From NCBI GenBank assembly GCA_003170275.1, contig PNAM01000015.1, positions 53,546 through 117,545 on the forward strand: 64,000 bases of DNA, in the 5' to 3' direction. The stretch comes from Myxococcales bacterium. Lineage in GTDB: Bacteria; Myxococcota_A; Polyangia; Palsa-1104. The stretch's first letter is position 1. Each line of letters begins with the position of its first letter. The notes below the pieces were generated by a model that was not told the origin of the DNA, did no database searches, and saw only the letters and a program-made list of their open reading frames with translations. The position numbers were made by a program, and so were the translations under genes. Of the stretch, positions 1 through 64,000 are shown in pieces.

Positions 1-2207
1 CTGACGCCCAGTCGCCCGGCGGTGTCGCGATCGATGGTCAGCTGCAGCTGCAGCCCGCCGTCCTGCTGATCCGAGGCCACGTCGGTGAGCTGCGGCAGCG
101 CGCGCAGCTTCTCGAGCACCTTGGGCGCCCACTCGGAGAGCTCCGCCGGATCGGCGTCTTCGAGCGTGTACTGGTACTGCGTGCGGCTGAGCCGGTTGTC
201 GATCTGCAGATCCTGCACCGACTGCAGGTAAAGCGTGACGCCCTGCACCCCGGCGAGCTTCGGCTGAAGGCGGCGGATGATCTCGGTGGCGCTCGATTTG
301 CGCTTGGAGCGCGGCGCGAGCGCGACCGAGAAGCGGCCGCTGTTGGTGGTGGCGTTGGTGCCGTCGGCGCCGATGAACGAGGCCACGGTGGCCACGTCGG
401 GATCGTCGAGCAGCACGCGCGCGAGCGCCTCCTGTCGCTCCATCATGCGCGCGAACGAGATGTCGGGCGCGGCCTCCGACACGCCGATCAGCATGCCGGT
501 GTCCTCGACCGGGAAGAAGCCCTTGGGCACCACCACGAATAAGAACGCCGTGGCGCCGACGGTGGCGATGGTGGCGATGAGCGTGGTGAGCTGGTGCGCG
601 AGCACCCACTTGAGCGTGCGATCGTAGAAGTTGGACATGGCGTCGAAGCCGCCCTCGAAGATGCGCGCGAAGCGACCCGGCTGCTCGGCCTCGTGCGGCT
701 TGAGCAGCCAGCCGCACATCATCGCGGTGAGCGTGAGCGAGAGCACCGCCGAGACCGCGATGGCGATCGCCAGCGTGACCGCGAACTCGCGGAACAGCCG
801 GCCGATGAGACCGCCCATGAACAACAGCGGGATCAGCACCGCGATCAGCGAGACGGTGAGCGACAGGATGGTGAAGCCGATCTGCCGCGCGCCCTTGAGC
901 GCCGCCTCGAACGGGCGCTCGCCCTGCTCGATGTAGCGCGCGATGTTCTCCACCATCACGATCGCGTCGTCGACCACGAAGCCGGTGGAGATGGTGAGCG
1001 CCATCAGCGACAGGTTGTTCAAGCTGTAGCCGCACAGGTGCATCACGCCGAAGGTGGCGATCAGCGACAGCGGCACCGCCACGCCGGGGATCACCGTCGC
1101 GCGCCAGCTGCGTAAGAACACGTAGATCACCAGCACCACCAGCGCGACTGTCAGCGCGAGCGTGAACTGCACGTCCTCGACCGACGCGCGCACCGTCTCG
1201 GTGCGGTCGGAGAGGATGGTCACGTCGATCGCCTGCGGCATCGACGCGCGGAGCTGCGGCAAGAGCGCCTTGACCCGGTCGGTGACCTGCAGCAGGTTGG
1301 CGCCCGGCTGGCGCTGCACGTTGAGGATGATCGCGCGCTTCATCTCGCCGGCGCTCTCGTGCGCGATCTTCTTCTTCAGGCCGGCCCAGCCCGCCAGCTG
1401 CGCGTTCTCCACGCCGTCGATCACCTGCGCCACGTCCTCGAGCCGGATCGGCGCGCCGTTCTTGTAGGCGATCACCAGCGGGCGGAAGCCGGCCGCCTTC
1501 TCGATCTGATCGTTGGTCGCGAGCGTGAAGTCCTGCCGCGCGCCGTCGAGGTTTCCCTTGGGCTGGTTGACGTTGGCCGACGCCAGCGCGAGCCGCACGT
1601 CCTCCATGGTCAGCCCGGTGCCGGCGAGCGCGAGCGGATCCACCTGCACACGCACGGCCGGCTTCTGCCCGCCGTTGAGCGACACCAGGCCCACGCCCGA
1701 GACCTGCGAGATCTTCTGCGCCAGCACCGAGTCGGCGAAGTCGTCCACCTCGCTGAGCGGCAGCGTGCTCGACGCCACCGCCAGCGTGAGCACCGGCGTG
1801 TCGGCCGGGTTGCTCTTGGAATAGGTGGGCGGCGCCGGCAGCGTGGGCGGCAACAGATTGGCCGCGGCGTTGATGGCCGCTTGCACGTCCTGCTCGGCGG
1901 CGTCGATGTTACGCTCGAGGGCGAACTGCAGCGTGACCTGCGACGAGGCGAAGCTCGACACCGAGGTCATCTGCGTCAGCGACGGCATCTGCCCGAACTG
2001 CCGCTCGAGCGGCGTGGTCACCGCCGAGGCCATGGTGTCCGCGCTCGCGCCCGGCAGGAGCGTCGACACCACGATGGTCGGGTAGTCGACCTGCGGCAGC
2101 GCGGCCACCGGCAGCTGCTGGTAGCCGACCATTCCGGCCAGCGCCAGGCCGACCATCAACAGCGTGGTCGCGACCGGCCGCCGGATGAACGGCTCGCTGA
2201 TGCTCAC
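1..2207 (-). CDS. RND efflux permease (MdtB/MdtC/AcrB-like); C-terminal part lies outside the window
   Basis: Absent from the ORF track because it has no stop in the window. My translation of the minus strand from GTG 2207..2205 reads VSISEPFIRRPVATTLLMVGLALAGMVGYQQLPVAALPQVDYPTIVVSTLLPGASADTMASAVTTPLERQFGQ, a canonical RND N-terminus. GTGA start/stop overlap with the upstream adaptor gene. Confidence 0.9.
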   Translation of the reverse strand, partial: MSISEPFIRRPVATTLLMVGLALAGMVGYQQLPVAALPQVDYPTIVVSTLLPGASADTMASAVTTPLERQFGQMPSLTQMTSVSSFASSQVTLQFALERNIDAAEQDVQAAINAAANLLPPTLPAPPTYSKSNPADTPVLTLAVASSTLPLSEVDDFADSVLAQKISQVSGVGLVSLNGGQKPAVRVQVDPLALAGTGLTMEDVRLALASANVNQPKGNLDGARQDFTLATNDQIEKAAGFRPLVIAYKNGAPIRLEDVAQVIDGVENAQLAGWAGLKKKIAHESAGEMKRAIILNVQRQPGANLLQVTDRVKALLPQLRASMPQAIDVTILSDRTETVRASVEDVQFTLALTVALVVLVIYVFLRSWRATVIPGVAVPLSLIATFGVMHLCGYSLNNLSLMALTISTGFVVDDAIVMVENIARYIEQGERPFEAALKGARQIGFTILSLTVSLIAVLIPLLFMGGLIGRLFREFAVTLAIAIAVSAVLSLTLTAMMCGWLLKPHEAEQPGRFARIFEGGFDAMSNFYDRTLKWVLAHQLTTLIATIATVGATAFLFVVVPKGFFPVEDTGMLIGVSEAAPDISFARMMERQEALARVLLDDPDVATVASFIGADGTNATTNSGRFSVALAPRSKRKSSATEIIRRLQPKLAGVQGVTLYLQSVQDLQIDNRLSRTQYQYTLEDADPAELSEWAPKVLEKLRALPQLTDVASDQQDGGLQLQLTIDRDTAGRLGV

Positions 2208-3391
2208 GGCTTGTCCTTGGGCGCGTCACCCTTGGACGGGCTCTCGGTCATCTTGTGCTCGTTCGAGCGCGGCGCGACCAGCGAGCCCGGCCGCAGCTGG
2301 TTCTGCCCTTCGAGCACGATCTGCTCGCCGGCCGCGACGCCCTTCTTCATCAGCGCCAGATCGCCGGTGACCAGCTCGATCTCGATCGGCCGCGCCGCCA
2401 CCGTCTTGTCGGCGCCGATCACGTACACGTAGCTCCCCTGCGGCCCGCGCTGCACGGCCGACACCGGCAGCACCAGCGCGTCCTTCTTGGTCTCGAGCAG
2501 GACGCGCGCCTTGACGAACTGGTTGGGCCATAGCTTGCGCTCGGGGTTGGGCATCGACGCCTTGAGGCGCAGCGTCGCGGTGGCCTGGTTGATCTGGTTG
2601 TCGAGCACCACCAGCTTGCCGGCGCCCAGGCGCTTGCCGCCGTCGCGGTTGAGCGCCTCGACGCTCACCTCGCCGCGCGCGAGCGCAGCGGACACCGCCG
2701 GCAGATCGTCCTCGGGCAAGGTGATGAACAGCGCCATCGGCTCGAGCTGGGTAATGACCACCAGGCCGGTCGGATCGGAGGCGCGCACCAGGTTGCCCGG
2801 ATCGATCAGGCGCACGCCGACGGTGCCGTCGATGGGCGCCTTGATGCGCGCGTAATCGAGGTTGAGGCGCGCGGTCTCCACCGCCGCCTCGTCGACCTGC
2901 ACGGTGCCTTCGTTCTGTCCCACCACGCCGACCTGCTGGTCCGACTGCTGCTGCGCGATCAGCTTCTGCTCGCTGAGCGTCTTGTAGCGATCGAGGTCGG
3001 CCTTGCCCGAGCGAAGCTGCGCGCGGTCGCGGGCCAGCGCGCCCTCCGCCTGGTGAAGCTGCGCCGTGAACGGCCGCGCGTCGAGCTGCGCGAGCACGTC
3101 CCCCTGCTTGACCGCCTGCCCTTCGATGAAGAACACCTTGTCCAGCCGCCCGTCTACCTGGCAGCGCACCGTCACCTGCTTCCACGCGGCCACGCTGCCC
3201 AGCCCCTCGAGCCAGATCGGCACGTCGCGCTTCTCGACCACCGCCACCAGCACCGGCACCGGACGCGCGCCGGCATCGGGCGACGCCGCCTGCCCGCTAC
3301 GCGAGCACGCGGGCAGCGCGAGCGCGCCCACTGCTACGAACATTCCCAACATTCCCATCGGTCGGCGCCACGCCTTCATGGCCTCGTCCAT
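2204..3391 (-). CDS. RND efflux periplasmic adaptor (membrane fusion protein, MdtA/HlyD-like lipoprotein)
   Basis: 395-aa ORF with lipobox LALPAC, coiled-coil hairpin region and beta-barrel segments typical of MFPs (e.g. LNLDYARIKAPIDGTVGVRLIDPGNLV). Start is ambiguous: ATG at 3391, 3379 or 3358. Confidence 0.9.
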   Translation of the reverse strand: MDEAMKAWRRPMGMLGMFVAVGALALPACSRSGQAASPDAGARPVPVLVAVVEKRDVPIWLEGLGSVAAWKQVTVRCQVDGRLDKVFFIEGQAVKQGDVLAQLDARPFTAQLHQAEGALARDRAQLRSGKADLDRYKTLSEQKLIAQQQSDQQVGVVGQNEGTVQVDEAAVETARLNLDYARIKAPIDGTVGVRLIDPGNLVRASDPTGLVVITQLEPMALFITLPEDDLPAVSAALARGEVSVEALNRDGGKRLGAGKLVVLDNQINQATATLRLKASMPNPERKLWPNQFVKARVLLETKKDALVLPVSAVQRGPQGSYVYVIGADKTVAARPIEIELVTGDLALMKKGVAAGEQIVLEGQNQLRPGSLVAPRSNEHKMTESPSKGDAPKDKP

Positions 3392-3393
3392 AC

Positions 3394-3409
3394 AGCAAGG
3401 TGCGCGCCA
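3394..3409 (-). promoter_or_regulatory. candidate sigma54 (-24/-12) promoter for the RND operon
   Basis: Minus strand reads TGGCGC-GCACC-TTGCT (consensus TGGCAC-N5-TTGCW, GG-N10-GC spacing kept). It sits in the divergent gap between the adaptor gene and the HK/NtrC pair. It overlaps the first ATG of the ORF, so a downstream start would be used. Confidence 0.45.
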
Positions 3410-4925
3410 CCCGCAACCCCGCGCCCGGAGCGGGCCTCGCGCCCTCCACCTGTTCGCCAGACGAACACCTGTCCGGATCCAGAACGCCTGCTCGCGCCGA
3501 TGCCCCCGCCGTGCATGGATGCGCTCGGGTCCGGGTCTTGCTACGCTCGACGCACGTGCCGAAGACGCCTGCCATCCGCCAGCGGCTCTTGTACATCGCG
3601 CTGCTCGGCGTGGTCACCTCCGCGCTATCGCTGGTGGCGCTGGTGCGCGCGCTCACCTTCACCGCCGCGCAGCGGGTCGAGCGCGCGCGCGATGCGCTCA
3701 CCGGCGAGCTCGATCGGTTGGCGCGCCTGCCGCCGTCGGGCGAAGCGCTCGCGGGACCGCCCGCCACCACCTATATCGGCCTGCGCGGCGGTTGGGTGGA
3801 CAACTCGGGCCAGCTCGGCTCGCTCCCGGGGCTGCCCGACTCCTGGCGCGGCCCGCTCGCGCATACATTAATGGAGGCGGCGCAGAAGCAGGGTCGCGTG
3901 GTGAGCGAGACCGAGCTGGGGTCCTCGCCCCTGCTGCTGGCCGTCGATCCGGTGGCGAACGGCTTCGCGTGGACCGGCTACCACGTGCTGCCGTCGGCCT
4001 ACCTGAAGCCGTGGCGCTGGATCGCCTTCGGCCTGGCCGGCGCCACCGCGCTCCTGGTGGCGACCGCGCTGTGGGGCTCGTTCTCGTTCCGCCGCAACGC
4101 CAACGCGCTGCACGCGACCCTGGTCGCGCTGGGAAAAGATCTGACGGCCGAGGTCGCGCAGCCCGGCGCCGGCGAGCTGACCGGCATCGCCGACGGCATC
4201 CGCCGCATGGCGGCCGATCTGCTCGCCTCGCGCGACGCGACCGAGCGGTTGCAGCGCGAGCTGGCGCAGAAGGATCGCTTGGCCGCGCTCGGCCGGGTCG
4301 CCGCCGGCGTGGCCCACGAGGTGCGCAACCCGCTCGCCTCGATCAAGCTACGCCTCGATCTGGCCGCCGCCAGCAACACGCTGCCGGTCGCCGCGATGGA
4401 GGCGGTGGTGGGCGCCTCGCAGGAGATCGCGCGGCTGGATCGGCTGGTCGCCGACCTGCTGCTGGTCGCCGGCCAAAAAATGGGACCGCGCCGCGAGGTC
4501 GAGCTCGGCGCGTTGTTGCGAGCGCGCGCGGAGGCGCTCGCGCCGTGGGCCGCGGCGCGCGGGATCGCGGTGCGCACCGCCGGCGAAGGGATCGCCGACG
4601 CCGACGTCGAGTCGGTGGCGCGCGCGTTCGACAACGTGCTGCGCAACGCGGTCGAGGCCTCACCGCCCGACGGCACCGTCGAGGCGCAGGTGTTCAAGAC
4701 CGCGGGTAGCGTGGAGGTGCGCGTGGAAGATCGCGGCCGCGGCGTCGAGCCGGCGCGCGAGAGCGAGCTGTTCGAGCCGTTCTTCACCACCAAGCCCGAA
4801 GGCACGGGCCTCGGCCTGGCCATCTCGCGCGCCATCGCCCGCGCGCACGGCGGCGAGCTCACCTACGCGCGCGCCGGTGCGGTCACGCGCTTCTCGCTCT
4901 CGCTGCCGTCGCGCGGAGCCGCGGC

Positions 4926-4929
<4 letters not shown>
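3400..4929 (+). CDS. sensor histidine kinase (2 TM, HAMP, HisKA, HATPase_c)
   Basis: H-box AAGVAHEVRNPLASIKL; ATPase motifs NVLRNAVEAS and GTGLGLAISRAIARAHGG. True start is probably downstream (GTG/TTG candidates around 3500-3560, before TM1 LLYIALLGVVTSALSLVALV). Confidence 0.85.
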
Positions 4930-6275
<1,346 letters not shown>

Positions 6276-6314
6276 CTCAGGGCGACCGATTTGCCACAGT
6301 GGTACGATGGCGCC

Positions 6315-7445
6315 ATGGGGAAACCGGCGGTCTTGGCGGTGGGGTTGTGCGTCCTCGGCGCGTGCTCGTCGTCGGTGCCCGACTACCCTTCGTATGTCGC
6401 GGCGGCTGACCGGGCGATCTGCCAGCACCAGATCGACTGCGGCTTCCTCGATCCGGCGTACGAGAAGGACTGCGAGCAGCAGTTCGCTTCGTTCCAGGGA
6501 TCGAACGCGACGATTCAAGCAACCTACGACCCGGCGGCGGGCGACGCCTGTCTCGCCACGCTGCGCGGCGCGCTCGACGGATTCGGCTGCCGCGCGCTGC
6601 TGCTCAACGATCTGTCGATCAGCGCGGCGATGGCGATGGCCTGCGCGAACGCCCTGACCGGCAAGGTTCAGACCGGTGGGACGTGTCGCGCGAGCGCGGA
6701 GTGTGCCGGACACGGGACCTGCGTGATCACGTTCGCGAACAACCTGTGCACGAGCGCGTGCGTAGCGCCGGCCCCAGTCGGGCAGAGCTGCGGCGGCTCC
6801 AACGATTGCGTCGACGGTGCCGTTTGCCAGTTCGCCGCGTTGGGACCCACCTGCGTTTCCATCGGAGACGTGGGCGCCGCGTGCTCGCCGGCCGACGGCA
6901 CCGGGGACTGCAAGCCGGGCCTGGCCTGCGCGCCGTCGGCGGATCGCAAGAGCGCGAGCTGCAGCGCGCCGCTCGCGGCCGGGGCGCCGTGCGAAGCGAG
7001 CCCGGAGGCGCGCGGCTCGTGCGGCGGCGAGCTGATCTGCGATCTGTTGCTGACGAGCCCGGTGTGCGCGCCGGAGAAACAGCTCGGCGAGCCGTGCGGC
7101 TCGACCGACGCCTGCGGCCCACACCTGCTGTGCACCTCGTCGGCCGCGGCCACCGCGACCTGCCTGGCGCCCATCCCGCTCGGCGGAGCCTGCGTGGGAG
7201 CGAACCAGGACGCGGCCTGCCTGGCGCCGCACCGGTGCGTCAACGGAGTCTGCTCCGCCCCGCCGACGATCGGTCAGCCCTGCCCCGACGGCGCTTGCCT
7301 CGAGGGCTTCTGCGACGCGACCAAGGTGTGCCACGCGGCGATCGCCGTCGGCGGCGCGTGCGACCCGACCGTCACCGGCCTGTTCCAGTGCCAGGATGGC
7401 GCCACCTGCGACATGACGACCAAGACCTGCAAGCTGTGCATGTAG
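6315..7445 (+). CDS. secreted cysteine-rich repeat lipoprotein
   Basis: Signal/lipobox MGKPAVLAVGLCVLGAC. More than 40 Cys in repeated C-x-C spacing (GTCxxxxxCxxxxxC units), resembling myxobacterial Cys-rich repeat proteins. Confidence 0.7.
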   Translation: MGKPAVLAVGLCVLGACSSSVPDYPSYVAAADRAICQHQIDCGFLDPAYEKDCEQQFASFQGSNATIQATYDPAAGDACLATLRGALDGFGCRALLLNDLSISAAMAMACANALTGKVQTGGTCRASAECAGHGTCVITFANNLCTSACVAPAPVGQSCGGSNDCVDGAVCQFAALGPTCVSIGDVGAACSPADGTGDCKPGLACAPSADRKSASCSAPLAAGAPCEASPEARGSCGGELICDLLLTSPVCAPEKQLGEPCGSTDACGPHLLCTSSAAATATCLAPIPLGGACVGANQDAACLAPHRCVNGVCSAPPTIGQPCPDGACLEGFCDATKVCHAAIAVGGACDPTVTGLFQCQDGATCDMTTKTCKLCM

Positions 7446-7551
7446 CCCGCTCGATCGCGCAGCCTGCGAGGCTACAAGCTTCCGCAGCGTCCTGTCCTTC
7501 ATCAACCTCGGGCGCGTTTGCAAGGCTTGGACCTTCTGCGAGAATGCAACG

Positions 7552-10260
7552 ATGCCGACGGGCTGTCTGACCGAAGACCAAGTCGCCCGGTTCGTCGAGC
7601 ACGCGGTCGACGACGCCGAGCGGCAGCGCATCGGCGCGCACGTGGACCAGTGCGAGGAGTGTCGCCGCCTGGTGGGCGCGGCTGCGGCGGTGTTTTTGTC
7701 GATGACGCTGCCCGCCGCCGGCCCGCCGGTCGACACCGGTGGCTTGCCCGCCGGCGTTCGCCTGGGCCGTTACGTGGTGCTCGAACGCCTCGGCGCCGGC
7801 GCGATGGGCGTGGTCTATTCCGCCTACGATCCGGAGCTCGATCGCCGCGTCGCCGTGAAGCTGGTGCGCGCGGAGGCGGAGCGCGGCGAGTCCTCGGCCG
7901 GCGCGCGCGGCCGGCTCCTGACCGAGGCGCAGACCGTCGCGCGCCTCAACCATCCGAGCGTGATCACCGTCTACGACGTGGGCACGGTCGGCGACCGCGT
8001 GTTCATCGCCATGGAGTTGGTCGACGGGGGCACCCTCGCCGCCTGGCGCGCCGAACGACCGCGCTCGCGCGGCGAGATCCTCGAGCTGTTCCTGCGCGCC
8101 GGTGAAGGCCTCGCCGCCGCGCACGACGCCGGCGTGGTGCACCGCGACTTCAAGCCGGACAACGTGCTGGTCGGCAAGGACGGACGCCTGCGCGTGACCG
8201 ACTTCGGCCTCGCGCGCGCCGCGAAGCCCGGCGCCAACGCGGTTCCCACCGTCGAGATCGTCGGCACGCCGGCCTATATGTCGCCCGAGCAGTTCCGCGG
8301 CGAGCCGGCCGACGCGCGCGCCGATCAGTTCGCCTTCTGCGTGGCGCTGTGGGAGGCGCTGGCCGGCAGCCGGCCGTATCACGGGACCTCCTCAGCGGCG
8401 CTGCAGCAGGCGAGCGGCACCGGCCGGCCCGACGAGCCGCCGGCGGGCTCGGCGCTGCCGTTGTGGATCAAGCGGATTCTGCTGCGCGGCCTGCGCCCCG
8501 CCGCGGAGGAGCGGTTTCCCACCATGCGCGCCCTGCTCGCCGCGTTGCGCGCCGATCCGCGCCAACGGTTGCGTCGTCTGGCGACGGTGCTCGCGATCGC
8601 CGCGGCGATGGTGGCGGTCGGCCTGGCCTGGCGCGGCAGCCGTCAGTCCGCGGGCGCGGTCTGTCGAGGCGCGGCCGCGCAGCTCGCCGGCGTGTGGGAC
8701 GCGTCTCGCCGCGCGGCGCTCAGCGCCCGGTTCGCGCAGACCTCGCTGGCCTACGCGAGCACCAGCGCGGCCGCGGTCGCCGATGCGCTCGACGCGCGCG
8801 CACGCGCCTGGCAAACCATCTCGACCGATTCGTGCGAAGCGACCCGCGTGCGCCGCGACCAGACCGAGGACATGATGCAACGTCGCGCGGTGTGCCTGGA
8901 CGGCCGCAGAAAGGAGCTGCGCGCGCTCACCGATCTGCTCCTCGACGCCGACGCCGCGCTGGTCGAACGCGCCGGCCAGTCGGTCGCCGGCCTGACTCCG
9001 CTCGACGGCTGCTCGGATCTGCGCGCGCTCACCGCTCGCGTGCGTCCGCCGCAAGATCCGGCCATAGCCGCGCGCGTCGACGTGGTGACCGGCAAGATCG
9101 CCCGCGCTCGTGCGCTCCACCTCGCCGGCCGCTACGAACCGGCGCGCAAGGCCGCCAAGGAGGCGCTCGCCGAAGCGCGCGGCATCGCCTATGCGCCGCT
9201 CACCGCCGAGGCCGCCTACCTGTACGGCCAGATCACCCTGCAGCTCGGCCAGACGGCCGAGGCCGAAGCGCACCTGGTCGAAGCGTTGATGTTGGCCGAA
9301 CGCGGCGGCGACGACGAGTGGGCGGCGTGGGCGGCCAACGGCCTGGCCACGCTCAAGGGCAACCTCGGCGACGCCGCCAAGGAAGCGTTGGTGTACAGCC
9401 GCTTCGCCGAGGCTGCGCTCGACCGGCTGGGCGGCGACGAGACCGTCCTGGCGGGTCTGCTCGACAACCGCGCGATCATCTTGCTGCGCGCCGGTCAGCT
9501 CGACGAGGCCGCCGCCGCGGGAGAGAAAGCGAACCTGTTGTGCCGCAAGCACGAGGGCGCCGACTCGCTGAACGTGGTTCAGTCCGACGTCGATCTCGCG
9601 GACATCTACGCGGGCCAGGGCCGCGTCGAGCTGGCGCGCCAACGCACCGCGCACGCGCTCGACGTGCAGGTCCGCCTGCTCGGCGAAGATCATCCCGACA
9701 CCAACACCGCGCGCGTCAACCTCGGTGGCCTGCTGGTGATGCTGGGCCGATTCGCCGAAGCGCAGCCGCTCCTCGAACGCGGTGTCGCCCAGCGCGAGAG
9801 GCAGCTCGGGGCCGATCACCCGTGGACCGCGACCGCTCTCATCAACCTCGGCGAGGCCAAGGCGGGGCTCGGCGATCCCGAGGGGTCGACGCGCCTCAAC
9901 CGCCGCGCGCTGGTGATCCTGGAAGGCGCCGCCGGCAAGACCAGCCCGCTCTTGTGCGAGCCGCTGGTGAACCTGGCGCGCGACGCCGCCCGGCGCAACC
10001 AGCCGGCCGAGGCCCAGGCGCTGCTCGAGCGCGCGCTGGCGATCCACGCCGCCGCGAAATCCTCCGCCACCGAAGCCGCGCCCGCCCGCTTCGAGCTGGC
10101 CAAGCTCACCCGCGACCCGGCGCGCGCCGAGTCACTCGCCCGCCAGGCCGCCGCCGCCTGGCGCGAAGCCGAGCATCACTGGGGCGGCGAAAACGGCGCA
10201 CGCGTCACCGAGATCGAGAGCTGGCTGGCCAAGCGCCCCGCACCGGCGCGCGAGCGCTAG
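7552..10260 (+). CDS. Ser/Thr protein kinase with N-terminal zinc-finger-like motif, TM segment and C-terminal TPR array
   Basis: Kinase motifs GAGAMGVVY, VAVKL, HRDFKPDNVL, DFGLA, GTPAYMSPE. HVDQCEECRRL resembles an anti-sigma zf-HC2. Long TPR-like C-terminal half. Confidence 0.92.
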   Translation: MPTGCLTEDQVARFVEHAVDDAERQRIGAHVDQCEECRRLVGAAAAVFLSMTLPAAGPPVDTGGLPAGVRLGRYVVLERLGAGAMGVVYSAYDPELDRRVAVKLVRAEAERGESSAGARGRLLTEAQTVARLNHPSVITVYDVGTVGDRVFIAMELVDGGTLAAWRAERPRSRGEILELFLRAGEGLAAAHDAGVVHRDFKPDNVLVGKDGRLRVTDFGLARAAKPGANAVPTVEIVGTPAYMSPEQFRGEPADARADQFAFCVALWEALAGSRPYHGTSSAALQQASGTGRPDEPPAGSALPLWIKRILLRGLRPAAEERFPTMRALLAALRADPRQRLRRLATVLAIAAAMVAVGLAWRGSRQSAGAVCRGAAAQLAGVWDASRRAALSARFAQTSLAYASTSAAAVADALDARARAWQTISTDSCEATRVRRDQTEDMMQRRAVCLDGRRKELRALTDLLLDADAALVERAGQSVAGLTPLDGCSDLRALTARVRPPQDPAIAARVDVVTGKIARARALHLAGRYEPARKAAKEALAEARGIAYAPLTAEAAYLYGQITLQLGQTAEAEAHLVEALMLAERGGDDEWAAWAANGLATLKGNLGDAAKEALVYSRFAEAALDRLGGDETVLAGLLDNRAIILLRAGQLDEAAAAGEKANLLCRKHEGADSLNVVQSDVDLADIYAGQGRVELARQRTAHALDVQVRLLGEDHPDTNTARVNLGGLLVMLGRFAEAQPLLERGVAQRERQLGADHPWTATALINLGEAKAGLGDPEGSTRLNRRALVILEGAAGKTSPLLCEPLVNLARDAARRNQPAEAQALLERALAIHAAAKSSATEAAPARFELAKLTRDPARAESLARQAAAAWREAEHHWGGENGARVTEIESWLAKRPAPARER

Positions 10261-10289
10261 ACTCGACGTCCTCGGCGCCAAGGCGGCGA

Positions 10290-11147
10290 TCACGCGCGCG
10301 ATGAAACCAGCTCCTCGCAGCGCCGCTCGAGATCGTCGACCGCGGGCGCGTCGCGGTACTTGCCGTCCTTTTCTTTGCGTCCGTCGAAGTACTTGCCGCT
10401 CTGTCCGGCGAGCTCTGCCGTCGCTGCGGCCCACAGCGGCGTGTCGGCGCCCTTGGCCGGCGTGACCGCGAACAGCTTTGCGGAGAAACCGATCATCGCC
10501 GCCATGAAGCCGTGCGCATTCTGGTTGAAATCGGTCTTCACGAAGCCGGGCGCCGCGGCGTTGGCGGTCACGCCGCTGCCTTCGAGCCGGCGCGCCTGCC
10601 CCCAGGTGAGCATGCGCAGCGCCAGCTTCGACTGCCCGTAGGCCTTGAACCCGTCCCACTTACGCGTCTTCCACTCGAGATCGTTGGCGTCGTAGTCGCC
10701 GGCGAAGGCCGACACGATGTTCACCACGCGCGCCGGTCCGCTCGCGCGCAGTCGCGGCTCGAGCAGCTTGGTCAACAGGTAGGGGCCGAGCACGTTGGTG
10801 GCCAGCGTGAGCTCGTGGCCGTCGCGGCTCTCGCGGCGGTCGGTGAACCAGGCGCCCGCGTTGTTGACCAGGATGTCCAGCCGCGGGTGCTGCTTTTCGA
10901 ATTCCTGCGCGGAGACGCGGATCGCCGAAGCCTCCGAGACATCGACCGCCAGCACCGAGAGGCCACCTTTGGCCTCCGCAGCCAGCTCCTTGCGCGCCGC
11001 CTCGCCGCGCTCGAGGTTGCGCGCGCCGATCACCACGTGCGCACCGAACCGCGCGAGCCCGCGCGCGATCTCCTTGCCGATCCCGCCCGTCGCGCCGGTC
11101 ACCAGCGCCGTCTTGCCCGAAAGATCCGCCTGGATCGGAGTCACCAT
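10290..11147 (-). CDS. short-chain dehydrogenase/reductase (SDR)
   Basis: TGATGGIG Rossmann motif; NNAG; Y..SK catalytic motif (AYGQSKLA). Start chosen at ATG 11147, preceded by GAGGAGG. The track ORF extends further upstream to 11453. Confidence 0.88.
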   Translation of the reverse strand: MVTPIQADLSGKTALVTGATGGIGKEIARGLARFGAHVVIGARNLERGEAARKELAAEAKGGLSVLAVDVSEASAIRVSAQEFEKQHPRLDILVNNAGAWFTDRRESRDGHELTLATNVLGPYLLTKLLEPRLRASGPARVVNIVSAFAGDYDANDLEWKTRKWDGFKAYGQSKLALRMLTWGQARRLEGSGVTANAAAPGFVKTDFNQNAHGFMAAMIGFSAKLFAVTPAKGADTPLWAAATAELAGQSGKYFDGRKEKDGKYRDAPAVDDLERRCEELVSSRA

Positions 11148-11334
11148 GCCCGCCTCCTCGTCGTTTTTCGTCCGCATCTTGTCACATCGACGGACCGGAC
11201 CGGTCGGCGCAAAATGCCCAAGTGGTGTGGCGCGATGACCCTGGGGGGTTTCCCTGCCAACGATTGTCCCGCTGTGATTCTCGGCGGTTCGCCGCTCCTG
11301 CGGCCAGGCGTACTTATTGCCTTGTGGTCCGACC

Positions 11335-12327
11335 ATGCGACCAGCCAGCCTTGCGTTTCTGGTCACCCTGTCCGCGTGCACCGGTGTGCCGCGCATCGGC
11401 GAGCTCGAAGAGGGCCTGTCGGTGTGTGCCAAGGGCGCGGTCACCAACGGCATCGACGTCTCGCACTACGACGGCGCGATCGCGTGGCCGAGCGTCAAGG
11501 CGGGCGGGATCGAGTTCGCGATCATGAAGGCCACCGAGAGCACCAACTTCCTCGACCCGCAGTTCGCCACCAATTGGAAGGGGGCCGGCGACAGCGGGGT
11601 CGTTCGCGGCGCCTATCACTTCTTCCGCGCGAGCGCAGACGCGGTTCAGCAGGCCGACTACTTCCTGAAGATCTCCGGCCCCTCGGTGCCTGGAGATCTG
11701 CCGCCGACCCTCGATCTCGAGACGCTCGACGGCATGACCGCGGCGCAGGTCGCAGCCGGCGCGCTGGCGTTCCTGCAGCACGTCGAGCAGCAGACCGGCC
11801 GGACGCCGATCGTCTACACCTCGTCGTCGTTCCTGACCAGCATCGGCTCACCCGCCGGATTCGGCGCGTACACGTTGTGGGTCGCGAACTGGCAGGTGAG
11901 CTGCCCGAAGATTCCCAGCCCGCCGTGGAACGACTGGACCATCTGGCAGAACGCGGCGACGGGAACCGTGCCCGGAATCAGCGGCATGGTCGACCTCGAC
12001 CAGCTCAACGGGACGCTCGCGGATCTGCAGACGCTCGCCAACGGTGGCTCGAGCCCGGGCGGCGCCGACGGTGGCAGCACGTCACCGGGTGACGACGGAG
12101 GAGTGAGCAGCGACGGCGGCGCCGACGCGAGCCCGACGAACGGCGGCGGTGACCAGGATGCGGGCGGCGTCGGTGGCGGCGGCGGCGGCCCGTCGGGTCA
12201 GCCGTCCATGATGCCGGGCGGCTGCTCGGTCTCGGGCGCCGCCTCGGATGCCCGGTGGTTGTTCCTGATGCTGCTCTCGTTGCCGTTTCTCGGGCTTGGC
12301 CGTCGCCGGAAACACGGAGCGCGCTGA
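11335..12327 (+). CDS. GH25 muramidase (lysozyme) with Gly-rich linker and MYXO-CTERM-like sorting tail
   Basis: GIDVSHYDGAIAWPSVKAGGIEFAIMKATES..GAYHFF is typical of GH25. The C-terminus GGCSVSGAASDARWLFLMLLSLPFLGLGRRRKHGAR has a Gly-Cys motif, a TM helix and a basic tail. N-terminal lipobox LSAC. Confidence 0.85.
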   Translation: MRPASLAFLVTLSACTGVPRIGELEEGLSVCAKGAVTNGIDVSHYDGAIAWPSVKAGGIEFAIMKATESTNFLDPQFATNWKGAGDSGVVRGAYHFFRASADAVQQADYFLKISGPSVPGDLPPTLDLETLDGMTAAQVAAGALAFLQHVEQQTGRTPIVYTSSSFLTSIGSPAGFGAYTLWVANWQVSCPKIPSPPWNDWTIWQNAATGTVPGISGMVDLDQLNGTLADLQTLANGGSSPGGADGGSTSPGDDGGVSSDGGADASPTNGGGDQDAGGVGGGGGGPSGQPSMMPGGCSVSGAASDARWLFLMLLSLPFLGLGRRRKHGAR

Positions 12328-12382
12328 CAAAACTTTACCGTTGGTTCATTCCAGCTTTGCAATCACGATCTACTCTATTCGG

Positions 12383-12850
12383 ATGCCCACCCATCGCCTC
12401 GCCGTTGGTCTCGTGCTGTGCATCACGGGCTGCAGCGGAACCAGGCTGGTCGCGCGGCCCGATTCGGCACGAGGCTATGAGCAGGCGGCGCTGCGCGACG
12501 TCTCGGCGACCGGGCGACAGGGCGTGAACGTCGAAGTCGAAGGCGTGCTCGGACCGCTGGTCGCGCAAGAGGTGTGCGGCGGGCTGGTCACCTACCAGCT
12601 CTTGTACGGCACCGGTCAATCGATCGCAGGCATGTCGGTCTTCAGCGGCGTGAGCGGCGTCACGATCTCGTTGCCGCGCGAGCGCTACGCCGAGGTGCGC
12701 GATCTTCGACCGCTCGAGCCGGTGCGCGTGCGCGGCTACCTCAGCACCTGGTTTGCAGACGGATGCACGTGGTACACGACCGATGCGGGGCGCTATCTGT
12801 GGGTCGACAGCATCGAGCGAATCGCGCCCGACAAGGCGGCCGCGCAGTAG
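12383..12850 (+). CDS. hypothetical lipoprotein
   Basis: MPTHRLAVGLVLCITGCSG lipoprotein signal; ATG 12383 lies within track ORF 12296..12850. Confidence 0.6.
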   Translation: MPTHRLAVGLVLCITGCSGTRLVARPDSARGYEQAALRDVSATGRQGVNVEVEGVLGPLVAQEVCGGLVTYQLLYGTGQSIAGMSVFSGVSGVTISLPRERYAEVRDLRPLEPVRVRGYLSTWFADGCTWYTTDAGRYLWVDSIERIAPDKAAAQ

Positions 12851-14329
12851 CTACGGCGCGGGCACCCGCAGGATGTCGTAGCCCAGCCCGTCGACCACGT
12901 CGGCGATCAGCTCGCGCCCGCCGGGCACCAGGAAGAACTCCGCCGCGCTCGGCGTGACCCAGTGCTTCACCCCGCCGACTTCGTCGATCACCACCAGGCG
13001 GTTCCAGTCGCCTTCGTAGACGTGGTTCTCGATCGCCAGCACGCGGCCGTCGGGCAGCTCGTCGTAGGCGTGCACGTTGATGCCGAGGGTGACCGGGGCG
13101 CCGCCGGCCACGCCCACCGACGTGAGATCGCCGTAGGTGCCGAGCGTGGCGGCGTTCTCCAAGAAGCGGATGCGCGCGCCGTCGCCGCTGAAGGTGACGA
13201 GGCGGCCGCGCTGCATGACGCTCCGGTCGCCGAGCCAACCGTCGCCGGCGCCGCCCGCGTAGCGATCGGACGGGTCGTGGCTGTAGATCAGCTCCGCGCG
13301 CGGCCCGAGCCGAAGCAGCCGGACCCCGTCGGCCTGCACCACCGCGGGCGGCACGCTGCCGTCGAGCGGCACGCGCCACAGGGCGCCGTCGCGATCGTAG
13401 AAGGCCTGATCGAGATCGGTCGCCAGCGGCGCGCGGAACAGCCCGACGGTCGGATCGCGAAAGTGCGGCTCGGCCTGCAGCGAGATCGTGGTGGGATCGA
13501 AGCCCGTAGGATCGAGGACCAGATCGTCGCCGCCGGCCAGCGGCACCGAGCGGAAGCCGTCGTCGCCGATGGTGACCAGCGCGTGTCGCCGGTTGTCGAG
13601 GAAGAAATCCGGCGGCCGCACGCCGAGCGGAACCATGCCCTCATCGAGCGTCGAGTCGGCGGTGACGGTGCCGTCGGGCTCGCGCACCACCAGCGTGTTG
13701 CCGTCGCTGGTGAGCAGGAAGTCGAAGGTGGTCTGTCCATCGGGGCGGGTCGGATCGATGCCCGCCGGCAAGGGGAGCTGGCGATGAAACGTCTGATCGC
13801 GGCGGAACACGTCGTAGGTGGTGGTGGCCTGGTCCTCGACCCAATAGACGAACACGTCGGAGTCGCCGTCGTCGTTGGTGTACAGGAGCGCGCGGCCGAT
13901 CGGCACCACGAACGCCGCGTCGCTGGCGGGCGGATCGCCGGGGCGATGCAGCGTGATGGTGCGGGTCATCGCCACGGTGTCGTCGTGCATCTCGTACAGC
14001 ACGTGATCGTGCGTGGCGAAGCCCTCGGTGGAGTCGACGAATTCTTCGGCCGGCGCGTCGCCGGGCGCGCCCAGCCGCACCAGGTGCATCCGCACGCAGC
14101 TCCGGTTGCCGCCGCCCGTCGAGAACTCGCAGAACGCCGTCCAGGTCGCGCCATCGGCGCCGGTCATGCGCGCGGCGCGGCCGGCGCCGGGCATCACGTT
14201 GAGCTTGTCGAACGATCCCAGCGCCGGCGCCGTGCCAGTGAGTGGAAAGATCGGCTGGTCCGCGCTCCACTGAAAGGTGCAGCCCGCGCCCGCCAGCATC
14301 ATCCCGATCGCGATCCCTGCAGCGCGCAT
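12851..14329 (-). CDS. hypothetical lipoprotein (possibly beta-propeller-like), downstream partner of the TonB-dependent receptor
   Basis: MRAAGIAIGMMLAGAGC lipobox. TGATG overlap with the receptor stop (14329..14331). Repeated D/G-rich strand-like segments. Confidence 0.7.
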   Translation of the reverse strand: MRAAGIAIGMMLAGAGCTFQWSADQPIFPLTGTAPALGSFDKLNVMPGAGRAARMTGADGATWTAFCEFSTGGGNRSCVRMHLVRLGAPGDAPAEEFVDSTEGFATHDHVLYEMHDDTVAMTRTITLHRPGDPPASDAAFVVPIGRALLYTNDDGDSDVFVYWVEDQATTTYDVFRRDQTFHRQLPLPAGIDPTRPDGQTTFDFLLTSDGNTLVVREPDGTVTADSTLDEGMVPLGVRPPDFFLDNRRHALVTIGDDGFRSVPLAGGDDLVLDPTGFDPTTISLQAEPHFRDPTVGLFRAPLATDLDQAFYDRDGALWRVPLDGSVPPAVVQADGVRLLRLGPRAELIYSHDPSDRYAGGAGDGWLGDRSVMQRGRLVTFSGDGARIRFLENAATLGTYGDLTSVGVAGGAPVTLGINVHAYDELPDGRVLAIENHVYEGDWNRLVVIDEVGGVKHWVTPSAAEFFLVPGGRELIADVVDGLGYDILRVPAP

Positions 14330-16560
14330 CAAAACCTCCCCCGCGCGCCGATCGACGGCAGGATCCAGCGGAACCCCTGAAACTGCGGTTGATCATAGCG
14401 CGTGATCATCAGCGTGGGATCCTTGGGGAAGGTCACGCCGTAGATGCTCTCCGAATAGGTCACGTTCAGGAGCTCGAGGAACAGCGCCATCGCCCAGCGA
14501 CGGAACACCCACTCGCGATCGAGCCGCAGATCGAGCTGCACGTAAGTCGGCAGCCGTTGGTTGTTGCGGCTACCGGTGACCGACGCGGTCGCCAGATCCG
14601 CCTGCAAGAGCGTGTACGGGCGGCCGGTCTGCACGTTGAACCGCAAGCCCGCCGAGAGGCGCCAGGGCAGCCGCACCTGCACCACCGCATTGAGCACGTG
14701 CGTCTGATCGAAGTCCGAGGCCGCCAGCCCGCACGAGTAGACCCGCTCGGAGCGGCTGAGCGTGTAGGCCACCCAGCCGCTCACCCGCCCCGCTTGCTTG
14801 CGCACCAGCAGCTCCAGCCCGTAGCCCGAGCCGTAGGACTGGCGCGTGATGTACGCGGCCAGCCCCTTGATCGACTCCGGCGGCGGCGAGGTGCACGAGG
14901 CCGCCTGAAAGTCGATCACCACATCATTGATATTGGTGAAGCGGCCGTAGTAGCCGGTGGCCGACGCGGTGATGCTCTCCGGCAGCTTGACCCGCACGCC
15001 GACCGAGCCCTGCACGTTTTTTTGCAGCCCGAGCTGCAGCGCGAACGTGTCGATGCCCGGCAGCGGCACCGGAAACGACGGCGCCTGCGTGTACTGGCCG
15101 AAGCCGCCGAATAGCTCGAGCTGCTTGAGCGGTGACAAGCGCACCAGCACGCGCGGGTCGAGGCCGAGCAGCGTCACGCCGTTGGCGTTGTAGACGTCGG
15201 CGCGCAGCCCGGCGGTGACGGCGGCCGGGAAGTGCAGCCAGCGGTCGAAGGCGAGCGTGCCCTGCGCATAGGCGCCGCCGACGATCCCGTTGCGATCGCC
15301 GGCCAGATCGCCGAGCTCGTCGGGCGCGGCGCGCGTCTGGTCGGTCGCGAAGTGATCGGCGCTGAAGCGCGAGATCTCGCTGTCGGCGCCGAGCGAGAGC
15401 GCCAGGAACGACAGCTTGAGCCGCGCGTTGAGGCGCGCCGACAGCCCCAGCTTCTGCACGCCCTCGCCTGAGAACAGGCTCATGCGATCGAGCCCGCCCA
15501 CCAGCGCGGCCTCGAGCTCGAGCCGGCCCTTTCGGTACTGCTCGCGCAGCTGGATGCGATGGAACTCGACCATGAACTGCGCCGAGACCGCCTGGCTCCC
15601 GTCGGGCTGCGCCTGCGAGATCGCCAGCGAGTCGAACGAGCCGATCGCCTCGAGCGTGAGCCCGCGCCAATCGACGCGCAGCTGGTAGTCCCAGTAGCTC
15701 AGGTCCACGCCCGGCGCCACCAGGTGGATCAGCGGCCCGGGAAAGCCGTAGCGCCCGGCCGCCAGCACCTGCACGCCGCCCGGCAGCCGCGCCTCGGCCA
15801 GCGCGGAGACATCGAACAGGCGCAGCTCGACCTCGCCGTGCCAGGGCGCATCGGTGCGCGCGGGCCGCGTGGCCGCGTCGACCACGCCTGAGGCGTAGCG
15901 CCCGAAGGTGGCGTCGTACGAGCCGGGATAGAAGTCGATGTGATCGACGATGCGCGGATGCACCACGCCGTCGACGAACACCAGGTGGAACAGCTGCGGC
16001 ACACGCATGCCGTCGAGAAAGAAGCCGTTCATGCCGGGGCTGCCGCCGCGCACCACGTAGATCGGCAACAGCGGGATGGGCGTGAGCACGCCCGGCAAGA
16101 ACGAGATCACCTTGAACGGATCGCCGGCGGCGCCCGGCACCTTGGTGAGCTCGTCGTCGCGCAGCGTGAAGCTCTCGCCCTCGTGGTGGCCGGTGCCGAC
16201 CACGCGGCTGGTGTAGCGCGAGCGCTCGCCGTTCTCGATCGGCATCAGGCGGTACTCGACGGTGCGCGACACGTTGGGCGCGAGCGTCTCGACGAAGTGC
16301 GCCGGATCGTAACCGGTCGCCGTGACGGTGAGCTCCACCGCGCCGGCCGGAACGTCGAGCGAGAAGCGGCCCTCGGCGTCGCTGACGACCGATTCCCCGC
16401 TCTTGGCCCAGACGGTCGCGCCGGCGATGGCGATCACCGACGCGCGCTCGAAGATGCGGCCCGAGAGCCGTGCGCCCTGCACGGGCTCGCCGGCGCGCGC
16501 CGTGGCCGCGATCAGGAGCAGGCAACCAGCGACCAGGCGGAGCGGCGTAGGCATGGGCAC
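14329..16560 (-). CDS. TonB-dependent receptor-like outer membrane protein with N-terminal carboxypeptidase-regulatory-like domain
   Basis: Signal peptide. SGRIFE..ATVWAKSGESVVSDAEGRFSLDVPAGAVELTVTATGYD (CarbopepD_reg-like). Plug-like VVRGGSPGMNGFFLDGMRVP. Long beta-barrel ending in a terminal aromatic residue (..GARGRF). Confidence 0.85.
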   Translation of the reverse strand: MPMPTPLRLVAGCLLLIAATARAGEPVQGARLSGRIFERASVIAIAGATVWAKSGESVVSDAEGRFSLDVPAGAVELTVTATGYDPAHFVETLAPNVSRTVEYRLMPIENGERSRYTSRVVGTGHHEGESFTLRDDELTKVPGAAGDPFKVISFLPGVLTPIPLLPIYVVRGGSPGMNGFFLDGMRVPQLFHLVFVDGVVHPRIVDHIDFYPGSYDATFGRYASGVVDAATRPARTDAPWHGEVELRLFDVSALAEARLPGGVQVLAAGRYGFPGPLIHLVAPGVDLSYWDYQLRVDWRGLTLEAIGSFDSLAISQAQPDGSQAVSAQFMVEFHRIQLREQYRKGRLELEAALVGGLDRMSLFSGEGVQKLGLSARLNARLKLSFLALSLGADSEISRFSADHFATDQTRAAPDELGDLAGDRNGIVGGAYAQGTLAFDRWLHFPAAVTAGLRADVYNANGVTLLGLDPRVLVRLSPLKQLELFGGFGQYTQAPSFPVPLPGIDTFALQLGLQKNVQGSVGVRVKLPESITASATGYYGRFTNINDVVIDFQAASCTSPPPESIKGLAAYITRQSYGSGYGLELLVRKQAGRVSGWVAYTLSRSERVYSCGLAASDFDQTHVLNAVVQVRLPWRLSAGLRFNVQTGRPYTLLQADLATASVTGSRNNQRLPTYVQLDLRLDREWVFRRWAMALFLELLNVTYSESIYGVTFPKDPTLMITRYDQPQFQGFRWILPSIGARGRF

Positions 16561-16642
16561 CCGCTGGATCAGCGGGCCAACGAATGGATCTAGGCCTTCG
16601 CGGGGGTTGCGTCAACTCGCCGCGCGCCGGATACTCGCGCGG

Positions 16643-17173
16643 ATGCGATCGGCAGGCGCGTGGATGGGGGCGGGGCTCGCGCTGCTGGCGAGCGCGATTG
16701 CGGTCGCGCAGGAATCGCCGCCGGCGGCCGATCCACGCGTGCCGGCGCTCGGACAGTTGGTGGTGTTCACCGATCCGCCGGGCGCCGAGGTGATCATCGA
16801 CGGCGCCGCGCTCGGGCCCGCGCCACTCACCGCGCGCGATCTCCTGCCCGGCACACACCTGGTGCAGGTGAGCTGGCCCGAGGGCACCGCCACGGTCTCG
16901 GCCGTGGTGTTGGAAGGAACCTCGACGCCGCTGCGCCTGCGGACGCCGCTCGCGCCCGCGCAGCCGGCCTCGCCGCCGCCGTTCATCGCGCCACTTGCCG
17001 CCGCGCCGGCGATCTCTGCGCCGTTGCCGTCGCCCCGATCGGCGCCCGCCTACAAGAAATGGTGGCTGTGGACCGCCGTCGGCGGCGCGGTGGCGCTCGG
17101 CGTCGGGCTCGGGGTCGGCCTCGGCGTCGGACTGAGCGTCAGCAACCCGCGCTACGGCGTGCTCGCGTTCTGA
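16643..17173 (+). CDS. PEGA-domain protein with C-terminal KKWWLWT + (G-x-G-V)n membrane anchor
   Basis: Signal peptide MRSAGAWMGAGLALLASAIAVA. LVVFTDPPGAEVIIDGAALGPAPLTARDLLPGTHLVQV is a PEGA motif. Tail reads YKKWWLWTAVGGAVALGVGLGVGLGVGL. Confidence 0.8.
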   Translation: MRSAGAWMGAGLALLASAIAVAQESPPAADPRVPALGQLVVFTDPPGAEVIIDGAALGPAPLTARDLLPGTHLVQVSWPEGTATVSAVVLEGTSTPLRLRTPLAPAQPASPPPFIAPLAAAPAISAPLPSPRSAPAYKKWWLWTAVGGAVALGVGLGVGLGVGLSVSNPRYGVLAF

Positions 17174-18231
17174 TGCGCCGCGCGCTGCTGCTCGCCTGCG
17201 TCCTCGCCGCCGCCTGCGGCTCGACGGATCCGTGCGCCGGCGTGAGCGGCACGTGCGTGGCGCTCACCGCCGACGGCTCGCTGATCATCGATCAGCTCCT
17301 GGTGCTGCTCTCGGGCGCGACCCAGGGCTCGCGCGCGACCACGCCGTCGCGCCTGATCTCCCTACCACAGACCGTCGCGCTCCAGCTCGGCACGGTCACC
17401 GACGGCCAGCTCGAGATCCAGGTGGTCGCGCTCGCCGGCGGCAACGTGATCGGTCGCGGCAGCGGCGACGCCACCGTCGCGCTCGGCCAGCGCGCGCAGA
17501 CCACCGTCGAGATCGCTGCCGTCGGCGCAACCCTCGACGGCGACGGCGGCGACGGCGACAGCGAGGGCGAGAGCTGCGCGAACATCCCCGGGCTGGTCGC
17601 CTACTTTCCGCTCGACAGCGAATCCACCGATCACTCGGGCAACGGCCACGACCTGCAGCTCACCAACACCCACTACGCCGGCGGCAAGCTGGGCCAGGCG
17701 CTCAGCTTCAACGGCACCACCTCGTCCGCGCTCGTCGGTGGCAGCGCGCTGGCGCTCACCGGACGAACGTTCTGCGCGTGGATCGAGGTGGCGCCGCGGA
17801 TGAGCGCGGGCGAGCCGCTGTTCACTGGCGGGCAGGGCGCGATCGGCGAAACCTACGGGCTGCAAGCATCGATTCCCTCCGGCACGAACTGCACGGCGCC
17901 GGCGAGCTCGCTGTTCGTCGATCCGGGATCGGGCTGCCACGCCGGCTCGATCGTCGCGCCCGTCGCCGCCTTCACCTACGTCTGTTACGCGCACGCCGCG
18001 AGCGGCCAGGTAACCCTGTTCGTCGACAGTGCCGTGCAGAACGTCTCGATTCCGCTGACGCCATTCGACCTCACCAGCCTGACGCTGGGAAACAATGTGC
18101 TCGGCTTCCCAAGCACCGCGCCCGCCTTCACCGGCACGATCGACTCGGTCTCGATCTGGAACCGGGCGCTGTCTTCCAGCGAGATGGACCTCTTGTACGC
18201 CAACGGCGCCGGTTGCCGCGTGCGACCCTAG
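17173..18231 (+). CDS. LamG/concanavalin-A-like lectin domain lipoprotein
   Basis: MRRALLLACVLAAACG lipobox. LamG-like segment LDSESTDHSGNGHDLQLTNTHYAGGKLGQALSFNG...FTGTIDSVSIWNRALSSSEM. TGATG overlap with the PEGA gene. Confidence 0.8.
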   Translation: MRRALLLACVLAAACGSTDPCAGVSGTCVALTADGSLIIDQLLVLLSGATQGSRATTPSRLISLPQTVALQLGTVTDGQLEIQVVALAGGNVIGRGSGDATVALGQRAQTTVEIAAVGATLDGDGGDGDSEGESCANIPGLVAYFPLDSESTDHSGNGHDLQLTNTHYAGGKLGQALSFNGTTSSALVGGSALALTGRTFCAWIEVAPRMSAGEPLFTGGQGAIGETYGLQASIPSGTNCTAPASSLFVDPGSGCHAGSIVAPVAAFTYVCYAHAASGQVTLFVDSAVQNVSIPLTPFDLTSLTLGNNVLGFPSTAPAFTGTIDSVSIWNRALSSSEMDLLYANGAGCRVRP

Positions 18232-18235
18232 CCCC

Positions 18236-18257
18236 TTGACATTGACTGTTTAGTCAA
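18236..18257 (+). promoter_or_regulatory. -35-like TTGACA followed by palindromic operator TTGACT-GTTT-AGTCAA upstream of tetR
   Basis: TTGACA at 18236..18241. Perfect inverted repeat TTGACTgtttAGTCAA at 18242..18257, 14 nt before the tetR ATG. Same half-sites as the second palindrome at 18878. Confidence 0.6.
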
Positions 18258-18271
18258 CTATTCCTCAATTC

Positions 18272-18889
18272 ATGGGTCGGTCGAGTGACGCGCGGGAACG
18301 GTTGGTCGCGGCGACCATCGATCTGATCTGGCGCGAGAGCTACGGCGCGGTCACCGTCGACGCGATCTGCGAGCAGTCGGGCGTGAAGAAGGGCAGCTTC
18401 TATCACTTCTTCAAGTCCAAGGACGAGTTGGTGGTCGCGGCGCTCGACGCGCACTGGGAGTCGCGCAAGCCGGTGCTCGATGGGCTGTTCTCCCCGTCGC
18501 TGCCACCGCTCGAGCGGCTGAGGCGCTACTTTCATCACGTGTACACCCGGCAGGTCGAGCTCAAGGCCCAGATGGGCCACTTCCCCGGCTGTCTGTACAG
18601 CGGCGTCGGGATGGAGTGCGGCAATCAGTCCGAGATCGCCAGCAAGGTGAAGGAGATCCTCTCCAACTACACGCGCTACTACGAGAGCGCGCTGCGCGAC
18701 GCCGAGGGGCAGGGGCTGGTTCAGATCGCCGATCTGCCGAGCAAGGCGCGCTCGCTGTTCGCCTTCATGGAAGGCGTCCTCGCCCAGGCGCGCATCCAAG
18801 ACGACGCGGAGATCATCAAGAACCTGGGCGTGAGCGCGATGTCGTTTCTCGGCATCGAAGAGAAGAAGCGGAGATTGTTGACTAGATAG
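18272..18889 (+). CDS. TetR/AcrR family transcriptional regulator
   Basis: N-terminal HTH LVAATIDLIWRESYGAVTVDAICEQSGVKKGSFYHFFKSKDELV. Confidence 0.93.
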   Translation: MGRSSDARERLVAATIDLIWRESYGAVTVDAICEQSGVKKGSFYHFFKSKDELVVAALDAHWESRKPVLDGLFSPSLPPLERLRRYFHHVYTRQVELKAQMGHFPGCLYSGVGMECGNQSEIASKVKEILSNYTRYYESALRDAEGQGLVQIADLPSKARSLFAFMEGVLAQARIQDDAEIIKNLGVSAMSFLGIEEKKRRLLTR

Positions 18890-18892
18890 TCA
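18878..18892 (+). promoter_or_regulatory. second palindromic operator TTGACT-AGAT-AGTCA upstream of the RND permease gene
   Basis: TGACTagatAGTCA has the same half-sites and 4-nt spacer as 18242..18257. It overlaps the tetR stop codon and lies 23 nt before the RND start codon. Confidence 0.55.
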
Positions 18893-18914
18893 TCTCGGGA
18901 GTGAGGAACGAACG

Positions 18915-22162
<3,248 letters not shown>

Positions 22163-22166
<4 letters not shown>

Positions 22167-23296
22167 GCACCAGACCCGGCTTGCTGTTCGTGTTCGGGGT
22201 CGCCGCGGTGATCGCCGCAGCGGTGGGCGTCGGCTTGATCGCCAGCGTCCGCAGCTCGGCCGCCAGCAGCGAAGCCGCGTCGCGCACGGCGACCATGGCG
22301 GCCGGGCCGCGCGTGGTGGTGGTGCCGGCGACGCGCGGCGCCGCCGAGCGCGGCCTCGAGTTGCAAGGCGAAGCCCGCCCGTTCGCCACCGTCACCCTGT
22401 ACGCCAAGCTGAGCGGCTACCTCAAGGAGATCCGCGTCGACAAGGGCGACCGCGTGCAGGCCAACCAGATCCTCGCGGTGATCGAGTCGCCCGAGCTCGA
22501 TCGCCAGTACGACGCGGCGGTCGCCGACGCCAACTATCACCGCCTCAACGCCAAGCGCGCGGAGGCGCTGGCCGGGCCGGGCGTGGTGTCGGCGCGCGAG
22601 GCCGAGCTCGAGACCAGCCAGGCGCAGATCGCCAACGCGACGGTGGCCTCGCTCGCCACGCAGAAATCGTACGAGACCCTGCGCGCGCCGTTCGACGGCC
22701 TGGTGACCGCGCGCTTCGCCGATCGCGGCGCGCTGGTGCAGAACGCCGCCAACGCGCAGACCAGCGCGCTGCCGCTGGTGACCATCACGCAGCCCGACAA
22801 GCTGCGCGTGTACGTGTACGTCGATCAGCGCGACGCGGCGCTGGTGCACGTCGGCGACGCGGCTTTGGTGAGCGTGCCGGGAGCGCAGCCCGAGGTGCAG
22901 CGCAAGGGCAAGATCAGCCGCTTCGCCAGCGACCTCGATCCGAAGACGCGCATGATGCTGGTGGAGATCGATCTCGACAACCGAGACGGCAAGATCGTCC
23001 CGGGCAGCTACGTCTCGGTGGCGCTGGCGATCCGCGCCGTGAGCCACATCGAGGTGCCGGTCGAGGCGCTGATCATCCGCGACAAGAAGCCGTTCGTCGC
23101 GGTGGTCGGCGCGGACAACCACCTCGCCTATCGGCCGGTCGTGATCGCCGACAACGACGGCTCGCGAGTGCAGATCTTGTCCGGCCTCGACGAGGGAGCC
23201 AAGGTGGCGCTCAACCTGGGCGACAGCGCGTCGGACGGCGACCTCATCCAGCCGGTCACCTCCGGGGACAAGCATGACGCGCGGTCCAAGAACTAG
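22163..23296 (+). CDS. RND efflux periplasmic adaptor (MFP)
   Basis: ATGA overlap with the permease. N-terminal TM helix, lipoyl/hairpin/barrel segments (YAKLSGYLKEIRVDKGDRVQANQILAVIESPELD). Confidence 0.9.
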
Positions 23297-24560
23297 CGCC
23301 AGGGCGGCCGCGTTCGCCGTCGCGCTGCTGCTCTCGGCTAGAGCCGGGGCCGCGCCCGAGGAGATCAGCCTGGACGGAGCGGTCGCGCAGGCGCTCGCGC
23401 GGCACCCCACCGCGATCATCGCCGCCGAGGAGATCCGGCGCGCCCAGGCGCTGGTCGAGCAGGTGCGCTCGAGCTCGCTCCCCACCCTCTTCGCCAACGG
23501 CAGCTACACGCGGCTCGACGGAAACCGCGTGCTGAACGGCGCGGTGATCTCGGCCGCCGATCAGGTCGCGGCCAACCTGCTGGTGACCGTGCCGCTGGTG
23601 GCGCCGCAGCACTGGATGCAGTGGTCGCACGCGCGCGACAACGTCGACGTCGCGCGGCTGAGCGCGGTCGAGCAGCGACGGCAGCTGGCGATCGCGGTGG
23701 CGCGCACCTACCTGACGCTGATCGCGCAGCACCGGGTGATCGAGGTGACCGGTCGCGCGGTGATCGCCGCGCGGGCGCACGCGTCGTTCACGCACCAGCG
23801 CTTCGCCGGCGGCTGGGGCACGCGCGTCGACGAGCTGCGCGCGGCGCAAGAGCTCTCCACCGACGAGGCGCAGCTCGAGACCTCCCACGCGCAGCTCACG
23901 CGCCTGCAGGAATCGCTCGGCGTGCTGGCCGGCGCCGATCATCCGTTCGACGCCGAGGAGGACGTGGCCCTTCCCGCGCCGCCCACCGAGGGCGACGCGC
24001 TGCGCGACGCGCCCGGGCTACGCTCGGACGTGCGGCTCGCGCGCCTGCGGCTCACCGCCGCGCATCACCTGGTGCGCGACGATTGGGCCGACTACCTGCC
24101 GGTGCTCCTCGGCACGTTTCAGCCGTTCTATCAGAACCCGCCGACGCTTACGCTGCCGGAGACCGGTTGGCAGGCGCAGCTCCTGCTCAGCGTCCCCTTG
24201 TACGACGGCGGCCTGCGCTACGGCCAGGCGCGCGAGCGCCAGGCGCTCGAGAAGGAGGCGCGCGCCAGCGTCGACGGCGCGGTCCGCCAGGCCGAGTCCG
24301 ACGTGCGCGCCTCGCAGGAGGAGGTGCGCCGCGCCGGCAGCGCGCTCACCGCCGCGCGCGACGCCGCCCGCCAGGCGGTCGAAGCGCTCGGGCTGTCCAA
24401 CCTGGCCTACCAGGCGGGCGCCTCGACCAACATCGAAGTGATCGACGCCGAACGCACCGCGCGCGACGCCGAGACCACCTCGGTGGTCGCCGAAGACACC
24501 GCCCGCCAGGCCCGCCTCGATCTGCTGGTCGCCAGCGGCCGCTTCCCCACCGCGCCCTGA
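23274..24560 (+). CDS. TolC-family outer membrane efflux protein
   Basis: Signal peptide. Two-repeat OMF architecture (ISLDGAVAQALARHPTAIIAAEEIRRAQALVEQ... and a second repeat with coiled coils). Confidence 0.88.
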   Translation: MTRGPRTSARAAAFAVALLLSARAGAAPEEISLDGAVAQALARHPTAIIAAEEIRRAQALVEQVRSSSLPTLFANGSYTRLDGNRVLNGAVISAADQVAANLLVTVPLVAPQHWMQWSHARDNVDVARLSAVEQRRQLAIAVARTYLTLIAQHRVIEVTGRAVIAARAHASFTHQRFAGGWGTRVDELRAAQELSTDEAQLETSHAQLTRLQESLGVLAGADHPFDAEEDVALPAPPTEGDALRDAPGLRSDVRLARLRLTAAHHLVRDDWADYLPVLLGTFQPFYQNPPTLTLPETGWQAQLLLSVPLYDGGLRYGQARERQALEKEARASVDGAVRQAESDVRASQEEVRRAGSALTAARDAARQAVEALGLSNLAYQAGASTNIEVIDAERTARDAETTSVVAEDTARQARLDLLVASGRFPTAP

Positions 24561-24580
24561 CTTTCGCGCTCGCTGGTAGG

Positions 24581-25330
24581 ATGAACGGGATGCGAATCGC
24601 GCTGCTCATCACGCTGACTCTGTTGGGCACGACTGCGCCGCGCGCCGATACTGCTCCGCCCGGCACGCGCGGCGGCGGGCAAGCCTGCCTGTCGGGCGGC
24701 GAGTGCGCGAGCGGCGAGTGCGAAGGCAAGGGCTGCGACGATCGAACGCCCGGACGCTGCGCCGCGACCGGCCGCGGCTGTCTGCGCAACCACGTTCCGT
24801 TCTGCAGCTGCGACGGCCAGACGTTCTACCAATCCTCGTCCTGTCCCGGCCGGCGCTACCGCCACCAGGGCGCGTGCGAGGCTGCGTGCGAGGCCGTCTC
24901 TGCCGCGGTCCGCAGGGAGCTCGAGCGACTCCTCAAGAGCGCCGCCGAGCACGCCACCTATTCGAACGTCTGCGCCGACGGAAACGGCGAGAAGACGACG
25001 CTCAGCCTGACGCGCGCGTGCGTCCAGCATCCGGTGGGACGGCCCAACGCCGACGTGATCGGCTTGTCGGTGGAGCTGCACTATCGGGTGACCATCGTCG
25101 AGGAGCGGAGCGGCGAGTGTTCGCCTTATCCCGAGTGCGCCAGGGCGTCGCCTCCACGCGAGAGCGACCGGAGCTTCGGCGTCGAGCTCGCCGGCGGGCC
25201 GGACGGATTCACCCTGATCGTCCCCAAGGAGCTGCCCGGCGTGCCGCTCAAGTCGCCGCTCGCCAAGGCGCACTCGATGGGCTGTCACGGTGAGGCCCCG
25301 GCCTTCGTCCCGCGAAACGTAAAAGACTAG
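24581..25330 (+). CDS. secreted Cys-rich protein with Kazal-like motif
   Basis: Signal peptide MNGMRIALLITLTLLGTTAP. CLSGGECASGECEGKGC, then VPFCSCDGQTFYQSSSC, which resembles the Kazal core P-V-C-G-x-D-G-x-T-Y-x-N-x-C. The rest is unknown. Confidence 0.6.
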   Translation: MNGMRIALLITLTLLGTTAPRADTAPPGTRGGGQACLSGGECASGECEGKGCDDRTPGRCAATGRGCLRNHVPFCSCDGQTFYQSSSCPGRRYRHQGACEAACEAVSAAVRRELERLLKSAAEHATYSNVCADGNGEKTTLSLTRACVQHPVGRPNADVIGLSVELHYRVTIVEERSGECSPYPECARASPPRESDRSFGVELAGGPDGFTLIVPKELPGVPLKSPLAKAHSMGCHGEAPAFVPRNVKD

Positions 25331-25854
25331 TGGGCGGCCTTGACGGGTGCGGCCGCCGCAGGTGGTGCGCTCGGAGCAGCCGAAGCTGCGGGCGCTGCGG
25401 GCGCTGCAGGTGCAGCCGGCGCGTCGTCCGGTGCGTGAAGGTCCCCGCCGCTCGCGTGCTTGCGGAAGAACTCGTCGATCGCGGCACGCGCAAATTTCGG
25501 TTTCTCCGCGTCGTGCCAGAGCCCGTTCAGCACGACCCGTCGGGCCGGCAGATCCTTCGCCTCGTTCCACATCGCGTTGAGATATCGATCGAGATCGGCG
25601 CGCGGCTGCTCCGCATAGAGCAGGCGGCCGAGCATCATGGCGTTCTTCGACGGCCACAGATCCTTCGCGAGCGGCGGATGTTGCGGGAGGGTCGCGCGAA
25701 TCTCGTCGATCAGCTTCTCGTTCTTGGCTTCCTCCGGCGTCGGCGTGGTGCGTCCGCCGCCCTGAGCAGGAGGAGCGCCACCGCGCCCTGCACGACCCTG
25801 TGCATTGGCTACGCATGGCAAGATCAAGATCAGCGCGAGAATTGTCGACCGCAT
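25327..25854 (-). CDS. secreted hypothetical protein with Ala/Pro-rich C-terminus
   Basis: Signal peptide MRSTILALILILPCVANAQG. C-terminal low-complexity APAAPAAPAAPAASAAPSAPP. Confidence 0.6.
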   Translation of the reverse strand: MRSTILALILILPCVANAQGRAGRGGAPPAQGGGRTTPTPEEAKNEKLIDEIRATLPQHPPLAKDLWPSKNAMMLGRLLYAEQPRADLDRYLNAMWNEAKDLPARRVVLNGLWHDAEKPKFARAAIDEFFRKHASGGDLHAPDDAPAAPAAPAAPAASAAPSAPPAAAAPVKAAH

Positions 25855-25945
25855 CGTTTGGACCCACATTATCACACGTTCATCCCGGCCAAATACGGCG
25901 CGATCTGAATAATTCGCAGCGTGTTACGTTCATGGTGACGCGGAG

Positions 25946-26710
25946 GTGCGCATGCGTCTGGAATGGCTGCTGGTCGGTCTCTGCGGATGCGCCGCGGATC
26001 GCACCGAACAGATCAACGATCCGCTCTGTTGCCAGCCGGTTGCGGAGGCGCCCGTCGACCGCGGCCTCGATTTCGCGGCGCGCGTCGAAGGACCCACCCG
26101 CTGCGTCGAAGCGGCGCGCGCGCAGCTTCCGTCTCAAGACGCGTGGCGCAGCGTTTGGGGATGCGTGCAGGACGGACACTTCACCGCGCTGCGTGCGGTG
26201 CTCTCGGGCGCGTGGGATCGCGACCTGCAGACCCGCGCCGACGCGCCGCTCTTGATCGCGCGCGTGATCGCCGAGCGTGGCGGGGATGTCGACGATGATC
26301 TCAGCCTCTTGCACGAGCGCCGCGTGCCGCTCTTTTCCCTCTCGCAGGCGCTCGCGCGGCCGGAGAAGTTTCGCGGGGCGCTGCTGATCATGCGCGCGCG
26401 ACTCTCGCCGCAGGGCGTCTTGAACGAGATGCACCTGGTGGGTCAGTCGACCGACGTGCAGCTCGGCTTGACCTATGCCCGCCAGGGCTGGCCCGGCGAC
26501 TCGCGCCGCTTCGTCACCGGCAGGCGCAGCTACAACTACGACGTCATGACCGGCCAGCGCGTGCTCGCGAACCTCGACAAGGATCCGTTCATCGACGCCC
26601 GTGATTCGGTGGTCGTGCTGGCGCGCTTCGACGGCCTGCGCGACAGCGACGGCTGGCCCGAAGTCTCGGTGATCGAACACTTCCTCCCGAGCGCCACGAT
26701 CTCGTACTAA
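25946..26710 (+). CDS. hypothetical lipoprotein
   Basis: MRMRLEWLLVGLCGC lipobox; 254-aa ORF with coding-like composition. Confidence 0.6.
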   Translation: MRMRLEWLLVGLCGCAADRTEQINDPLCCQPVAEAPVDRGLDFAARVEGPTRCVEAARAQLPSQDAWRSVWGCVQDGHFTALRAVLSGAWDRDLQTRADAPLLIARVIAERGGDVDDDLSLLHERRVPLFSLSQALARPEKFRGALLIMRARLSPQGVLNEMHLVGQSTDVQLGLTYARQGWPGDSRRFVTGRRSYNYDVMTGQRVLANLDKDPFIDARDSVVVLARFDGLRDSDGWPEVSVIEHFLPSATISY

Positions 26711-26720
26711 CATCCGCCGC

Positions 26721-27356
26721 ATGCGGCTTCTGGTCATCGGCGCTTCGCAAGGCACGGGCGCGCTGGCGGTGCGCGCGGCGCTCGACCGCGGCCACGAGGT
26801 CACGGCGTTCGCGCGCAGCCCGGACAAGCTGAAGCTCGACCACGCCAAGCTGACCCGGCGAGCCGGCGACTTCCACCAGCAGGCCTCCGTCGAGGCGGCG
26901 GTGCCCGGCCACGACGCGCTCCTGATCACCGCGTCGGCCACCAGCCTCAAGGCGTTCAAGCAGAACCCGAACTATTTCTCGCAGGGCACGCGCTACACCA
27001 TCGATGCGATGAAGGCGAGCGGCGTCCGGCGGCTGGTCGTGCTGAGGGCGCACGGCGTCGGCGACAGCCGCAAGCTGGCCAACTTCTTCATCGACAAGCT
27101 GGTGATCTCGTTCTTGCTCAAGGTGCCGTTCGAGGATCACGAGCGGCAGGAGCAACAGGTTCGCGACAGCGGCCTCGATTGGGTGATCGCCCGGCCCACG
27201 CGGCTCACCAACGGTCCCGCGCGCAAGCGCTACGCCAAGGAGAGCGCGATCGTCGCGGTGCCCGGCTCGATCTCGCGCGCCGACGTGGCCGACTTCATGG
27301 TGGAAGCGGCCGAGACCGATGCGTGGGTCGGAAAAGCGGTCCAGCTCGGCGGCTAG
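26721..27356 (+). CDS. NAD(P)H-binding oxidoreductase (atypical SDR, NmrA/BVR-B-like)
   Basis: MRLLVIGASQGTGALAVRAALDRGHEVTAFARSPDKL Rossmann N-terminus; about 210 aa, typical of this family. Confidence 0.8.
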   Translation: MRLLVIGASQGTGALAVRAALDRGHEVTAFARSPDKLKLDHAKLTRRAGDFHQQASVEAAVPGHDALLITASATSLKAFKQNPNYFSQGTRYTIDAMKASGVRRLVVLRAHGVGDSRKLANFFIDKLVISFLLKVPFEDHERQEQQVRDSGLDWVIARPTRLTNGPARKRYAKESAIVAVPGSISRADVADFMVEAAETDAWVGKAVQLGG

Positions 27357-27358
27357 CC

Positions 27359-28594
27359 ATGCGCGGCTACATCCTCAAGACCGGAGCGCGCATCGCGCCG
27401 TTCGACGAAGCGGTCGGCGAGGTGCTGGTGCTCAATCGCCGCCTCGAGGACTATCAACGGGCGGTGCTCGGCAGCGTGTGCGCCAGCGTCGAGGTGATCG
27501 CCTCGCTCGACGAGGTGCGTGACGAAGCCTTTCTGCTGGTCGAAGATCATCTCTTTCTCACGCGACACTTCTTGCGCAAGGCGATGGCGGCGGCGCGACG
27601 CACCGCGGGCCCGCTGCGCTTCGCGCTGGGCGCGTGCCGTTTTCTCGAGGAGAAGGCGCCGCTCGGCGGGCTCGAGCTGGTGCGCGACGCGCCCGACGGA
27701 ATGCACGCTCCCTTGCCGCTGGTGCTGTGGCGCGGCGGCCCCTTCGATCGCGCGCGCCTGGCGTCGCTCCCCTTGGTGAAGGTGCTGATCAAGGAGAAGA
27801 AGTTCGTCGCCGAGAACCTGAAGATCCTGCGCGAAGATCTGGAGCTCGACTACGCGATCACCCGCGACGCCGTGCAGTCGGTGCGCCACTGGTCGCACAT
27901 CCTCGACGTGAACCAGGCTGCCCTGGCCGCCCACTGGATCGACTTCTCGCCGCGTCGCGTGCTGTGGTTTCTGTGGAAGATCGTCTCGGCGCTGTCGTTC
28001 AACAAGTGGACCATCGGCGAGAGGCTCAACGTGATCGGGCGCGGCGCGGACATCCACCCGACCGCCTGGGTCGCCGGCTCGGTGATCGGCAAGGGCGTGA
28101 GCATCGGCGCGCACGCCACCGTCTTCGGCTGCTACCTCGGCGACGGCGCCAAGGTCGAAGGCCAGAGCGAGCTGGTGTTCTCGGTGCTCGGCGAGCGCGC
28201 GGTGGCCTCGTTCCACACGCGCGTCGCGTTCTCCGTCTGCTATCCGATGAGCATCGTCTCGTATCCGGCCGCGCAGATGTGCGTCCTCGGCAAACGCGCC
28301 ATGCACATGGGCGGCTGCTTCCCCATCGACATGAAGCTCACCCACGGCGAGTTGCTCGACGTCAAGGTCAAGCACCAGGGCCGCGTGGTGAACTCCGGCA
28401 AGAAATTCCTCGGCGCGTGCATCGGTCACCGCTCGATCGTCGGTACCGGCCTGTGGCTGAACAGCGGCGTCGAGGTGCCCAACGACTACCTGGTGGTGCG
28501 CGACCGGGACGATCTGGTGACCCAGGTTCCCGACGGCTACGCCGGTAAGACCCTGTCGCTGCAGGGCGGCAAGCTCAAGCCGTATCAGCGCTGA
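27359..28594 (+). CDS. hexapeptide-repeat (left-handed beta-helix) protein, nucleotidyltransferase-like N-terminal region
   Basis: Successive hexapeptide-like units (IHPTAWVAGSVIGKGVSIGAHATVFGCYLGDGAKVEGQSELVFSVLGERAVA...). ATG 27359 lies 2 nt after the upstream stop. Confidence 0.65.
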   Translation: MRGYILKTGARIAPFDEAVGEVLVLNRRLEDYQRAVLGSVCASVEVIASLDEVRDEAFLLVEDHLFLTRHFLRKAMAAARRTAGPLRFALGACRFLEEKAPLGGLELVRDAPDGMHAPLPLVLWRGGPFDRARLASLPLVKVLIKEKKFVAENLKILREDLELDYAITRDAVQSVRHWSHILDVNQAALAAHWIDFSPRRVLWFLWKIVSALSFNKWTIGERLNVIGRGADIHPTAWVAGSVIGKGVSIGAHATVFGCYLGDGAKVEGQSELVFSVLGERAVASFHTRVAFSVCYPMSIVSYPAAQMCVLGKRAMHMGGCFPIDMKLTHGELLDVKVKHQGRVVNSGKKFLGACIGHRSIVGTGLWLNSGVEVPNDYLVVRDRDDLVTQVPDGYAGKTLSLQGGKLKPYQR

Positions 28595-28620
28595 CCCGCG
28601 CGCGTGCTAAAGTCGCGCGC

Positions 28621-29190
28621 ATGCGCGGAACCTTCCTTGCTTTGTGCTTCCTCGCGGCCTGTGGCACCAACGGCGTACCGGCACCGGACGATCTCGGCGG
28701 CCAGGCAGGCGCCGATCTCACCGGCGCACCACCGGCTGATCTGCTCCAACCCGTCGACCTCACCTCCGGGCACACGCTCATGTGCGGCAACATGGTGTGC
28801 ACCGGTACCAAGCACTGCTGCGTGACCCAGAGCGCCGGCATGTCGGTGCCCGGCTGCACCACCTCGTGCCCCGACGGAGGGCTCTCGATCGAGTGCGGCG
28901 GCACCGAGGACTGCGGCGGCAATCCGTGCTGCCTCAAGCTCGCCGGCGGCGCGGCGCAGAGCACCACCTGCGAGAGCGCGCCGAGCGGCTGCGATCCGAT
29001 GTTCACGCTCGCCGGCGGCGGCGCCTCCGGACAGACGCGGCTGTGCCACACCTCCACCGACTGCACCGCCGGCGACGCGCAGACCCAGTATCCCGACTGC
29101 TGCGTGGCCATGATGCAGGGCGCGTCGCAGAAGATCTGTTTCAACAAGCAGCTGGTCGGCCTGACCAGCGGCGCGATCACCTGCCCGTAG
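28621..29190 (+). CDS. secreted cysteine-rich lipoprotein
   Basis: MRGTFLALCFLAACG lipobox; 20+ Cys (CGNMVCTGTKHCC.., CGGTEDCGGNPCC..). Confidence 0.65.
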   Translation: MRGTFLALCFLAACGTNGVPAPDDLGGQAGADLTGAPPADLLQPVDLTSGHTLMCGNMVCTGTKHCCVTQSAGMSVPGCTTSCPDGGLSIECGGTEDCGGNPCCLKLAGGAAQSTTCESAPSGCDPMFTLAGGGASGQTRLCHTSTDCTAGDAQTQYPDCCVAMMQGASQKICFNKQLVGLTSGAITCP

Positions 29191-29203
29191 CCAGGAGCCC
29201 GAG

Positions 29204-29920
29204 ATGGGTCACGCGACCGAAACCCTCGAACGAGCGGAGCACGCCGCCCACGCCGGACACGGAGGGCACGAGCCCGCCGGGCGGTTGACGATGTGGGTCG
29301 GGATCACCATGGCCACCCTCGGCGTGCTGTTGGCGTTCGCCGCGGCCAAGGTGGGCGGCGAGCGCACCGAGCTGGTCAAGGCGCTGGTCGATCAGCAGCA
29401 CGCGCACGCCAAGTATCAGGCGCAGGACATCAAGCATCGCGCCGCGGTGCTCAGCCTGCGGCAGCTGCACGCCACCGCCGCGGGCGAAAAGGTCGACGCC
29501 AAGGACATGCTCGCGCTGGCGACCTCCGTCGAGCGTTACTACGCCGAGTCGCAGGCGGCCAACGAGTGGGTCGATTCGTACGATCCGGTGATCCGCGCGC
29601 ACACCGACGGGCAGGAGGAGTACGAGCGCGCCCAGCTGGCCGCCGAGTTCGGCATCGTCGTCGCGTCGATCGCGTTGCTCTTGCGGCGGCGCGCGCCGTG
29701 GTTCGTGGCGCTCGCGCTCGGGATGGTCGCGGTCGGCATCCTGGGCGGCACCTGGCGGCACGTGGGCCACATCGTCCACCAGGCCGAGGCCAAGATCGAA
29801 GAGACCGGCAAGGCCTACCGCGAGCTGCGCGACTCGGGCAAGACCACCGAGGCCGACGACGCGCTGGTGGCCGAGGTGCGCGCCGCCTACGGGGCGCCCA
29901 AGCCGAAGGCGACGCCGTAG
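29204..29920 (+). CDS. DUF4337-like membrane protein
   Basis: His-rich N-terminus, then WVGITMATLGVLLAFAAAKVGGERTELVKALVDQQHAHAKYQAQDIKH and two C-terminal TM helices. Family assignment is from memory of DUF4337 architecture. Confidence 0.6.
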   Translation: MGHATETLERAEHAAHAGHGGHEPAGRLTMWVGITMATLGVLLAFAAAKVGGERTELVKALVDQQHAHAKYQAQDIKHRAAVLSLRQLHATAAGEKVDAKDMLALATSVERYYAESQAANEWVDSYDPVIRAHTDGQEEYERAQLAAEFGIVVASIALLLRRRAPWFVALALGMVAVGILGGTWRHVGHIVHQAEAKIEETGKAYRELRDSGKTTEADDALVAEVRAAYGAPKPKATP

Positions 29921-30877
29921 CTACGCGACGATGAAGTAGAGCGTGGCCAGGTAGACCGCGGGAAACAGGATCGAGCAATAGAAGTCGAGCTGCTTCTGGA
30001 TCCCTTCCTTGCCGTGCGCGAACAGCGTCAGCGCGGCGATGGTCACCGCCACCGACGCGACGATGATCGCGAGCGTGAGCATGATCAGCTTATCCGCCAT
30101 GGTCACCGCGTTGGTGTCGGGCAGCGAGTTGTTGATCGCCACCGTCACCGCCGCCGCCGCGAAGGTCGCGCCCATGCCCAGGCTCACGCGCGGGCTCGAC
30201 TCCTTGGGCCGCACGTAGAACGCGCACCACGAGATCAGCACCGAGATGAACAGGCCGAAGAACACCTTGAGGAACCGGCCGTAGCCCGGGCGCGCGACGT
30301 CCACCGAGAACAGGTAGCGCGAGTAGGCGGACTCCTTGTTCGACGGCAGCGACGTGTCGCCGTAGTTGGTGTGGTAGACCTGCCGCATCACCTCGGCGCG
30401 GCTGCGCGCGACCACCCACCCGGGCACCTGCAGCTCCGGGCTGACGCCGGTGTTGTCGGCATCGGGCTGGTAGACCACCGTGCGATCGTCCTGCTCCGAG
30501 TCCTCGATCTCCAGGGTCAGCGTGTGGCTGTCGAGCGGGAAGCGGCGCAGGTCCCAGAACTTGGTCATGGTCGCGAGCACGCGGCAGGCGGCGTAATTCT
30601 GGCTGCCGAGCTTCTTCTTCTGGATTCCGCTCTTGGAGGTGATGCGCCCGTTGGCCAGCTCGAACGTCTCGAGCGGCTTGAGGTCGTCGCCCTCCCAGCG
30701 AAACCAGACGTAGAAGTCGACCGCGAAGCTGTTGTTCTTGATGTCGATGCCGGTCACATGATTGAGGTAGGTCCCGACCACCACCTTGCGCGGCGCGTCG
30801 GCGTGCGCGGCGCTCCCGCGCGTCAACGCGATCACCAGGCAGACCAGCGCGATCGCAACCAGCGGGTGCCTGCGCAT
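29921..30877 (-). CDS. prokaryotic pentameric ligand-gated ion channel homolog (pLGIC, GLIC/ELIC family), paralog 1
   Basis: Signal peptide plus beta-rich ectodomain. VVVGTYLNHVTGIDIKNNSFAVDFYVWFRWEGDDL and FWDLRRFPLDSHTLTLEIED match GLIC VNTGIYLIECYSLDDKAETFKVNAFLSLSWKDRRL and LDFRRYPFDSQTLHIYL. Four TM helices (M1-M4). ATGA overlap with the upstream paralog. Confidence 0.88.
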   Translation of the reverse strand: MRRHPLVAIALVCLVIALTRGSAAHADAPRKVVVGTYLNHVTGIDIKNNSFAVDFYVWFRWEGDDLKPLETFELANGRITSKSGIQKKKLGSQNYAACRVLATMTKFWDLRRFPLDSHTLTLEIEDSEQDDRTVVYQPDADNTGVSPELQVPGWVVARSRAEVMRQVYHTNYGDTSLPSNKESAYSRYLFSVDVARPGYGRFLKVFFGLFISVLISWCAFYVRPKESSPRVSLGMGATFAAAAVTVAINNSLPDTNAVTMADKLIMLTLAIIVASVAVTIAALTLFAHGKEGIQKQLDFYCSILFPAVYLATLYFIVA

Positions 30878-31962
30878 CAGCGCGCCCTCAAGACGGTCAA
30901 GGCGAGGATGCCGAAGTAGGCGGAGCTGCACAAAACGAGCCCCCAGCGGTCGATCTTGCGCGCGGTCTCGGGCCGCTCCTTGTGCACGTAGCGATTGGCG
31001 GCGATGCAACAGAAGGTGACCGCCAGGATGATCACGTAGCTGAGGATGTAGATCTTGTCGAGCAGCAAGAGCGAGCCGGTGGGCGGCAGCTCCGTCGCTG
31101 CGGTGAACTGCAGCGCGACCGCGGAGATGAGCGCGGTGATGGTCAGGCACAGCCGGGCGTCGATGTCCTGCGCCTGGCAGAAGAAGGCGCCAAACGTGAT
31201 CAGGATGATGATCGCGATCGGGATCACCGTCTTCGAGACGATGCCGACCACCGGCCGCTCGATGTGCACCGTGAAGTCGACCCGCGAGTAGCTCTCGCCG
31301 CTCGCGCCGGACCGCGGATCGCCGAAGGTGGTGGCGAACTGCGAGCGCCCCATCTCGGGGTGCATCTTGCTCAGGCTCCAGCCTGGGATCGAGAGGTCCG
31401 GCCGCATCGCGCTGCCCTTCCAGTCGACCTCGTGCACCAGCCGCGCCACCGGATGCTTGGCGTCCTCGATGGAGATCACGATGTCGTGGTCGTCGAACGG
31501 ATAGCGGGCGAGCGGGAACGGATGGCCGAACCGGCCGTAGACGTGAAAGCACTGCAGCCGCCGCCCATCGGGCAGCACCTCGGCCACGGCGTTGCCGCTC
31601 GCGTCGGCGTAGATCGGCGTCCTCGACAGATCCCCGACGCTGACCGCGTTGGTGAGCTGATAGGTGAGCGTCGGATCGATGTCGCCCTTCCACAGGAACC
31701 ACAGATAGAACTCGGCGTTGAACGAGTTCGACTTGACGTCGATCTCCGGAATGTTCTGTAGGTACAGCCCCACCGTGATGGTCTGCGGGCCCTTCTTGTC
31801 GCCCGAAGCAGGATCGACCGGCCCGCGGTTCGCCGCCGGGATCGGCGCCACCAGCTTGTCGGGCCCCTCGGCGCGAACCCCCGCGCGCGCCCCGAGGAGC
31901 AGCGCGAGGCCGAGCGCCGGCACGAGCAGGATCAGCCGGCCGATGGAGGAGCGCCTCTTCAC
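30877..31962 (-). CDS. prokaryotic pentameric ligand-gated ion channel homolog (pLGIC), paralog 2
   Basis: GTG start at 31962 (VKRRSSIGRLILLVPALGL..). ITVGLYLQNIPEIDVKSNSFNAEFYLWFLWKGDIDP and PLARYPFDDHDIVISIEDA. Four TM helices. TAGTG overlap with the upstream beta-helix gene. Confidence 0.87.
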   Translation of the reverse strand: MKRRSSIGRLILLVPALGLALLLGARAGVRAEGPDKLVAPIPAANRGPVDPASGDKKGPQTITVGLYLQNIPEIDVKSNSFNAEFYLWFLWKGDIDPTLTYQLTNAVSVGDLSRTPIYADASGNAVAEVLPDGRRLQCFHVYGRFGHPFPLARYPFDDHDIVISIEDAKHPVARLVHEVDWKGSAMRPDLSIPGWSLSKMHPEMGRSQFATTFGDPRSGASGESYSRVDFTVHIERPVVGIVSKTVIPIAIIILITFGAFFCQAQDIDARLCLTITALISAVALQFTAATELPPTGSLLLLDKIYILSYVIILAVTFCCIAANRYVHKERPETARKIDRWGLVLCSSAYFGILALTVLRAR

Positions 31963-33665
31963 TACTTCAGCTCGTGCGCACCGATGTCGAAGGCGGCGCC
32001 GAGAGGTCGGTGATTGCCGAAGAAGTCGTGATCCGGGAAGCCGACCGCCATCGGCACCTTGTCGACGCAGCACGCGGTGTTGAGCGCGCTGGTCGGATCG
32101 AGCTTGTACTCGCCGCCCAGGATGAACGACGGATCGAGCGCGACGTCGCCGGCGAACGCGGTCTGGTCGGAGCCGACGACCACGTTCGTGCGCATGCAGC
32201 CGCCGTTGAAGGTCTGGCCACCCGCCATCGGGTTGTGCCAGATGATCGAGGACTCGATCGCGACGTTGCCGCCGTTGCACTCGATGCCCTCCGGGTTGCC
32301 GACTACGGTGTTGAAGCGGAAGGTGCCCCCGGGCGAGTTCAAGATCGCGCCGGCGTTTCCGAAATTGACGACCAGGTAGTTGTTGATCAGGCTCCAGGCG
32401 CCGGCCTCGATGAACACGCCGCCCGACTGGTTGCCCGAGATGTAGTTGCTCTCGAGCGTCAGGTTCCCCGGGTCGTTGTCGAACACGCCCCAGCCGGAGG
32501 TGCCGTCGGTCGCGACCACCCGGTTGTCGGAGATGCGGTTGTTCAACAGGTGCGCCGTGCCGGTGCCGAGCTTCACGCCTCCCGCGGTGTTGTTGACGAT
32601 GTCGTTGGCGATCAGGTCGATGTTGCAGTTGCCCGCGAGCACGCCGAAGGCGTTCAGCGGCGCGCTGGTCACTTGCGAGTTCTTCACCACCAGCGTCTGT
32701 GCGGCGCCGCCCGTGCAGACCACCGAGCCAATGAAGTTCAGCCCGTCGATCGTGAGCGTGACCGAGGTCGTCGCCGCGAACGTGAGCGCGACCGAGGCGC
32801 CGCCCGGCGGCTGGATCGTCGCGTAGTTGCTGATGCCGGCGATGCCGGGCCCGACGATGGTCGCGGCGCGCGCGACGGTGACCGGGGTGTAGAGGCCGTC
32901 GTGCACCAGGATGAACGGCTGGGTGCCCGCGACGGCCGGCGGCAGATCGCAGAATGGCGTGGCCGGTGACAGCCCGTCGTGCGTGCCGGTCGATGGGCAA
33001 CCCGCCGCGCCGCTGTTGACGTAGGCGATGTTCGAGACCGGCACGCAGCTCCCGTCGCTCGCGCACACGCCCGCCGGGCACTCCGAGTGCGTCTTGCACG
33101 CCCGGCACGCGCCCGCGACCGGATCGCAGATCGGCGTGGCGACGTTGTGGATCTGGCACTGGTCATCGTCGCTCGCGCTGGCGCACGCGCGGCAGGTCGA
33201 GCTGGCGCAGATCGGCGTCGAGTCCGCGCACGTCGCGGAGGTCGCGCAACCTGCCGCATCCGCGCCGCCGCCGTCGCCGCCGTCGCCCGTGCCGAGATCC
33301 ATTCCACCGCCGCCGCCGAGCTCGAGCGCGATGGTCGCGCTGGCGCCCGCCACGATGGTGGTCTGCCCGTCGTCGCTGCCCACCGTCGCGCCCGTCGAGC
33401 TCAACGCGTCGACGTGCACCGAGAGCACGCCGCTGATCTCGGGCGAGACCTCGATGCTGAAGCTGTGCGTGGGCGGAAAGGTGTGCACCGCGAGCAGGAC
33501 GCTGAACGGTTTGGTCTGGCCGCCGGCGGTGGCGGTGCAGCGCAGGCTGGCCACGTCGGCGAGCGGCGCGTTCGAATCGACCGTGACCACCACCAGCGAG
33601 CCGGTGCCGCCGCCGCAGCCGGCGACCAAGAGGGAACAGAGCGCGAGTTGGAGAGAGCGCATCAT
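31962..33665 (-). CDS. right-handed parallel beta-helix repeat lipoprotein with Cys-rich neck
   Basis: MMRSLQLALCSLLVAGCGG lipobox. Cys-rich segment (CATSATCADSTPICASSTCRACASASDDDQC..). Then repeated beta-helix rungs (NNRISDNRVV.., SNYISGNQSGGVFIE.., NNYLVVNFGNAG.., NTVVGNPEGIECNGGNVAIESSIIWHN). Confidence 0.8.
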   Translation of the reverse strand: MMRSLQLALCSLLVAGCGGGTGSLVVVTVDSNAPLADVASLRCTATAGGQTKPFSVLLAVHTFPPTHSFSIEVSPEISGVLSVHVDALSSTGATVGSDDGQTTIVAGASATIALELGGGGGMDLGTGDGGDGGGADAAGCATSATCADSTPICASSTCRACASASDDDQCQIHNVATPICDPVAGACRACKTHSECPAGVCASDGSCVPVSNIAYVNSGAAGCPSTGTHDGLSPATPFCDLPPAVAGTQPFILVHDGLYTPVTVARAATIVGPGIAGISNYATIQPPGGASVALTFAATTSVTLTIDGLNFIGSVVCTGGAAQTLVVKNSQVTSAPLNAFGVLAGNCNIDLIANDIVNNTAGGVKLGTGTAHLLNNRISDNRVVATDGTSGWGVFDNDPGNLTLESNYISGNQSGGVFIEAGAWSLINNYLVVNFGNAGAILNSPGGTFRFNTVVGNPEGIECNGGNVAIESSIIWHNPMAGGQTFNGGCMRTNVVVGSDQTAFAGDVALDPSFILGGEYKLDPTSALNTACCVDKVPMAVGFPDHDFFGNHRPLGAAFDIGAHELK

Positions 33666-33670
33666 TTTCA

Positions 33671-34309
33671 CTAGAACCGAAAGGTTCCGTCGGTGGGCAT
33701 CGACGACGGGAACGATGGCGAGCGCGCCGCGCCCACCCCGACCCCGACGCCCACGCCGATTCCCACTGCCACCACCGCGACTGCGGTCCACAGCCACCAC
33801 TTCTTGTAGATCGGCGTCGCGCGCCGCTCGGCGGGCCGCGCCACCACCACCGGCGTCTCGACCCCCACCGGCGCCGGCGTCACCTCCTGCACCGGCGGCG
33901 GCTCGCGCCGGCGCGGCGCGTTCGGATCGAGCGTGCCCTGCGGCGGCCGGCTGTTCGCGACCTGCTCCATCTTGATCGCCTCCTCGAGGCTGACGATCAG
34001 CTTCTCCACGTCCTCGCGCTGATCCTGATTGGTGGCCTCGCGCAAGAACGATCGATACGCCTGCACCGCCTCGACCTTCTGCCCGAGCGACCGATGGCAC
34101 TGCCCGATGTTGAACAGAAACGACGGGTCCTCGTAGTTGCGGTACGCGTCCTTGAAGGCCGCGAGCGCCTCGGAATATTCGCTCAAGTTGTAGTGCTGGA
34201 TCCCGAGCCGGTAGGCCTCGCGCGCCTTGTCCTTGTTCTTCGCCTGCGCAGGGGCCGCCGCAAGCAGCACCAGCCCAATCACCGCCCCCAGCAGTAATTT
34301 CATCCCCAC
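33671..34309 (-). CDS. TPR-repeat protein with signal peptide and C-terminal KKWWLWT + (G-V)n anchor
   Basis: MGMKLLLGAVIGLVLLAAAPAQA; TPR (AREAYRLGIQHYNLSEYSEALAAFKDAY..LFNIGQCHRSLGQKVEAVQAYRSFL). Tail IYKKWWLWTAVAVVAVGIGVGVGVGVG. Stop lies 5 nt before the next gene start. Confidence 0.8.
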   Translation of the reverse strand: MGMKLLLGAVIGLVLLAAAPAQAKNKDKAREAYRLGIQHYNLSEYSEALAAFKDAYRNYEDPSFLFNIGQCHRSLGQKVEAVQAYRSFLREATNQDQREDVEKLIVSLEEAIKMEQVANSRPPQGTLDPNAPRRREPPPVQEVTPAPVGVETPVVVARPAERRATPIYKKWWLWTAVAVVAVGIGVGVGVGVGAARSPSFPSSMPTDGTFRF

Positions 34310-34475
34310 AGCTTACACCAGCCCGCGCTTCAGTGGCTCGCGCCGCCCGATCCGGACTTGCGAAGTTACCAAGAGCTCACGCGCTGCTTACCGGGCGGAA
34401 ACATCACAGAGCGTCTAGTTGTTGTCGAGGTCGATCATGCGAACGTCGCTTTTCGTGAGCCGCGGACGACACAAG

Positions 34476-35396
34476 ATGGGGACCGTCGGCCGCTTGACCG
34501 GGTTCTCGCCGGCGCTCTTGCGCGCGTGGGAGAGCCGTCACCGCCTGCTGTCGCCGCATCGTGGAACCGGTGGACAACGGCTCTACAGCGATGACGACGT
34601 GCAGGTGCTGCGGGCCGTCCGCGCGCTGCTCGATGAGGGGCGGTCGATCGGCGAGATCGCGCTTTTGGGTCGGAAGACGCTCCTCGCGCGCACGCCCTCG
34701 CTGGTGCAGGCGGTGGTCAAGCAGGTGCGCCTGGAGCTCACGCTCGACTGGACGCTCGACGGTGGCAACGCCGCCGCGGCCGTGCGCTCGATGCACGCGG
34801 CCTCGCTCGCGGCGACGCGGTTGGCCGCCCGGCTGGACTTGAAGCAGCTGGTCGAGCTGGTGGTCGAGACGCTCGACGCCGATTTCGACGCCGCGCTGGC
34901 GCGCATCTGGATCCTCGAGCCGGGCGAAAACGCGCTCTACCTGCGGGCGAGCGCCGGGCTGTCGCGCCGGACCTCCACCAGCCCGAGGGCGCGAATCGAT
35001 CTCGCAAACTATCCCTATAAGGTGGGCGTCGTGGCGCGCTCGCGCACGCCGTTCGTCTGCAACGGCCTTGACGGCGATCCCCATTTCGAGCAGCCCTGGG
35101 TCAAGCGCGAGCAGCTGGCCTCGGTGGCGATCTTGCCGCTGGTCGCCGAGGGTGCGCTGCACGGCGTGCTCGCGACCTTCTTCCGGCAGCCCTTGAGCGA
35201 GGACGTGGTGGGCGCGCTCGGCACCTTCGCGTCGATGACCGCCAGCGCGATCGCCGCTCACGCCGCCGGGTCTGGCAGCCCCCCGAGGCGGCGCTGCAGC
35301 TCCATCCGCTTTTCGACTTCCTTGAACAGCGCGAGCTCCTCGTCGCTCTGGCATTCGAGCGCCGGCATGCGGGCATCCTCGTCGAGCGGCGCGTAG
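34476..35396 (+). CDS. MerR-family HTH + GAF-domain regulator
   Basis: MGTVGRLTGFSPALLRAWESRHRLLSPHRGTGGQRLYSDDDVQVLRAVRALLDEGRSIGEI (MerR HTH). GAF-like LARIWILEPGENALYLRASAGLS...VAILPLVAEGALHGVLATFF. The last ~45 codons are Ser/Arg-rich and overlap the convergent thioesterase gene, so the 3' end is doubtful. Confidence 0.7.
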   Translation: MGTVGRLTGFSPALLRAWESRHRLLSPHRGTGGQRLYSDDDVQVLRAVRALLDEGRSIGEIALLGRKTLLARTPSLVQAVVKQVRLELTLDWTLDGGNAAAAVRSMHAASLAATRLAARLDLKQLVELVVETLDADFDAALARIWILEPGENALYLRASAGLSRRTSTSPRARIDLANYPYKVGVVARSRTPFVCNGLDGDPHFEQPWVKREQLASVAILPLVAEGALHGVLATFFRQPLSEDVVGALGTFASMTASAIAAHAAGSGSPPRRRCSSIRFSTSLNSASSSSLWHSSAGMRASSSSGA

Positions 35397-36355
35397 GTGA
35401 AGAAGGCGCGCAGGTTCTCGACGTACGATCCCTGCTCGGGATCTTCGGATTGAACGCTGACCAGGCTGGTGAGCGACTGCGGCGTAGAATGGACCACCAC
35501 CGACCGCAGGTGCGCGAAGCGGTCCCGCTCGACCGGACGCAGAAAGCACATGCCGTGCAGCCCGGTGCAGCGCACCGGCACGCGCCCCGCAAACGCGCGC
35601 GCCGACAGCGTGGCCGACACCTCGCTCCATCGCATGAGGGTTCCGCCATAGAGCGTGCCGTGAAAGTTCATCGAGCCCACGCGCACCGGCTCGATCTTGT
35701 GCATGTACGACCGGCTGCGCGTGCGCGGCTGCTGCGAATCGGCGCGCTCCCACGGCATGCGCAGGTAGCGGGGAAGCCGGGTCATCCACTCGCGCACCAG
35801 CAGCGGCCAATCCTTCTCCTCGATCTCACCCTCGACGAGCTCGGTCGGATCGGAGACCAGCGTCAGGTTGGGGTGCAGCGCCCGCCGGCGAAACTCGCGG
35901 CGCAGCTCTCCCTCGCGAAAGCGTGAGCGCTCGGCCGGCGTCTCCGGAGAAAACTGCGGCACCGGCACGGTGCGGCCCTTGCGATCGATGGGCACGAAGG
36001 TCATGTAGGCCTCGAGGCCGGGCGCGCCCGGGTGAGGCTCGCCGTGATCCATCGTCACGGACACGCCGACGCTGTGCGGCGAGGTGTAGGCGACCCGCGC
36101 GGTCATCGCCACCCGCTCTCCCAGCGGAATGGGCGTGTGCAGCTCCATTCCATCGATGGAGGCGGTGACCACCGAGCGGCGGCAATGGCGCGTGGCGGCC
36201 AGCGCGCCGGCGACGTCCATCCATTCGAGGATCTTCCCGGCCCGCAGGAAGCCGAGCTCATCGGCAACCTCGGGCGCGACCCACTCGTCGAGGTGCACCT
36301 CCGATCCCGCGCGCACGCCGATGTTGGGACGCCTGGCCCTGCGATTCGTGTTCAT
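35258..36355 (-). CDS. acyl-CoA thioesterase with tandem hotdog domains
   Basis: Two hotdog repeats (GKILEWMDVAGALAATRHCRRSVVTASIDGMELHTPIPLGERVAMTARVAYT.. and GTLYGGTLMRWSEVSATLSARAFAG..CTGLHGMCFLRPV). Start chosen at MNTNRRARR (ATG 36355). Confidence 0.8.
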   Translation of the reverse strand: MNTNRRARRPNIGVRAGSEVHLDEWVAPEVADELGFLRAGKILEWMDVAGALAATRHCRRSVVTASIDGMELHTPIPLGERVAMTARVAYTSPHSVGVSVTMDHGEPHPGAPGLEAYMTFVPIDRKGRTVPVPQFSPETPAERSRFREGELRREFRRRALHPNLTLVSDPTELVEGEIEEKDWPLLVREWMTRLPRYLRMPWERADSQQPRTRSRSYMHKIEPVRVGSMNFHGTLYGGTLMRWSEVSATLSARAFAGRVPVRCTGLHGMCFLRPVERDRFAHLRSVVVHSTPQSLTSLVSVQSEDPEQGSYVENLRAFFTYAPLDEDARMPALECQSDEELALFKEVEKRMELQRRLGGLPDPAA

Positions 36356-36510
36356 GCCGGTGAGTATGCCGAGCACGCGAGTCCGGCAGGTAACGGCCGC
36401 GTAAGAAGCGTGTATATCCACACAAAACATCGACAGTCCATCGGGCCCGTGTCGATGAATGTCAACAAGACCTATACAACGCGGTGACACGGGAGTGCCT
36501 ACGCGTCGAC

Positions 36511-37902
36511 CTAGTGTAGGCCGGCGGCGAGGAACCGCTCGAGGAAGCCGTGCGCGCCGGCGCCGCCGAGCGAGTTACAGGTGGCCGACGCCGAGCCCGG
36601 GGGGCAGTCGACGTCGCGATCGTAGGACCAGTAGTGCACGCCGGCGAGCGCGTGCGAGATGGCGAAGCTGGCCAGCGCGTCCGCATCGGCGAGCGTGAAC
36701 TGTTCGCCGGCCACGTCGTTGCCGCCGATCATCGGCGTGAGCTCGATGTTGCTGAACGGCACGCCCCACTTGTCGTGCAGGTTGAGCGCCGCCTGGATCG
36801 CCGACTGGCCCATCTGGCAGGCGCCGCCGCTCACCACGCACACGCCCGCGCTCGGCGAGCCGTAGTCCATGGTCATCGGGTTGACGGTGACGTAGCCCGG
36901 CCAGCTCGACGCGCCGGAGAAGCCGAGGGTGCTCTGCACGGCAGCCATCACCTGGTCGCCGTAGAAGTTGAAGCTGTCGGGCGCGCCGGCGCCGAGCGAC
37001 TGCGCCGTGCTCGCGCCGTTGTTGTTGGCGAGCGTCGCCAGGGTCAGGCTGAAACGCAGGTTGGGAAAGCTCGCGTGCGCCGACTTGATGCGCGCGACCA
37101 GCTCGCCGATGACGCTCGCCGACTGTCCGGCTTCGATGTCGAAGTCGACGCCGATCAGGTTCGGCCCGGCCCAGCGGTTGAGGAACGTCGCCATGCCCGC
37201 GTCCGATCCGCAAGTGAAGGAGCCGGCCGCGCCGCCGGTGGAGAGGATGTACTTGATGCCGGCCTGATTGAGCAGCGACACGTTCGCCGAGGCCATCGCG
37301 GCGCCGGGCACGCCGCCCCAGTTCTCGTTGCCGCATTCGCCGATGGCGAACGCGAGCGTGACGGTCTTGCCGCCGTTCGCGGCCAGATCGCCGGCGAAGC
37401 CGGTCGGCGCGCCTGACACGTTGGTCGAGATGACGTTGGTGTTCCAGTTCATGTTGATGCTGGTGTCCTTGTAGGGACTGAAGACCAGCGAGCTCCCCGC
37501 GCTCCCGGTCATGCCTCCGCCCGTCGTGCCTCCTCCGGTCGTACCGCCGCCAGTCGCACCGCCGGATCCGCCACAGCCGCCGCCTGCACCGGTCGCGCCG
37601 CCACCCGCGCCGGTCGCGCCGCCGCTCGAGCACTGCGCGAGATCCCACAGCGCCGGCACCGCGTCGGGCGTCCACGTGTCGAGCGCCGTGTGCGCCTGCA
37701 GACAGCGATAGACCGCGCCGTGATAACCGACCAGCGCATTGACGGCATAGGCGGTTCCCGACGCCCACTCGGCGACGGTAGCCGGACAGGCCACCGACTC
37801 CGCGCTCGGCACCTCGCCCTGCCCCGGGTCGGGCGCACAGCCGCTCACGAGGGTGGCCAAGAGCGTGAAGCACAGCATTCTGGTCAGCGAAGGGAGGGTC
37901 AT
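36511..37902 (-). CDS. GH18 chitinase with N-terminal chitin-binding (CBM5/12-like) module and Gly/Thr linker
   Basis: Lipoprotein/signal peptide. WASGTAYAVNALVGYHGAVYRCLQAHTALDTWTPDAVPALW (CBM5/12-like). Catalytic LIGVDFDIEAG (DxDxE). Confidence 0.88.
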   Translation of the reverse strand: MTLPSLTRMLCFTLLATLVSGCAPDPGQGEVPSAESVACPATVAEWASGTAYAVNALVGYHGAVYRCLQAHTALDTWTPDAVPALWDLAQCSSGGATGAGGGATGAGGGCGGSGGATGGGTTGGGTTGGGMTGSAGSSLVFSPYKDTSINMNWNTNVISTNVSGAPTGFAGDLAANGGKTVTLAFAIGECGNENWGGVPGAAMASANVSLLNQAGIKYILSTGGAAGSFTCGSDAGMATFLNRWAGPNLIGVDFDIEAGQSASVIGELVARIKSAHASFPNLRFSLTLATLANNNGASTAQSLGAGAPDSFNFYGDQVMAAVQSTLGFSGASSWPGYVTVNPMTMDYGSPSAGVCVVSGGACQMGQSAIQAALNLHDKWGVPFSNIELTPMIGGNDVAGEQFTLADADALASFAISHALAGVHYWSYDRDVDCPPGSASATCNSLGGAGAHGFLERFLAAGLH

Positions 37903-38044
37903 GCCCGCGCTAAGAGCAAGCCGCGCACCAATCCGCCAGGAGCCGCGTTGGCGCGGGAAATTCGCGAGTTAGCTATCCGGGGTCTGAGGGTCGCGTCCCC
38001 ACGGGGGAAACGGGAGGTTGACGGATCGTCCTACCCGAGCCCGG

Positions 38045-39397
38045 TCACATCGGGCAGGGCACCGGCACCGGGCAGCCGCCGTTGTTCGCGTTCTTCGGAA
38101 ACGTCTGCGTGCAGCGCGAAACGCTGACGAATGCGTTGGTGCCGTCCAACAGAAAATCAGGCTGGTTGTCGCTCGCCCAGCCGCGGTCGATGCCGTTGGA
38201 GGCGCTGTTGCTGATCGTGGTGTTGGTGATGAAGGCGGACGCCGGCGCGCCATGGATGCGGATCGCGGCGTCGTTGATCGGCGTCGCCGGATAGGGGCAC
38301 GAGCTCGAGCCGGAGCTGCTGCTTCCGCCAGCGTACTCGACGGTGACGAAGTCGAGCTGATCGTTCACGCTCGGGAGATCGCCGAAGCTGAGCCCCAGCC
38401 AGTCACCCGCCACCGGCGCCGGCTCCGCGCTGGTGAAGACGATCGGCTTGGCGCTGGTCCCCACCGCGATCAGCGTGCCGGTCGCGGCCGTGGTGCCGGA
38501 GAAGTAGTCGACGTAGAGCACCCCGCCCTTCTTGAAGCGCAGGGTCACGCCCGGATCGATGGTCAGCGTCGCCGTCGACGTCGGCGCTCCCCCGACGTCG
38601 AGCCGGCCCTCCGCGCTCGAGTTGCCCACGTGATACGGCACGCCGTGATCGGCGAAGGTCACGTCCCAGCTCCGGATGTTCTGCCCCGCATCCGATCCCG
38701 ACAGCAGGATCTCGTCGACGCCGTTGCCGGTATAGACGCCCGAAGGGATGGTTCCGGCGAGGTTGGCCCACGCGTGGATCGGGTATCCCTTCGATCGCTC
38801 GATGACCAGGTTGTTCGACGCCGCCGAGAACGCCCCGCTCTCGTGCAGATAGACGCCCTGACTGGCCGAGTCCTGAATGGTCAGGTGATCCGCGTGGAGG
38901 ATCTCCGCCGGCGCCAGGTTCTGATCGGCGCGAAGATCGAGCGCGCCGGCAAAATCAGCGACGCTGTTGAGCGGATCGCCGCCGCTGATCACGCTGGTGT
39001 AGGTCAGGCTCAACGTGCCGCCGTCGAGCGCGCGGATCGCGGCCCACGGCGCGCTGTCCTTCGGCCCGATCGTGACCGGCTGGCTCGCCGTCCCCATCGC
39101 CACGATGCTGCCTCCCGCAAGGACGCTGATGGTCTTCCCCTCGCCGATGAGCACCACGGCACATGGCTCGATCATGATCTCCGCGGAGATTTCCGCGTCG
39201 GTCGGAAGCACGTGCGGGCTCGCCGCCGCGGTCCACGTGTCGGCCTGCGCGAGCGTCGCGCCGTGCATCGTCCCGGCGCCGGTCGGCGCGACACAGGTAG
39301 TGACTCCTCCGCCGTCATCGGGACCGGCGTTCGGCGATCCGCATCCGCTCAACAGAACGAGAGCCAATCCTGCAAGGCGAGTAGGGCTACTATGCAA
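38045..39397 (-). CDS. hypothetical lipoprotein, beta-helix-like
   Basis: MHSSPTRLAGLALVLLSGCGS lipobox. Gly/Ser/Thr-rich strand-like repeats. Cys-rich C-terminus. Confidence 0.65.
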   Translation of the reverse strand: MHSSPTRLAGLALVLLSGCGSPNAGPDDGGGVTTCVAPTGAGTMHGATLAQADTWTAAASPHVLPTDAEISAEIMIEPCAVVLIGEGKTISVLAGGSIVAMGTASQPVTIGPKDSAPWAAIRALDGGTLSLTYTSVISGGDPLNSVADFAGALDLRADQNLAPAEILHADHLTIQDSASQGVYLHESGAFSAASNNLVIERSKGYPIHAWANLAGTIPSGVYTGNGVDEILLSGSDAGQNIRSWDVTFADHGVPYHVGNSSAEGRLDVGGAPTSTATLTIDPGVTLRFKKGGVLYVDYFSGTTAATGTLIAVGTSAKPIVFTSAEPAPVAGDWLGLSFGDLPSVNDQLDFVTVEYAGGSSSSGSSSCPYPATPINDAAIRIHGAPASAFITNTTISNSASNGIDRGWASDNQPDFLLDGTNAFVSVSRCTQTFPKNANNGGCPVPVPCPM

Positions 39398-39592
39398 GGT
39401 TCCTCCGAGCTGGCAACGGGCCAGTCATGTACAAGTTATCGGCGGGAGCGAGCAGAAGGTTGCTAACCGGGCCTGCGCACACCCGTTTCTCGCTCGTCGA
39501 ATATTGTATCTTCCAGTACCGTCGTCCGCAGACCGCCGGTAGCGCGGTAGCGTTTGGGCCGGACTGCAACCTGCCGGCATCACCGTCGCAGA

Positions 39593-39608
39593 TGGCACTT
39601 TTTCCGCT
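39593..39608 (+). promoter_or_regulatory. candidate sigma54 (-24/-12) promoter
   Basis: TGGCAC-TTTTT-CCGCT keeps GG-N10-GC spacing. It lies about 50 nt upstream of ATG 39660, which has a GGAGG RBS. Confidence 0.4.
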
Positions 39609-39659
39609 TGTGGTCCGGCGCCAACCGCGCGCTAAGATGCCCCGATAATGGAGGCGCAC

Positions 39660-40436
39660 ATGCGATTCACTCTTCCTTTTCTCTGCGTAGCGATCATCGG
39701 CTGTGGCAACAGCACCACCACCTCGGACCTGGGGATGGATCTTTCGGTCGCAGATCGTCCGGTCTCGGTTGGTGACATGACGGGGGCGACCTGCGACATC
39801 AAGAAGCAGACCGGCTGCGCCGCGACGGACAAATGCGTCCCCAACGTCACTGGCACGATGACCAATCCAATGTTCAACACCGGCACCTGCGTTGCGAACG
39901 GCAACATCATCGAAGGCGCGGCCTGCATGTTCGGCACGGACACGACCGACGTCAACGACGACTGCGAAGCCGGCTTGATCTGCGACAACGACGGGCCGAA
40001 CTCGGCGAACGCCTGCCACAAGTTCTGCGGCACCGACGCGGACTGCACCAAGGCCACCGAGAAGTGCTTCGCGCTCTACGATTCGACGCGGAGCTGGGGC
40101 TTCTGCCTTCCGACTTGCACGCCGACGTTTCCGGCGGGCCAGAGCACCTGCCCGGCAGGCAACGATTGCTCGGCGAACTTCGACGCGATCGCGACCACCA
40201 TGTCGAGCGAGGTGGGTTACTTCCTGTGCAAGATGACCGGCACCGCGGTCCTGGGCGATCAGTGCCAGGCCGACAGTGACTGCGGCGTGGGCCTGTGGTG
40301 CGACCAGACCAATGGCTGCTCGCCGATCTGCGAAACCGGGCACGCGTGCGCGCAGGCGCCGGGCACTCCCGACGGCGGCGCGACCATGTGCAACCCGTTC
40401 ACCAACCTGACGAACGGGCAAGGCTACTGCTTCTAA
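39660..40436 (+). CDS. secreted cysteine-rich lipoprotein
   Basis: MRFTLPFLCVAIIGCG lipobox; about 28 Cys in repeated D-x-D-C / C-x-x-x-x-C units; GGAGG RBS 5 nt upstream. Confidence 0.7.
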   Translation: MRFTLPFLCVAIIGCGNSTTTSDLGMDLSVADRPVSVGDMTGATCDIKKQTGCAATDKCVPNVTGTMTNPMFNTGTCVANGNIIEGAACMFGTDTTDVNDDCEAGLICDNDGPNSANACHKFCGTDADCTKATEKCFALYDSTRSWGFCLPTCTPTFPAGQSTCPAGNDCSANFDAIATTMSSEVGYFLCKMTGTAVLGDQCQADSDCGVGLWCDQTNGCSPICETGHACAQAPGTPDGGATMCNPFTNLTNGQGYCF

Positions 40437-40503
40437 GCGCTCCTTCGCTCCGCTAGATCCATCCCCAACTCTTCCTTCGTTTCTCCTACGCGCCGCGGCG
40501 TGG

Positions 40504-41028
40504 GTGCGGTATCTCCTGGCCATGGCCACGATGCTCGAGACCCGGCGGCTGCTCTTGCGCGAGATGACCGAGGCCGACGCCGGGCACCTCTTCGCGCTCA
40601 ACCAGAATCCGAAGGTCACGCGCTACATCGTGGGCGAGCCGCCGCTCACCACGCGCGAGCAGGCGCTGGCGGTCCTGCGCGAGCGCGTGTTTCCGCAGTA
40701 CGCGCTCGGGCTCGGACGCTGGGCGTGCATCGAGAAGCGCAGCGGTGACTTCATCGGCTGGTGCGGCGTCAAGCACTTGCCGGAGGACGGCGAGTACGAC
40801 CTGGGCTATCGCTTCTTCGAGCAGCACTGGGGCCAGGGCTACGCGACCGAGGCGGCCAGCGCGGTGTGCGACTTCGCGCGCCAGCACCTTTCAGGCAAGC
40901 GCGTGGTCGGCAAGGCGATGCGCGACAATCGGGCCTCGCGCCGCGTGCTCGAGAAGATCGGCCTGGTCTTCGAAGGCGACGTCGAGAGCGAAGGCTGCCA
41001 GCTGGCCGTCTACGTGCTCGCCGCGTAG
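40504..41028 (+). CDS. GNAT family N-acetyltransferase (RimJ/RimL-like)
   Basis: LETRRLLLREMTEADAGHLFAL..., HWGQGYATEAASAVCDFA, RASRRVLEKIGLVFEG. Real start is probably an internal Met (MATMLE/MLE). Confidence 0.85.
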   Translation: MRYLLAMATMLETRRLLLREMTEADAGHLFALNQNPKVTRYIVGEPPLTTREQALAVLRERVFPQYALGLGRWACIEKRSGDFIGWCGVKHLPEDGEYDLGYRFFEQHWGQGYATEAASAVCDFARQHLSGKRVVGKAMRDNRASRRVLEKIGLVFEGDVESEGCQLAVYVLAA

Positions 41029-41031
41029 ACG

Positions 41032-41820
41032 TCACTTCGGCGGTCGATAGTCGGTCTCGACGAGCTTCACCGCGCCGCTGCGAAACGTGATCGCCGGCTG
41101 ACCGTCGTGCGGACCCTGCGCGACCGCGACGACCAGGCCCGGCGCGCCGAGCATGAAGTTGCGACCCGCGGGTGCCGAGCGCATCGGACCGGCGTCGGGC
41201 AGGTTGCGGCTCGCCGCGCTCATCGGCATGCCGAGCCCGAGCAGCTCGCTGCGCTCGCTCGCTTCACAGGCGAGGCTCCCCGCAGGCACGCGATCCGTGG
41301 GACCGACCCCGATGCAACGCAGCTCTGCCGACGGCTTCTCGGTCTTGGTCGCCTTCGCCAGATCGCACGTCCCCCAGCTCTGGCGATCGAACTGGATCGT
41401 CGCCACGCCGCCGACGACCTTCCATTGCCCGCTCAGCGCCACCAGCCGAACGTCCTCGCTCGAGTGATGCTGTCGCTTCGCGGGGTCCCTCTCGTAATGG
41501 TACTGGCCATCCGAGACGTGGTTGCCGCGCGAGCCGAGACACGCGCGCGCCGTCCCATCGCCGGCGAGGGTCATCCGCAACACGCCCGTGCGCCGCTCGT
41601 CGAGCCGCAGCTCCATCGTGACGAAGTGCTCGAAGGTCATCGTCAGCGACATCGCGTACTCGCCCGCTACCGGCGCCACGGGCACGATCTTGCCGACGAG
41701 CTCGGGCGCAAACGTCGTGACCAGCGCGGTCGCGGCGGCGGACGTCGTCTGCTTCACCGTCACATCCGCGCGAGCAGTCGCACCCACCAACGCCATGCCA
41801 GCGACCCACCACGCGCGCAT
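41032..41820 (-). CDS. secreted hypothetical protein
   Basis: Signal peptide MRAWWVAGMALVGATARA; 262 aa; no domain recognised. Confidence 0.55.
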   Translation of the reverse strand: MRAWWVAGMALVGATARADVTVKQTTSAAATALVTTFAPELVGKIVPVAPVAGEYAMSLTMTFEHFVTMELRLDERRTGVLRMTLAGDGTARACLGSRGNHVSDGQYHYERDPAKRQHHSSEDVRLVALSGQWKVVGGVATIQFDRQSWGTCDLAKATKTEKPSAELRCIGVGPTDRVPAGSLACEASERSELLGLGMPMSAASRNLPDAGPMRSAPAGRNFMLGAPGLVVAVAQGPHDGQPAITFRSGAVKLVETDYRPPK

Positions 41821-41912
41821 GCCGCAAGTATAGTCGACCGTGACGCCGGACGATCTTCAGCGCGACTTCGGCGGGCGCGGGATTGAAACTGTGAGAGACT
41901 CGCGACGGGAGG

Positions 41913-42389
41913 TTGGGGATGGGCTTTGAACCGGTGCGCCTCGCGGGAGCCGTGCTCCACGAGTCCCGCCACGTGTGCGCGTTCTTCCGAACGCCGGACG
42001 AAGTGTACGAAGTCCTGATGCCCTTCATCCTCGACGGCTTCGCGGCCGGCGAACGCGCGTATCACATCGTCGACCCGGAGCGGCGCGCGGAACACGTGGA
42101 ACGGATCGCCGTCGCGGGGGTGGACGTTGTCGAAGCCGAGCAGCGCGGTCAGCTGGTAGTCCGTCGCTGGGAGGAAGCCTACCTGCGCGACGGGCATTTC
42201 GAGCAGGAGCGCATGCTAGCGCTCATCGAAGAGGTGCTCAGCGAGGCGCCACGCCTGGGTTTTCCCTGCAACCGCATCGTCGCCGACATGGAGTGGGCGC
42301 TGCAGGATCGCCCGGGCGTCAACGACCTCGTCGAGTACGAGGCACGCCTCAACTACCTCCTTCCGCGCTACCGCGATCCAGTCATATGA
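41913..42389 (+). CDS. MEDS-domain N-terminal fragment of a sensor kinase (ends at in-frame TGA 42387..42389)
   Basis: HVCAFFRTPDEVYEVLMPFILDGFAAGERAYHIV...IVADMEWAL has the MEDS-domain pattern. Same reading frame as 42420..44195. Confidence 0.7.
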   Translation: MGMGFEPVRLAGAVLHESRHVCAFFRTPDEVYEVLMPFILDGFAAGERAYHIVDPERRAEHVERIAVAGVDVVEAEQRGQLVVRRWEEAYLRDGHFEQERMLALIEEVLSEAPRLGFPCNRIVADMEWALQDRPGVNDLVEYEARLNYLLPRYRDPVI

Positions 42390-42419
42390 GTTTACGACAG
42401 CGCCAAGTTTGGCGCCGAC

Positions 42420-44195
42420 GTGGCCATGGATATCCTGCGCACCCATCCGATGGTAATCGTCGGTGGGATCCTACAAACGAACCGCTTCTACACGCCGCCT
42501 GACCGATTCCTCCTCGAGCTCGACGCGCGCCGCCGGAGGACCGTACGGAGCGGCGGCCGTCCGTCCGCCCGGGGGCGGGCGACGGCGCAGGTCGAAGAGG
42601 TGGACGTGCTGCGCGGCACGCTCCGCGACCTGGTCGCACTCTCGACGGTGGAAGCGGCGTGGGCCGAGGAGCGCCCACGCGACCTCGCGGCGCGACTCGC
42701 CGACGTCCTGCTCAGTGCGCTGCGCGCGTCGCTGGTGTACGTGCGCCTGGGCCCGGCCGAAGGCGAGACGGCGATCGAGGTCGCGCGCGTCGACGGCAAC
42801 GTCGAGCTCGACGTGCCCGGCATTCGGGCGCAGCTCGGGGTCGGCACCAGCTTCGACGCCGCGACGCCGCCGCGCTACCCCGGCCTGCAGGTCGCGACGG
42901 CGCGGCTCGGCTGGCAGGGCACGGCGGGAATCGCGCTGGTCGGCGCTCCGCGCGCCGACTTCCCGACCGAGCGCGAGCGGTTGCTGCTCGACATCGCGGT
43001 CAACCAGGCGGCGCTGCGCGAGGACCGCGCGCGCCTGCTCGAGCGCGAAAAGGTGGCGCTCGCCGAGGCCGAGGCGGCGCAGCGGCGGCTCCATGCGCTG
43101 TTCATGCAGGCGCCGGTGCCGATCGCAGTCCTCGTCGGCCCCGACCACGCGTTCGAGCTGGCCAATCCGGCCTACTGTGCGATGATGGACCGCGACGACC
43201 TGGTCGGCCTGCCGCTGCGCGCGGCGTTTCCCGAGGCGCCCTACCTCGAGCGGGTCGACGAGGTCTATCGCACCGGCCAGAGCTTCGCCGCCGAGCAGCT
43301 GGCGATGGCCCTTCGCCATCGCGACGGCACGGTCGAAGACGCGGTGTTCCGCCTGCTGGCCGAGCCGACCCGCACCGTCGCCGGCGCGACCGTCGGCGTG
43401 GTGCTGGTCGCGGTCAAGGTCACCGACCTGGTGCGCGCCCGCGAGGCGCTCGAATCGGCGCTCGCCGAGAAGTCCGCGGCGGAGCGGCTGCGCGAGCAGC
43501 TGTTCGGGATCGTAGGACACGACCTGCGCGGGCCGCTGTCAACGATCGTCACCGGAGCGCGACTGCTGCAGGTCCGGGGCGGGCTCGCTCCGGATGCCGC
43601 ACGGACGATCGAGCTCATCCAGCGCAGCGGCGATCGCATGGCCAAGATGATCACCCAACTGCTCGACTACACGCGTGCGTACCTGGGCGGTGGGATTGCC
43701 GTCGAGCGCGGGCCGACCGATTTGGCTTCCGTCTGCGCCGATGTGCTGGCCGAGTACAACACGGCTCGTCCCGACCGGGTCGTCAGCGTCGACGCGGCCT
43801 CCGACTCGGGCGGGCTGTGGGACCGCGAGCGGCTCGCCCAGTTGGTCGCCAACCTGGTCGGCAACGCCATCCAGCACGGCAGAGGCGACCTCCCCATCGC
43901 GCTGCGCCTCGACGGCCGGGGGGACACGGTGTGGCTGACGGTGCACAACCACGGCGAACCCATCCCGCCGTCGCTGCTGCCAACCATCTTCGACCCGTTC
44001 CGACACGGCCGCACGACCGGCAGCGGCCCGAGCGGCGGGCTCGGGCTCGGGCTGTACATTTCGCGCGAGATCGTGCGCGCGCACGGCGGCGAGATCGACG
44101 TGCTCTCGACGGCCGAAGAGGGCACGACCTTCACCGTGCGGCTGCCACGCCAGCCTACCCGCACCGAGCCTACGCCCAGCGCTCAGGTGGGTTGA
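42420..44195 (+). CDS. sensor histidine kinase portion (end of MEDS domain, PAS-like region, HisKA, HATPase_c), continuation of 41913..42389
   Basis: Begins inside a domain (VAMDILRTHPMVIVGGILQTNRFYTPP). H-box FGIVGHDLRGPLSTI. ATPase motifs NLVGNAIQHG and GGLGLGLYISREIVRAHGGEI. The codons 42390..42419 (VYDSAKFGAD) are also open. Confidence 0.8.
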   Translation: MAMDILRTHPMVIVGGILQTNRFYTPPDRFLLELDARRRRTVRSGGRPSARGRATAQVEEVDVLRGTLRDLVALSTVEAAWAEERPRDLAARLADVLLSALRASLVYVRLGPAEGETAIEVARVDGNVELDVPGIRAQLGVGTSFDAATPPRYPGLQVATARLGWQGTAGIALVGAPRADFPTERERLLLDIAVNQAALREDRARLLEREKVALAEAEAAQRRLHALFMQAPVPIAVLVGPDHAFELANPAYCAMMDRDDLVGLPLRAAFPEAPYLERVDEVYRTGQSFAAEQLAMALRHRDGTVEDAVFRLLAEPTRTVAGATVGVVLVAVKVTDLVRAREALESALAEKSAAERLREQLFGIVGHDLRGPLSTIVTGARLLQVRGGLAPDAARTIELIQRSGDRMAKMITQLLDYTRAYLGGGIAVERGPTDLASVCADVLAEYNTARPDRVVSVDAASDSGGLWDRERLAQLVANLVGNAIQHGRGDLPIALRLDGRGDTVWLTVHNHGEPIPPSLLPTIFDPFRHGRTTGSGPSGGLGLGLYISREIVRAHGGEIDVLSTAEEGTTFTVRLPRQPTRTEPTPSAQVG

Positions 44196-44273
44196 ATCAA
44201 AGGGGCGACCCCGACGAAGCGGCGCTCGCTTGCGCCGTTTCGACTGCGTTCTCCACTCCTTGGCACCGGCGAA

Positions 44274-45614
44274 TCAGAAGAAGTCGCTGCTGTCCGGGGC
44301 TGCCGCCTGCGGCGGAGGGCGCACGAGGTCGAGCAGCGCGCGTGCCAGCGGCACTGCCACCGCAGCGTCGGCGCGCGCCGCCTCATCGAGCTTCTGCCAG
44401 CGCTCGACGACCTCGTCGATCTGATCGCTGAGGCCGAGCAGCCGCTCGGCCTTCGCGAAAGCCTCCAGGATCACGTCACAGACCAGGAGGGGCATGACGT
44501 CCGCGTAGGCCAGGGCACGCTCGAGCTCCGCCGTGACCTTCGCCTTGATGTCGGTGTCGTGCTTGATGAGCACGCCGCGCTGTGAAATGACCCCCAGCGA
44601 GTCGAGGTACTTGTCGAAGCCCTCACAGTCGTTGCGGTTCCGCGCGGGCGTCCCGCTCGCCAGCACCCCGCGGACGCGATCGAACTCCTTGCGGGTGTCG
44701 GAGCGCAGGTAGGAGAACTCTTTGCTCGCGATGAAGCCGTCCACCAATTCGACGATGAGACGGTAGCTCGCCTGCGCCACCTCCGGATCGGTCGCGCGAT
44801 TCTGGATCGGTCGGTTGAGCTCGCGCACGGTCCGCTGCAGCTCGGCGATCGCCCGCCGCACCGCCAGCGCCTTGCCGAGCATGTCCCGGTGCCCGGGGAT
44901 CATCCGCTCGGGCTCGGCGTGCCCGAGGAAGCACTCATACACGGTCGTCATGGCCGCGAAGACGCCGTCCATCATCGCGGTGGTCGCGTCGTTCAGATCG
45001 GTGAGCGCTTGTTCCATGCGATCGTTGGACAGCGCGTCCGCGAAGCGACGATCGTACTCGCCAAGCTCCGAGCTCAGCCCGTAGTGGAGCGTGTCCATCT
45101 CGCCGGTGAGCGCCCGCCACTTCTCCTCATCGGTCTTGTTGCGCGCGGCGATGATGCCCAGCGCTGCCCCGCGGGCGATCGTTCGCATGCTGGGCCGGTT
45201 TCGCGAGGGCCTCTCGACATCGGCCTCCACCGGCGCGGCGTTCTCAGACGCGTCGGGGGTCTCCGCCGCCGCGACGCGGAGGTACTCGAGCAGCCGGCGG
45301 AAGTGGCTCAGAACAGCGTCCGAGACGATCTGGATCTGTGCCTCGCCGCCCTCGCGGACATAGAGCGCGGCGTCGAGCTCACCGAGGGCGCGCACGGCCT
45401 CCTCGCCCAGCTGCAGCAGCTTCTGCACCTTGCGGCGGATACGCCGATCTGCGATCGCGCTCAGGATCTCGGCGAGTGCAGTGTTCTCGGGGGACTCGGA
45501 CAACGTGAGGTCGATAGTAGCAAGACGTGGCACCGAGGCGGCACCAACCCTCCTTCGGGGAGCGATGTTTCCGACGAGCAAGACGAATGAAGCGAAGCCG
45601 GCCAACGGGACCAA
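44274..45614 (-). CDS. hypothetical alpha-helical protein (orphan, no domain recognised)
   Basis: 446-aa ORF lying between the kinase gene and the displaced tRNA-Glu fragment. Start uncertain. Slightly less GC-rich than its neighbours by eye. Confidence 0.55.
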   Translation of the reverse strand: MVPLAGFASFVLLVGNIAPRRRVGAASVPRLATIDLTLSESPENTALAEILSAIADRRIRRKVQKLLQLGEEAVRALGELDAALYVREGGEAQIQIVSDAVLSHFRRLLEYLRVAAAETPDASENAAPVEADVERPSRNRPSMRTIARGAALGIIAARNKTDEEKWRALTGEMDTLHYGLSSELGEYDRRFADALSNDRMEQALTDLNDATTAMMDGVFAAMTTVYECFLGHAEPERMIPGHRDMLGKALAVRRAIAELQRTVRELNRPIQNRATDPEVAQASYRLIVELVDGFIASKEFSYLRSDTRKEFDRVRGVLASGTPARNRNDCEGFDKYLDSLGVISQRGVLIKHDTDIKAKVTAELERALAYADVMPLLVCDVILEAFAKAERLLGLSDQIDEVVERWQKLDEAARADAAVAVPLARALLDLVRPPPQAAAPDSSDFF

Positions 45615-45670
45615 TTCCCGTCGGGGTCAAATCATTTCGAAAAGACGAACGGTTGAACGGTGATGTGATG

Positions 45671-45712
45671 GCGACCCCGACGGGATTTGAACCCGTGTTA
45701 CCGACGTGAAAG
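45671..45712 (-). repeat. left att repeat = displaced 3' half of tRNA-Glu (anticodon loop to C74, followed by genomic CCA)
   Basis: 42 nt (gcgaccccgacgggatttgaacccgtgttaccgacgtgaaag) identical to 56585..56626. No tRNA 5' half is adjacent. Confidence 0.9.
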
Positions 45713-45840
45713 CGTTGTAGGGGCGTCCGGTGAGAAGACACGCACGTCGCGCCTAGTGTCCACTCCACCGACGGGAACACGCGCCCTGTCCACACGACTC
45801 GGCGATGGTCGAGGGAGGGCTGTCCAGTCGATTTCCGATC

Positions 45841-45864
45841 GATCTACTGCAAGATCTACTGCAA
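45841..45864 (+). repeat. tandem 12-bp direct repeat GATCTACTGCAA x2 (candidate integrase/Xis arm-type sites)
   Basis: Perfect tandem copies at 45841..45852 and 45853..45864. A third copy (ATCTACTGCAA) lies at the other end of the element, 56546..56556, in the same orientation. Confidence 0.6.
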
Positions 45865-45930
45865 TAAAGACGAGCGCTGCTGAATGCTACGAAACGCATT
45901 ACATAACCAATACTGTTTAATTCCGCATAC

Positions 45931-45957
45931 TTGACTGGTCGGCGTTTTCAGCATACT
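45931..45957 (+). promoter_or_regulatory. possible sigma70-type promoter for the leftmost element genes
   Basis: TTGACT (45931..45936) - 15 nt - CATACT (45952..45957), 14 nt before ATG 45971, within an unusually AT-rich stretch. Spacer is short, so this is weak. Confidence 0.3.
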
Positions 45958-45970
45958 TCTAGAAGTCGAA

Positions 45971-46198
45971 ATGAGCCGACTACTCCCGGGCGCCGAACCT
46001 CTCGATCAAGAGACCCAACGCAAGCTCGCGCGCGTCGTCGAGCGTCTCGGCGCGCTAGACGCGAGGCGCCTGATCGGCTGCACGCGGTCGACCCTCGAGC
46101 GGGCGCAGCGCGGAGATCGCCTGCGAGCAGGATCGATCCTGCTGCTGCGCATGGCTGTCAACGAGCTCGACGAAGCACTCGCGGCGGTGCGCTTGTGA
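45971..46198 (+). CDS. small HTH-like regulator (hypothetical)
   Basis: 75 aa; LGALDARRLIGCTRSTLERAQRG resembles a Cro/cI-type HTH. First gene inside the element. Confidence 0.5.
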   Translation: MSRLLPGAEPLDQETQRKLARVVERLGALDARRLIGCTRSTLERAQRGDRLRAGSILLLRMAVNELDEALAAVRL

Positions 46199-46485
46199 TC
46201 GACGCGACCGCCGAAGAAGAAGCGTTTGCCGTGGCTGCCCTTTCCTTTGTTGAAGAGCCGGCCCCCGGACAGGAGGCCGGCACCTATTGGGATCCCGTTG
46301 TCGTCCGCCGCGCGCAGCGTGTGATCGCCGAGCAACACGCGCAGCGGCGCGGGCGCATCCGCGCGATCGTTCGACCACGTGCTCGTGCTCGTCGCGCACC
46401 GCGGCGCCAGCGCCGGGCGGCCCGTCGGGCGTCCGCATCCCCTGGCAGTAGCAGCGACGGCCCAGCCCCAGCCGGTGTAGCGTGA
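46195..46485 (+). CDS. hypothetical small protein (doubtful)
   Basis: GTGA overlaps at both ends (with 45971..46198 and 46482..46736). The C-terminal half is Arg-rich and junk-like. Confidence 0.3.
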   Translation: MIDATAEEEAFAVAALSFVEEPAPGQEAGTYWDPVVVRRAQRVIAEQHAQRRGRIRAIVRPRARARRAPRRQRRAARRASASPGSSSDGPAPAGVA

Positions 46486-46736
46486 GCGCCGGCATCCTCG
46501 AGCAATTGGCCGCGCGCGTCGCCGACCTCGAGCGCCAGGTCGCTGAGCTCAAGTCCGCGCCCGCGCCGATTGCTCCTACCGACGACGATCTAATCAGCGT
46601 CGCGCAAGCTGCGAAGCTGCGCGATTGTTCCGTCGCTGCGGTGCACAAGGCGATACAGCGCGGCCGGATCCCCTGCGTGCGCATTGGCCGCGCGGTGCGC
46701 GTGCGGCGGCGCGATGCCGATGTAGGTGGCCGTTGA
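46482..46736 (+). CDS. excisionase-family HTH DNA-binding protein
   Basis: LISVAQAAKLRDCSVAAVHKAIQRGRIPCVRIGRAVRVRRRD matches the excisionase/MerR-like HTH pattern (..EAA..L..S..TV.....G.IP..RIGR...I...D). Confidence 0.75.
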   Translation: MSAGILEQLAARVADLERQVAELKSAPAPIAPTDDDLISVAQAAKLRDCSVAAVHKAIQRGRIPCVRIGRAVRVRRRDADVGGR

Positions 46737-46899
46737 CCCAGCCGGCGATCGCGCAAGCTCCACGCCTCAGCTGCGATGAGTGCGCACGGCCGTGCTCTGC
46801 CACCGACGGGATCCGGCTCGTCGCTGAGACGGCGAGTTCATGTTTCTTGTGTTGGGCTTGCCTCGCCGCGTATGCGGCGGCGCGCGCGAGGAAGGGATC

Positions 46900-49104
46900 G
46901 TGACCGCGATGCTCGGCGAGGCGTTGGCTCTCGCAGCTCGCGGATTTCGCGTGTTCCCTGTCGACGGGAAGTTGCCGCGCGTCAAAGCCTGGCAGAGGCA
47001 CGCGACCACCGACGAGGCGCAGATCCGCGCGTGGTGGGCGCACTGGCCCAACGCTGACATTGGGATCGCAGGTGGTCGCGAGGCGGGGATCTTCGTCGTA
47101 GACATGGACCCGCGAAACGGTGGCGAGGCATCGTTCGCCGCGCTCGAGGGTGAGCACGGCGCTTTCCCGTCGACGTACACGGTCATGACGGGCGGCGACG
47201 GCGCACACCTCTACTACGTGTACCCCGACGACGGTGCGCCCAATGGCTGGCGCAAGGAGATCGCGCGCGGCGTCGACATCAAAGCCGACGGCGGGTATGT
47301 CGTCGGGCCCGGCAGCCTGCACGCGTCGGGGAAGAGGTACGCGATCCTCGACGACGTGCCGATCGCACCGGCGCCGGCGTGGCTGCTCGAGCTCGCGTGC
47401 AAGCCAGCGCCGGCCGAGAAGCCCCCCAAGAGAGATGTATTCGCCGACGCAGCGGACGCCCCCGACCGCCCATACGTCGGCGCGGCCGTGCGCGACGAGG
47501 TGGCGCGCGTCGCTGCAGCCACCGAGGGCACGCGGAACGATCAGCTGAACACGTCGGCGTTCTCGCTCGGCACGCTCGTTGGTGCTGGCGAGCTCGAGCG
47601 CGCGCACGCCGAGCGGCGCCTGCTCGCCGCGGCGGTCAAGGCCGGCCTGCCAGAGAGCGAGGCGGCGCGCACGGTCGCGAGCGGTCTGGACGCCGGCACT
47701 GCGAAGCCGCGCGAGTTGCCGACAACCTTCCGGCTGACCGACCTCGGGAACGCGGAGCGCTTCGCACAGGACCACAAGGACGCAGCGATCTTCGTACATC
47801 AGTGGAACGCCTGGCTGCTGTGGAACGGTCGCACTCATACGCGCGACGCGCAGGAACAGATCCGCGCGCTCGGCAAGCAGACCGTGCGCAACATCTTGCG
47901 CCAGGCTGGCCAGTGCGAGGATGACGAGCGACGAAAGCTGTTGACGGCCCACGCCACCAAGAGCGAGAGCCGCGCCGCGCTCGCAGCGATGATCTCGCTT
48001 GCGCAGTCGGAGCTAGCCGGATCGCCCGACCAGTTCGACCAACATCGCGATCTACTCAACTGCGCGAACGGCGTCGTCGACTTGCGTAGCGGCGAGCTGC
48101 GACCGCACCGCCGAGAGGATTACTTTACCAAGCTCACGCCGATCGAATACGCGACCGCGGGACCGAAGCGCCATCGTTGGGATCAGTTCTTGCGCGAGAT
48201 TTTCCGCGGCGACGAGGAGCTCGTCGGCTACGTCAAGCGCTTCGTGGGTTACAGCCTCACCGGGCACACGCGCGAGCACGCCTTTTTCGTCCTGTACGGC
48301 GGTGGCCGCAACGGCAAGGGGCGATTCATTCGCCAGCTCATGGCGCTGCTCGGCGACGCGGCGCGCACGACTGCGTTCGGTACGTTCACCGTCGACCGTG
48401 AGCAGGGATCGAAGAACACGCCAGCGCTCGCCAAGCTCTGCGGCATGCGGCTCGTCGTCGCCGGCGAGCCCGACGAGGGCACGCGCTTGAGCGAGAGCGT
48501 GATCAAGAGCCTGACCGGGGAGGATGAGATCGAGGCGTGCGCGAAATACGAATCGCCGTTCACCTTCACGCCGCAGTTCAAGATCGTGCTGCACACCAAC
48601 CACCGGCCGGAAATTCGTGGGACCGACCTAGCGATCTGGAAGCGGCCCAGGATGATCCCGTGCCTCGCGACGTTCGACGGACAGGACGGCAACCCGGCGC
48701 CCGATCTTGAGCTCGACGCCAAGCTCGACGCGGAGCGCTCCGGGATCTTGGCGTGGGCCGTCGAGGGCGCAGTCGAGTGGTACCGCGTCGGGCTCGGCAC
48801 CTGCGCCGCAGTCGAGGCCGCGACTGCCGACTATCGGGCAGCGTCCGACGCGCTCGCGCCGTTTCTCGAGGAGTGCGTGCAGGTCGCGGAGGCGGCGACG
48901 TTCACGCCCAACCACGCGATCTACGGCGTGTACACGCGTTGGTGCACGCGCAACGGGGTCGAACCGTGGCGCGCAGACACGCTCTCGAAGCGGCTCGTCG
49001 CCCGGGGCTATCGCCCGGACAAACATGGAGGCGTGCGCGGTTTCCGGGGCGTGGGGCTGCGTCCGGCTGAGCACCGATCCCCCTTCGCTGAGGTACGCCC
49101 ATGA
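46900..49104 (+). CDS. bifunctional primase-polymerase (AEP) + PriCT + D5_N / P4-family SF3 helicase
   Basis: AEP motifs GFRVFPV, IFVVDMDPRNGG, GGDGAHLYY, GVDIKADGGYVVGPGS. PriCT-like RNDQLNTSAFSLGTLVGAG. Walker A FFVLYGGGRNGKG. GTG 46900 is preceded by GAGGAAGGG (ATG 46909 is an alternative). Confidence 0.88.
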   Translation: MTAMLGEALALAARGFRVFPVDGKLPRVKAWQRHATTDEAQIRAWWAHWPNADIGIAGGREAGIFVVDMDPRNGGEASFAALEGEHGAFPSTYTVMTGGDGAHLYYVYPDDGAPNGWRKEIARGVDIKADGGYVVGPGSLHASGKRYAILDDVPIAPAPAWLLELACKPAPAEKPPKRDVFADAADAPDRPYVGAAVRDEVARVAAATEGTRNDQLNTSAFSLGTLVGAGELERAHAERRLLAAAVKAGLPESEAARTVASGLDAGTAKPRELPTTFRLTDLGNAERFAQDHKDAAIFVHQWNAWLLWNGRTHTRDAQEQIRALGKQTVRNILRQAGQCEDDERRKLLTAHATKSESRAALAAMISLAQSELAGSPDQFDQHRDLLNCANGVVDLRSGELRPHRREDYFTKLTPIEYATAGPKRHRWDQFLREIFRGDEELVGYVKRFVGYSLTGHTREHAFFVLYGGGRNGKGRFIRQLMALLGDAARTTAFGTFTVDREQGSKNTPALAKLCGMRLVVAGEPDEGTRLSESVIKSLTGEDEIEACAKYESPFTFTPQFKIVLHTNHRPEIRGTDLAIWKRPRMIPCLATFDGQDGNPAPDLELDAKLDAERSGILAWAVEGAVEWYRVGLGTCAAVEAATADYRAASDALAPFLEECVQVAEAATFTPNHAIYGVYTRWCTRNGVEPWRADTLSKRLVARGYRPDKHGGVRGFRGVGLRPAEHRSPFAEVRP

Positions 49105-49460
49105 CTTCCCAGAAGCGGCGGCGGTGGACGCCTGGACACCTGTGGACACTGATTCCTGAGAATTATTTTCACGAGGAAACGAAGCTAAAAGTTCCGGATC
49201 TGGCGTCCACAGGTGTCCAGGCGTCCGGGAAAGGCGGCCAAAGCGCCTTCCTCGCGCCCACCACGCGCACCACGGGTCGCCGCGCCGACCGTGCGCGCGC
49301 TGCGACACACTCCCGCTACGTCGGTAACCGCCTTGTAATCATTCAAGCATCCGCGCTTTGCAGTAGACCTTGCAGCAACGCGATCGAGGATCGCGCCCCA
49401 GCCCACGGCCCCAGCGCCGCGCCAACCCCCGCCCCAGCCCAGCCCCAGGTGCGCGCGTGA
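49101..49460 (+). CDS. 119-codon ORF coupled to both the primase and TerL genes (possible small terminase / DNA-binding protein, or non-coding ori/pac region)
   Basis: ATGA overlap with the primase stop and GTGA overlap with the GTG 49457 start of TerL. Weak codon bias by my hand count. Contains the 22-bp inverted repeat. Confidence 0.3.
   Translation: MTSQKRRRWTPGHLWTLIPENYFHEETKLKVPDLASTGVQASGKGGQSAFLAPTTRTTGRRADRARAATHSRYVGNRLVIIQASALCSRPCSNAIEDRAPAHGPSAAPTPAPAQPQVRA
49126..49226. repeat. perfect 22-bp inverted repeat (GGACGCCTGGACACCTGTGGAC / GTCCACAGGTGTCCAGGCGTCC) flanking a 57-bp AT-rich spacer
   Basis: Arms at 49126..49147 and 49205..49226 are exact reverse complements. Each arm contains GGAC three times. 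The spacer is far more AT-rich than the surroundings. Confidence 0.85.
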
Positions 49461-51058
49461 AGCCCTCTCAGCCGCGCTGCGCCGCCGTCACGCGCGCCGA
49501 CAAGCCGTGCACGGGCCCGGCGAGCTACGGCGCGCTGTGCCTGCAGCACGCCGCGCAGGCGCGCAACCCCGAGGCCCTTGCAGTGCAGCGCGCACGCCTG
49601 GCCGGCCGGAAGGGCCGGGGCCTCGAGCGGCACGCCGCCGACCCGTGCGCGTTCGCGCGCGAGCTCGGCGTCGAGCTCACTGCTGCCCAGGCGGTCATGT
49701 TGCTCGGCATCGCGAGCAACCCGCGCTACGCGCTCGCGTGCGGGCAGCGCACCGGCCGCACGATGGTCTTCGCGGTCGCGCTCCTGTGGTGGTGCGCGAC
49801 CAGGCCGAACGCGCTGGGGCTGCTATCGACGCCGTCGCACTCGCACATGAAGCACACGGTCTGGCGCCAGATCGGCGAGTTGCTGCGCGCCGCGGGCGCC
49901 GCCGGCCGGCTGGGCGCGACGTGGTACGAGACGCCGGGCAGCGGCGTGCAGTTCGCGAACGGTGGCCGGATTCTCGGCATCGCCTCCGACGCGGGCGAGC
50001 GCCTGCAGGGCTACGCGGCGCCCGACCTGTTGATCGTGGTCGACGAGGCCAGCGGCTACCCCGAGACCATGATCGCGTCGCTCATGTCGAACCTGGCAGG
50101 GGGTGGGCGCGCGGTGGTCGGGGGCAACCCGCTCAACAACTCGTCCTACTTCGCCAAGCGGTGGAAGACACCGGGGTGGGTCACGGCGAACGTCTCGGCG
50201 CTCGACGTGGCGCGCTCCGCTGATCGCAAGCCCGGGCAGGCAACCGAGACGTGGTGCACGGAGCTGCTCGAAGAGTTCGGGGCGGAGTCCATCGTCTACC
50301 GCGCCCGCGTGCTCGGGCTGTTCTCGGATGCGAACGTGAACGGCGTGTTCACGCTGCTCGAGATCGAGGAGGCGCAGCAGCGCTACGACCTCGTCATGGC
50401 CAACCCCCGCGCGTTCGCCGACGCCGGGCCGCTACATCTTGGCGTCGACGTGGCCCGCACGGGTGCTGACTTCACATGCGTGGTAGCGCGTCGGGGGAGC
50501 ATTGCGCTCGCGCCTCAGCTCTGGCGGATCCCCGACCTCGTCACGGTCTGCGACAAGGTGCTCGAGTACGCGCGCACGCTGCGCACGGCCGACGAGCGCG
50601 TGGTGGTCAAAGTCGACGGCGTCGGCGTCGGTGCTGGCGTAGTCGACATTCTCAAGCGCGCGCCCGACGTCGACGTGGTCGAGGTCCAGGCCGCTGGCGC
50701 CCCGGCACGCGACGCCTACACGAACGTGCGCAGCGAGTCGACGTTCACGACGCGCGACTGGCTGCGCGCGAGCGGCTGCATCGCGCGCGACTCGCGGCTC
50801 GAGGGAGAAATGGCAGCGCTCGCCTACTGCTTCGATCAGAGGAACAAGCTGAAGATCCGATCGAAGGACGAGCTGCGCAGAGAGCTCGGGCGCAGCACCG
50901 ATCGTTTCGACGCACTCGCGCTCGCCGTGTACGCGCCGGCAGCGGATCACAGCTGCGCCGACAATTGGGCCGCGCTGGCAGACCGCGGGGATCTCGAGAC
51001 AGCCCTTGAAAATGTCTTCGGTCAACTCTTGCACGACAACGATGGCCCAATTTGGTGA
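49457..51058 (+). CDS. terminase large subunit-like ATPase/nuclease (deviant Walker A GQRTGRT)
   Basis: Walker A-like ACGQRTGRT; Walker B DLLIVVDEASG. RNaseH-like nuclease motifs HLGVDVARTGADFT, VKVDGVGVGAGVVD, DRFDALALAVYA. The track ORF starts at TTG 49370; GTG 49457 is preferred because of the GTGA coupling. Confidence 0.8.
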   Translation: MKPSQPRCAAVTRADKPCTGPASYGALCLQHAAQARNPEALAVQRARLAGRKGRGLERHAADPCAFARELGVELTAAQAVMLLGIASNPRYALACGQRTGRTMVFAVALLWWCATRPNALGLLSTPSHSHMKHTVWRQIGELLRAAGAAGRLGATWYETPGSGVQFANGGRILGIASDAGERLQGYAAPDLLIVVDEASGYPETMIASLMSNLAGGGRAVVGGNPLNNSSYFAKRWKTPGWVTANVSALDVARSADRKPGQATETWCTELLEEFGAESIVYRARVLGLFSDANVNGVFTLLEIEEAQQRYDLVMANPRAFADAGPLHLGVDVARTGADFTCVVARRGSIALAPQLWRIPDLVTVCDKVLEYARTLRTADERVVVKVDGVGVGAGVVDILKRAPDVDVVEVQAAGAPARDAYTNVRSESTFTTRDWLRASGCIARDSRLEGEMAALAYCFDQRNKLKIRSKDELRRELGRSTDRFDALALAVYAPAADHSCADNWAALADRGDLETALENVFGQLLHDNDGPIW

Positions 51059-51068
51059 GGAGCAATCA

Positions 51069-51359
51069 ATGAGTGTTGCAAACCTGCTGTTCCACATGTC
51101 CCGCGTCGAGCAAGAAAACGGCAATCTATTGGAGGCCCGCGACCTCGAGCGCGACGCGCTCGACGCCGAATGCGAGCGCAAGCTCGATATCGCCAAGCGG
51201 GCGATCCTGTTGCGAAGGGCCTGCCGTTGCCGCCTTGCGGCGCGCGACGCCGTCGGCGATGTGCGCGAGCGCCTGCTCGAGCAGTCGCGAGCGCTCGACG
51301 AGCAGGCTCACGGCGAGGCGTCCGTGATTTCCGACGCCGAAAGGGTGGTGACCAAGTGA
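51069..51359 (+). CDS. small coiled-coil protein (hypothetical)
   Basis: ATG 51069 preceded by GGTGAGGAG. 96 aa, helical and charged. GTGA overlap with the next gene. Confidence 0.5.
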   Translation: MSVANLLFHMSRVEQENGNLLEARDLERDALDAECERKLDIAKRAILLRRACRCRLAARDAVGDVRERLLEQSRALDEQAHGEASVISDAERVVTK

Positions 51360-52702
51360 TCGCCGAGCGCGTTCGTCGCGTCGATTTCGTGCGGGCCGAA
51401 CAGCTCGCGTCTCCCGAGGTGCTGCCAAACGGTTGGGTGAGGCTGTCGGCAAAGATCGCGCGCTGCGGTGTGCAGGTTTATCAGAACGAAGACGGCAGCG
51501 CGCGCCGCGAGTTGCGCCTTGCCGAAGACGTTTTCGATCCGCCGTCGCTCAAGTCTTTCGTGGGTGTGCCTCTGACCGACGGTCACCCGCCGCAGTTGCT
51601 CGACGCGCTCACGGCTCAGCAGCACACAGCGGGCTCGCTCTCGGACGTGCGCAGGTTCGACGGCGAATGGATGGCCGGATCGCTGCTGGTCACGGACGCG
51701 AATCTCGTAACGGCGATCAACAACGGCAAGGCCGAATGCTCGAACGGTTATTCGTGCGAGCTCGACATGACGCCTGGCGTGCATCCGCTCTACGGGCCTT
51801 ACGACGCGATCCAGAAAAACATCCGCGGCAACCATCTCGCGCTCGTCGATCGCGCTCGTGCAGGAGCAGAGGCGCGCGTGAAGCTCGACGGTGCAGCCGT
51901 GCAGATCGAACCCCAAAAGGAGAAAAAAATGCCCGCGAAGATCGACGAAACCGAAAAGAAGACCTCGACGATCGAGGAAGTCACCGCTCAGCGCGACGCG
52001 CTCGCCGCCCAGCTCGCGCCGACCGCCTGCCCGATGCACGCCGACGGAGAAGCGGCCGAGTGCGACTATTGCGACGACGACGGCATGATGCCCAAGGTCA
52101 TGGCCGATCGCCTCGCCCCCGACGAGGAAGAAGAAGGCGAAGAAAAGGGCGACGCGGCGGAGCAGCTCGCCGATTTGATCGCCGATGCGCGCGTGCACCT
52201 TGGGCGCGATTGGAAGCGCGAAGGACGGAACGCGGTCGCGATCAAGCGCGCCGTCGTCGAGAAGCTCGTGCCGACCGCGCAGCTCGACGGCAAGAACGCC
52301 AGCTATATCACCGCTCGTTACGACGCCGAGATCGCGCACGTCGACGCGAAGCGCCTCGACGGGGCCGACGCGTTGCGCGCGGGCATGCTGGTGCCGCGCA
52401 ACGATCAGCCGATCTTGCGAGGCAGAGCCGCGATGCTTGCGCAGCACGCCGCCGCTGGCAACGCCAACGCGCCGCGCGGCGACGGCGCCAACCCGTTCGC
52501 GGGTCTGACCGGGCGCGACTTGCTGATCGCGCGCTTGGCCGCGGCAGATCGGGCCGACGCTGCGCAAGCGCCGGGCACGCGCACGTCCTACGACCATACG
52601 AAGGGCTCGCCCTCGAACGGCCGGCCGGGACCGAGCGCCGCCAGCGTCAAGGCGCTCGCTGGAAAGGTGGACGCGATCGCGAAGAAAAAGGCGCGCAAGT
52701 GA
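51356..52702 (+). CDS. DUF2213-like phage head-morphogenesis (scaffold/protease-like) protein with acidic coiled-coil C-terminal half
   Basis: GWVRLSAKIARCGVQVYQ...VGVPLTDGHP...SNGYSCELD...YGPYDAIQKNIRGNHLALVDRARAG matches my recollection of DUF2213 conserved blocks. C-terminal EEEEGEEKGD region. Confidence 0.65.
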   Translation: MIAERVRRVDFVRAEQLASPEVLPNGWVRLSAKIARCGVQVYQNEDGSARRELRLAEDVFDPPSLKSFVGVPLTDGHPPQLLDALTAQQHTAGSLSDVRRFDGEWMAGSLLVTDANLVTAINNGKAECSNGYSCELDMTPGVHPLYGPYDAIQKNIRGNHLALVDRARAGAEARVKLDGAAVQIEPQKEKKMPAKIDETEKKTSTIEEVTAQRDALAAQLAPTACPMHADGEAAECDYCDDDGMMPKVMADRLAPDEEEEGEEKGDAAEQLADLIADARVHLGRDWKREGRNAVAIKRAVVEKLVPTAQLDGKNASYITARYDAEIAHVDAKRLDGADALRAGMLVPRNDQPILRGRAAMLAQHAAAGNANAPRGDGANPFAGLTGRDLLIARLAAADRADAAQAPGTRTSYDHTKGSPSNGRPGPSAASVKALAGKVDAIAKKKARK

Positions 52703-52869
52703 TCGTCGTCGACCAGATCGAGGAGCGGGAGGCCGACGAGCGCGCGCGTGTGCGTCTTGCGGAAGGGCATCGCGAGCAGTGCCACGACTGCGTACTTTGC
52801 CTGATCGATCGACCGTTGCCGCTTGTCGTCGAGCAACCCGACGAGCGCGCAGCGCGCGGCACCAACTAA
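52699..52869 (+). CDS. hypothetical small protein (doubtful)
   Basis: 56 codons; GTGA overlap with the upstream gene; ends 18 nt before the RBS/ATG of the next gene. Confidence 0.3.
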   Translation: MIVVDQIEEREADERARVRLAEGHREQCHDCVLCLIDRPLPLVVEQPDERAARGTN

Positions 52870-52887
52870 CCAACGAAGGAGAGCACG

Positions 52888-54303
52888 ATGTCGGGTCCGT
52901 ACGGGTGCACGAGCGCCGGCTTTCTCCGAAAAGACGGCGTGACCATCGCATCGGAGGTCGACGCCGACCTCAAGAAAATCCTTGGCGCATCGGCGGGCAG
53001 CGAATCTGACGGGTCGATCCCGCCTTCCAGTTTCGCCGGCCAGCTCAAGGCGCTGATCGTCAAGCGCGAGATCGCCAACTGGGACTTGTTGCAGTCCGTG
53101 TACGCCGCGAAAGATGCGCGGACCAATGGAGATTCAGCCCAGGACTCGACTGCCGTGCTCGTCGGTGCGCAACGCCAGCCGGCCGAACAGTCGACCGCCA
53201 CCGTCACGTGCACCGGCGACCCAAATACGCTGCTGAAGGTTGGGCGCGTGGTCGCCACGTCTGAGGGCGTTCGCTTCGACAGCGACGCCGAGATCACGAT
53301 CCTCGAGCTCGCGGCGTGGGTCGCGCTCACCGCCTACGCGATAGGCGATCGCGTCACCAACGCCGGCCGGGCCTTTCTCTGCATCGCGCCGGGCACCTCT
53401 GCAGCCTCGGGTGGGCCCACCACCACCGACGCCGATATCACCGACGGCACGGTGCACTGGCGCTACATGGGCCAGGGCACGGGGGCGATCGACGTCGGCG
53501 CAACGGCGGAGCTCGTCGGACCGCTCCGCGCCGACTCAGGCACGTTGACGCAGATCGCCACGCCCGTGGCCGGCTGGCGCTCAGCGATCAACCTGCTCGA
53601 TGCCGTGGTCGGGCAGTACATCGAGAGCAACGCGGCGTTTCGGCGCCGGCGCGATGCCGAGCTGCAGGCGACCGGCAACGCCACGGTCGACGCGATCCGC
53701 TCGGACGTGTTGCGGATCGGAGAGGGCACGAACAATCCGGTCGTGTCGTGCCGCGTGTTTTCCAATGACACCGACGTCGTCGACGCCGACGGGCTCGCCG
53801 CGCACTCGGTTGAAGTGCTCGTGCGTGGCGGCGCGGACGCCGACGTGGCGCTCGCCATCTGGCGCACCGTCTCCGGTGGAACACGCACGCTCGGCACGAC
53901 GGCAGTGGTAGTGCAGGACAGTGAGGGCAAAGACCAGACCGTGCGCTTCACGCGCCCCGAGGAAATCGATCTCTGGATCATCGCGGACGTGACCTACTAC
54001 GCCAAGGCGTTTCCGGCCGACTTGGCGGCGGCGACGGCGCTGCTCAAGGATCAGATCGTCTACTTTGGCGACTCCTTCGTCATCGGTGAATCGGTGCGCT
54101 CAAGCGCGCTCGAGGCGCAGTTGTTCGACGGGTATTCAGATCCAAGCACGCCGCCGGTCGCGGGTGTTCTCGACGTGACCAGCTTGCTGATCGGCCTGGT
54201 CGATCCGCCGGTCGCATCGACGACGATCCCGATCGGTGCGCGACAGTTGGCCGTGTTCGATACCTCGCGCGTTTCGATCGTGCTGACGCCGGGGACGCCG
54301 TAG
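52888..54303 (+). CDS. baseplate J-like protein with an inserted CBM5/12-like motif
   Basis: GAAGGAGAG RBS. ...TATVTCTGDPNTLLKVGRVVATSEGVRFDSD... and IESNAAFRRRRDAELQATGNATVDAIRSDVL (compare P2 gpJ ESDTDYRLRIQQAFEGLSVAGSVGAY). Insert AWVALTAYAIGDRVTNAGRAFLCIAPGTS resembles W..T.Y..GD.V...G..Y.C carbohydrate-binding motifs. Confidence 0.65.
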   Translation: MSGPYGCTSAGFLRKDGVTIASEVDADLKKILGASAGSESDGSIPPSSFAGQLKALIVKREIANWDLLQSVYAAKDARTNGDSAQDSTAVLVGAQRQPAEQSTATVTCTGDPNTLLKVGRVVATSEGVRFDSDAEITILELAAWVALTAYAIGDRVTNAGRAFLCIAPGTSAASGGPTTTDADITDGTVHWRYMGQGTGAIDVGATAELVGPLRADSGTLTQIATPVAGWRSAINLLDAVVGQYIESNAAFRRRRDAELQATGNATVDAIRSDVLRIGEGTNNPVVSCRVFSNDTDVVDADGLAAHSVEVLVRGGADADVALAIWRTVSGGTRTLGTTAVVVQDSEGKDQTVRFTRPEEIDLWIIADVTYYAKAFPADLAAATALLKDQIVYFGDSFVIGESVRSSALEAQLFDGYSDPSTPPVAGVLDVTSLLIGLVDPPVASTTIPIGARQLAVFDTSRVSIVLTPGTP

Positions 54304-54304
54304 C

Positions 54305-54490
54305 GTGGCACGGGCGAGCACGAAGGGAGAGAGCAACGGGCGACATCGCCTAACCGCGAGTGACGTGCTCGAGATCCGCCGTCTCGTTGCGGCGGGTACG
54401 CCCCAATCGGAGCTCTCGCGCGCGTACGGCGTTGCGAAGCAGACGATCCACGCGATCACGTCGGGCCGCAGTTGGCGCCATGTCGCGTAG
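54305..54490 (+). CDS. small HTH DNA-binding protein
   Basis: 61 aa; LTASDVLEIRRLVAAGTPQSELSRAYGVAKQTIHAITSGRSW (resolvase/sigma-r4-like HTH). Starts 1 nt after the upstream stop. Confidence 0.6.
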   Translation: MARASTKGESNGRHRLTASDVLEIRRLVAAGTPQSELSRAYGVAKQTIHAITSGRSWRHVA

Positions 54491-54549
54491 TCGGCCAACT
54501 TGACAAATGGGTTATCAATGGTCATCGTATGGCCATAGGAGGTAGCGCC

Positions 54550-54780
54550 ATGAGCCATCCTGCGGTAGCGTCGCGGGCGGTGCCGAAACCGCCAACGAAG
54601 CCCAAGAAGGGCGAACCGTTCAAGATGCACGTGATTCTTCCCGGCGAAATGGTCGAGATGCTCGACAACTACGCCAAGAAGATGACTCGCGATGCGCCTT
54701 TCGAGCGTCCGTTGACTCGCACCGACGCGATGAAAGCGATCCTCGTCGAAGGCATGAAAGCCGTCGGCCTGATCAAGTAG
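54550..54780 (+). CDS. ribbon-helix-helix (CopG/Arc-like) protein
   Basis: Strong AGGAGG RBS. FKMHVILPGEMVEMLDNYAKKMTRD...TRTDAMKAILVEGMKAVG fits a beta-strand-helix-helix pattern. Confidence 0.6.
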   Translation: MSHPAVASRAVPKPPTKPKKGEPFKMHVILPGEMVEMLDNYAKKMTRDAPFERPLTRTDAMKAILVEGMKAVGLIK

Positions 54781-54872
54781 CGACGCGCGTCGCCGCTCAC
54801 GTCGAGCGGCTGAAACAACAGCGCCCATCGGTCACCTTAGCGGGGACAACCGACGGGCGCGAGAGGAGCACC

Positions 54873-55034
54873 ATGAGTACATCACAGCCCCAGGCTCGCG
54901 TCGAGTTGCTCGAGCGCGCCGCCCGGTGCGTCCGCGCCCTAGTGGAAGCGATCGAGGGCCGATCGCCCGTGCCACCCTCAGATCTGCTCTACGCCGCTCG
55001 CGAGCTGCTCGCCGATCTGCAGGCGGTGCGCTGA
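54873..55034 (+). CDS. 53-aa hypothetical protein coupled to the integrase gene
   Basis: Below the ORF-track size cutoff. My translation: MSTSQPQARVELLERAARCVRALVEAIEGRSPVPPSDLLYAARELLADLQAVR. GAGAGGAG RBS. TGATG overlap with the integrase start. Confidence 0.45.
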   Translation: MSTSQPQARVELLERAARCVRALVEAIEGRSPVPPSDLLYAARELLADLQAVR

Positions 55035-56179
55035 TGGCGAGCGTTTTCAAGCGGGGCAGCAAGAGCCGGCCGCGCTGGTACGTCCAGTTCAAGGGCGCGG
55101 ACGGCAAGTGGAAGATGGAGCCGACCGACGCCGCGACGAAAGCCGAAGCGTGGGTGATCGCCGAGCAACGCCAGGCCGACGTGCGGGCCGGCAAGCCCGA
55201 CCCGCGGAACGCGCCGACGTGCGGTGCGCTCATGCCCGTGTGGCTTGACTCGCTGGTGAACAGAAACAAGAAGGGCGATCGCTACACTGCGGAAAAGCAC
55301 CTGCTGCCCGCCTTCAAGGACCGGAAGCCACGGGAGATCGAGCACACCGATATCGTGCAGTGGCTCGATCGCCTCAAGACTGGCGAGCACCCCCTTGCGG
55401 GTGGAACGCAACGCAGCTGCCTCAACCTGCTCTCTCGCTTCTTCGGATGGGCCATGGCCCGCGGTCACGCGAAGATCAACCCGGTGCGCCAGTTGCCCAA
55501 GGGCGAGCGCCCGCGCCAAGCGCCCAAATCGCAGGACGCGCCGTGGATCAAAGACGACGCGGTCGCGCTGGCGATCGCCGCTGCGCTCCCCTCCCCCTTC
55601 GGCCTGATGTACTTCATAGGGAATCGGTGCGGGATGCGCCCCGGTGAGGTCTTTGGGCTGCGCGTGTCCGACTTGGCCGAGCTCGAGCACGGTCGGGTGC
55701 GCGTCCGCTACTCAGAAGCGGGGCCGCTCAAGGAGGACGATGGCCGGGGCGAGGCCAAGGTGAAGTGGGCGCCCGCGCCGCCCGACACTCAGCTCGCGCT
55801 CGCGTCCTGGCTGGCAAAGCGTAAGTCGGAGGAGGCGCAGCTCGAGGACTACCTGTTCGACGCGCCCAAGCCGAAGCGTGGGAAGGGCTGGGGGTTCTAC
55901 ACGAAGATGCAGCGCAGCCGCGCCTGGCGAGCGCTGGCCAAGACGCTACGCGGCGAGATGACTTGGTACGAGGCGAGCCGGCACAGCTTCGCCAGCCGCC
56001 ACCTAGAGGCAGGCGCGCCGCTCGAGGAAGTGAGTGGCGCCCTGGGTCACTCGACGCCAGCGGTCACGTTGCGCCACTATTCCCGCTTCGTCCGCAAGAC
56101 CTACTCGCCTGCGATGCTCGGCGGGCTCAAGCTCACCGACGCGAAGGTGATCCCGTTCGTGAAAACGAAGACAGGCTAA
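55034..56179 (+). CDS. tyrosine recombinase / phage integrase
   Basis: N-terminus MASVFKRGSKSRPRWYVQFKGADGKW (arm-binding type). Catalytic region GMRPGEVFGLRVSDL, SRHSFASRHLEAGAPLEEVSGALGHSTPAVTLRHYSRF (R..HxxR..H..Y). Adjacent to the tRNA-Glu att site. Confidence 0.93.
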   Translation: MASVFKRGSKSRPRWYVQFKGADGKWKMEPTDAATKAEAWVIAEQRQADVRAGKPDPRNAPTCGALMPVWLDSLVNRNKKGDRYTAEKHLLPAFKDRKPREIEHTDIVQWLDRLKTGEHPLAGGTQRSCLNLLSRFFGWAMARGHAKINPVRQLPKGERPRQAPKSQDAPWIKDDAVALAIAAALPSPFGLMYFIGNRCGMRPGEVFGLRVSDLAELEHGRVRVRYSEAGPLKEDDGRGEAKVKWAPAPPDTQLALASWLAKRKSEEAQLEDYLFDAPKPKRGKGWGFYTKMQRSRAWRALAKTLRGEMTWYEASRHSFASRHLEAGAPLEEVSGALGHSTPAVTLRHYSRFVRKTYSPAMLGGLKLTDAKVIPFVKTKTG

Positions 56180-56233
56180 GCCCGCATGGCAAGCATGAAA
56201 CGGCACCGTCCTCACCTCATCCACACCAGCCGC

Positions 56234-56521
56234 TCAGCTTTTCGTGTTCGGCACGTCGGACTGACGTTGCGCCTCGATGGCCTGACGGGTGATTTCATTG
56301 AAGCTCGCATCCGTGAACCACGTCTTCCCCGAAGGCAAAATCACCTCGTCGCCAAGAAGCCGCCACACGTGCGCTGAGACGGATAGCAGGGTCCACACCA
56401 CGTTCAGCGCATCTTGCAGCTTGTACGGCGACTTCATCACCCCAGCCACGTGCTCCGACACTAGCCGCTGCAGCGACTCATCGAAGTCGAAGGCGAATTC
56501 CTTGGGCGGTGGATCGCTCAT
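56234..56521 (-). CDS. hypothetical 95-aa protein (only minus-strand gene in the element; lower GC)
   Basis: ORF between the integrase and the att site; no domain recognised; visibly less GC-rich than the rest of the element. Confidence 0.45.
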   Translation of the reverse strand: MSDPPPKEFAFDFDESLQRLVSEHVAGVMKSPYKLQDALNVVWTLLSVSAHVWRLLGDEVILPSGKTWFTDASFNEITRQAIEAQRQSDVPNTKS

Positions 56522-56545
56522 GCGGGCAATCGGGTTTGCTGCAAA

Positions 56546-56556
56546 ATCTACTGCAA
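56546..56556 (+). repeat. third copy of the ATCTACTGCAA motif
   Basis: Same orientation as the tandem copies at 45841..45864. Partial look-alikes sit nearby (TTTGCTGCAA 56535..56544, CATCTACGAG 56565..56574). Confidence 0.55.
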
Positions 56557-56584
56557 TGAGTGGACATCTACGAGCTAACTACTA

Positions 56585-56626
56585 GCGACCCCGACGGGAT
56601 TTGAACCCGTGTTACCGACGTGAAAG
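56585..56626 (-). repeat. right att repeat (inside the intact tRNA-Glu)
   Basis: 42 nt identical to 45671..45712. Confidence 0.9.
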
Positions 56627-56659
56627 GCCGGTGTCCTAGGCCAGCTGGACGACGGGGTC
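56586..56659 (-). tRNA. tRNA-Glu(UUC): tRNA-Glu (anticodon UUC), no encoded CCA
   Basis: Minus strand GACCCCGTCGTCCAGCTGGCCTAGGACACCGGCCTTTCACGTCGGTAACACGGGTTCAAATCCCGTCGGGGTCG. 7-bp acceptor stem, anticodon loop CTTTCAC, T-loop GGTTCAAATCC. Close to E. coli tRNA-Glu. Followed by CTA rather than CCA. Confidence 0.92.
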
Positions 56660-56710
56660 TAGATGGCCCGACGTAATTGCCTCACGGCGCAACGGAAGTC
56701 AAGGCGCTCG

Positions 56711-56739
56711 TTGACGATCTGCGGGGCGCGTGTTATCGA
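56711..56739 (+). promoter_or_regulatory. possible promoter of tRNA-Lys
   Basis: TTGACG (56711..56716) - 17 nt - TATCGA (56734..56739), about 14 nt before the tRNA 5' end. The -10 is weak. Confidence 0.3.
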
Positions 56740-56752
56740 ACACGACACTCTC

Positions 56753-56825
56753 GGGCCCGTAGCTCAGCCGGTAGAGCAGCGGCCTTTTAAGCCGTTGGTC
56801 GTGAGTTCAAATCTCACCGGGCTCA
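56753..56825 (+). tRNA. tRNA-Lys(UUU): tRNA-Lys (anticodon UUU), no encoded CCA
   Basis: GGGCCCGTAGCTCAGCCGGTAGAGCAGCGGCCTTTTAAGCCGTTGGTCGTGAGTTCAAATCTCACCGGGCTCA. Cloverleaf with anticodon loop CTTTTAA and T-loop GTTCAAATC. Confidence 0.92.
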
Positions 56826-56834
56826 CTAGAAGCA

Positions 56835-57437
56835 TCAGTTGCACGTGACGCTCGTGCAGGTCCCGGTTCCTCCTCCGCCGCTGCAGTTCACGATGCACGT
56901 TCCGGACGAACACTCGCTCTGGACGACGGTCGTTGCCAGGCAGCCCAGGGTCATCGTGTTGCACGTGCCGCATCGGAAGAAGCACGTGAACGTCGCTGTG
57001 TTGCACGCGTAGTGACCGCAGCTGATTCGCGTCTGCGCCGGACACGCGGCGCGGGCGGATTCGCGGGCGGCTCTTCGACAGGCGCCGGCACCTGGTTGGG
57101 CGGCCCCGCGACACGCTCCTTCTGGGCGATCCCGGCGATTGCGCGGGTCGGCGCTCGAGCGCAAAAAGGTCCGATAGAAATAGAGCGCGCGCTCGTGGTG
57201 CTCCGCGAGCCGGTGCGCCTGCGCGAGGTTGTAGAGGAAGACCGGATCGGGCGGCAGCCGAGAGGCCGCTTCGAACTCTTCGATCGCCTGCGGATATTCC
57301 TGCAAGTTGAAGTGGGCCAGCCCGCTGTCGTAGTGCCGCTTGATCTCCTGAACCGCGGGATCGTCGCTGGGTCGCGCGTACGCCGGCGACGCGAGCCACA
57401 CGATCAGCGATGCCAGGATCAAGCCACGCGTACCCAC
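56835..57437 (-). CDS. TPR protein (paralog of 33671..34309) with Cys/Thr-rich C-terminal tail; possible frame disruption in the linker
   Basis: Signal peptide plus TPR (IKRHYDSGLAHFNLQEYPQAIEEFEAA..LYNLAQAHRLAEHHERALYFYRTFL). The tail CGHYACNTATFTCFFRCGTCNTMTLGCLATTVVQSECSSGTCIVNCSGGGGTGTCTSVTCN has high third-position GC. The linker reads better in another frame (see findings). Confidence 0.55.
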   Translation of the reverse strand: MGTRGLILASLIVWLASPAYARPSDDPAVQEIKRHYDSGLAHFNLQEYPQAIEEFEAASRLPPDPVFLYNLAQAHRLAEHHERALYFYRTFLRSSADPRNRRDRPEGACRGAAQPGAGACRRAARESARAACPAQTRISCGHYACNTATFTCFFRCGTCNTMTLGCLATTVVQSECSSGTCIVNCSGGGGTGTCTSVTCN

Positions 57438-57508
57438 GCTTCATCGAAACGTGCCGCAGCGACGCACGTCAAACCCCCTCGCTGGGGCCGTTTTGGTAGG
57501 CTGCGGGC

Positions 57509-58375
57509 GTGTCGCTCACCGCCCATCTGCGGCGCTACGCCGGCCTCCTCGGCGCGCAGCCCGACGATCCGCTCGCCCGCCGCGATCCCGCGTTCATCGA
57601 GCGCGAGCTCGACGTGCTCGGGCGCTTCACCGACGCGTGGTACGCGCCGGAGGTGCAAGGCCTCGAGCACCTGCCCGACGGACGCGCGCTGGTGGTCGGC
57701 ACGCACAACGGCGGCGCGCTCGCGCCCGACATGTTCTCGCTGATGGTGGCGTTCTGGCGCCAGTTCGGCACGGCCTACCCCGCGTACGGGTTGGCGCACG
57801 ACGCGGTGTTCAAGGTGCCGCTGCTCGGCCGCTGGCTGTTCAAGGTGGGCGGCGTGCCGGCGCTCAGGGCGCACGCGCAGGCGCTGCTCGAGCGCGACGC
57901 GACGGTGCTGGTCTATCCGGGCGGCGATCTCGACGCGTTCAAGCCGTACGCCGAGCGGCACCAGGTGAAGTTCGGCCATCGCTCAGGCTTCGTGCGCACC
58001 GCGCTCTTGACCGGCGCGCCGATCGTCCCGGTGATCTCGGTCGGCGCGCACGAATCGGTCTACATCCTCACCGACGGGCGCGAGCTGGCCGAGCGGCTCG
58101 GGCTCAAGCGCCTGTTGCGCATCGAGGTGGTGCCGGTGATGCTCGCGCCGCCGTTCGGCCTGTGGATCGGCCCGTACGACGGGCACTGGCCGATTCCCTC
58201 CAAGGTGCGCATCCGAGTGCTGCCGCCGATGCGCTTTGCGCACCCGCCCGAAGCCGCCGCCGATCCGAGCCTCGTCGCCGCGGTGTGCGAAGAAGTGCGT
58301 CGCACCATGCAGGCCGCGCTCGACGAGCTGGTGGCCGAAGGCGGCTTCGGCCCGCGCGCGCGACTTACGTCGTAA
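57509..58375 (+). CDS. lysophospholipid/glycerolipid acyltransferase (LPLAT superfamily)
   Basis: VVGTHNGGALAPD (H-x4-D-like), VYPGGDLDAFK, GFVRTALLTGAPIVPV blocks typical of PlsC-type acyltransferases. Confidence 0.75.
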   Translation: MSLTAHLRRYAGLLGAQPDDPLARRDPAFIERELDVLGRFTDAWYAPEVQGLEHLPDGRALVVGTHNGGALAPDMFSLMVAFWRQFGTAYPAYGLAHDAVFKVPLLGRWLFKVGGVPALRAHAQALLERDATVLVYPGGDLDAFKPYAERHQVKFGHRSGFVRTALLTGAPIVPVISVGAHESVYILTDGRELAERLGLKRLLRIEVVPVMLAPPFGLWIGPYDGHWPIPSKVRIRVLPPMRFAHPPEAAADPSLVAAVCEEVRRTMQAALDELVAEGGFGPRARLTS

Positions 58376-60494
58376 CCGCTTCCACCCGCACCGGCACGCC
58401 GTTCATCACCGCGGTCCCGAGCAGCGGCTCGACCATCTCGTCGTCGGTGAGCGCGTTCACGTTCGGTCCCGGCAGCGCGCCCGCGATGGCCATCGACGCC
58501 GCCGCCGCCGCGTGCCCATATCCGTGCGGCAGCGACACCACGCCGCGCCGGATGTCCGCCGTGGTCTCGAGCTTGGCGGTCACCTGCCCGACCCGGCTCA
58601 CCACCCGCACCGGCGCGCCACCCGCCAGACCCAGCTTGGCCGCGTCGTCGGTGTGCATCAACAACGTCGCGCGATCCGGTCCCTTCACCAGCGATCGCAC
58701 GTTGTGCATCCACGAGTTGTTGGTGCGCAGGTGCCGCCGCCCGATCAGCACCAGCCCCGCGCCGGCCCGCTCGCCCAGCCACGCATCGAGCCTTTGCGCA
58801 TCGGCGACCAGCGCCGCCGGCGCCAGGTCGACTCGCGCGTCGGGCAGCCGCACCTTGTCCGCGCGTCTCGGCTCGAGCGGTCCCAGGTCGATCCCGTGCA
58901 CCGCCTGTCGCACCTTCTTCAGGCTCAAGCGATACTTCCCGGTGCGCAGCATCACGTCGATCAGCCGATCCGGAGACAGCTTGACGCCCGCGCGCCACGC
59001 CAGCCGCATCGCACCGTCGAGCAGCCGATTGCCGGTCTTGAGCCCGCCCAGGCGCATCCCCAGCTCGTACAAGATCTCCCAGTCCTCACGCGTATCCGGC
59101 GCGGGCGCGATCACGCGCTCGGAGTACTTGACCGTGTTGCGCACCGCCAGCGTGTGGAACACCGCATCGAAGTGCCCGTGCTCGAGCGAGTGCGTCGGCG
59201 GCAGGATCAGGTTCGCGTGCCGCGTGGTCTCGTTGATGTAGAAATCGATCGACACCATGTACTCGAGCTTGGCCAGAGCGCGCGCCAGTCGCTCGCCGTT
59301 CGACGTCGACAGCACCGGGTTGCCGGCGAAGGTCACGAACCCGCGCAGCTGTCCGTCGCCCGGGGTCTCCATCTCCTCGGCCATCACCGACGCCGGCAGG
59401 TTGCCGCCGAACTCGGGCAGCCCGCGCACGCGCGAGCGCCAGCGTCCCCAGTGGTTGCCCACCAGCTTGCGTCCGAGGCTCGCGGCGTCGACCGCCGGCG
59501 ACGAGAACATCGCGCCGCCCGGCCGATCGAAGTTGCCGGTCACCACGTTGAGCGCCTCGATCAGCCAGCTCGCCACCGGGCCGAACGGATTCTGGCAGGT
59601 GCCCACGCGCCCGTACGCCACCGCGCGCTTGGCCGCCGCGAACTCGTGCGCCAGCCGGCGAATGGTCGGCGCGTCGATGCCCACCGCCTCCGCCACCTGC
59701 TCGGGCGAATGACGCGCGGCGAACGCGCGCAGCTCGTCGAGCCCGCGCGTGGCCGCCTCCAGCTCGCTGTCGAGCTTTCCCTCGGCGAACAGCACGTGCA
59801 GCATGGCCGCCAGCAGCGCCGCGTCGCCGCCCGGCCGGATGAAGTGGTGCTCGTCGGCCCAGGCGGCGGTCTCGGTGCGCCGCGGATCGATCAGCACCAC
59901 GCGCCCGCCGCGCTCGCGGATGCCGGTGATGCGTCCCTTGACGTCGCCGAGCGTCATCACGCTGCCGTTCGACGCCGCCGGGTTGGCGCCCAGCATGAGG
60001 AAATAATCCGTGCGATCGACGTCGGGCAGCGTCACCGAGAGCTGATCGCCGTACATCATCATGCACGCGAACAGCTTCGGATTCGCGTCCTGCGAGTTGG
60101 CGTCGAAGCGGTTGCGCGTGGCGAGCGCGCGCGCGAAAAACGGCATCAGCGAGATCGAGCCGTGGTTGTGCACCGTCGGGTTGCCGACGTACAAGCCCAC
60201 CGCGTTGACCCCGTGCGCGCGCTTGATCTCGTCGAGCCGGGTGGCCGCTTCGTTCAGTGCCTCGTCCCACCCCACCCGCTCCCAACCGCCCGGAGTGCGA
60301 CGCATGGGATGGCGGATCCGATCGGGGTCCTCGAGCACCTCGCGCATCGCCGGCCCCTTGGGGCAGATGTGGCCGCGCGAAAACACGTCTTCCTTGTCCG
60401 GACGCACGTCGGTGATCTTGCCGTCGTCGACGGTGAGCACCATGCCGCACATGGCCTCGCAGACGTTGCACGTGCGATGGAAGGTCTCGGGCAT
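58365..60494 (-). CDS. molybdopterin-dependent oxidoreductase (formate dehydrogenase/nitrate reductase superfamily) with N-terminal 4Fe-4S motif
   Basis: TCNVCEAMCGMVLTVDDGKITDVRPDKEDVFSRGHICPKG (Cys cluster). Molybdopterin and C-terminal MopB barrel regions. 11-nt convergent overlap with the acyltransferase gene. Confidence 0.9.
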   Translation of the reverse strand: MPETFHRTCNVCEAMCGMVLTVDDGKITDVRPDKEDVFSRGHICPKGPAMREVLEDPDRIRHPMRRTPGGWERVGWDEALNEAATRLDEIKRAHGVNAVGLYVGNPTVHNHGSISLMPFFARALATRNRFDANSQDANPKLFACMMMYGDQLSVTLPDVDRTDYFLMLGANPAASNGSVMTLGDVKGRITGIRERGGRVVLIDPRRTETAAWADEHHFIRPGGDAALLAAMLHVLFAEGKLDSELEAATRGLDELRAFAARHSPEQVAEAVGIDAPTIRRLAHEFAAAKRAVAYGRVGTCQNPFGPVASWLIEALNVVTGNFDRPGGAMFSSPAVDAASLGRKLVGNHWGRWRSRVRGLPEFGGNLPASVMAEEMETPGDGQLRGFVTFAGNPVLSTSNGERLARALAKLEYMVSIDFYINETTRHANLILPPTHSLEHGHFDAVFHTLAVRNTVKYSERVIAPAPDTREDWEILYELGMRLGGLKTGNRLLDGAMRLAWRAGVKLSPDRLIDVMLRTGKYRLSLKKVRQAVHGIDLGPLEPRRADKVRLPDARVDLAPAALVADAQRLDAWLGERAGAGLVLIGRRHLRTNNSWMHNVRSLVKGPDRATLLMHTDDAAKLGLAGGAPVRVVSRVGQVTAKLETTADIRRGVVSLPHGYGHAAAAASMAIAGALPGPNVNALTDDEMVEPLLGTAVMNGVPVRVEAVTT

Positions 60495-60542
60495 GGCCCC
60501 AGCATGCGGTGGCGGCGCGGGCCGCGCAACGGATCTCGAGGC

Positions 60543-61430
60543 TTACTTTCGGGAGCGGTGGTGCCGGGCTTTGGTGGGAAGCGGAAGCGTCGCCGCGGCC
60601 TCGAGCGCCGCCTTCGGGATCGCCAGCACCGGAGGCGCGTGTCCCTCGGCGCGCTGCTCGGGTGCCAACTGGGACGGGAGCAGGTTCGGCACTGGCGGCG
60701 GCCGCATCAGCCAAAGCGCCGCAAATCCGGCAGCCGCGAGCGTCGCGGCGCCGGCCAGCCAGGCCGATACCCGTCCCGACCCGACCTTCGGCCTGGGCGC
60801 GGTGTACGGCTCGGCCTTCGCTACATTAATGATGGGCGGCCCCGAGACACCCAGGTCGGGCACCCCCGAGCTCTCCTGAATGTCCACGTAGATGCGCAGC
60901 CGCGCGGAGCCCGAGCGCGTCACATCCAGCCCCACCCAACGCACCAACCCGGTGCACGCGCGGTCGGCCGACAGCTCGGTGGTCACCTCGCTGCCGAGCT
61001 TGAGCCACGGCAGCTCGGCCTCGAGCATGATGCCCTCCGCCGTCTGGTCGCGCGCCACCGCGCGCAGCGGCGCCGGCAGCGACGCCAGGTGGATCCGCAC
61101 GTCGCGCGGGTGCATGCCGGTCGGCTCGCGCGACTTCTGCGCCACCAGTCGTTGGATCCGCCGCTCGGACGTGTCGTCGAGCCGCACGAAGCGAAGCGCC
61201 ATCCCGTGGTCCCGCACCCACACCACCTCGGCCCTGGCTTCGATCGGGAGCCCGCCGTCGCCGAGCTCGATCTTCAGCCCGACCGGCTCGCCCGGATCGA
61301 GCTGCTCGTCCGCGCGGACGAAGATCCCGCCCACCGACAGGTTCACCGCACGTGCCTCGATCGGCTTCTCGCCCGACTCGAGCGTGACCGCGGCATCATG
61401 TTCTATGCGAGGCGCGCTGCTGGAACGCAT
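60543..61430 (-). CDS. tandem PilZ-domain protein with C-terminal TM segment
   Basis: APRIEHDAAVTLESGEKPIEARAVNLSVGGIFVRAD...RAEVVWVRDHGMALRF, then a second PilZ-like repeat (RDVRIHLAS...GLVRWVG). Confidence 0.75.
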   Translation of the reverse strand: MRSSSAPRIEHDAAVTLESGEKPIEARAVNLSVGGIFVRADEQLDPGEPVGLKIELGDGGLPIEARAEVVWVRDHGMALRFVRLDDTSERRIQRLVAQKSREPTGMHPRDVRIHLASLPAPLRAVARDQTAEGIMLEAELPWLKLGSEVTTELSADRACTGLVRWVGLDVTRSGSARLRIYVDIQESSGVPDLGVSGPPIINVAKAEPYTAPRPKVGSGRVSAWLAGAATLAAAGFAALWLMRPPPVPNLLPSQLAPEQRAEGHAPPVLAIPKAALEAAATLPLPTKARHHRSRK

Positions 61431-61556
61431 GGCGTCCTACAGAGCAAGATGCGTTCCCACGTAAGCCCGCGTAATTGCGCACACCTGATCGGTCCCGACC
61501 CTCCGAAAACCGGAAACCGAACGAATTGTGGACACTGTGCTAGAGTTTGGCACTTC

Positions 61557-61841
61557 ATGAAGCGTTCCGTCGCCGTGACCATCGCCGGCCAGCGTTACAC
61601 CATCAAGAGCGACGCCGACGAGGCGTATGTGCACTCGCTCGCCGGCGTGGTGAACGACAAGATCAAAGAAGTGCAAAAGGGAGCCAAGACCGCGCCGTTG
61701 CAGGCCGTGGCGGTGTTGGCGGCGTTGCAGCTCGCGGACGAGCTGGAGCGCGAGCGCGTGCGGCGCTCGGATCTTCGCAAGCGGGTGCGCGAGAAGTCTC
61801 GCGCGATCCGCGCGTTTCTCGATCGGGAGCTGAAGTCGTGA
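61557..61841 (+). CDS. zapA: cell division protein ZapA
   Basis: MKRSVAVTIAGQRYTIKSDADEAYVHSLAGVVNDKIKEV...LQAVAVLAALQLADEL is the typical ZapA pattern. Only the last 94 codons of the long track ORF 58236..61841 are real. Confidence 0.88.
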   Translation: MKRSVAVTIAGQRYTIKSDADEAYVHSLAGVVNDKIKEVQKGAKTAPLQAVAVLAALQLADELERERVRRSDLRKRVREKSRAIRAFLDRELKS

Positions 61842-61864
61842 TCGGCGAGCGCGCGGTGGTCGTT

Positions 61865-62015
61865 CAACCATCTGCCGTCGGGCGGGTGTTCCACATAGAT
61901 CAAAGCGTACGATCCCTGGGTCGTCACCTTCGGGTGACGCCTATTGGTGCGGATAGCGGGTGGGCCGATGCAGGGGATCTCGTGAGGGTCTAGGGGAACA
62001 CCGAACCGGCGGCTG
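61865..62015 (+). ncRNA. ssrS: candidate 6S RNA
   Basis: 183-nt gap between zapA and the 5-formyl-THF cyclo-ligase gene, the classical ssrS position in E. coli. Long-range pairing: CTGCCG 61872..61877 with CGGCGG 62007..62012, and GGTGTTCC 61885..61892 with GGAACACC 61995..62002. Central perfect hairpin GTCACC-TTCG-GGTGAC at 61923..61938. Ends are approximate. Confidence 0.6.
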
Positions 62016-62024
62016 GGAGTAAAG

Positions 62025-62629
62025 GTGGCCCTGGCCGTGGATGAGGTTCGTGCAAGCAAGGAGGCGCTTCGTGTAGCGCTGCGCCGGGAGCGACTCGCGC
62101 TCTCGACGGCGCAGGTGCGCGCGGCGTCCGAGGCGGTGTGCCGGCGCGTCGAAGCGCTGCCGGCCTTTCGCCGCGCGCGCACCCTCGCGATCTACGGCGC
62201 GATCAACGGCGAGATCGATCCGGCGCCGCTCGCCCGCCACGCCGCGCGCGTCTGTTACCCGCGCATCGAGCAGCGCACCACCCTCGCGTTTCACCTGGTC
62301 GCGGATCCGGGGGCGCTCGCACCCGATGTCTGGGGGATCCCGACCCCGTCCGCCGACTCGCCACCCATCGAGCTGGCCGAGGTCGACGTGGTGATCGTGC
62401 CCGCGCTCGCCTTCGACCGCACCGGCCATCGCCTCGGCTATGGGCGCGGCTACTACGACCGCGCCCTCGCCATGGCCGATCGCCCGTTGCGCGTCGGCGT
62501 GTGCCATCCCTTCCAATTGATCGACCAGCTGCCCCGGCATGACGCCGATCAGCCGGTCGACGTGATCGTCACCCCCGAGGGCACGCACGCGACCGGCGCG
62601 CGGCCCCATCTCGGTACCGTGGAGCTGCA

Positions 62630-62633
<4 letters not shown>
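62025..62633 (+). CDS. 5-formyltetrahydrofolate cyclo-ligase (MTHFS, YgfA family)
   Basis: KEALRVALRRERLAL, IYGAINGEIDPAPL, VVIVPALAFDRTGHRLGYGRGYYDR. GTG start with GGGAG RBS. Confidence 0.88.

Positions 62634-64000
<1,367 letters not shown>

Follow-up and report, generated by a model that had tools for sequence, protein, structure and literature searches.

[quoted passage not shown] Bacterial pLGICs are the main structural models of animal receptors, and being homomeric they cannot mimic the non-equivalent interfaces, fixed stoichiometry and assembly order of the nAChR and GABA-A receptors, the features that are pharmacologically most important. In the animal Cys-loop receptors (nAChR, GABA-A, GlyR alpha/beta and 5-HT3A/B) distinct paralogous subunits can make up one pentamer, and heteromers form easily. 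When the gene of a homo-oligomeric membrane protein has a translationally coupled paralog next to it, the two products often hetero-oligomerise, as do Fluc/CrcB pairs, SMR pairs (EbrAB, for example) and heterodimeric ABC half-transporters. Full-text literature searches returned no report of a heteromeric pLGIC in bacteria, and the only paper found on bacterial stoichiometry, the founding survey, infers homopentamers for bacteria at large, since most genomes carry one copy (Tasneem 2005, PMC549065). The original prediction had described the characterised bacterial channels as single-gene homopentamers.

The DNA analysed here, the window, is a stretch of 64,000 nt from a Myxococcales bacterium (assembly GCA_003170275.1, contig PNAM01000015.1, positions 53,546 to 117,545, forward strand). 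From the list of open reading frames and re-derived start codons it contains four closely packed minus-strand genes in the order D, C, B, A, flanked by two genes on the plus strand:

29204-29920, plus strand: DUF4337 membrane protein (238 aa; Pfam DUF4337 2.4e-16)
29921-30877, minus strand: pLGIC subunit A (ATG start, 318 aa)
30875-30889, minus strand: B/A coupling junction, with an SD-like GAGGG at 30889-30885 within the last codons of B
30877-31962, minus strand: pLGIC subunit B (GTG start, 361 aa)
31962-33665, minus strand: C, beta-helix lipoprotein (ATG start, 567 aa)
33671-34309, minus strand: D, TPR protein (GTG start, 212 aa), first gene of the local cluster
34476-35396, plus strand: MerR-HTH and GAF regulator (Pfam MerR_1 5.6e-15, GAF_2 1.8e-13)

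The tight packing of four genes claimed in the original prediction was found again, with a 5-nt gap between D and C (33666-33670) and a 1-nt overlap, TAGTG, between C and B at 31962. The B/A junction had been given as ATGA; read directly from the sequence it is instead TGATG, a 1-nt overlap in which the TGA stop occupies 30879-30877 and the ATG start 30877-30875, while ATGA does occur in orthologous pairs. A scan for promoters and terminators was uninformative: it detected 0 promoters, and terminators were no more frequent than background.

A and B are complete pLGIC subunits, as judged from their sequences and predicted models. In A, a Sec signal peptide is followed by a beta-sandwich ligand-binding domain on the periplasmic side and by four TM helices; B, built in the same way, has in addition a disordered, Pro/Ala-rich leader of ~30 residues between its Sec signal peptide and the beta-sandwich domain, and both are without an intracellular domain. 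In phmmer searches of the PDB, A matched GLIC, ELIC and DeCLIC (E 3e-11 to 4e-9; 223 sequences at E<=1, best 2.9e-11) and B matched GLIC and GLIC chimeras over residues 57-355 (E 7e-14 to 1e-11; 286 sequences, best 7.2e-14). The AF2 models (pLDDT 85.2 for A and 79.5 for B) both have GLIC as best Foldseek match, with E 2.4e-20 and TM 0.75-0.77 for A and E 6.6e-20 and TMt 0.76 for B, and the best 50 matches of each are pLGICs without exception. According to DSSP the model of A contains ten strands between residues 30-195 and helices at 199-221, 227-251, 260-287 and 291-317, and that of B strands between 60-235 and helices at 238-261, 269-289, 299-327 and 331-360, so that the predicted four TM helices are seen in both; the M3-M4 link is 3 residues long in each model. 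The ectodomain motifs quoted in the original prediction are present as FAVDFYVWFRW and RRFPLDSH in A and as FNAEFYLWFLW and ARYPFDDH in B, the [F/Y]PxD motif lying at the tip of the beta6-beta7 loop in pLGICs (Jaiteh 2016). Further hallmarks are the Pro-loop (F113-P114-L-D116 in A, Y154-P155-F-D157 in B), the pre-M1 Arg (R196, R236), the basic 0' residue (R230, R270) and Leu-Pro at M2 22'-23' (L252-P253, L292-P293). These hallmarks are invariant or nearly so across both subfamilies described below, and neither A nor B shows degeneration.

GLIC, which is also among the best sequence matches, is of similar size (about 317 aa) and shares the lack of an N-terminal accessory domain, the very short M3-M4 link, the Pro-loop (YPFD/FPLD) and the pre-M1 Arg with A and B, and its acidic -2' and Ala -1' with B. 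It differs in that identity in the structural alignment is only 18-19% and in that A is without the acidic -2' and carries Gly6' and Phe9' as invariant rings. ELIC, sTeLIC and DeCLIC belong to the same superfamily (sequence E 1e-9 to 1e-10) and are likewise periplasm-facing channels of Gram-negative bacteria, but the large N-terminal domains of DeCLIC are missing from A and B. Profile searches, in which both proteins had been expected to score as pLGICs, gave a divided outcome. The NCBIfam E-values were significant, 1e-11 to 1e-13 (TIGR00860 7.8e-13 and LGIC_1 9.2e-11 for A, LGIC_1 1.4e-13 for B), while the trusted cut-offs were missed both in Pfam (Neur_chan_memb 20.7 and 16.3 against 28.1 bits, Neur_chan_LBD 16.6 against 26) and in NCBIfam (LGIC_1 41.7 and 50.9 against 500 bits, TIGR00860 47.9 and 45.7 against 280). 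Because the scores fall under the trusted cut-offs of curated HMMs such proteins are labelled "hypothetical" in the sources; the missed cut-offs are an operational matter and do not conflict with the evidence from fold and motifs.

Aligned over 323 columns, A and B share 27% identity (E 3e-40), and they form two distinct subfamilies, so the description of the paralogs as clearly diverged stands. In a tree with 87 sequences of each, the subfamilies are reciprocally monophyletic, and A and B are each nearer to solitary genes of other phyla than to one another. Together they make up a superclade of their own, with cross-HMM scores of ~200 bits compared with ~45 bits to solved structures, and with unusual invariant pore rings, Gly6' and Phe9'. 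Among GTDB species genomes 344 loci match the A-type pattern, at least 469 metagenome stretches match the B-type one, and the superclade has members in Azospirillum, Roseateles and Piscinibacter, which are culturable. In most phyla each subfamily is represented by a solitary, single gene (150 or more loci), and therefore each subunit is probably homomer-competent.

The pair itself is confined to a Myxococcota-centred clade, where both genes are kept in 16 of 22 informative loci. Fourteen of these have B directly followed by A (the window and 13 others); in L042 a gap of ~40 nt separates the two and in L164 one further gene (X) lies between them. The identical pair was also found on independent metagenome contigs, and its recurrence, on these contigs and as orthologous pairs at 15 other loci, is far beyond chance. 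Roughly 45 contigs have A and B together. A stop/start overlap is present in 13 of the 14 adjacent loci, a count made up from the 13 pairs that were inspected closely, L042 among them, of which 12 have it, together with L166 and L168. In those 12 pairs the junction reads ATGA or TGATG, with GAG(G/A)G 9–12 nt upstream in the C-terminal codons of B, and the overlap with its embedded SD is conserved over a range of 57-100% identity in A and 59-100% in B. Within the paired clade the trees of A and B have the same topology, which points to long co-inheritance. The pair, with its coupling, is kept in related genomes. The flanking genes are unlike in every locus, and those upstream of B change in each relative, so the adjacency of B and A is more than mere local synteny.

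The original prediction had regarded relatives with only one paralog and no partner genes as evidence against it, and this part fared unevenly: such loci exist, six in all, while most (16 of 22) keep both genes. Three close relatives have A but not B within the 5-10 kb surrounding the gene (L006, L007 and L167), and in three others B stands without A over such a distance (L169, L170 and L171, the last as B followed by X). The suggestion of a first tree that B is always accompanied by A is ruled out by the latter three, and with A-only and B-only loci both present within this distance an obligate heteromer is not indicated. Solitary A is carried by JAEUKC01, JADJMO01 and a contig of ERZ26165376, and solitary B by Ga0484956_0000407 (JGI 3300045256) and contig_58997 of ERZ26871208. 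The solitary A and B copies have the derived residues unchanged, with no reversion and no obvious change in rate.

When comparing residues (an exploratory and small comparison that ignores phylogeny), the two subunits were found to diverge at different sites. A retains the ancestral ligand-site residues, with the Arg equivalent to GLIC Arg105 and conserved tyrosines, while in B ligand-site residues including the R105 equivalent are replaced (R->H, Y->L, Y->F); Arg105 of GLIC is a ligand contact on the complementary face (PMC7336382). The ancestral-shared ECD positions changed in B only are D84E, Y136L, R140H, L156F, Y177H and Y209F. In the pore the situation is the reverse. B retains the ancestral M2 with Asp at -2' (D-2' A-1' R0' C2' T6' I9' A13' F16') and, with this GLIC-like residue, is predicted to be cation-selective, whereas A (S-2' P-1' R0' S2' G6' F9' A13' V16') is without the acidic -2' ring residue and shows the changes -2' D->S, 8' L->T and 12' V->A. 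The changes are thus complementary, as a division of labour might produce, yet those in A are common to solitary relatives and those in B are kept in solitary B. Loss of Asp-2' in A was considered as a signature of pairing and discarded, as it is common to solitary relatives in Thermoanaerobaculia, Sandaracinaceae and Akkermansiaceae.

The conserved tandem pair hints, without proving it, at bacterial channels built from two kinds of subunit. From the sequences and by analogy with known coupled paralogs, A and B may form a heteropentamer, at least facultatively, a reading to which we give slightly less than an even chance. Ribosomes ending B would restart on A by way of the overlapping codons and the SD of A within B, both subunits would be inserted side by side in the inner membrane and co-assemble, and the mixed pentamer would combine A-type binding interfaces with a charge ring from B. 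The genomic proxy for such joint expression is the same-strand B to A order with overlap and embedded SD in 13 of the 14 adjacent pairs. By analogy with GLIC, ELIC and DeCLIC the default role would be that of a periplasmic sensor of small molecules, ions or pH that alters the membrane potential. With somewhat greater reserve, the B-A module can be proposed as a candidate for the first prokaryotic heteropentameric pLGIC, where A would supply the ancestral ligand interfaces and B the acidic ring, with DUF4337 perhaps as an auxiliary protein. The animal heteromers resemble this arrangement in that one paralog has canonical binding-site residues and the other altered ones, and in that mixed-charge rings at the cytoplasmic pore mouth are possible. 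They differ in that co-assembly is proven there and inferred for A and B, which are more divergent, lack the Cys-loop disulfide as well as an intracellular domain, would be co-expressed through a translationally coupled operon and occur each alone in relatives. The Fluc/CrcB, SMR (EbrAB/YdgEF) and ABC half-transporter pairs have folds unrelated to pLGICs, but like A and B are adjacent, often overlapping paralogs for which the homo-oligomer is the default. In these typically obligate pairs we know of no singletons of the paired type; A and B singletons do occur.

The two genes upstream of B had been put forward as partners of the channel, which would make the locus encode a four-protein periplasmic or surface complex in which C, the beta-helix lipoprotein, and D, the TPR protein, present a ligand or act as scaffold. 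The tight packing in the window would fit this, as would the predicted export or membrane anchoring of both proteins: D has a signal peptide at the N-terminus, TPRs (Pfam TPR_16/TPR_1/TPR_2, E 2e-8 to 3e-7) and a TM segment at the C-terminus, and C a lipobox (LVAGC), a Cys-rich stretch and a right-handed beta-helix (Pfam Beta_helix E 1.2e-7, with a weak NCBIfam choice_anch_Q match, 5.6e-4). Operonic binding proteins have also been noted for some bacterial pLGICs (Tasneem 2005, PMC549065). However, no homolog of C or D lies beside other B-A pairs or solitary A or B genes at about 165 loci, tblastn with C found only L001-L003, copies of the window's own locus, and TPR-anchor proteins form a family of several members in this genome, one paralog of D being located within the window at about 57.1-57.4 kb. 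The varying genes upstream of B point the same way. As conserved channel partners the two proteins are therefore rejected; in none of about 20 related loci is either co-conserved, among these loci this organism alone has the four-gene operon, and the complex as a conserved system is largely refuted, leaving it improbable as an explanation. The MerR-GAF gene, divergent from D as predicted and confirmed by its two Pfam domains, is likewise absent beside the pair in these loci and is a local neighbour rather than a conserved regulator. The sole neighbour co-conserved with the pLGIC genes is the DUF4337 protein, which has a His-rich N-terminus and is convergent with A at a 0-nt gap. It adjoins the pLGIC gene or genes in L004, L005, L008, L009, L011, L086, L088, L090, L168 and L170; outside the core clade tblastn and an HMM built from the clade revealed no such association. 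Neither it nor gene X has a match in NCBIfam, and nothing relevant on DUF4337 function was found in the literature. A universal neighbour hinting at a ligand was also sought by clustering the ORFs within 4 kb of the pLGIC gene or genes at about 160 loci, giving only genus-level synteny, namely the T6SS genes in Azospirillum. The functional unit is thus best explained as the two-gene B-A module rather than the four-gene cluster. That even this adjacency is neutral, the product of chance or of a recent tandem duplication and without functional coupling, is very improbable. Overlapping genes are common in compact high-GC operons, but here adjacency, order, orientation and overlap recur at no fewer than 14 independent loci whose flanks are otherwise unrelated, and a recent duplication is excluded by the 27% identity together with the reciprocal monophyly.

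Nearly as likely as the heteropentamer are two separate homopentamers, A5 and B5, co-expressed for the same response and perhaps differing in ligand, selectivity or both. Both subfamilies being solitary in most phyla argues for this, as do the A-only and B-only loci in close relatives with key residues unaltered, the intact superfamily hallmarks in both proteins, the low A/B identity and the differing ligand-site and selectivity-filter residues (Asp-2' in B, Ser-Pro-Arg from -2' to 0' in A). Paralogous receptors encoded in tandem, MCPs for instance, mostly function independently, and known co-assembling animal subunits are more similar to each other than A and B are. The points noted against a heteromer are the single-gene state of both subfamilies in most lineages, the solitary A and B loci, the A pore changes in solitary relatives, the identity of 27%, the intact hallmarks and the insertion in L164. 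Against separate homopentamers, the conserved exact overlap with its embedded SD is a tighter constraint than co-regulation requires, the pair endures while all other neighbours apart from DUF4337 change, and the trees are congruent. Moreover, the solitary A of L006 and L007 and the solitary B of L169 are all nearest to the L087/L088 subclade, as expected of a pair whose two genes have been split apart and are both still there.

The conserved coupled pair of small subunits without an intracellular domain, which could be co-expressed from the native bicistron, would make bacterial heteromery directly testable. Even if A and B are separate channels, a large and so far unannotated superclade of pLGICs has been brought to light. 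If they do assemble together, the pair would provide a tractable minimal heteromer, and heteromery would be no invention of animals but would have arisen at least once outside them.

The starts of the four minus-strand genes at 29921-34309 of the window (G+C 65-74%) were re-derived from the ORF list, giving, together with the adjacent genes:

Genes of the cluster and its neighbours
33671-34309, minus strand: D, 212 aa, with a signal peptide, TPR repeats (Pfam TPR) and a C-terminal Gly/Val-rich TM segment
31962-33665, minus strand: C, 567 aa, with the lipobox LVAGC, a Cys-rich stretch and a right-handed beta-helix (Pfam Beta_helix)
30877-31962, minus strand: B, pLGIC subunit, 361 aa
29921-30877, minus strand: A, pLGIC subunit, 318 aa
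34476-35396, divergent from the cluster: MerR+GAF gene (Pfam)
29204-29920, plus strand: DUF4337 membrane protein (Pfam 2.4e-16), convergent with A, with a 0-nt gap to the A stop codon

The spacing between D and C is 5 nt, and at the C/B junction (TAGTG) the TAG of C and the GTG of B have one base in common, both in agreement with the original prediction, whose TPR, beta-helix and MerR-GAF identities were confirmed by Pfam. The B/A junction reads TGATG, where B's TGA and A's ATG have one base in common, so the ATGA previously given for it was a small error, and a Shine-Dalgarno-like GAGGG is situated within the last codons of B, 8-12 nt 5' of the A start. Identical copies of the B-A locus are carried by other metagenome contigs. 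Just past the DUF4337 gene a 189-aa Cys-rich predicted lipoprotein is encoded (28621-29190, plus strand), with no family match and no conservation in related loci. Elsewhere in the window a phage-type integrase gene (54926-56179, plus strand) adjoins tRNA-Glu (56585-56659, minus strand) and tRNA-Lys (56753-56826, plus strand), and next to these comes a D-like TPR paralog (56835-57437, minus strand) whose C-terminal half looks frameshifted; this stretch (54926-57437) possibly marks a genomic island boundary and appears to have no relation to the pLGIC locus.

A and B are both pLGICs, as first proposed from the sequence and now borne out by phmmer, NCBIfam E-values, AlphaFold2/Foldseek and motifs. 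Their scores fall below the gathering threshold of the Pfam Neur_chan models and below the cut-offs of the NCBIfam LGIC models, the latter yet with E-values of 1e-11 to 1e-13, and phmmer against all PDB sequences revealed pLGICs only (GLIC, ELIC, DeCLIC, sTeLIC and GABA-A/Gly chimeras; best E 2.9e-11 for A and 7.2e-14 for B, the alignment of B spanning from the first beta-strand to M4). The AlphaFold2 models (pLDDT 85 for A and 79.5 for B) contain a beta-sandwich and then four helices, with an M3-M4 link of 3 residues, and when run through Foldseek against PDB both have GLIC as top match (E 2.4e-20 for A and 6.6e-20 for B, TM ~0.76). A and B also share four conserved features: a Pro-loop motif (FPLD in the former, YPFD in the latter), a pre-M1 Arg, Arg at 0' and Leu-Pro at 22'-23'.

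To place A and B, which are 27% identical, one genome per GTDB species was scanned with an A profile (344 loci, the best 80 fetched) and JGI metagenomes with a B profile (at least 469 stretches, the best 80 fetched), all pLGIC ORFs in the fetched loci were assigned by A and B HMMs and an NJ tree was then built. A-type (87) and B-type (87) sequences are reciprocally monophyletic in this tree and the cross-family HMM scores (~150-240 bits) are far above the scores to solved structures, which makes A and B sister subfamilies of a single unannotated superclade and excludes an origin by recent duplication; the earlier description of clearly diverged paralogs stands. With hundreds of loci in at least 8 phyla, the superclade seems to represent a large prokaryotic pLGIC branch that has gone unannotated; the sources label its members 'hypothetical protein', and these miss the trusted cut-offs of both Pfam and NCBIfam. 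Either subfamily occurs in most lineages as a gene on its own: solitary A is found in Thermoanaerobaculia, WOR-3, Nitrospira, Planctomycetota, Verrucomicrobiota, Azospirillum, Roseateles and Piscinibacter, and solitary B on dozens of metagenome contigs that include 8 kb flanks. Throughout the A subfamily the pore rings Gly6'/Phe9' are invariant. At L046 (3518-9354) and 15-19 other loci, mostly of Azospirillum, the solitary A is located directly 3' of type VI secretion genes, in Azospirillum IcmF/TssM-like, ImpA/TssA and Hcp, a genus-level synteny; Azospirillum is culturable and a possible experimental host for the A subfamily.

Among the fetched loci, B directly followed by A is confined to the closest relatives (Myxococcales, Kofleriaceae and 'Deltaproteobacteria' MAGs; loci L004, L005, L008, L009, L084-L090, L166 and L168) together with the deeper L042, where identity is 48% for B and 45% for A and the gap is ~40 nt. 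The TGA of B overlaps the start of A (ATGA or TGATG) in 12 of 13 pairs inspected, with GAG(G/A)G conserved upstream, and the L166 and L168 pairs have a stop/start overlap too. In these relatives B usually comes directly after an unrelated gene on its 5' side, and the A and B subtrees of the paired clade branch in the same order. The flanking genes are different at every locus while B-A persists, which points to the pair itself, not the neighbourhood, as the retained unit. At L164 and L165 the gene order is B-X-A. Gene X, directly 3' of B (L164 8990-9733, L165 2098-2841, L093 872-1603 and L171 5984-6763), is an unannotated gene of a deeper, lower-GC lineage and overlaps A by 4 nt at L164; its product of 247-259 aa (247 aa at L164/L165), without Pfam or NCBIfam match, ends in Phe and looks like a small outer-membrane beta-barrel.

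The first tree hinted that paired-type B is always accompanied by A, which proved false in targeted look-ups. B is found with no A within 5 kb at L169 (74% identical) and L170 (67%), and as B-X with A absent from the locus at L171, while L006, L007 and L167 hold A (64-73% identical) with B absent from the locus. Counted within the surroundings of each locus, both genes are present at 16 of the 22 informative loci, A alone at 3 and B alone at 3, so that the expected co-conservation holds for most close relatives and fails at the six with a single paralog. The characteristic residues of the paired genes are unchanged in the solitary copies, whose divergence is not unusual. Lone A at L006/L007 and lone B at L169 both group nearest the L087/L088 subclade, with similar G+C, compatible with one lineage's pair having split into two loci.

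For an exploratory residue comparison the M2 register was set from HMMER alignments to GABA-A/GLIC chimeras, giving S-2' P-1' R0' S2' G6' F9' A13' V16' for A and D-2' A-1' R0' C2' T6' I9' A13' F16' for B. Asp occupies -2' in 55/70 distant solitary A, and the 28-member clade holding paired A has Ser or Gly throughout, solitary Thermoanaerobaculia included, so loss of the -2' Asp was ruled out as a pairing-specific trait. When comparing columns with the same majority residue in solitary A and solitary B, extracellular domain changes were found essentially in paired B (D84E, Y136L, R140H, L156F, Y177H and Y209F), with one further such column altered in both, and the pore changes (-2', 8' and 12') in paired A. 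By transitive alignment the equivalents of GLIC Arg105, which contacts ligands in the orthosteric pocket from its complementary face (PMC7336382), are His140 in B and Arg99 in A. A binding site kept by A and a charge ring kept by B would fit a heteromer whose subunits divide the labour, and would fit equally well two channels with differing ligands and selectivities.

B and A form a conserved, translationally coupled bicistron for two complete, highly divergent pLGIC subunits, co-inherited in one bacterial clade. The reading preferred here, tentative and a little short of probable, is that the two subunits would co-assemble, at least facultatively, into heteropentamers, because the stop/start overlap with its embedded Shine-Dalgarno sequence is conserved, because the pair persists amid shuffled flanks and because the A and B trees are congruent. 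Tandem paralogs of oligomeric membrane proteins, moreover, commonly co-assemble. The main rival, two independent homopentamers co-expressed for a single response, is somewhat less likely. Against co-assembly speak the competence of both subfamilies to form homomers, the presence of A or B alone in close relatives, the low A/B identity and the lack of degenerate features in either subunit.

The TPR and beta-helix proteins had also been proposed as channel partners, an idea unsupported outside this organism since no homolog of C or D was found in any other fetched locus; the same applies to the MerR-GAF gene. The neighbour that does accompany the channel genes is the DUF4337 gene, which adjoins pLGIC gene(s) at ten other loci (L004, L005, L008, L009, L011, L086, L088, L090, L168 and L170), being kept at L170, where only B is left, and beside A at L011, and having moved to the opposite, upstream side at L004. 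Its product, whose His-rich N-terminus is conserved, may act as an accessory partner of the channels; a literature search found nothing on its function.

In a single case, L166, the pair (8001-10057) is located 264 nt 3' of a complete cheW-mcp-cheA-cheR-cheB cluster (1382-7737) on the same strand, one instance echoing the chemosensory role proposed for bacterial pLGICs by Tasneem et al. 2005 (PMC549065), who inferred these to be homopentameric since a single copy is present in most genomes. Heteromers and operons are not discussed by Jaiteh et al. 2016, and the full texts searched, among which subscription journals are thinly covered, describe neither a bacterial heteromeric pLGIC nor tandem pLGIC operons. 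The B-A pair should interest channel biologists, as it makes the question whether bacteria can form heteromeric pLGICs directly testable.

Follow-up and report, generated by a model that had tools for sequence, protein, structure and literature searches.

In a SaPI replication origin, 6-12 penta- or hexanucleotide iterons immediately follow rep and enclose an AT-rich center, two or more of them on either flank, with opposite orientations on the two flanks; the Rep protein, an SF3 helicase that loads itself, recognizes them through its C-terminal winged helix, and in SaPI5 this helicase is fused to a primase (PMC9371898; bioRxiv 10.64898/2026.10.17.759575). The crr site of P4 (4291-4590 of the P4 record) holds octamer type-1 iterons in either orientation and directly follows the 3′ end of the alpha gene (minus strand, 4636-6969), and the alpha protein has D5_N, SF3 ATPase (DUF5906) and C-terminal Pox_D5 domains. 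The site behind alpha is, however, an auxiliary cis site and not the origin proper, and P4 requires both ori and crr, which are ~4.5 kb apart. In the SV40 large T antigen and papillomavirus E1 origins, too, two hexamers assemble on short initiator sites that are arranged as inverted arrays beside AT-rich DNA; the origin-binding domains of these eukaryotic viruses are unrelated to that of the protein described here, and the analogy is one of mechanism only.

The window (the whole 64,000-nt stretch of DNA analyzed here) contains an integrated phage-satellite-like element of ~10.96 kb (45671-56626) that is inserted in a tRNA-Glu gene. Within it, behind a primase-helicase gene, lies an inverted repeat that is quite likely the replication origin of this ~11-kb integrative element, and an origin of a known kind. 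The features of the element are as follows.

45671..45712, no strand: left att repeat, an orphan 3′ fragment of tRNA-Glu, 42 nt, matching 56585-56626 exactly and in direct orientation
46482-46736: HTH protein (HTH_17)
46840..49104, plus strand: primase-helicase, the presumed initiator, with Prim-Pol, D5_N, DUF5906 (SF3 ATPase) and C-terminal Pox_D5/winged-helix matches (Pfam, PHROG)
49101..49460, plus strand: 119-codon ORF (ORF119), probably spurious, no coding signature and no homologue
49105..49456, no strand: gap between the primase-helicase and TerL-like genes, 352 nt, non-coding by codon tests
49125..49149, plus strand: left iteron arm, three [T/C]GGACRC at 49125, 49133 and 49143, directed at the spacer
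49148..49204, no strand: spacer, presumed DNA-unwinding region, 57 nt, 42% G+C
49203..49227, minus strand: right iteron arm, three inverted [T/C]GGACRC at 49203, 49213 and 49221
49457..51058, plus strand: TerL-like gene (phrog_2, E = 3.3e-25), whose GTG start overlaps the ORF119 stop
54305-54490: HTH-like protein, weak HTH matches short of Pfam cut-offs
54926-56179: integrase gene
56585..56626, no strand: right att repeat, inside the intact tRNA-Glu
56585-56659, minus strand: tRNA-Glu(ttc), intact

The initial annotation had described a perfect 22-bp inverted repeat with an AT-rich 57-nt spacer and three GGAC words per arm, located between the primase-helicase and TerL-like genes inside an ORF that overlaps the start or stop of both neighbors, and every part of this description was reproduced. 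By direct reading and with a repeat finder, the two arms (49126-49147 and 49205-49226) are 22 nt each, 100% complementary and 57 nt apart, and the spacer is 42.1% G+C compared with 69.0% across the window. Equally AT-rich 57-nt stretches number 88 of 63,943 in the window (the lowest 0.14%) and fall at four places; the att regions of the element account for two of these. The spacer is AT-rich only by comparison with this genome. Among perfect inverted repeats with spacers of up to 150 nt, the runner-up in the window has 13-nt arms, and the longest arm in 30 first-order Markov resamples of the window was 17 nt, against the 22 observed. The window holds no second copy of the 22-mer at up to three mismatches (shuffles expected none), and the 22-mer is single copy in the 8.17-Mb genome. 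Searches with 48800-49800 among 60 related genomes gave only short G+C-rich chance matches at the DNA level, and a slightly degenerate form of the arm pattern (two R positions) matched nothing in metagenome or viral contig collections.

The GGAC words extend to a 7-nt iteron, [T/C]GGACRC, with an invariant core of 4-5 nt. Six copies lie at the repeat (outside it, the window has 0.33 per 400 nt), and they converge: three on the plus strand at the left and three on the minus strand at the right, with a core of 53-57 nt between them. The first begins 21 nt past the stop codon of the primase-helicase gene (49104), and elsewhere in the element TGGACRC is present only as single copies, at 45756, 47687 and 52668. 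The hairpin, which the annotation expected to be very stable as RNA, is also predicted to be so when the repeat region is folded as single-stranded DNA (-35.3 kcal/mol, z = -5.4). It counts against the origin reading that iterons would work without a 22/22 match between the arms; the arms of the relatives discussed below are 76-85% complementary.

Set beside the SaPI/PICI origins (SaPI1, SaPIbov1, SaPI5), the site likewise lies immediately 3′ of the initiator gene, has an iteron number within the same range (six, of a 7-nt word), has an AT-rich center with half of the iterons on each side, and has opposed iterons on the two sides (three and three); its presumed initiator is an SF3 protein, where such origins have an SF3 or MCM-like helicase, with a C-terminal winged helix, the latter predicted with moderate support. 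It differs in that the host is 69% G+C, the proteins are only remotely related, the iterons are 7 nt long and GGAC-based, the arms are perfectly complementary, and the element adds TerL-like, protease and baseplate-J-like genes. Its compactness is one point against the origin reading, since six short iterons occupy ~103 bp, whereas SaPI origins are ~300 bp. With P4 it shares the D5_N, DUF5906 and Pox_D5 domains of the initiator, iterons directly behind the initiator gene, and the nature of the element, both being small and integrative and targeting a tRNA gene. Unlike the bipartite P4 arrangement, however, the element has one iteron cluster. The primase part of alpha is of the Zn-ribbon/Toprim type rather than PrimPol, and the two proteins align over the ATPase only (24% identity).

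The AlphaFold2 model of the primase-helicase has a pLDDT of 89.6, and its best structural matches are ASFV PrimPol and MPXV E5. Over its ATPase part the protein also matches the chain 7ola_A (“DNA primase”; E = 9e-4), which we take to be the SaPI5 PriRep structure. Because helicase matches filled the fold search with the full-length model, which told nothing about the C-terminal domain, the last 110 amino acids were modelled alone; the best match was then the RFX DNA-binding domain (E = 1.9e-3, target-normalized TM 0.70), and the next was the winged helix of Orc1/Cdc6 on origin DNA. The P4 origin-binding domain was not among the top 50 fold matches of this search. These models give moderate support to a winged helix at the C-terminus of the primase-helicase.

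Helicase relatives with available DNA comprise a closest set at 51-56% identity and a distant set at 31-40%, and the stretch behind the helicase gene was compared among them. L069 has three TGGACRS, a 55-nt gap and three inverted copies, beginning 5 nt past the helicase stop codon; its core and geometry are those of the window, and its gap is 56% G+C. L070 has four [T/G]GACAG, a 51-nt gap at 25% G+C and three inverted copies, while L068 and L072 carry seven copies of GACAGA and eight of GACAG[C/A], respectively, behind the helicase gene. The window, L069 and L070 thus have in common three or four iterons, a gap of 51-55 nt and three inverted iterons, with the related cores TGGAC and GACAG. At the same place, the distant relatives have words of their own: GTGACTA in L034 (more than 10 copies), GGTGGAG in L035, AATGACGC in L039, GGTGACGC in L040 and CGCGTGCAG in L067. 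Iteron words might vary with the cognate replicase, as expected of SaPI/PICI-type origins: cores are related at 51-56% identity, and the words at 31-40% are unrelated. The TGGAC core is common to the window and L069, as is a C-terminal KRL..ARGYR.DK stretch at which the GACAG group differs, a comparison of five sequences only. In two more of the closest relatives (P0002 and P0004, 56-58% identity), the gene tables leave 354 and 532 nt, respectively, uncalled behind the helicase gene.

The words for each locus were picked after inspection, and only the 5-mer clustering scan is unbiased in this respect. This Poisson scan replaced a count of exact 6-mers present at least twice per strand, which was too strict (the window scored 0). 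With any word allowed over the whole locus, the stretch behind the helicase stop codon ranks first in 7 of the 13 relatives' loci; the corresponding stretch in the 64-kb window ranks third of ~6,400 scan windows, and those of L069 and L070 rank 7th and 12th. No iteron cluster was found behind the helicase gene in ~20 of ~30 more distant loci, nor in L073 and L074, and a scan of genome contigs with the primase returned only relatives of 30-37% identity, in which iterons were not seen. Apart from one weak match to a small 75-aa ORF in L055, no other gene is common to the element and the relatives fetched with the helicase. The arms of the relatives pair incompletely, yet the periodicity of the iterons is kept within each arm, which is the pattern to be expected of protein sites and not of base pairing. 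The expectation that homologous elements would keep the repeat architecture while its sequence drifts is borne out behind related helicase genes.

The gap itself does not look like a gene. ORF119 overlaps its neighbors through ATGA at 49101-49104 and GTGA at 49457-49460, but its G+C content by codon position is 0.65/0.62/0.69, where the primase gene has 0.69/0.51/0.85 and the TerL-like gene 0.70/0.52/0.89. The codon log-odds of the gap in its three frames are -0.05, -0.51 and -0.65, where coding segments score 1.00 ± 0.26; the first of these is the ORF119 frame, about 4 sd under coding segments. The coding pattern of G+C by codon position is absent from every frame of the gap, and the third-position signature resumes at the start of the TerL-like gene (49457). 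ORF119 has no Pfam or PHROG match even at E = 1, and 400 genomes from the same class yielded no credible or conserved homologue of it. Chance ORFs are plentiful in DNA of 69% G+C (142 ORFs of at least 50 aa overlap an 18-kb stretch), and ORF119 is probably an accidental open frame of this kind. A blastn comparison of the tail of the gap with the gaps of relatives gave one 12-nt identity, GCAACGCGATCG, with L069, a weak match (E = 0.03 in a tiny database).

The anatomy of the repeat, its place behind the initiator gene, the domains of that initiator, the non-coding character of the gap and the architecture kept beside related helicases together argue for a replication origin. Once the element is excised, its PrimPol-SF3 helicase would bind the iterons through the C-terminal winged-helix domains, and one hexamer would load itself on each arm, the two in opposite orientations. 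The AT-rich core would melt, the PrimPol domain would prime, and replication would run in both directions.

A role in gene control seems unlikely. A regulator, either an HTH protein of the element or a helper-phage protein, could bind the arms and by looping or occlusion control a TerL/protease/baseplate-J-like operon transcribed from the AT-rich core; the repeat does lie at the border of the replication and morphogenesis genes, its core is AT-rich, and the element encodes two candidate HTH proteins (46482-46736 and 54305-54490). On the other hand, a scan of 48800-49700 found no sigma-70-like promoter, three short tandem repeats per arm set 53-57 nt apart are an atypical layout for an operator, and the architecture stays behind helicases regardless of the genes downstream.

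Only slight probability attaches to a packaging signal (a pac, cos or terminase site) that either the TerS of a helper phage or the Cys/His N-terminus of the TerL-like protein would recognize, with ORF119 perhaps a degenerate TerS. The TerL-like gene lies 230 nt downstream of the repeat, no TerS is recognizable in the element with Pfam and PHROG, and the N-terminus of the TerL-like protein has a Cys/His motif with a weak DUF5763 match (E = 0.017, short of the Pfam cut-off); in L040, the gene that follows the iterons opens with the same Cys motif. But ORF119 has neither coding signature nor homologue, and the same architecture stands behind related helicases on contigs with no detected homologue of TerL. 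In L034 and L035, moreover, TerL lies ~1.5 kb further downstream of the iterons, past nuclease and resolvase genes, and a weak TerS-like ORF in L035 adjoins TerL, away from the iterons. That the closest relatives sit in otherwise unrelated elements and still carry iterons behind the helicase, and that TerL is ~1.5 kb off where it is found, argues that the repeat goes with the replicase gene rather than with packaging. The initial annotation had proposed an origin, a pac site embedded in a TerS-like gene, or the two together; the anatomy and the relatives support the origin well, and the TerS gene with its pac site finds no support, as ORF119 lacks a coding signature and the packaging genes of the relatives are absent or ~1.5 kb from the repeat. 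It is similarly improbable that the origin doubles as the start of packaging, with both processes run from one ~350-bp control region; in that case the TerL-like protein, in the absence of TerS, could read the iteron/hairpin region or the tail at 49227-49456 through its DUF5763-like module. As a related and likewise improbable idea, the perfect 22-nt hairpin, formed on unwound single-stranded DNA, might be a start signal for the PrimPol domain.

An RNA element on a read-through transcript, either a terminator/attenuator or an RNase III site that splits early from late expression, is very improbable. Its attractions are the stability of the predicted hairpin and the common strand of the flanking genes, but there is no U-tract, a scan of 48800-49700 found no terminator-like site, and Rfam, searched over 44000-54000 with E values as high as 1, gave no family at threshold and nothing beyond chance-level matches; in relatives, the arms pair incompletely while the iteron periodicity persists. 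Finally, the start/stop coupling of ORF119 to both neighbors might suggest a real protein with palindromic codons, and ~20-bp terminal inverted repeats are typical of MITEs, of which the 101-bp unit could be one with 22-bp TIRs, but either has very little likelihood given the failed coding tests, the lack of homologues, the single copy in 8.17 Mb and the arm pattern not found in metagenome or viral collections, and a MITE is further opposed by the absence of a target-site duplication (flanks ...GCGGCGGT and GGGAAAGG...).

The predicted origin is of the ordinary SaPI/P4 type. A 119-aa hypothetical protein called over this cis-acting site is probably an annotation error, which the present reading corrects. 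The site is of value as a concrete predicted origin, paired with a cognate initiator, in a small integrative element of a high-G+C bacterium, from a bacterial group in which phage satellites and replication modules have hardly been described. The pairs of helicases and iterons, with their TGGAC and GACAG cores and 3 + 3 geometry, are usable for studying how the winged helices of SF3 helicases read iterons.

The 22-bp perfect inverted repeat around an AT-rich spacer that the initial annotation described between the primase-helicase and TerL-like genes is a real feature, and it is very probably functional. Reading of the sequence and a repeat finder both place its arms, which are perfectly complementary and separated by 57 nt, at:

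49126-49147, left arm, 22 nt
49205-49226, right arm, 22 nt

The spacer is 42% G+C (versus 69% in the window); equally AT-rich 57-nt stretches occupy just four locations across the 64 kb, two of which are the same element's att regions. These are the longest perfect inverted-repeat arms in the window (the runner-up has 13 nt), and in 30 Markov resamples of the window such arms reached 17 nt at most. Allowing up to 3 mismatches, the 22-mer recurs nowhere else in the window, and the 8.17-Mb genome holds no further copy. Folded as single-stranded DNA, the repeat gives -35.3 kcal/mol (z = -5.4).

The repeat sits in a ∼10.96-kb integrated element bordered by the att repeats that head this list:

45671-45712 and 56585-56626, att direct repeats (42 nt, exact), identical to the 3′ part of tRNA-Glu(ttc)
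45971-46198, +, small ORF
46482-46736, +, HTH_17 (Xis/AlpA-like) protein
46840-49104, +, 754-aa Prim-Pol / D5_N / DUF5906 (SF3 ATPase) / Pox_D5 protein
49457-51058, +, TerL-like gene (phrog_2)
next in order, +, DUF2213 head-protease-like gene
next in order, +, baseplate-J-like gene
next in order, +, small HTH protein
54926-56179, +, tyrosine integrase

With 13-nt arms and a 44-nt spacer, the window's second-longest perfect inverted repeat (45616-45685) extends into the left att repeat and probably reflects tRNA-derived sequence. The N-terminus of the TerL-like ORF (49457-49560) carries a Cys/His motif, C-x-A-x-T-x(5)-C ... C-x-x-H, with a weak DUF5763 match (E = 0.017); the gene after the iterons in L040 (∼2990-3080), a helicase-bearing locus with the window's gene order and a 38% identical helicase, begins with the same motif.

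In each arm a 7-nt word, [T/C]GGACRC, occurs three times in tandem, at a spacing of 8-10 nt:

49125, 49133 and 49143, +, left iterons
49203, 49213 and 49221, -, right iterons

The two arrays face each other across an iteron-free core of 53 nt, and the start of the first iteron is 21 nt past the primase-helicase stop codon. The repeat accounts for five of the window's 15 exact TGGACRC matches; the word is otherwise under-represented there (15 observed, 26 expected), and no second iteron cluster was seen in the element.

Close DNA relatives of the region were absent from the collections searched, so the comparison was run through the helicase protein, whose closest relatives are 47-58% identical from D5_N to the C-terminus. 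DNA was compared for loci L068, L069, L070, L072, and L073 (47-56% identity) and L074 (42%, full length). L069 has the core and geometry of the window's repeat, with three TGGACRS copies, a 55-nt gap and three inverted copies, starting 5 nt past the helicase stop. L070 has four [T/G]GACAG copies, the first arm overlapping the helicase gene's final codons, then a 51-nt gap (25% G+C) and three inverted copies; GACAGA (seven copies, L068) and GACAG[C/A] (eight copies, L072) likewise lie behind the helicase gene, and L073 and L074 have nothing comparable to the window's iterons. More distant relatives (31-40% identity) carry their own words in the same place: GTGACTA in L034 (>10 copies, pointing either way and flanking AT-rich stretches), GGTGGAG in L035 (two copies and, beyond a spacer, an exact inverted copy and a second one reading CCTCCAC), and AATGACGC, GGTGACGC and CGCGTGCAG in L039, L040, and L067, respectively. 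Some 20 other loci of this distant set show no iteron-word enrichment. The proposed check, whether homologous elements keep the architecture while its sequence drifts, comes out positive for the relatives that carry iterons.

Because the words were picked for each locus after inspection, an unbiased scan was also run, which finds for each 120-nt interval of a locus the most improbable 5-mer clustering on either strand, given the word's frequency in that locus. For 7 of the 13 relatives' loci, the top rank goes to the stretch directly behind the helicase stop. In the 64-kb window this stretch comes third of ∼6,400, in L069 it is 7th and in L070 12th, and it is unremarkable in L073, L074, L041, and L066. 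On the L070 contig, the strongest 5-mer cluster is one of CCAGG (∼211-330, with 10 copies over 120 nt), which lies upstream of the helicase operon, away from the putative origin.

The relatives fetched via the helicase have no other gene in common with the element, save a weak match to the 75-aa small ORF in L055; the L070 cargo includes a Mu-type portal. Homologous TerL genes (28-33% identity) in L034 and L035 lie ∼1.5 kb beyond the iterons, preceded by an endonuclease VII or resolvase gene and, in L035, also by a weak TerS-like ORF. Directly after the iterons come endonuclease VII in L034 (7010-7348) and a RuvC-like resolvase in L035 (6884-7369), both absent from the window's element. Since only the helicase is shared and TerL lies this far off, the module is tied to the replicase gene's 3′ end rather than to the terminase gene. 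On sequence comparison, such linkage is the expectation for a replicase/origin cassette, and the repeat is likely to be the element's replication origin. An operator of the late operon is an improbable reading of the repeat; a pac site, which the initial annotation had also entertained, is unlikely given that linkage; and an RNA element is very unlikely.

The rest of the gap (49227-49456) may hold a late promoter or a packaging signal. Its features are:

49231-49249, 6-bp hairpin
∼49320-49380, second patch of lower G+C
49379-49395, palindrome CGCGATC-GAG-GATCGCG
49394-49405 and 49430-49441, 12-nt direct repeat CGCCCCAGCCCA, two copies 36 nt apart in a C-rich stretch

The TerL-like gene, with its GTG start, begins shortly after this C-rich stretch (49394-49441). 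A 12-nt identity, GCAACGCGATCG, is shared by window 49375-49386, where it overlaps the palindrome, and L069 4737-4748, in the non-coding tail behind the iterons in both; with E = 0.03 in a very small database, it may be due to chance.

The 119-codon ORF drawn over the repeat (49101-49460, +) is probably not a gene. Its G+C by codon position is 0.65/0.62/0.69, against 0.69/0.51/0.85 for the primase gene and 0.70/0.52/0.89 for TerL; along the sequence, the primase frame loses its third-position signal near 49000-49100, and the TerL frame shows one from ∼49400-49460 on. A codon log-odds score trained on the window's long, high-GC3 ORFs (n = 19) gives it -0.05 per codon and the gap's other two frames -0.51 and -0.65; 119-codon segments score 1.00 ± 0.26 in-frame (1 of 73 as low as this ORF) and -1.13 ± 0.26 out-of-frame. 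This is the pattern of non-coding DNA. The profile search proposed for the product gave no Pfam or PHROG match, even at E = 1, and the only matches in 400 genomes of the class were four at chance level (E ∼1e-4 per genome), of which three contain stop codons. Equally long open frames are frequent in the window's DNA, and the equivalent gaps in relatives (188 to 583 nt) are left uncalled by gene callers. The suggested TerS-like gene lacks both coding signature and profile match, and a real ORF, like a MITE, is a very improbable explanation.

The presumed initiator at the predicted origin is the element's primase-helicase. Its AlphaFold2 model (pLDDT 89.6) matches ASFV C962R and MPXV E5, both PrimPol-SF3 helicases, and its sequence matches chain 7ola_A ("DNA primase"; E = 9e-4), which we take to be the SaPI5 PriRep structure. 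The final ∼70 residues are predicted to form helix, strand, two helices and a three-strand wing; a separate model of the C-terminal domain (pLDDT 81.5) best matches in the PDB the RFX winged-helix DNA-binding domain (E = 1.9e-3, TM 0.70 on target), followed by the corresponding region of the ASFV protein and Orc1/Cdc6 winged helices on origin DNA. Pfam Pox_D5 covers residues 669-720 of the window protein and 670-768 of P4 alpha, the latter presumably alpha's origin-binding domain. In an alignment of the C-terminal 110 aa (five sequences only), the window protein and L069, both paired with TGGAC iterons, share KRL..ARGYR.DK, which falls in the predicted recognition helix and wing, and the GACAG group (L070, L072, L068) differs there; this is suggestive and may be a read-out of iteron specificity.

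SaPI origins have 6-12 penta- or hexanucleotide iterons directly downstream of rep, at least two on each side of an AT-rich center and in opposite directions; a self-loading SF3 Rep, sometimes primase-fused, recognizes them through its C-terminal winged helix (PMC9371898; bioRxiv 10.64898/2026.10.17.759575). All of the sequence-level features of such origins are present at the window's repeat, which, with the module tracking the replicase gene in relatives, favors the origin reading of the initial annotation. Unlike SaPI origins, the site is compact (∼103 bp), its arms are perfectly complementary (relatives' arms, 76-85%), its host is high in G+C, and the element's cargo differs. In the P4 record, the cis site crr, with type-1 iterons pointing both ways, adjoins alpha on its 3′ side, and ori is 4.5 kb away; because the window's element has a single iteron cluster, its layout is closer to SaPI than to this bipartite arrangement. 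The window's repeat would be a further example of an already described origin type.
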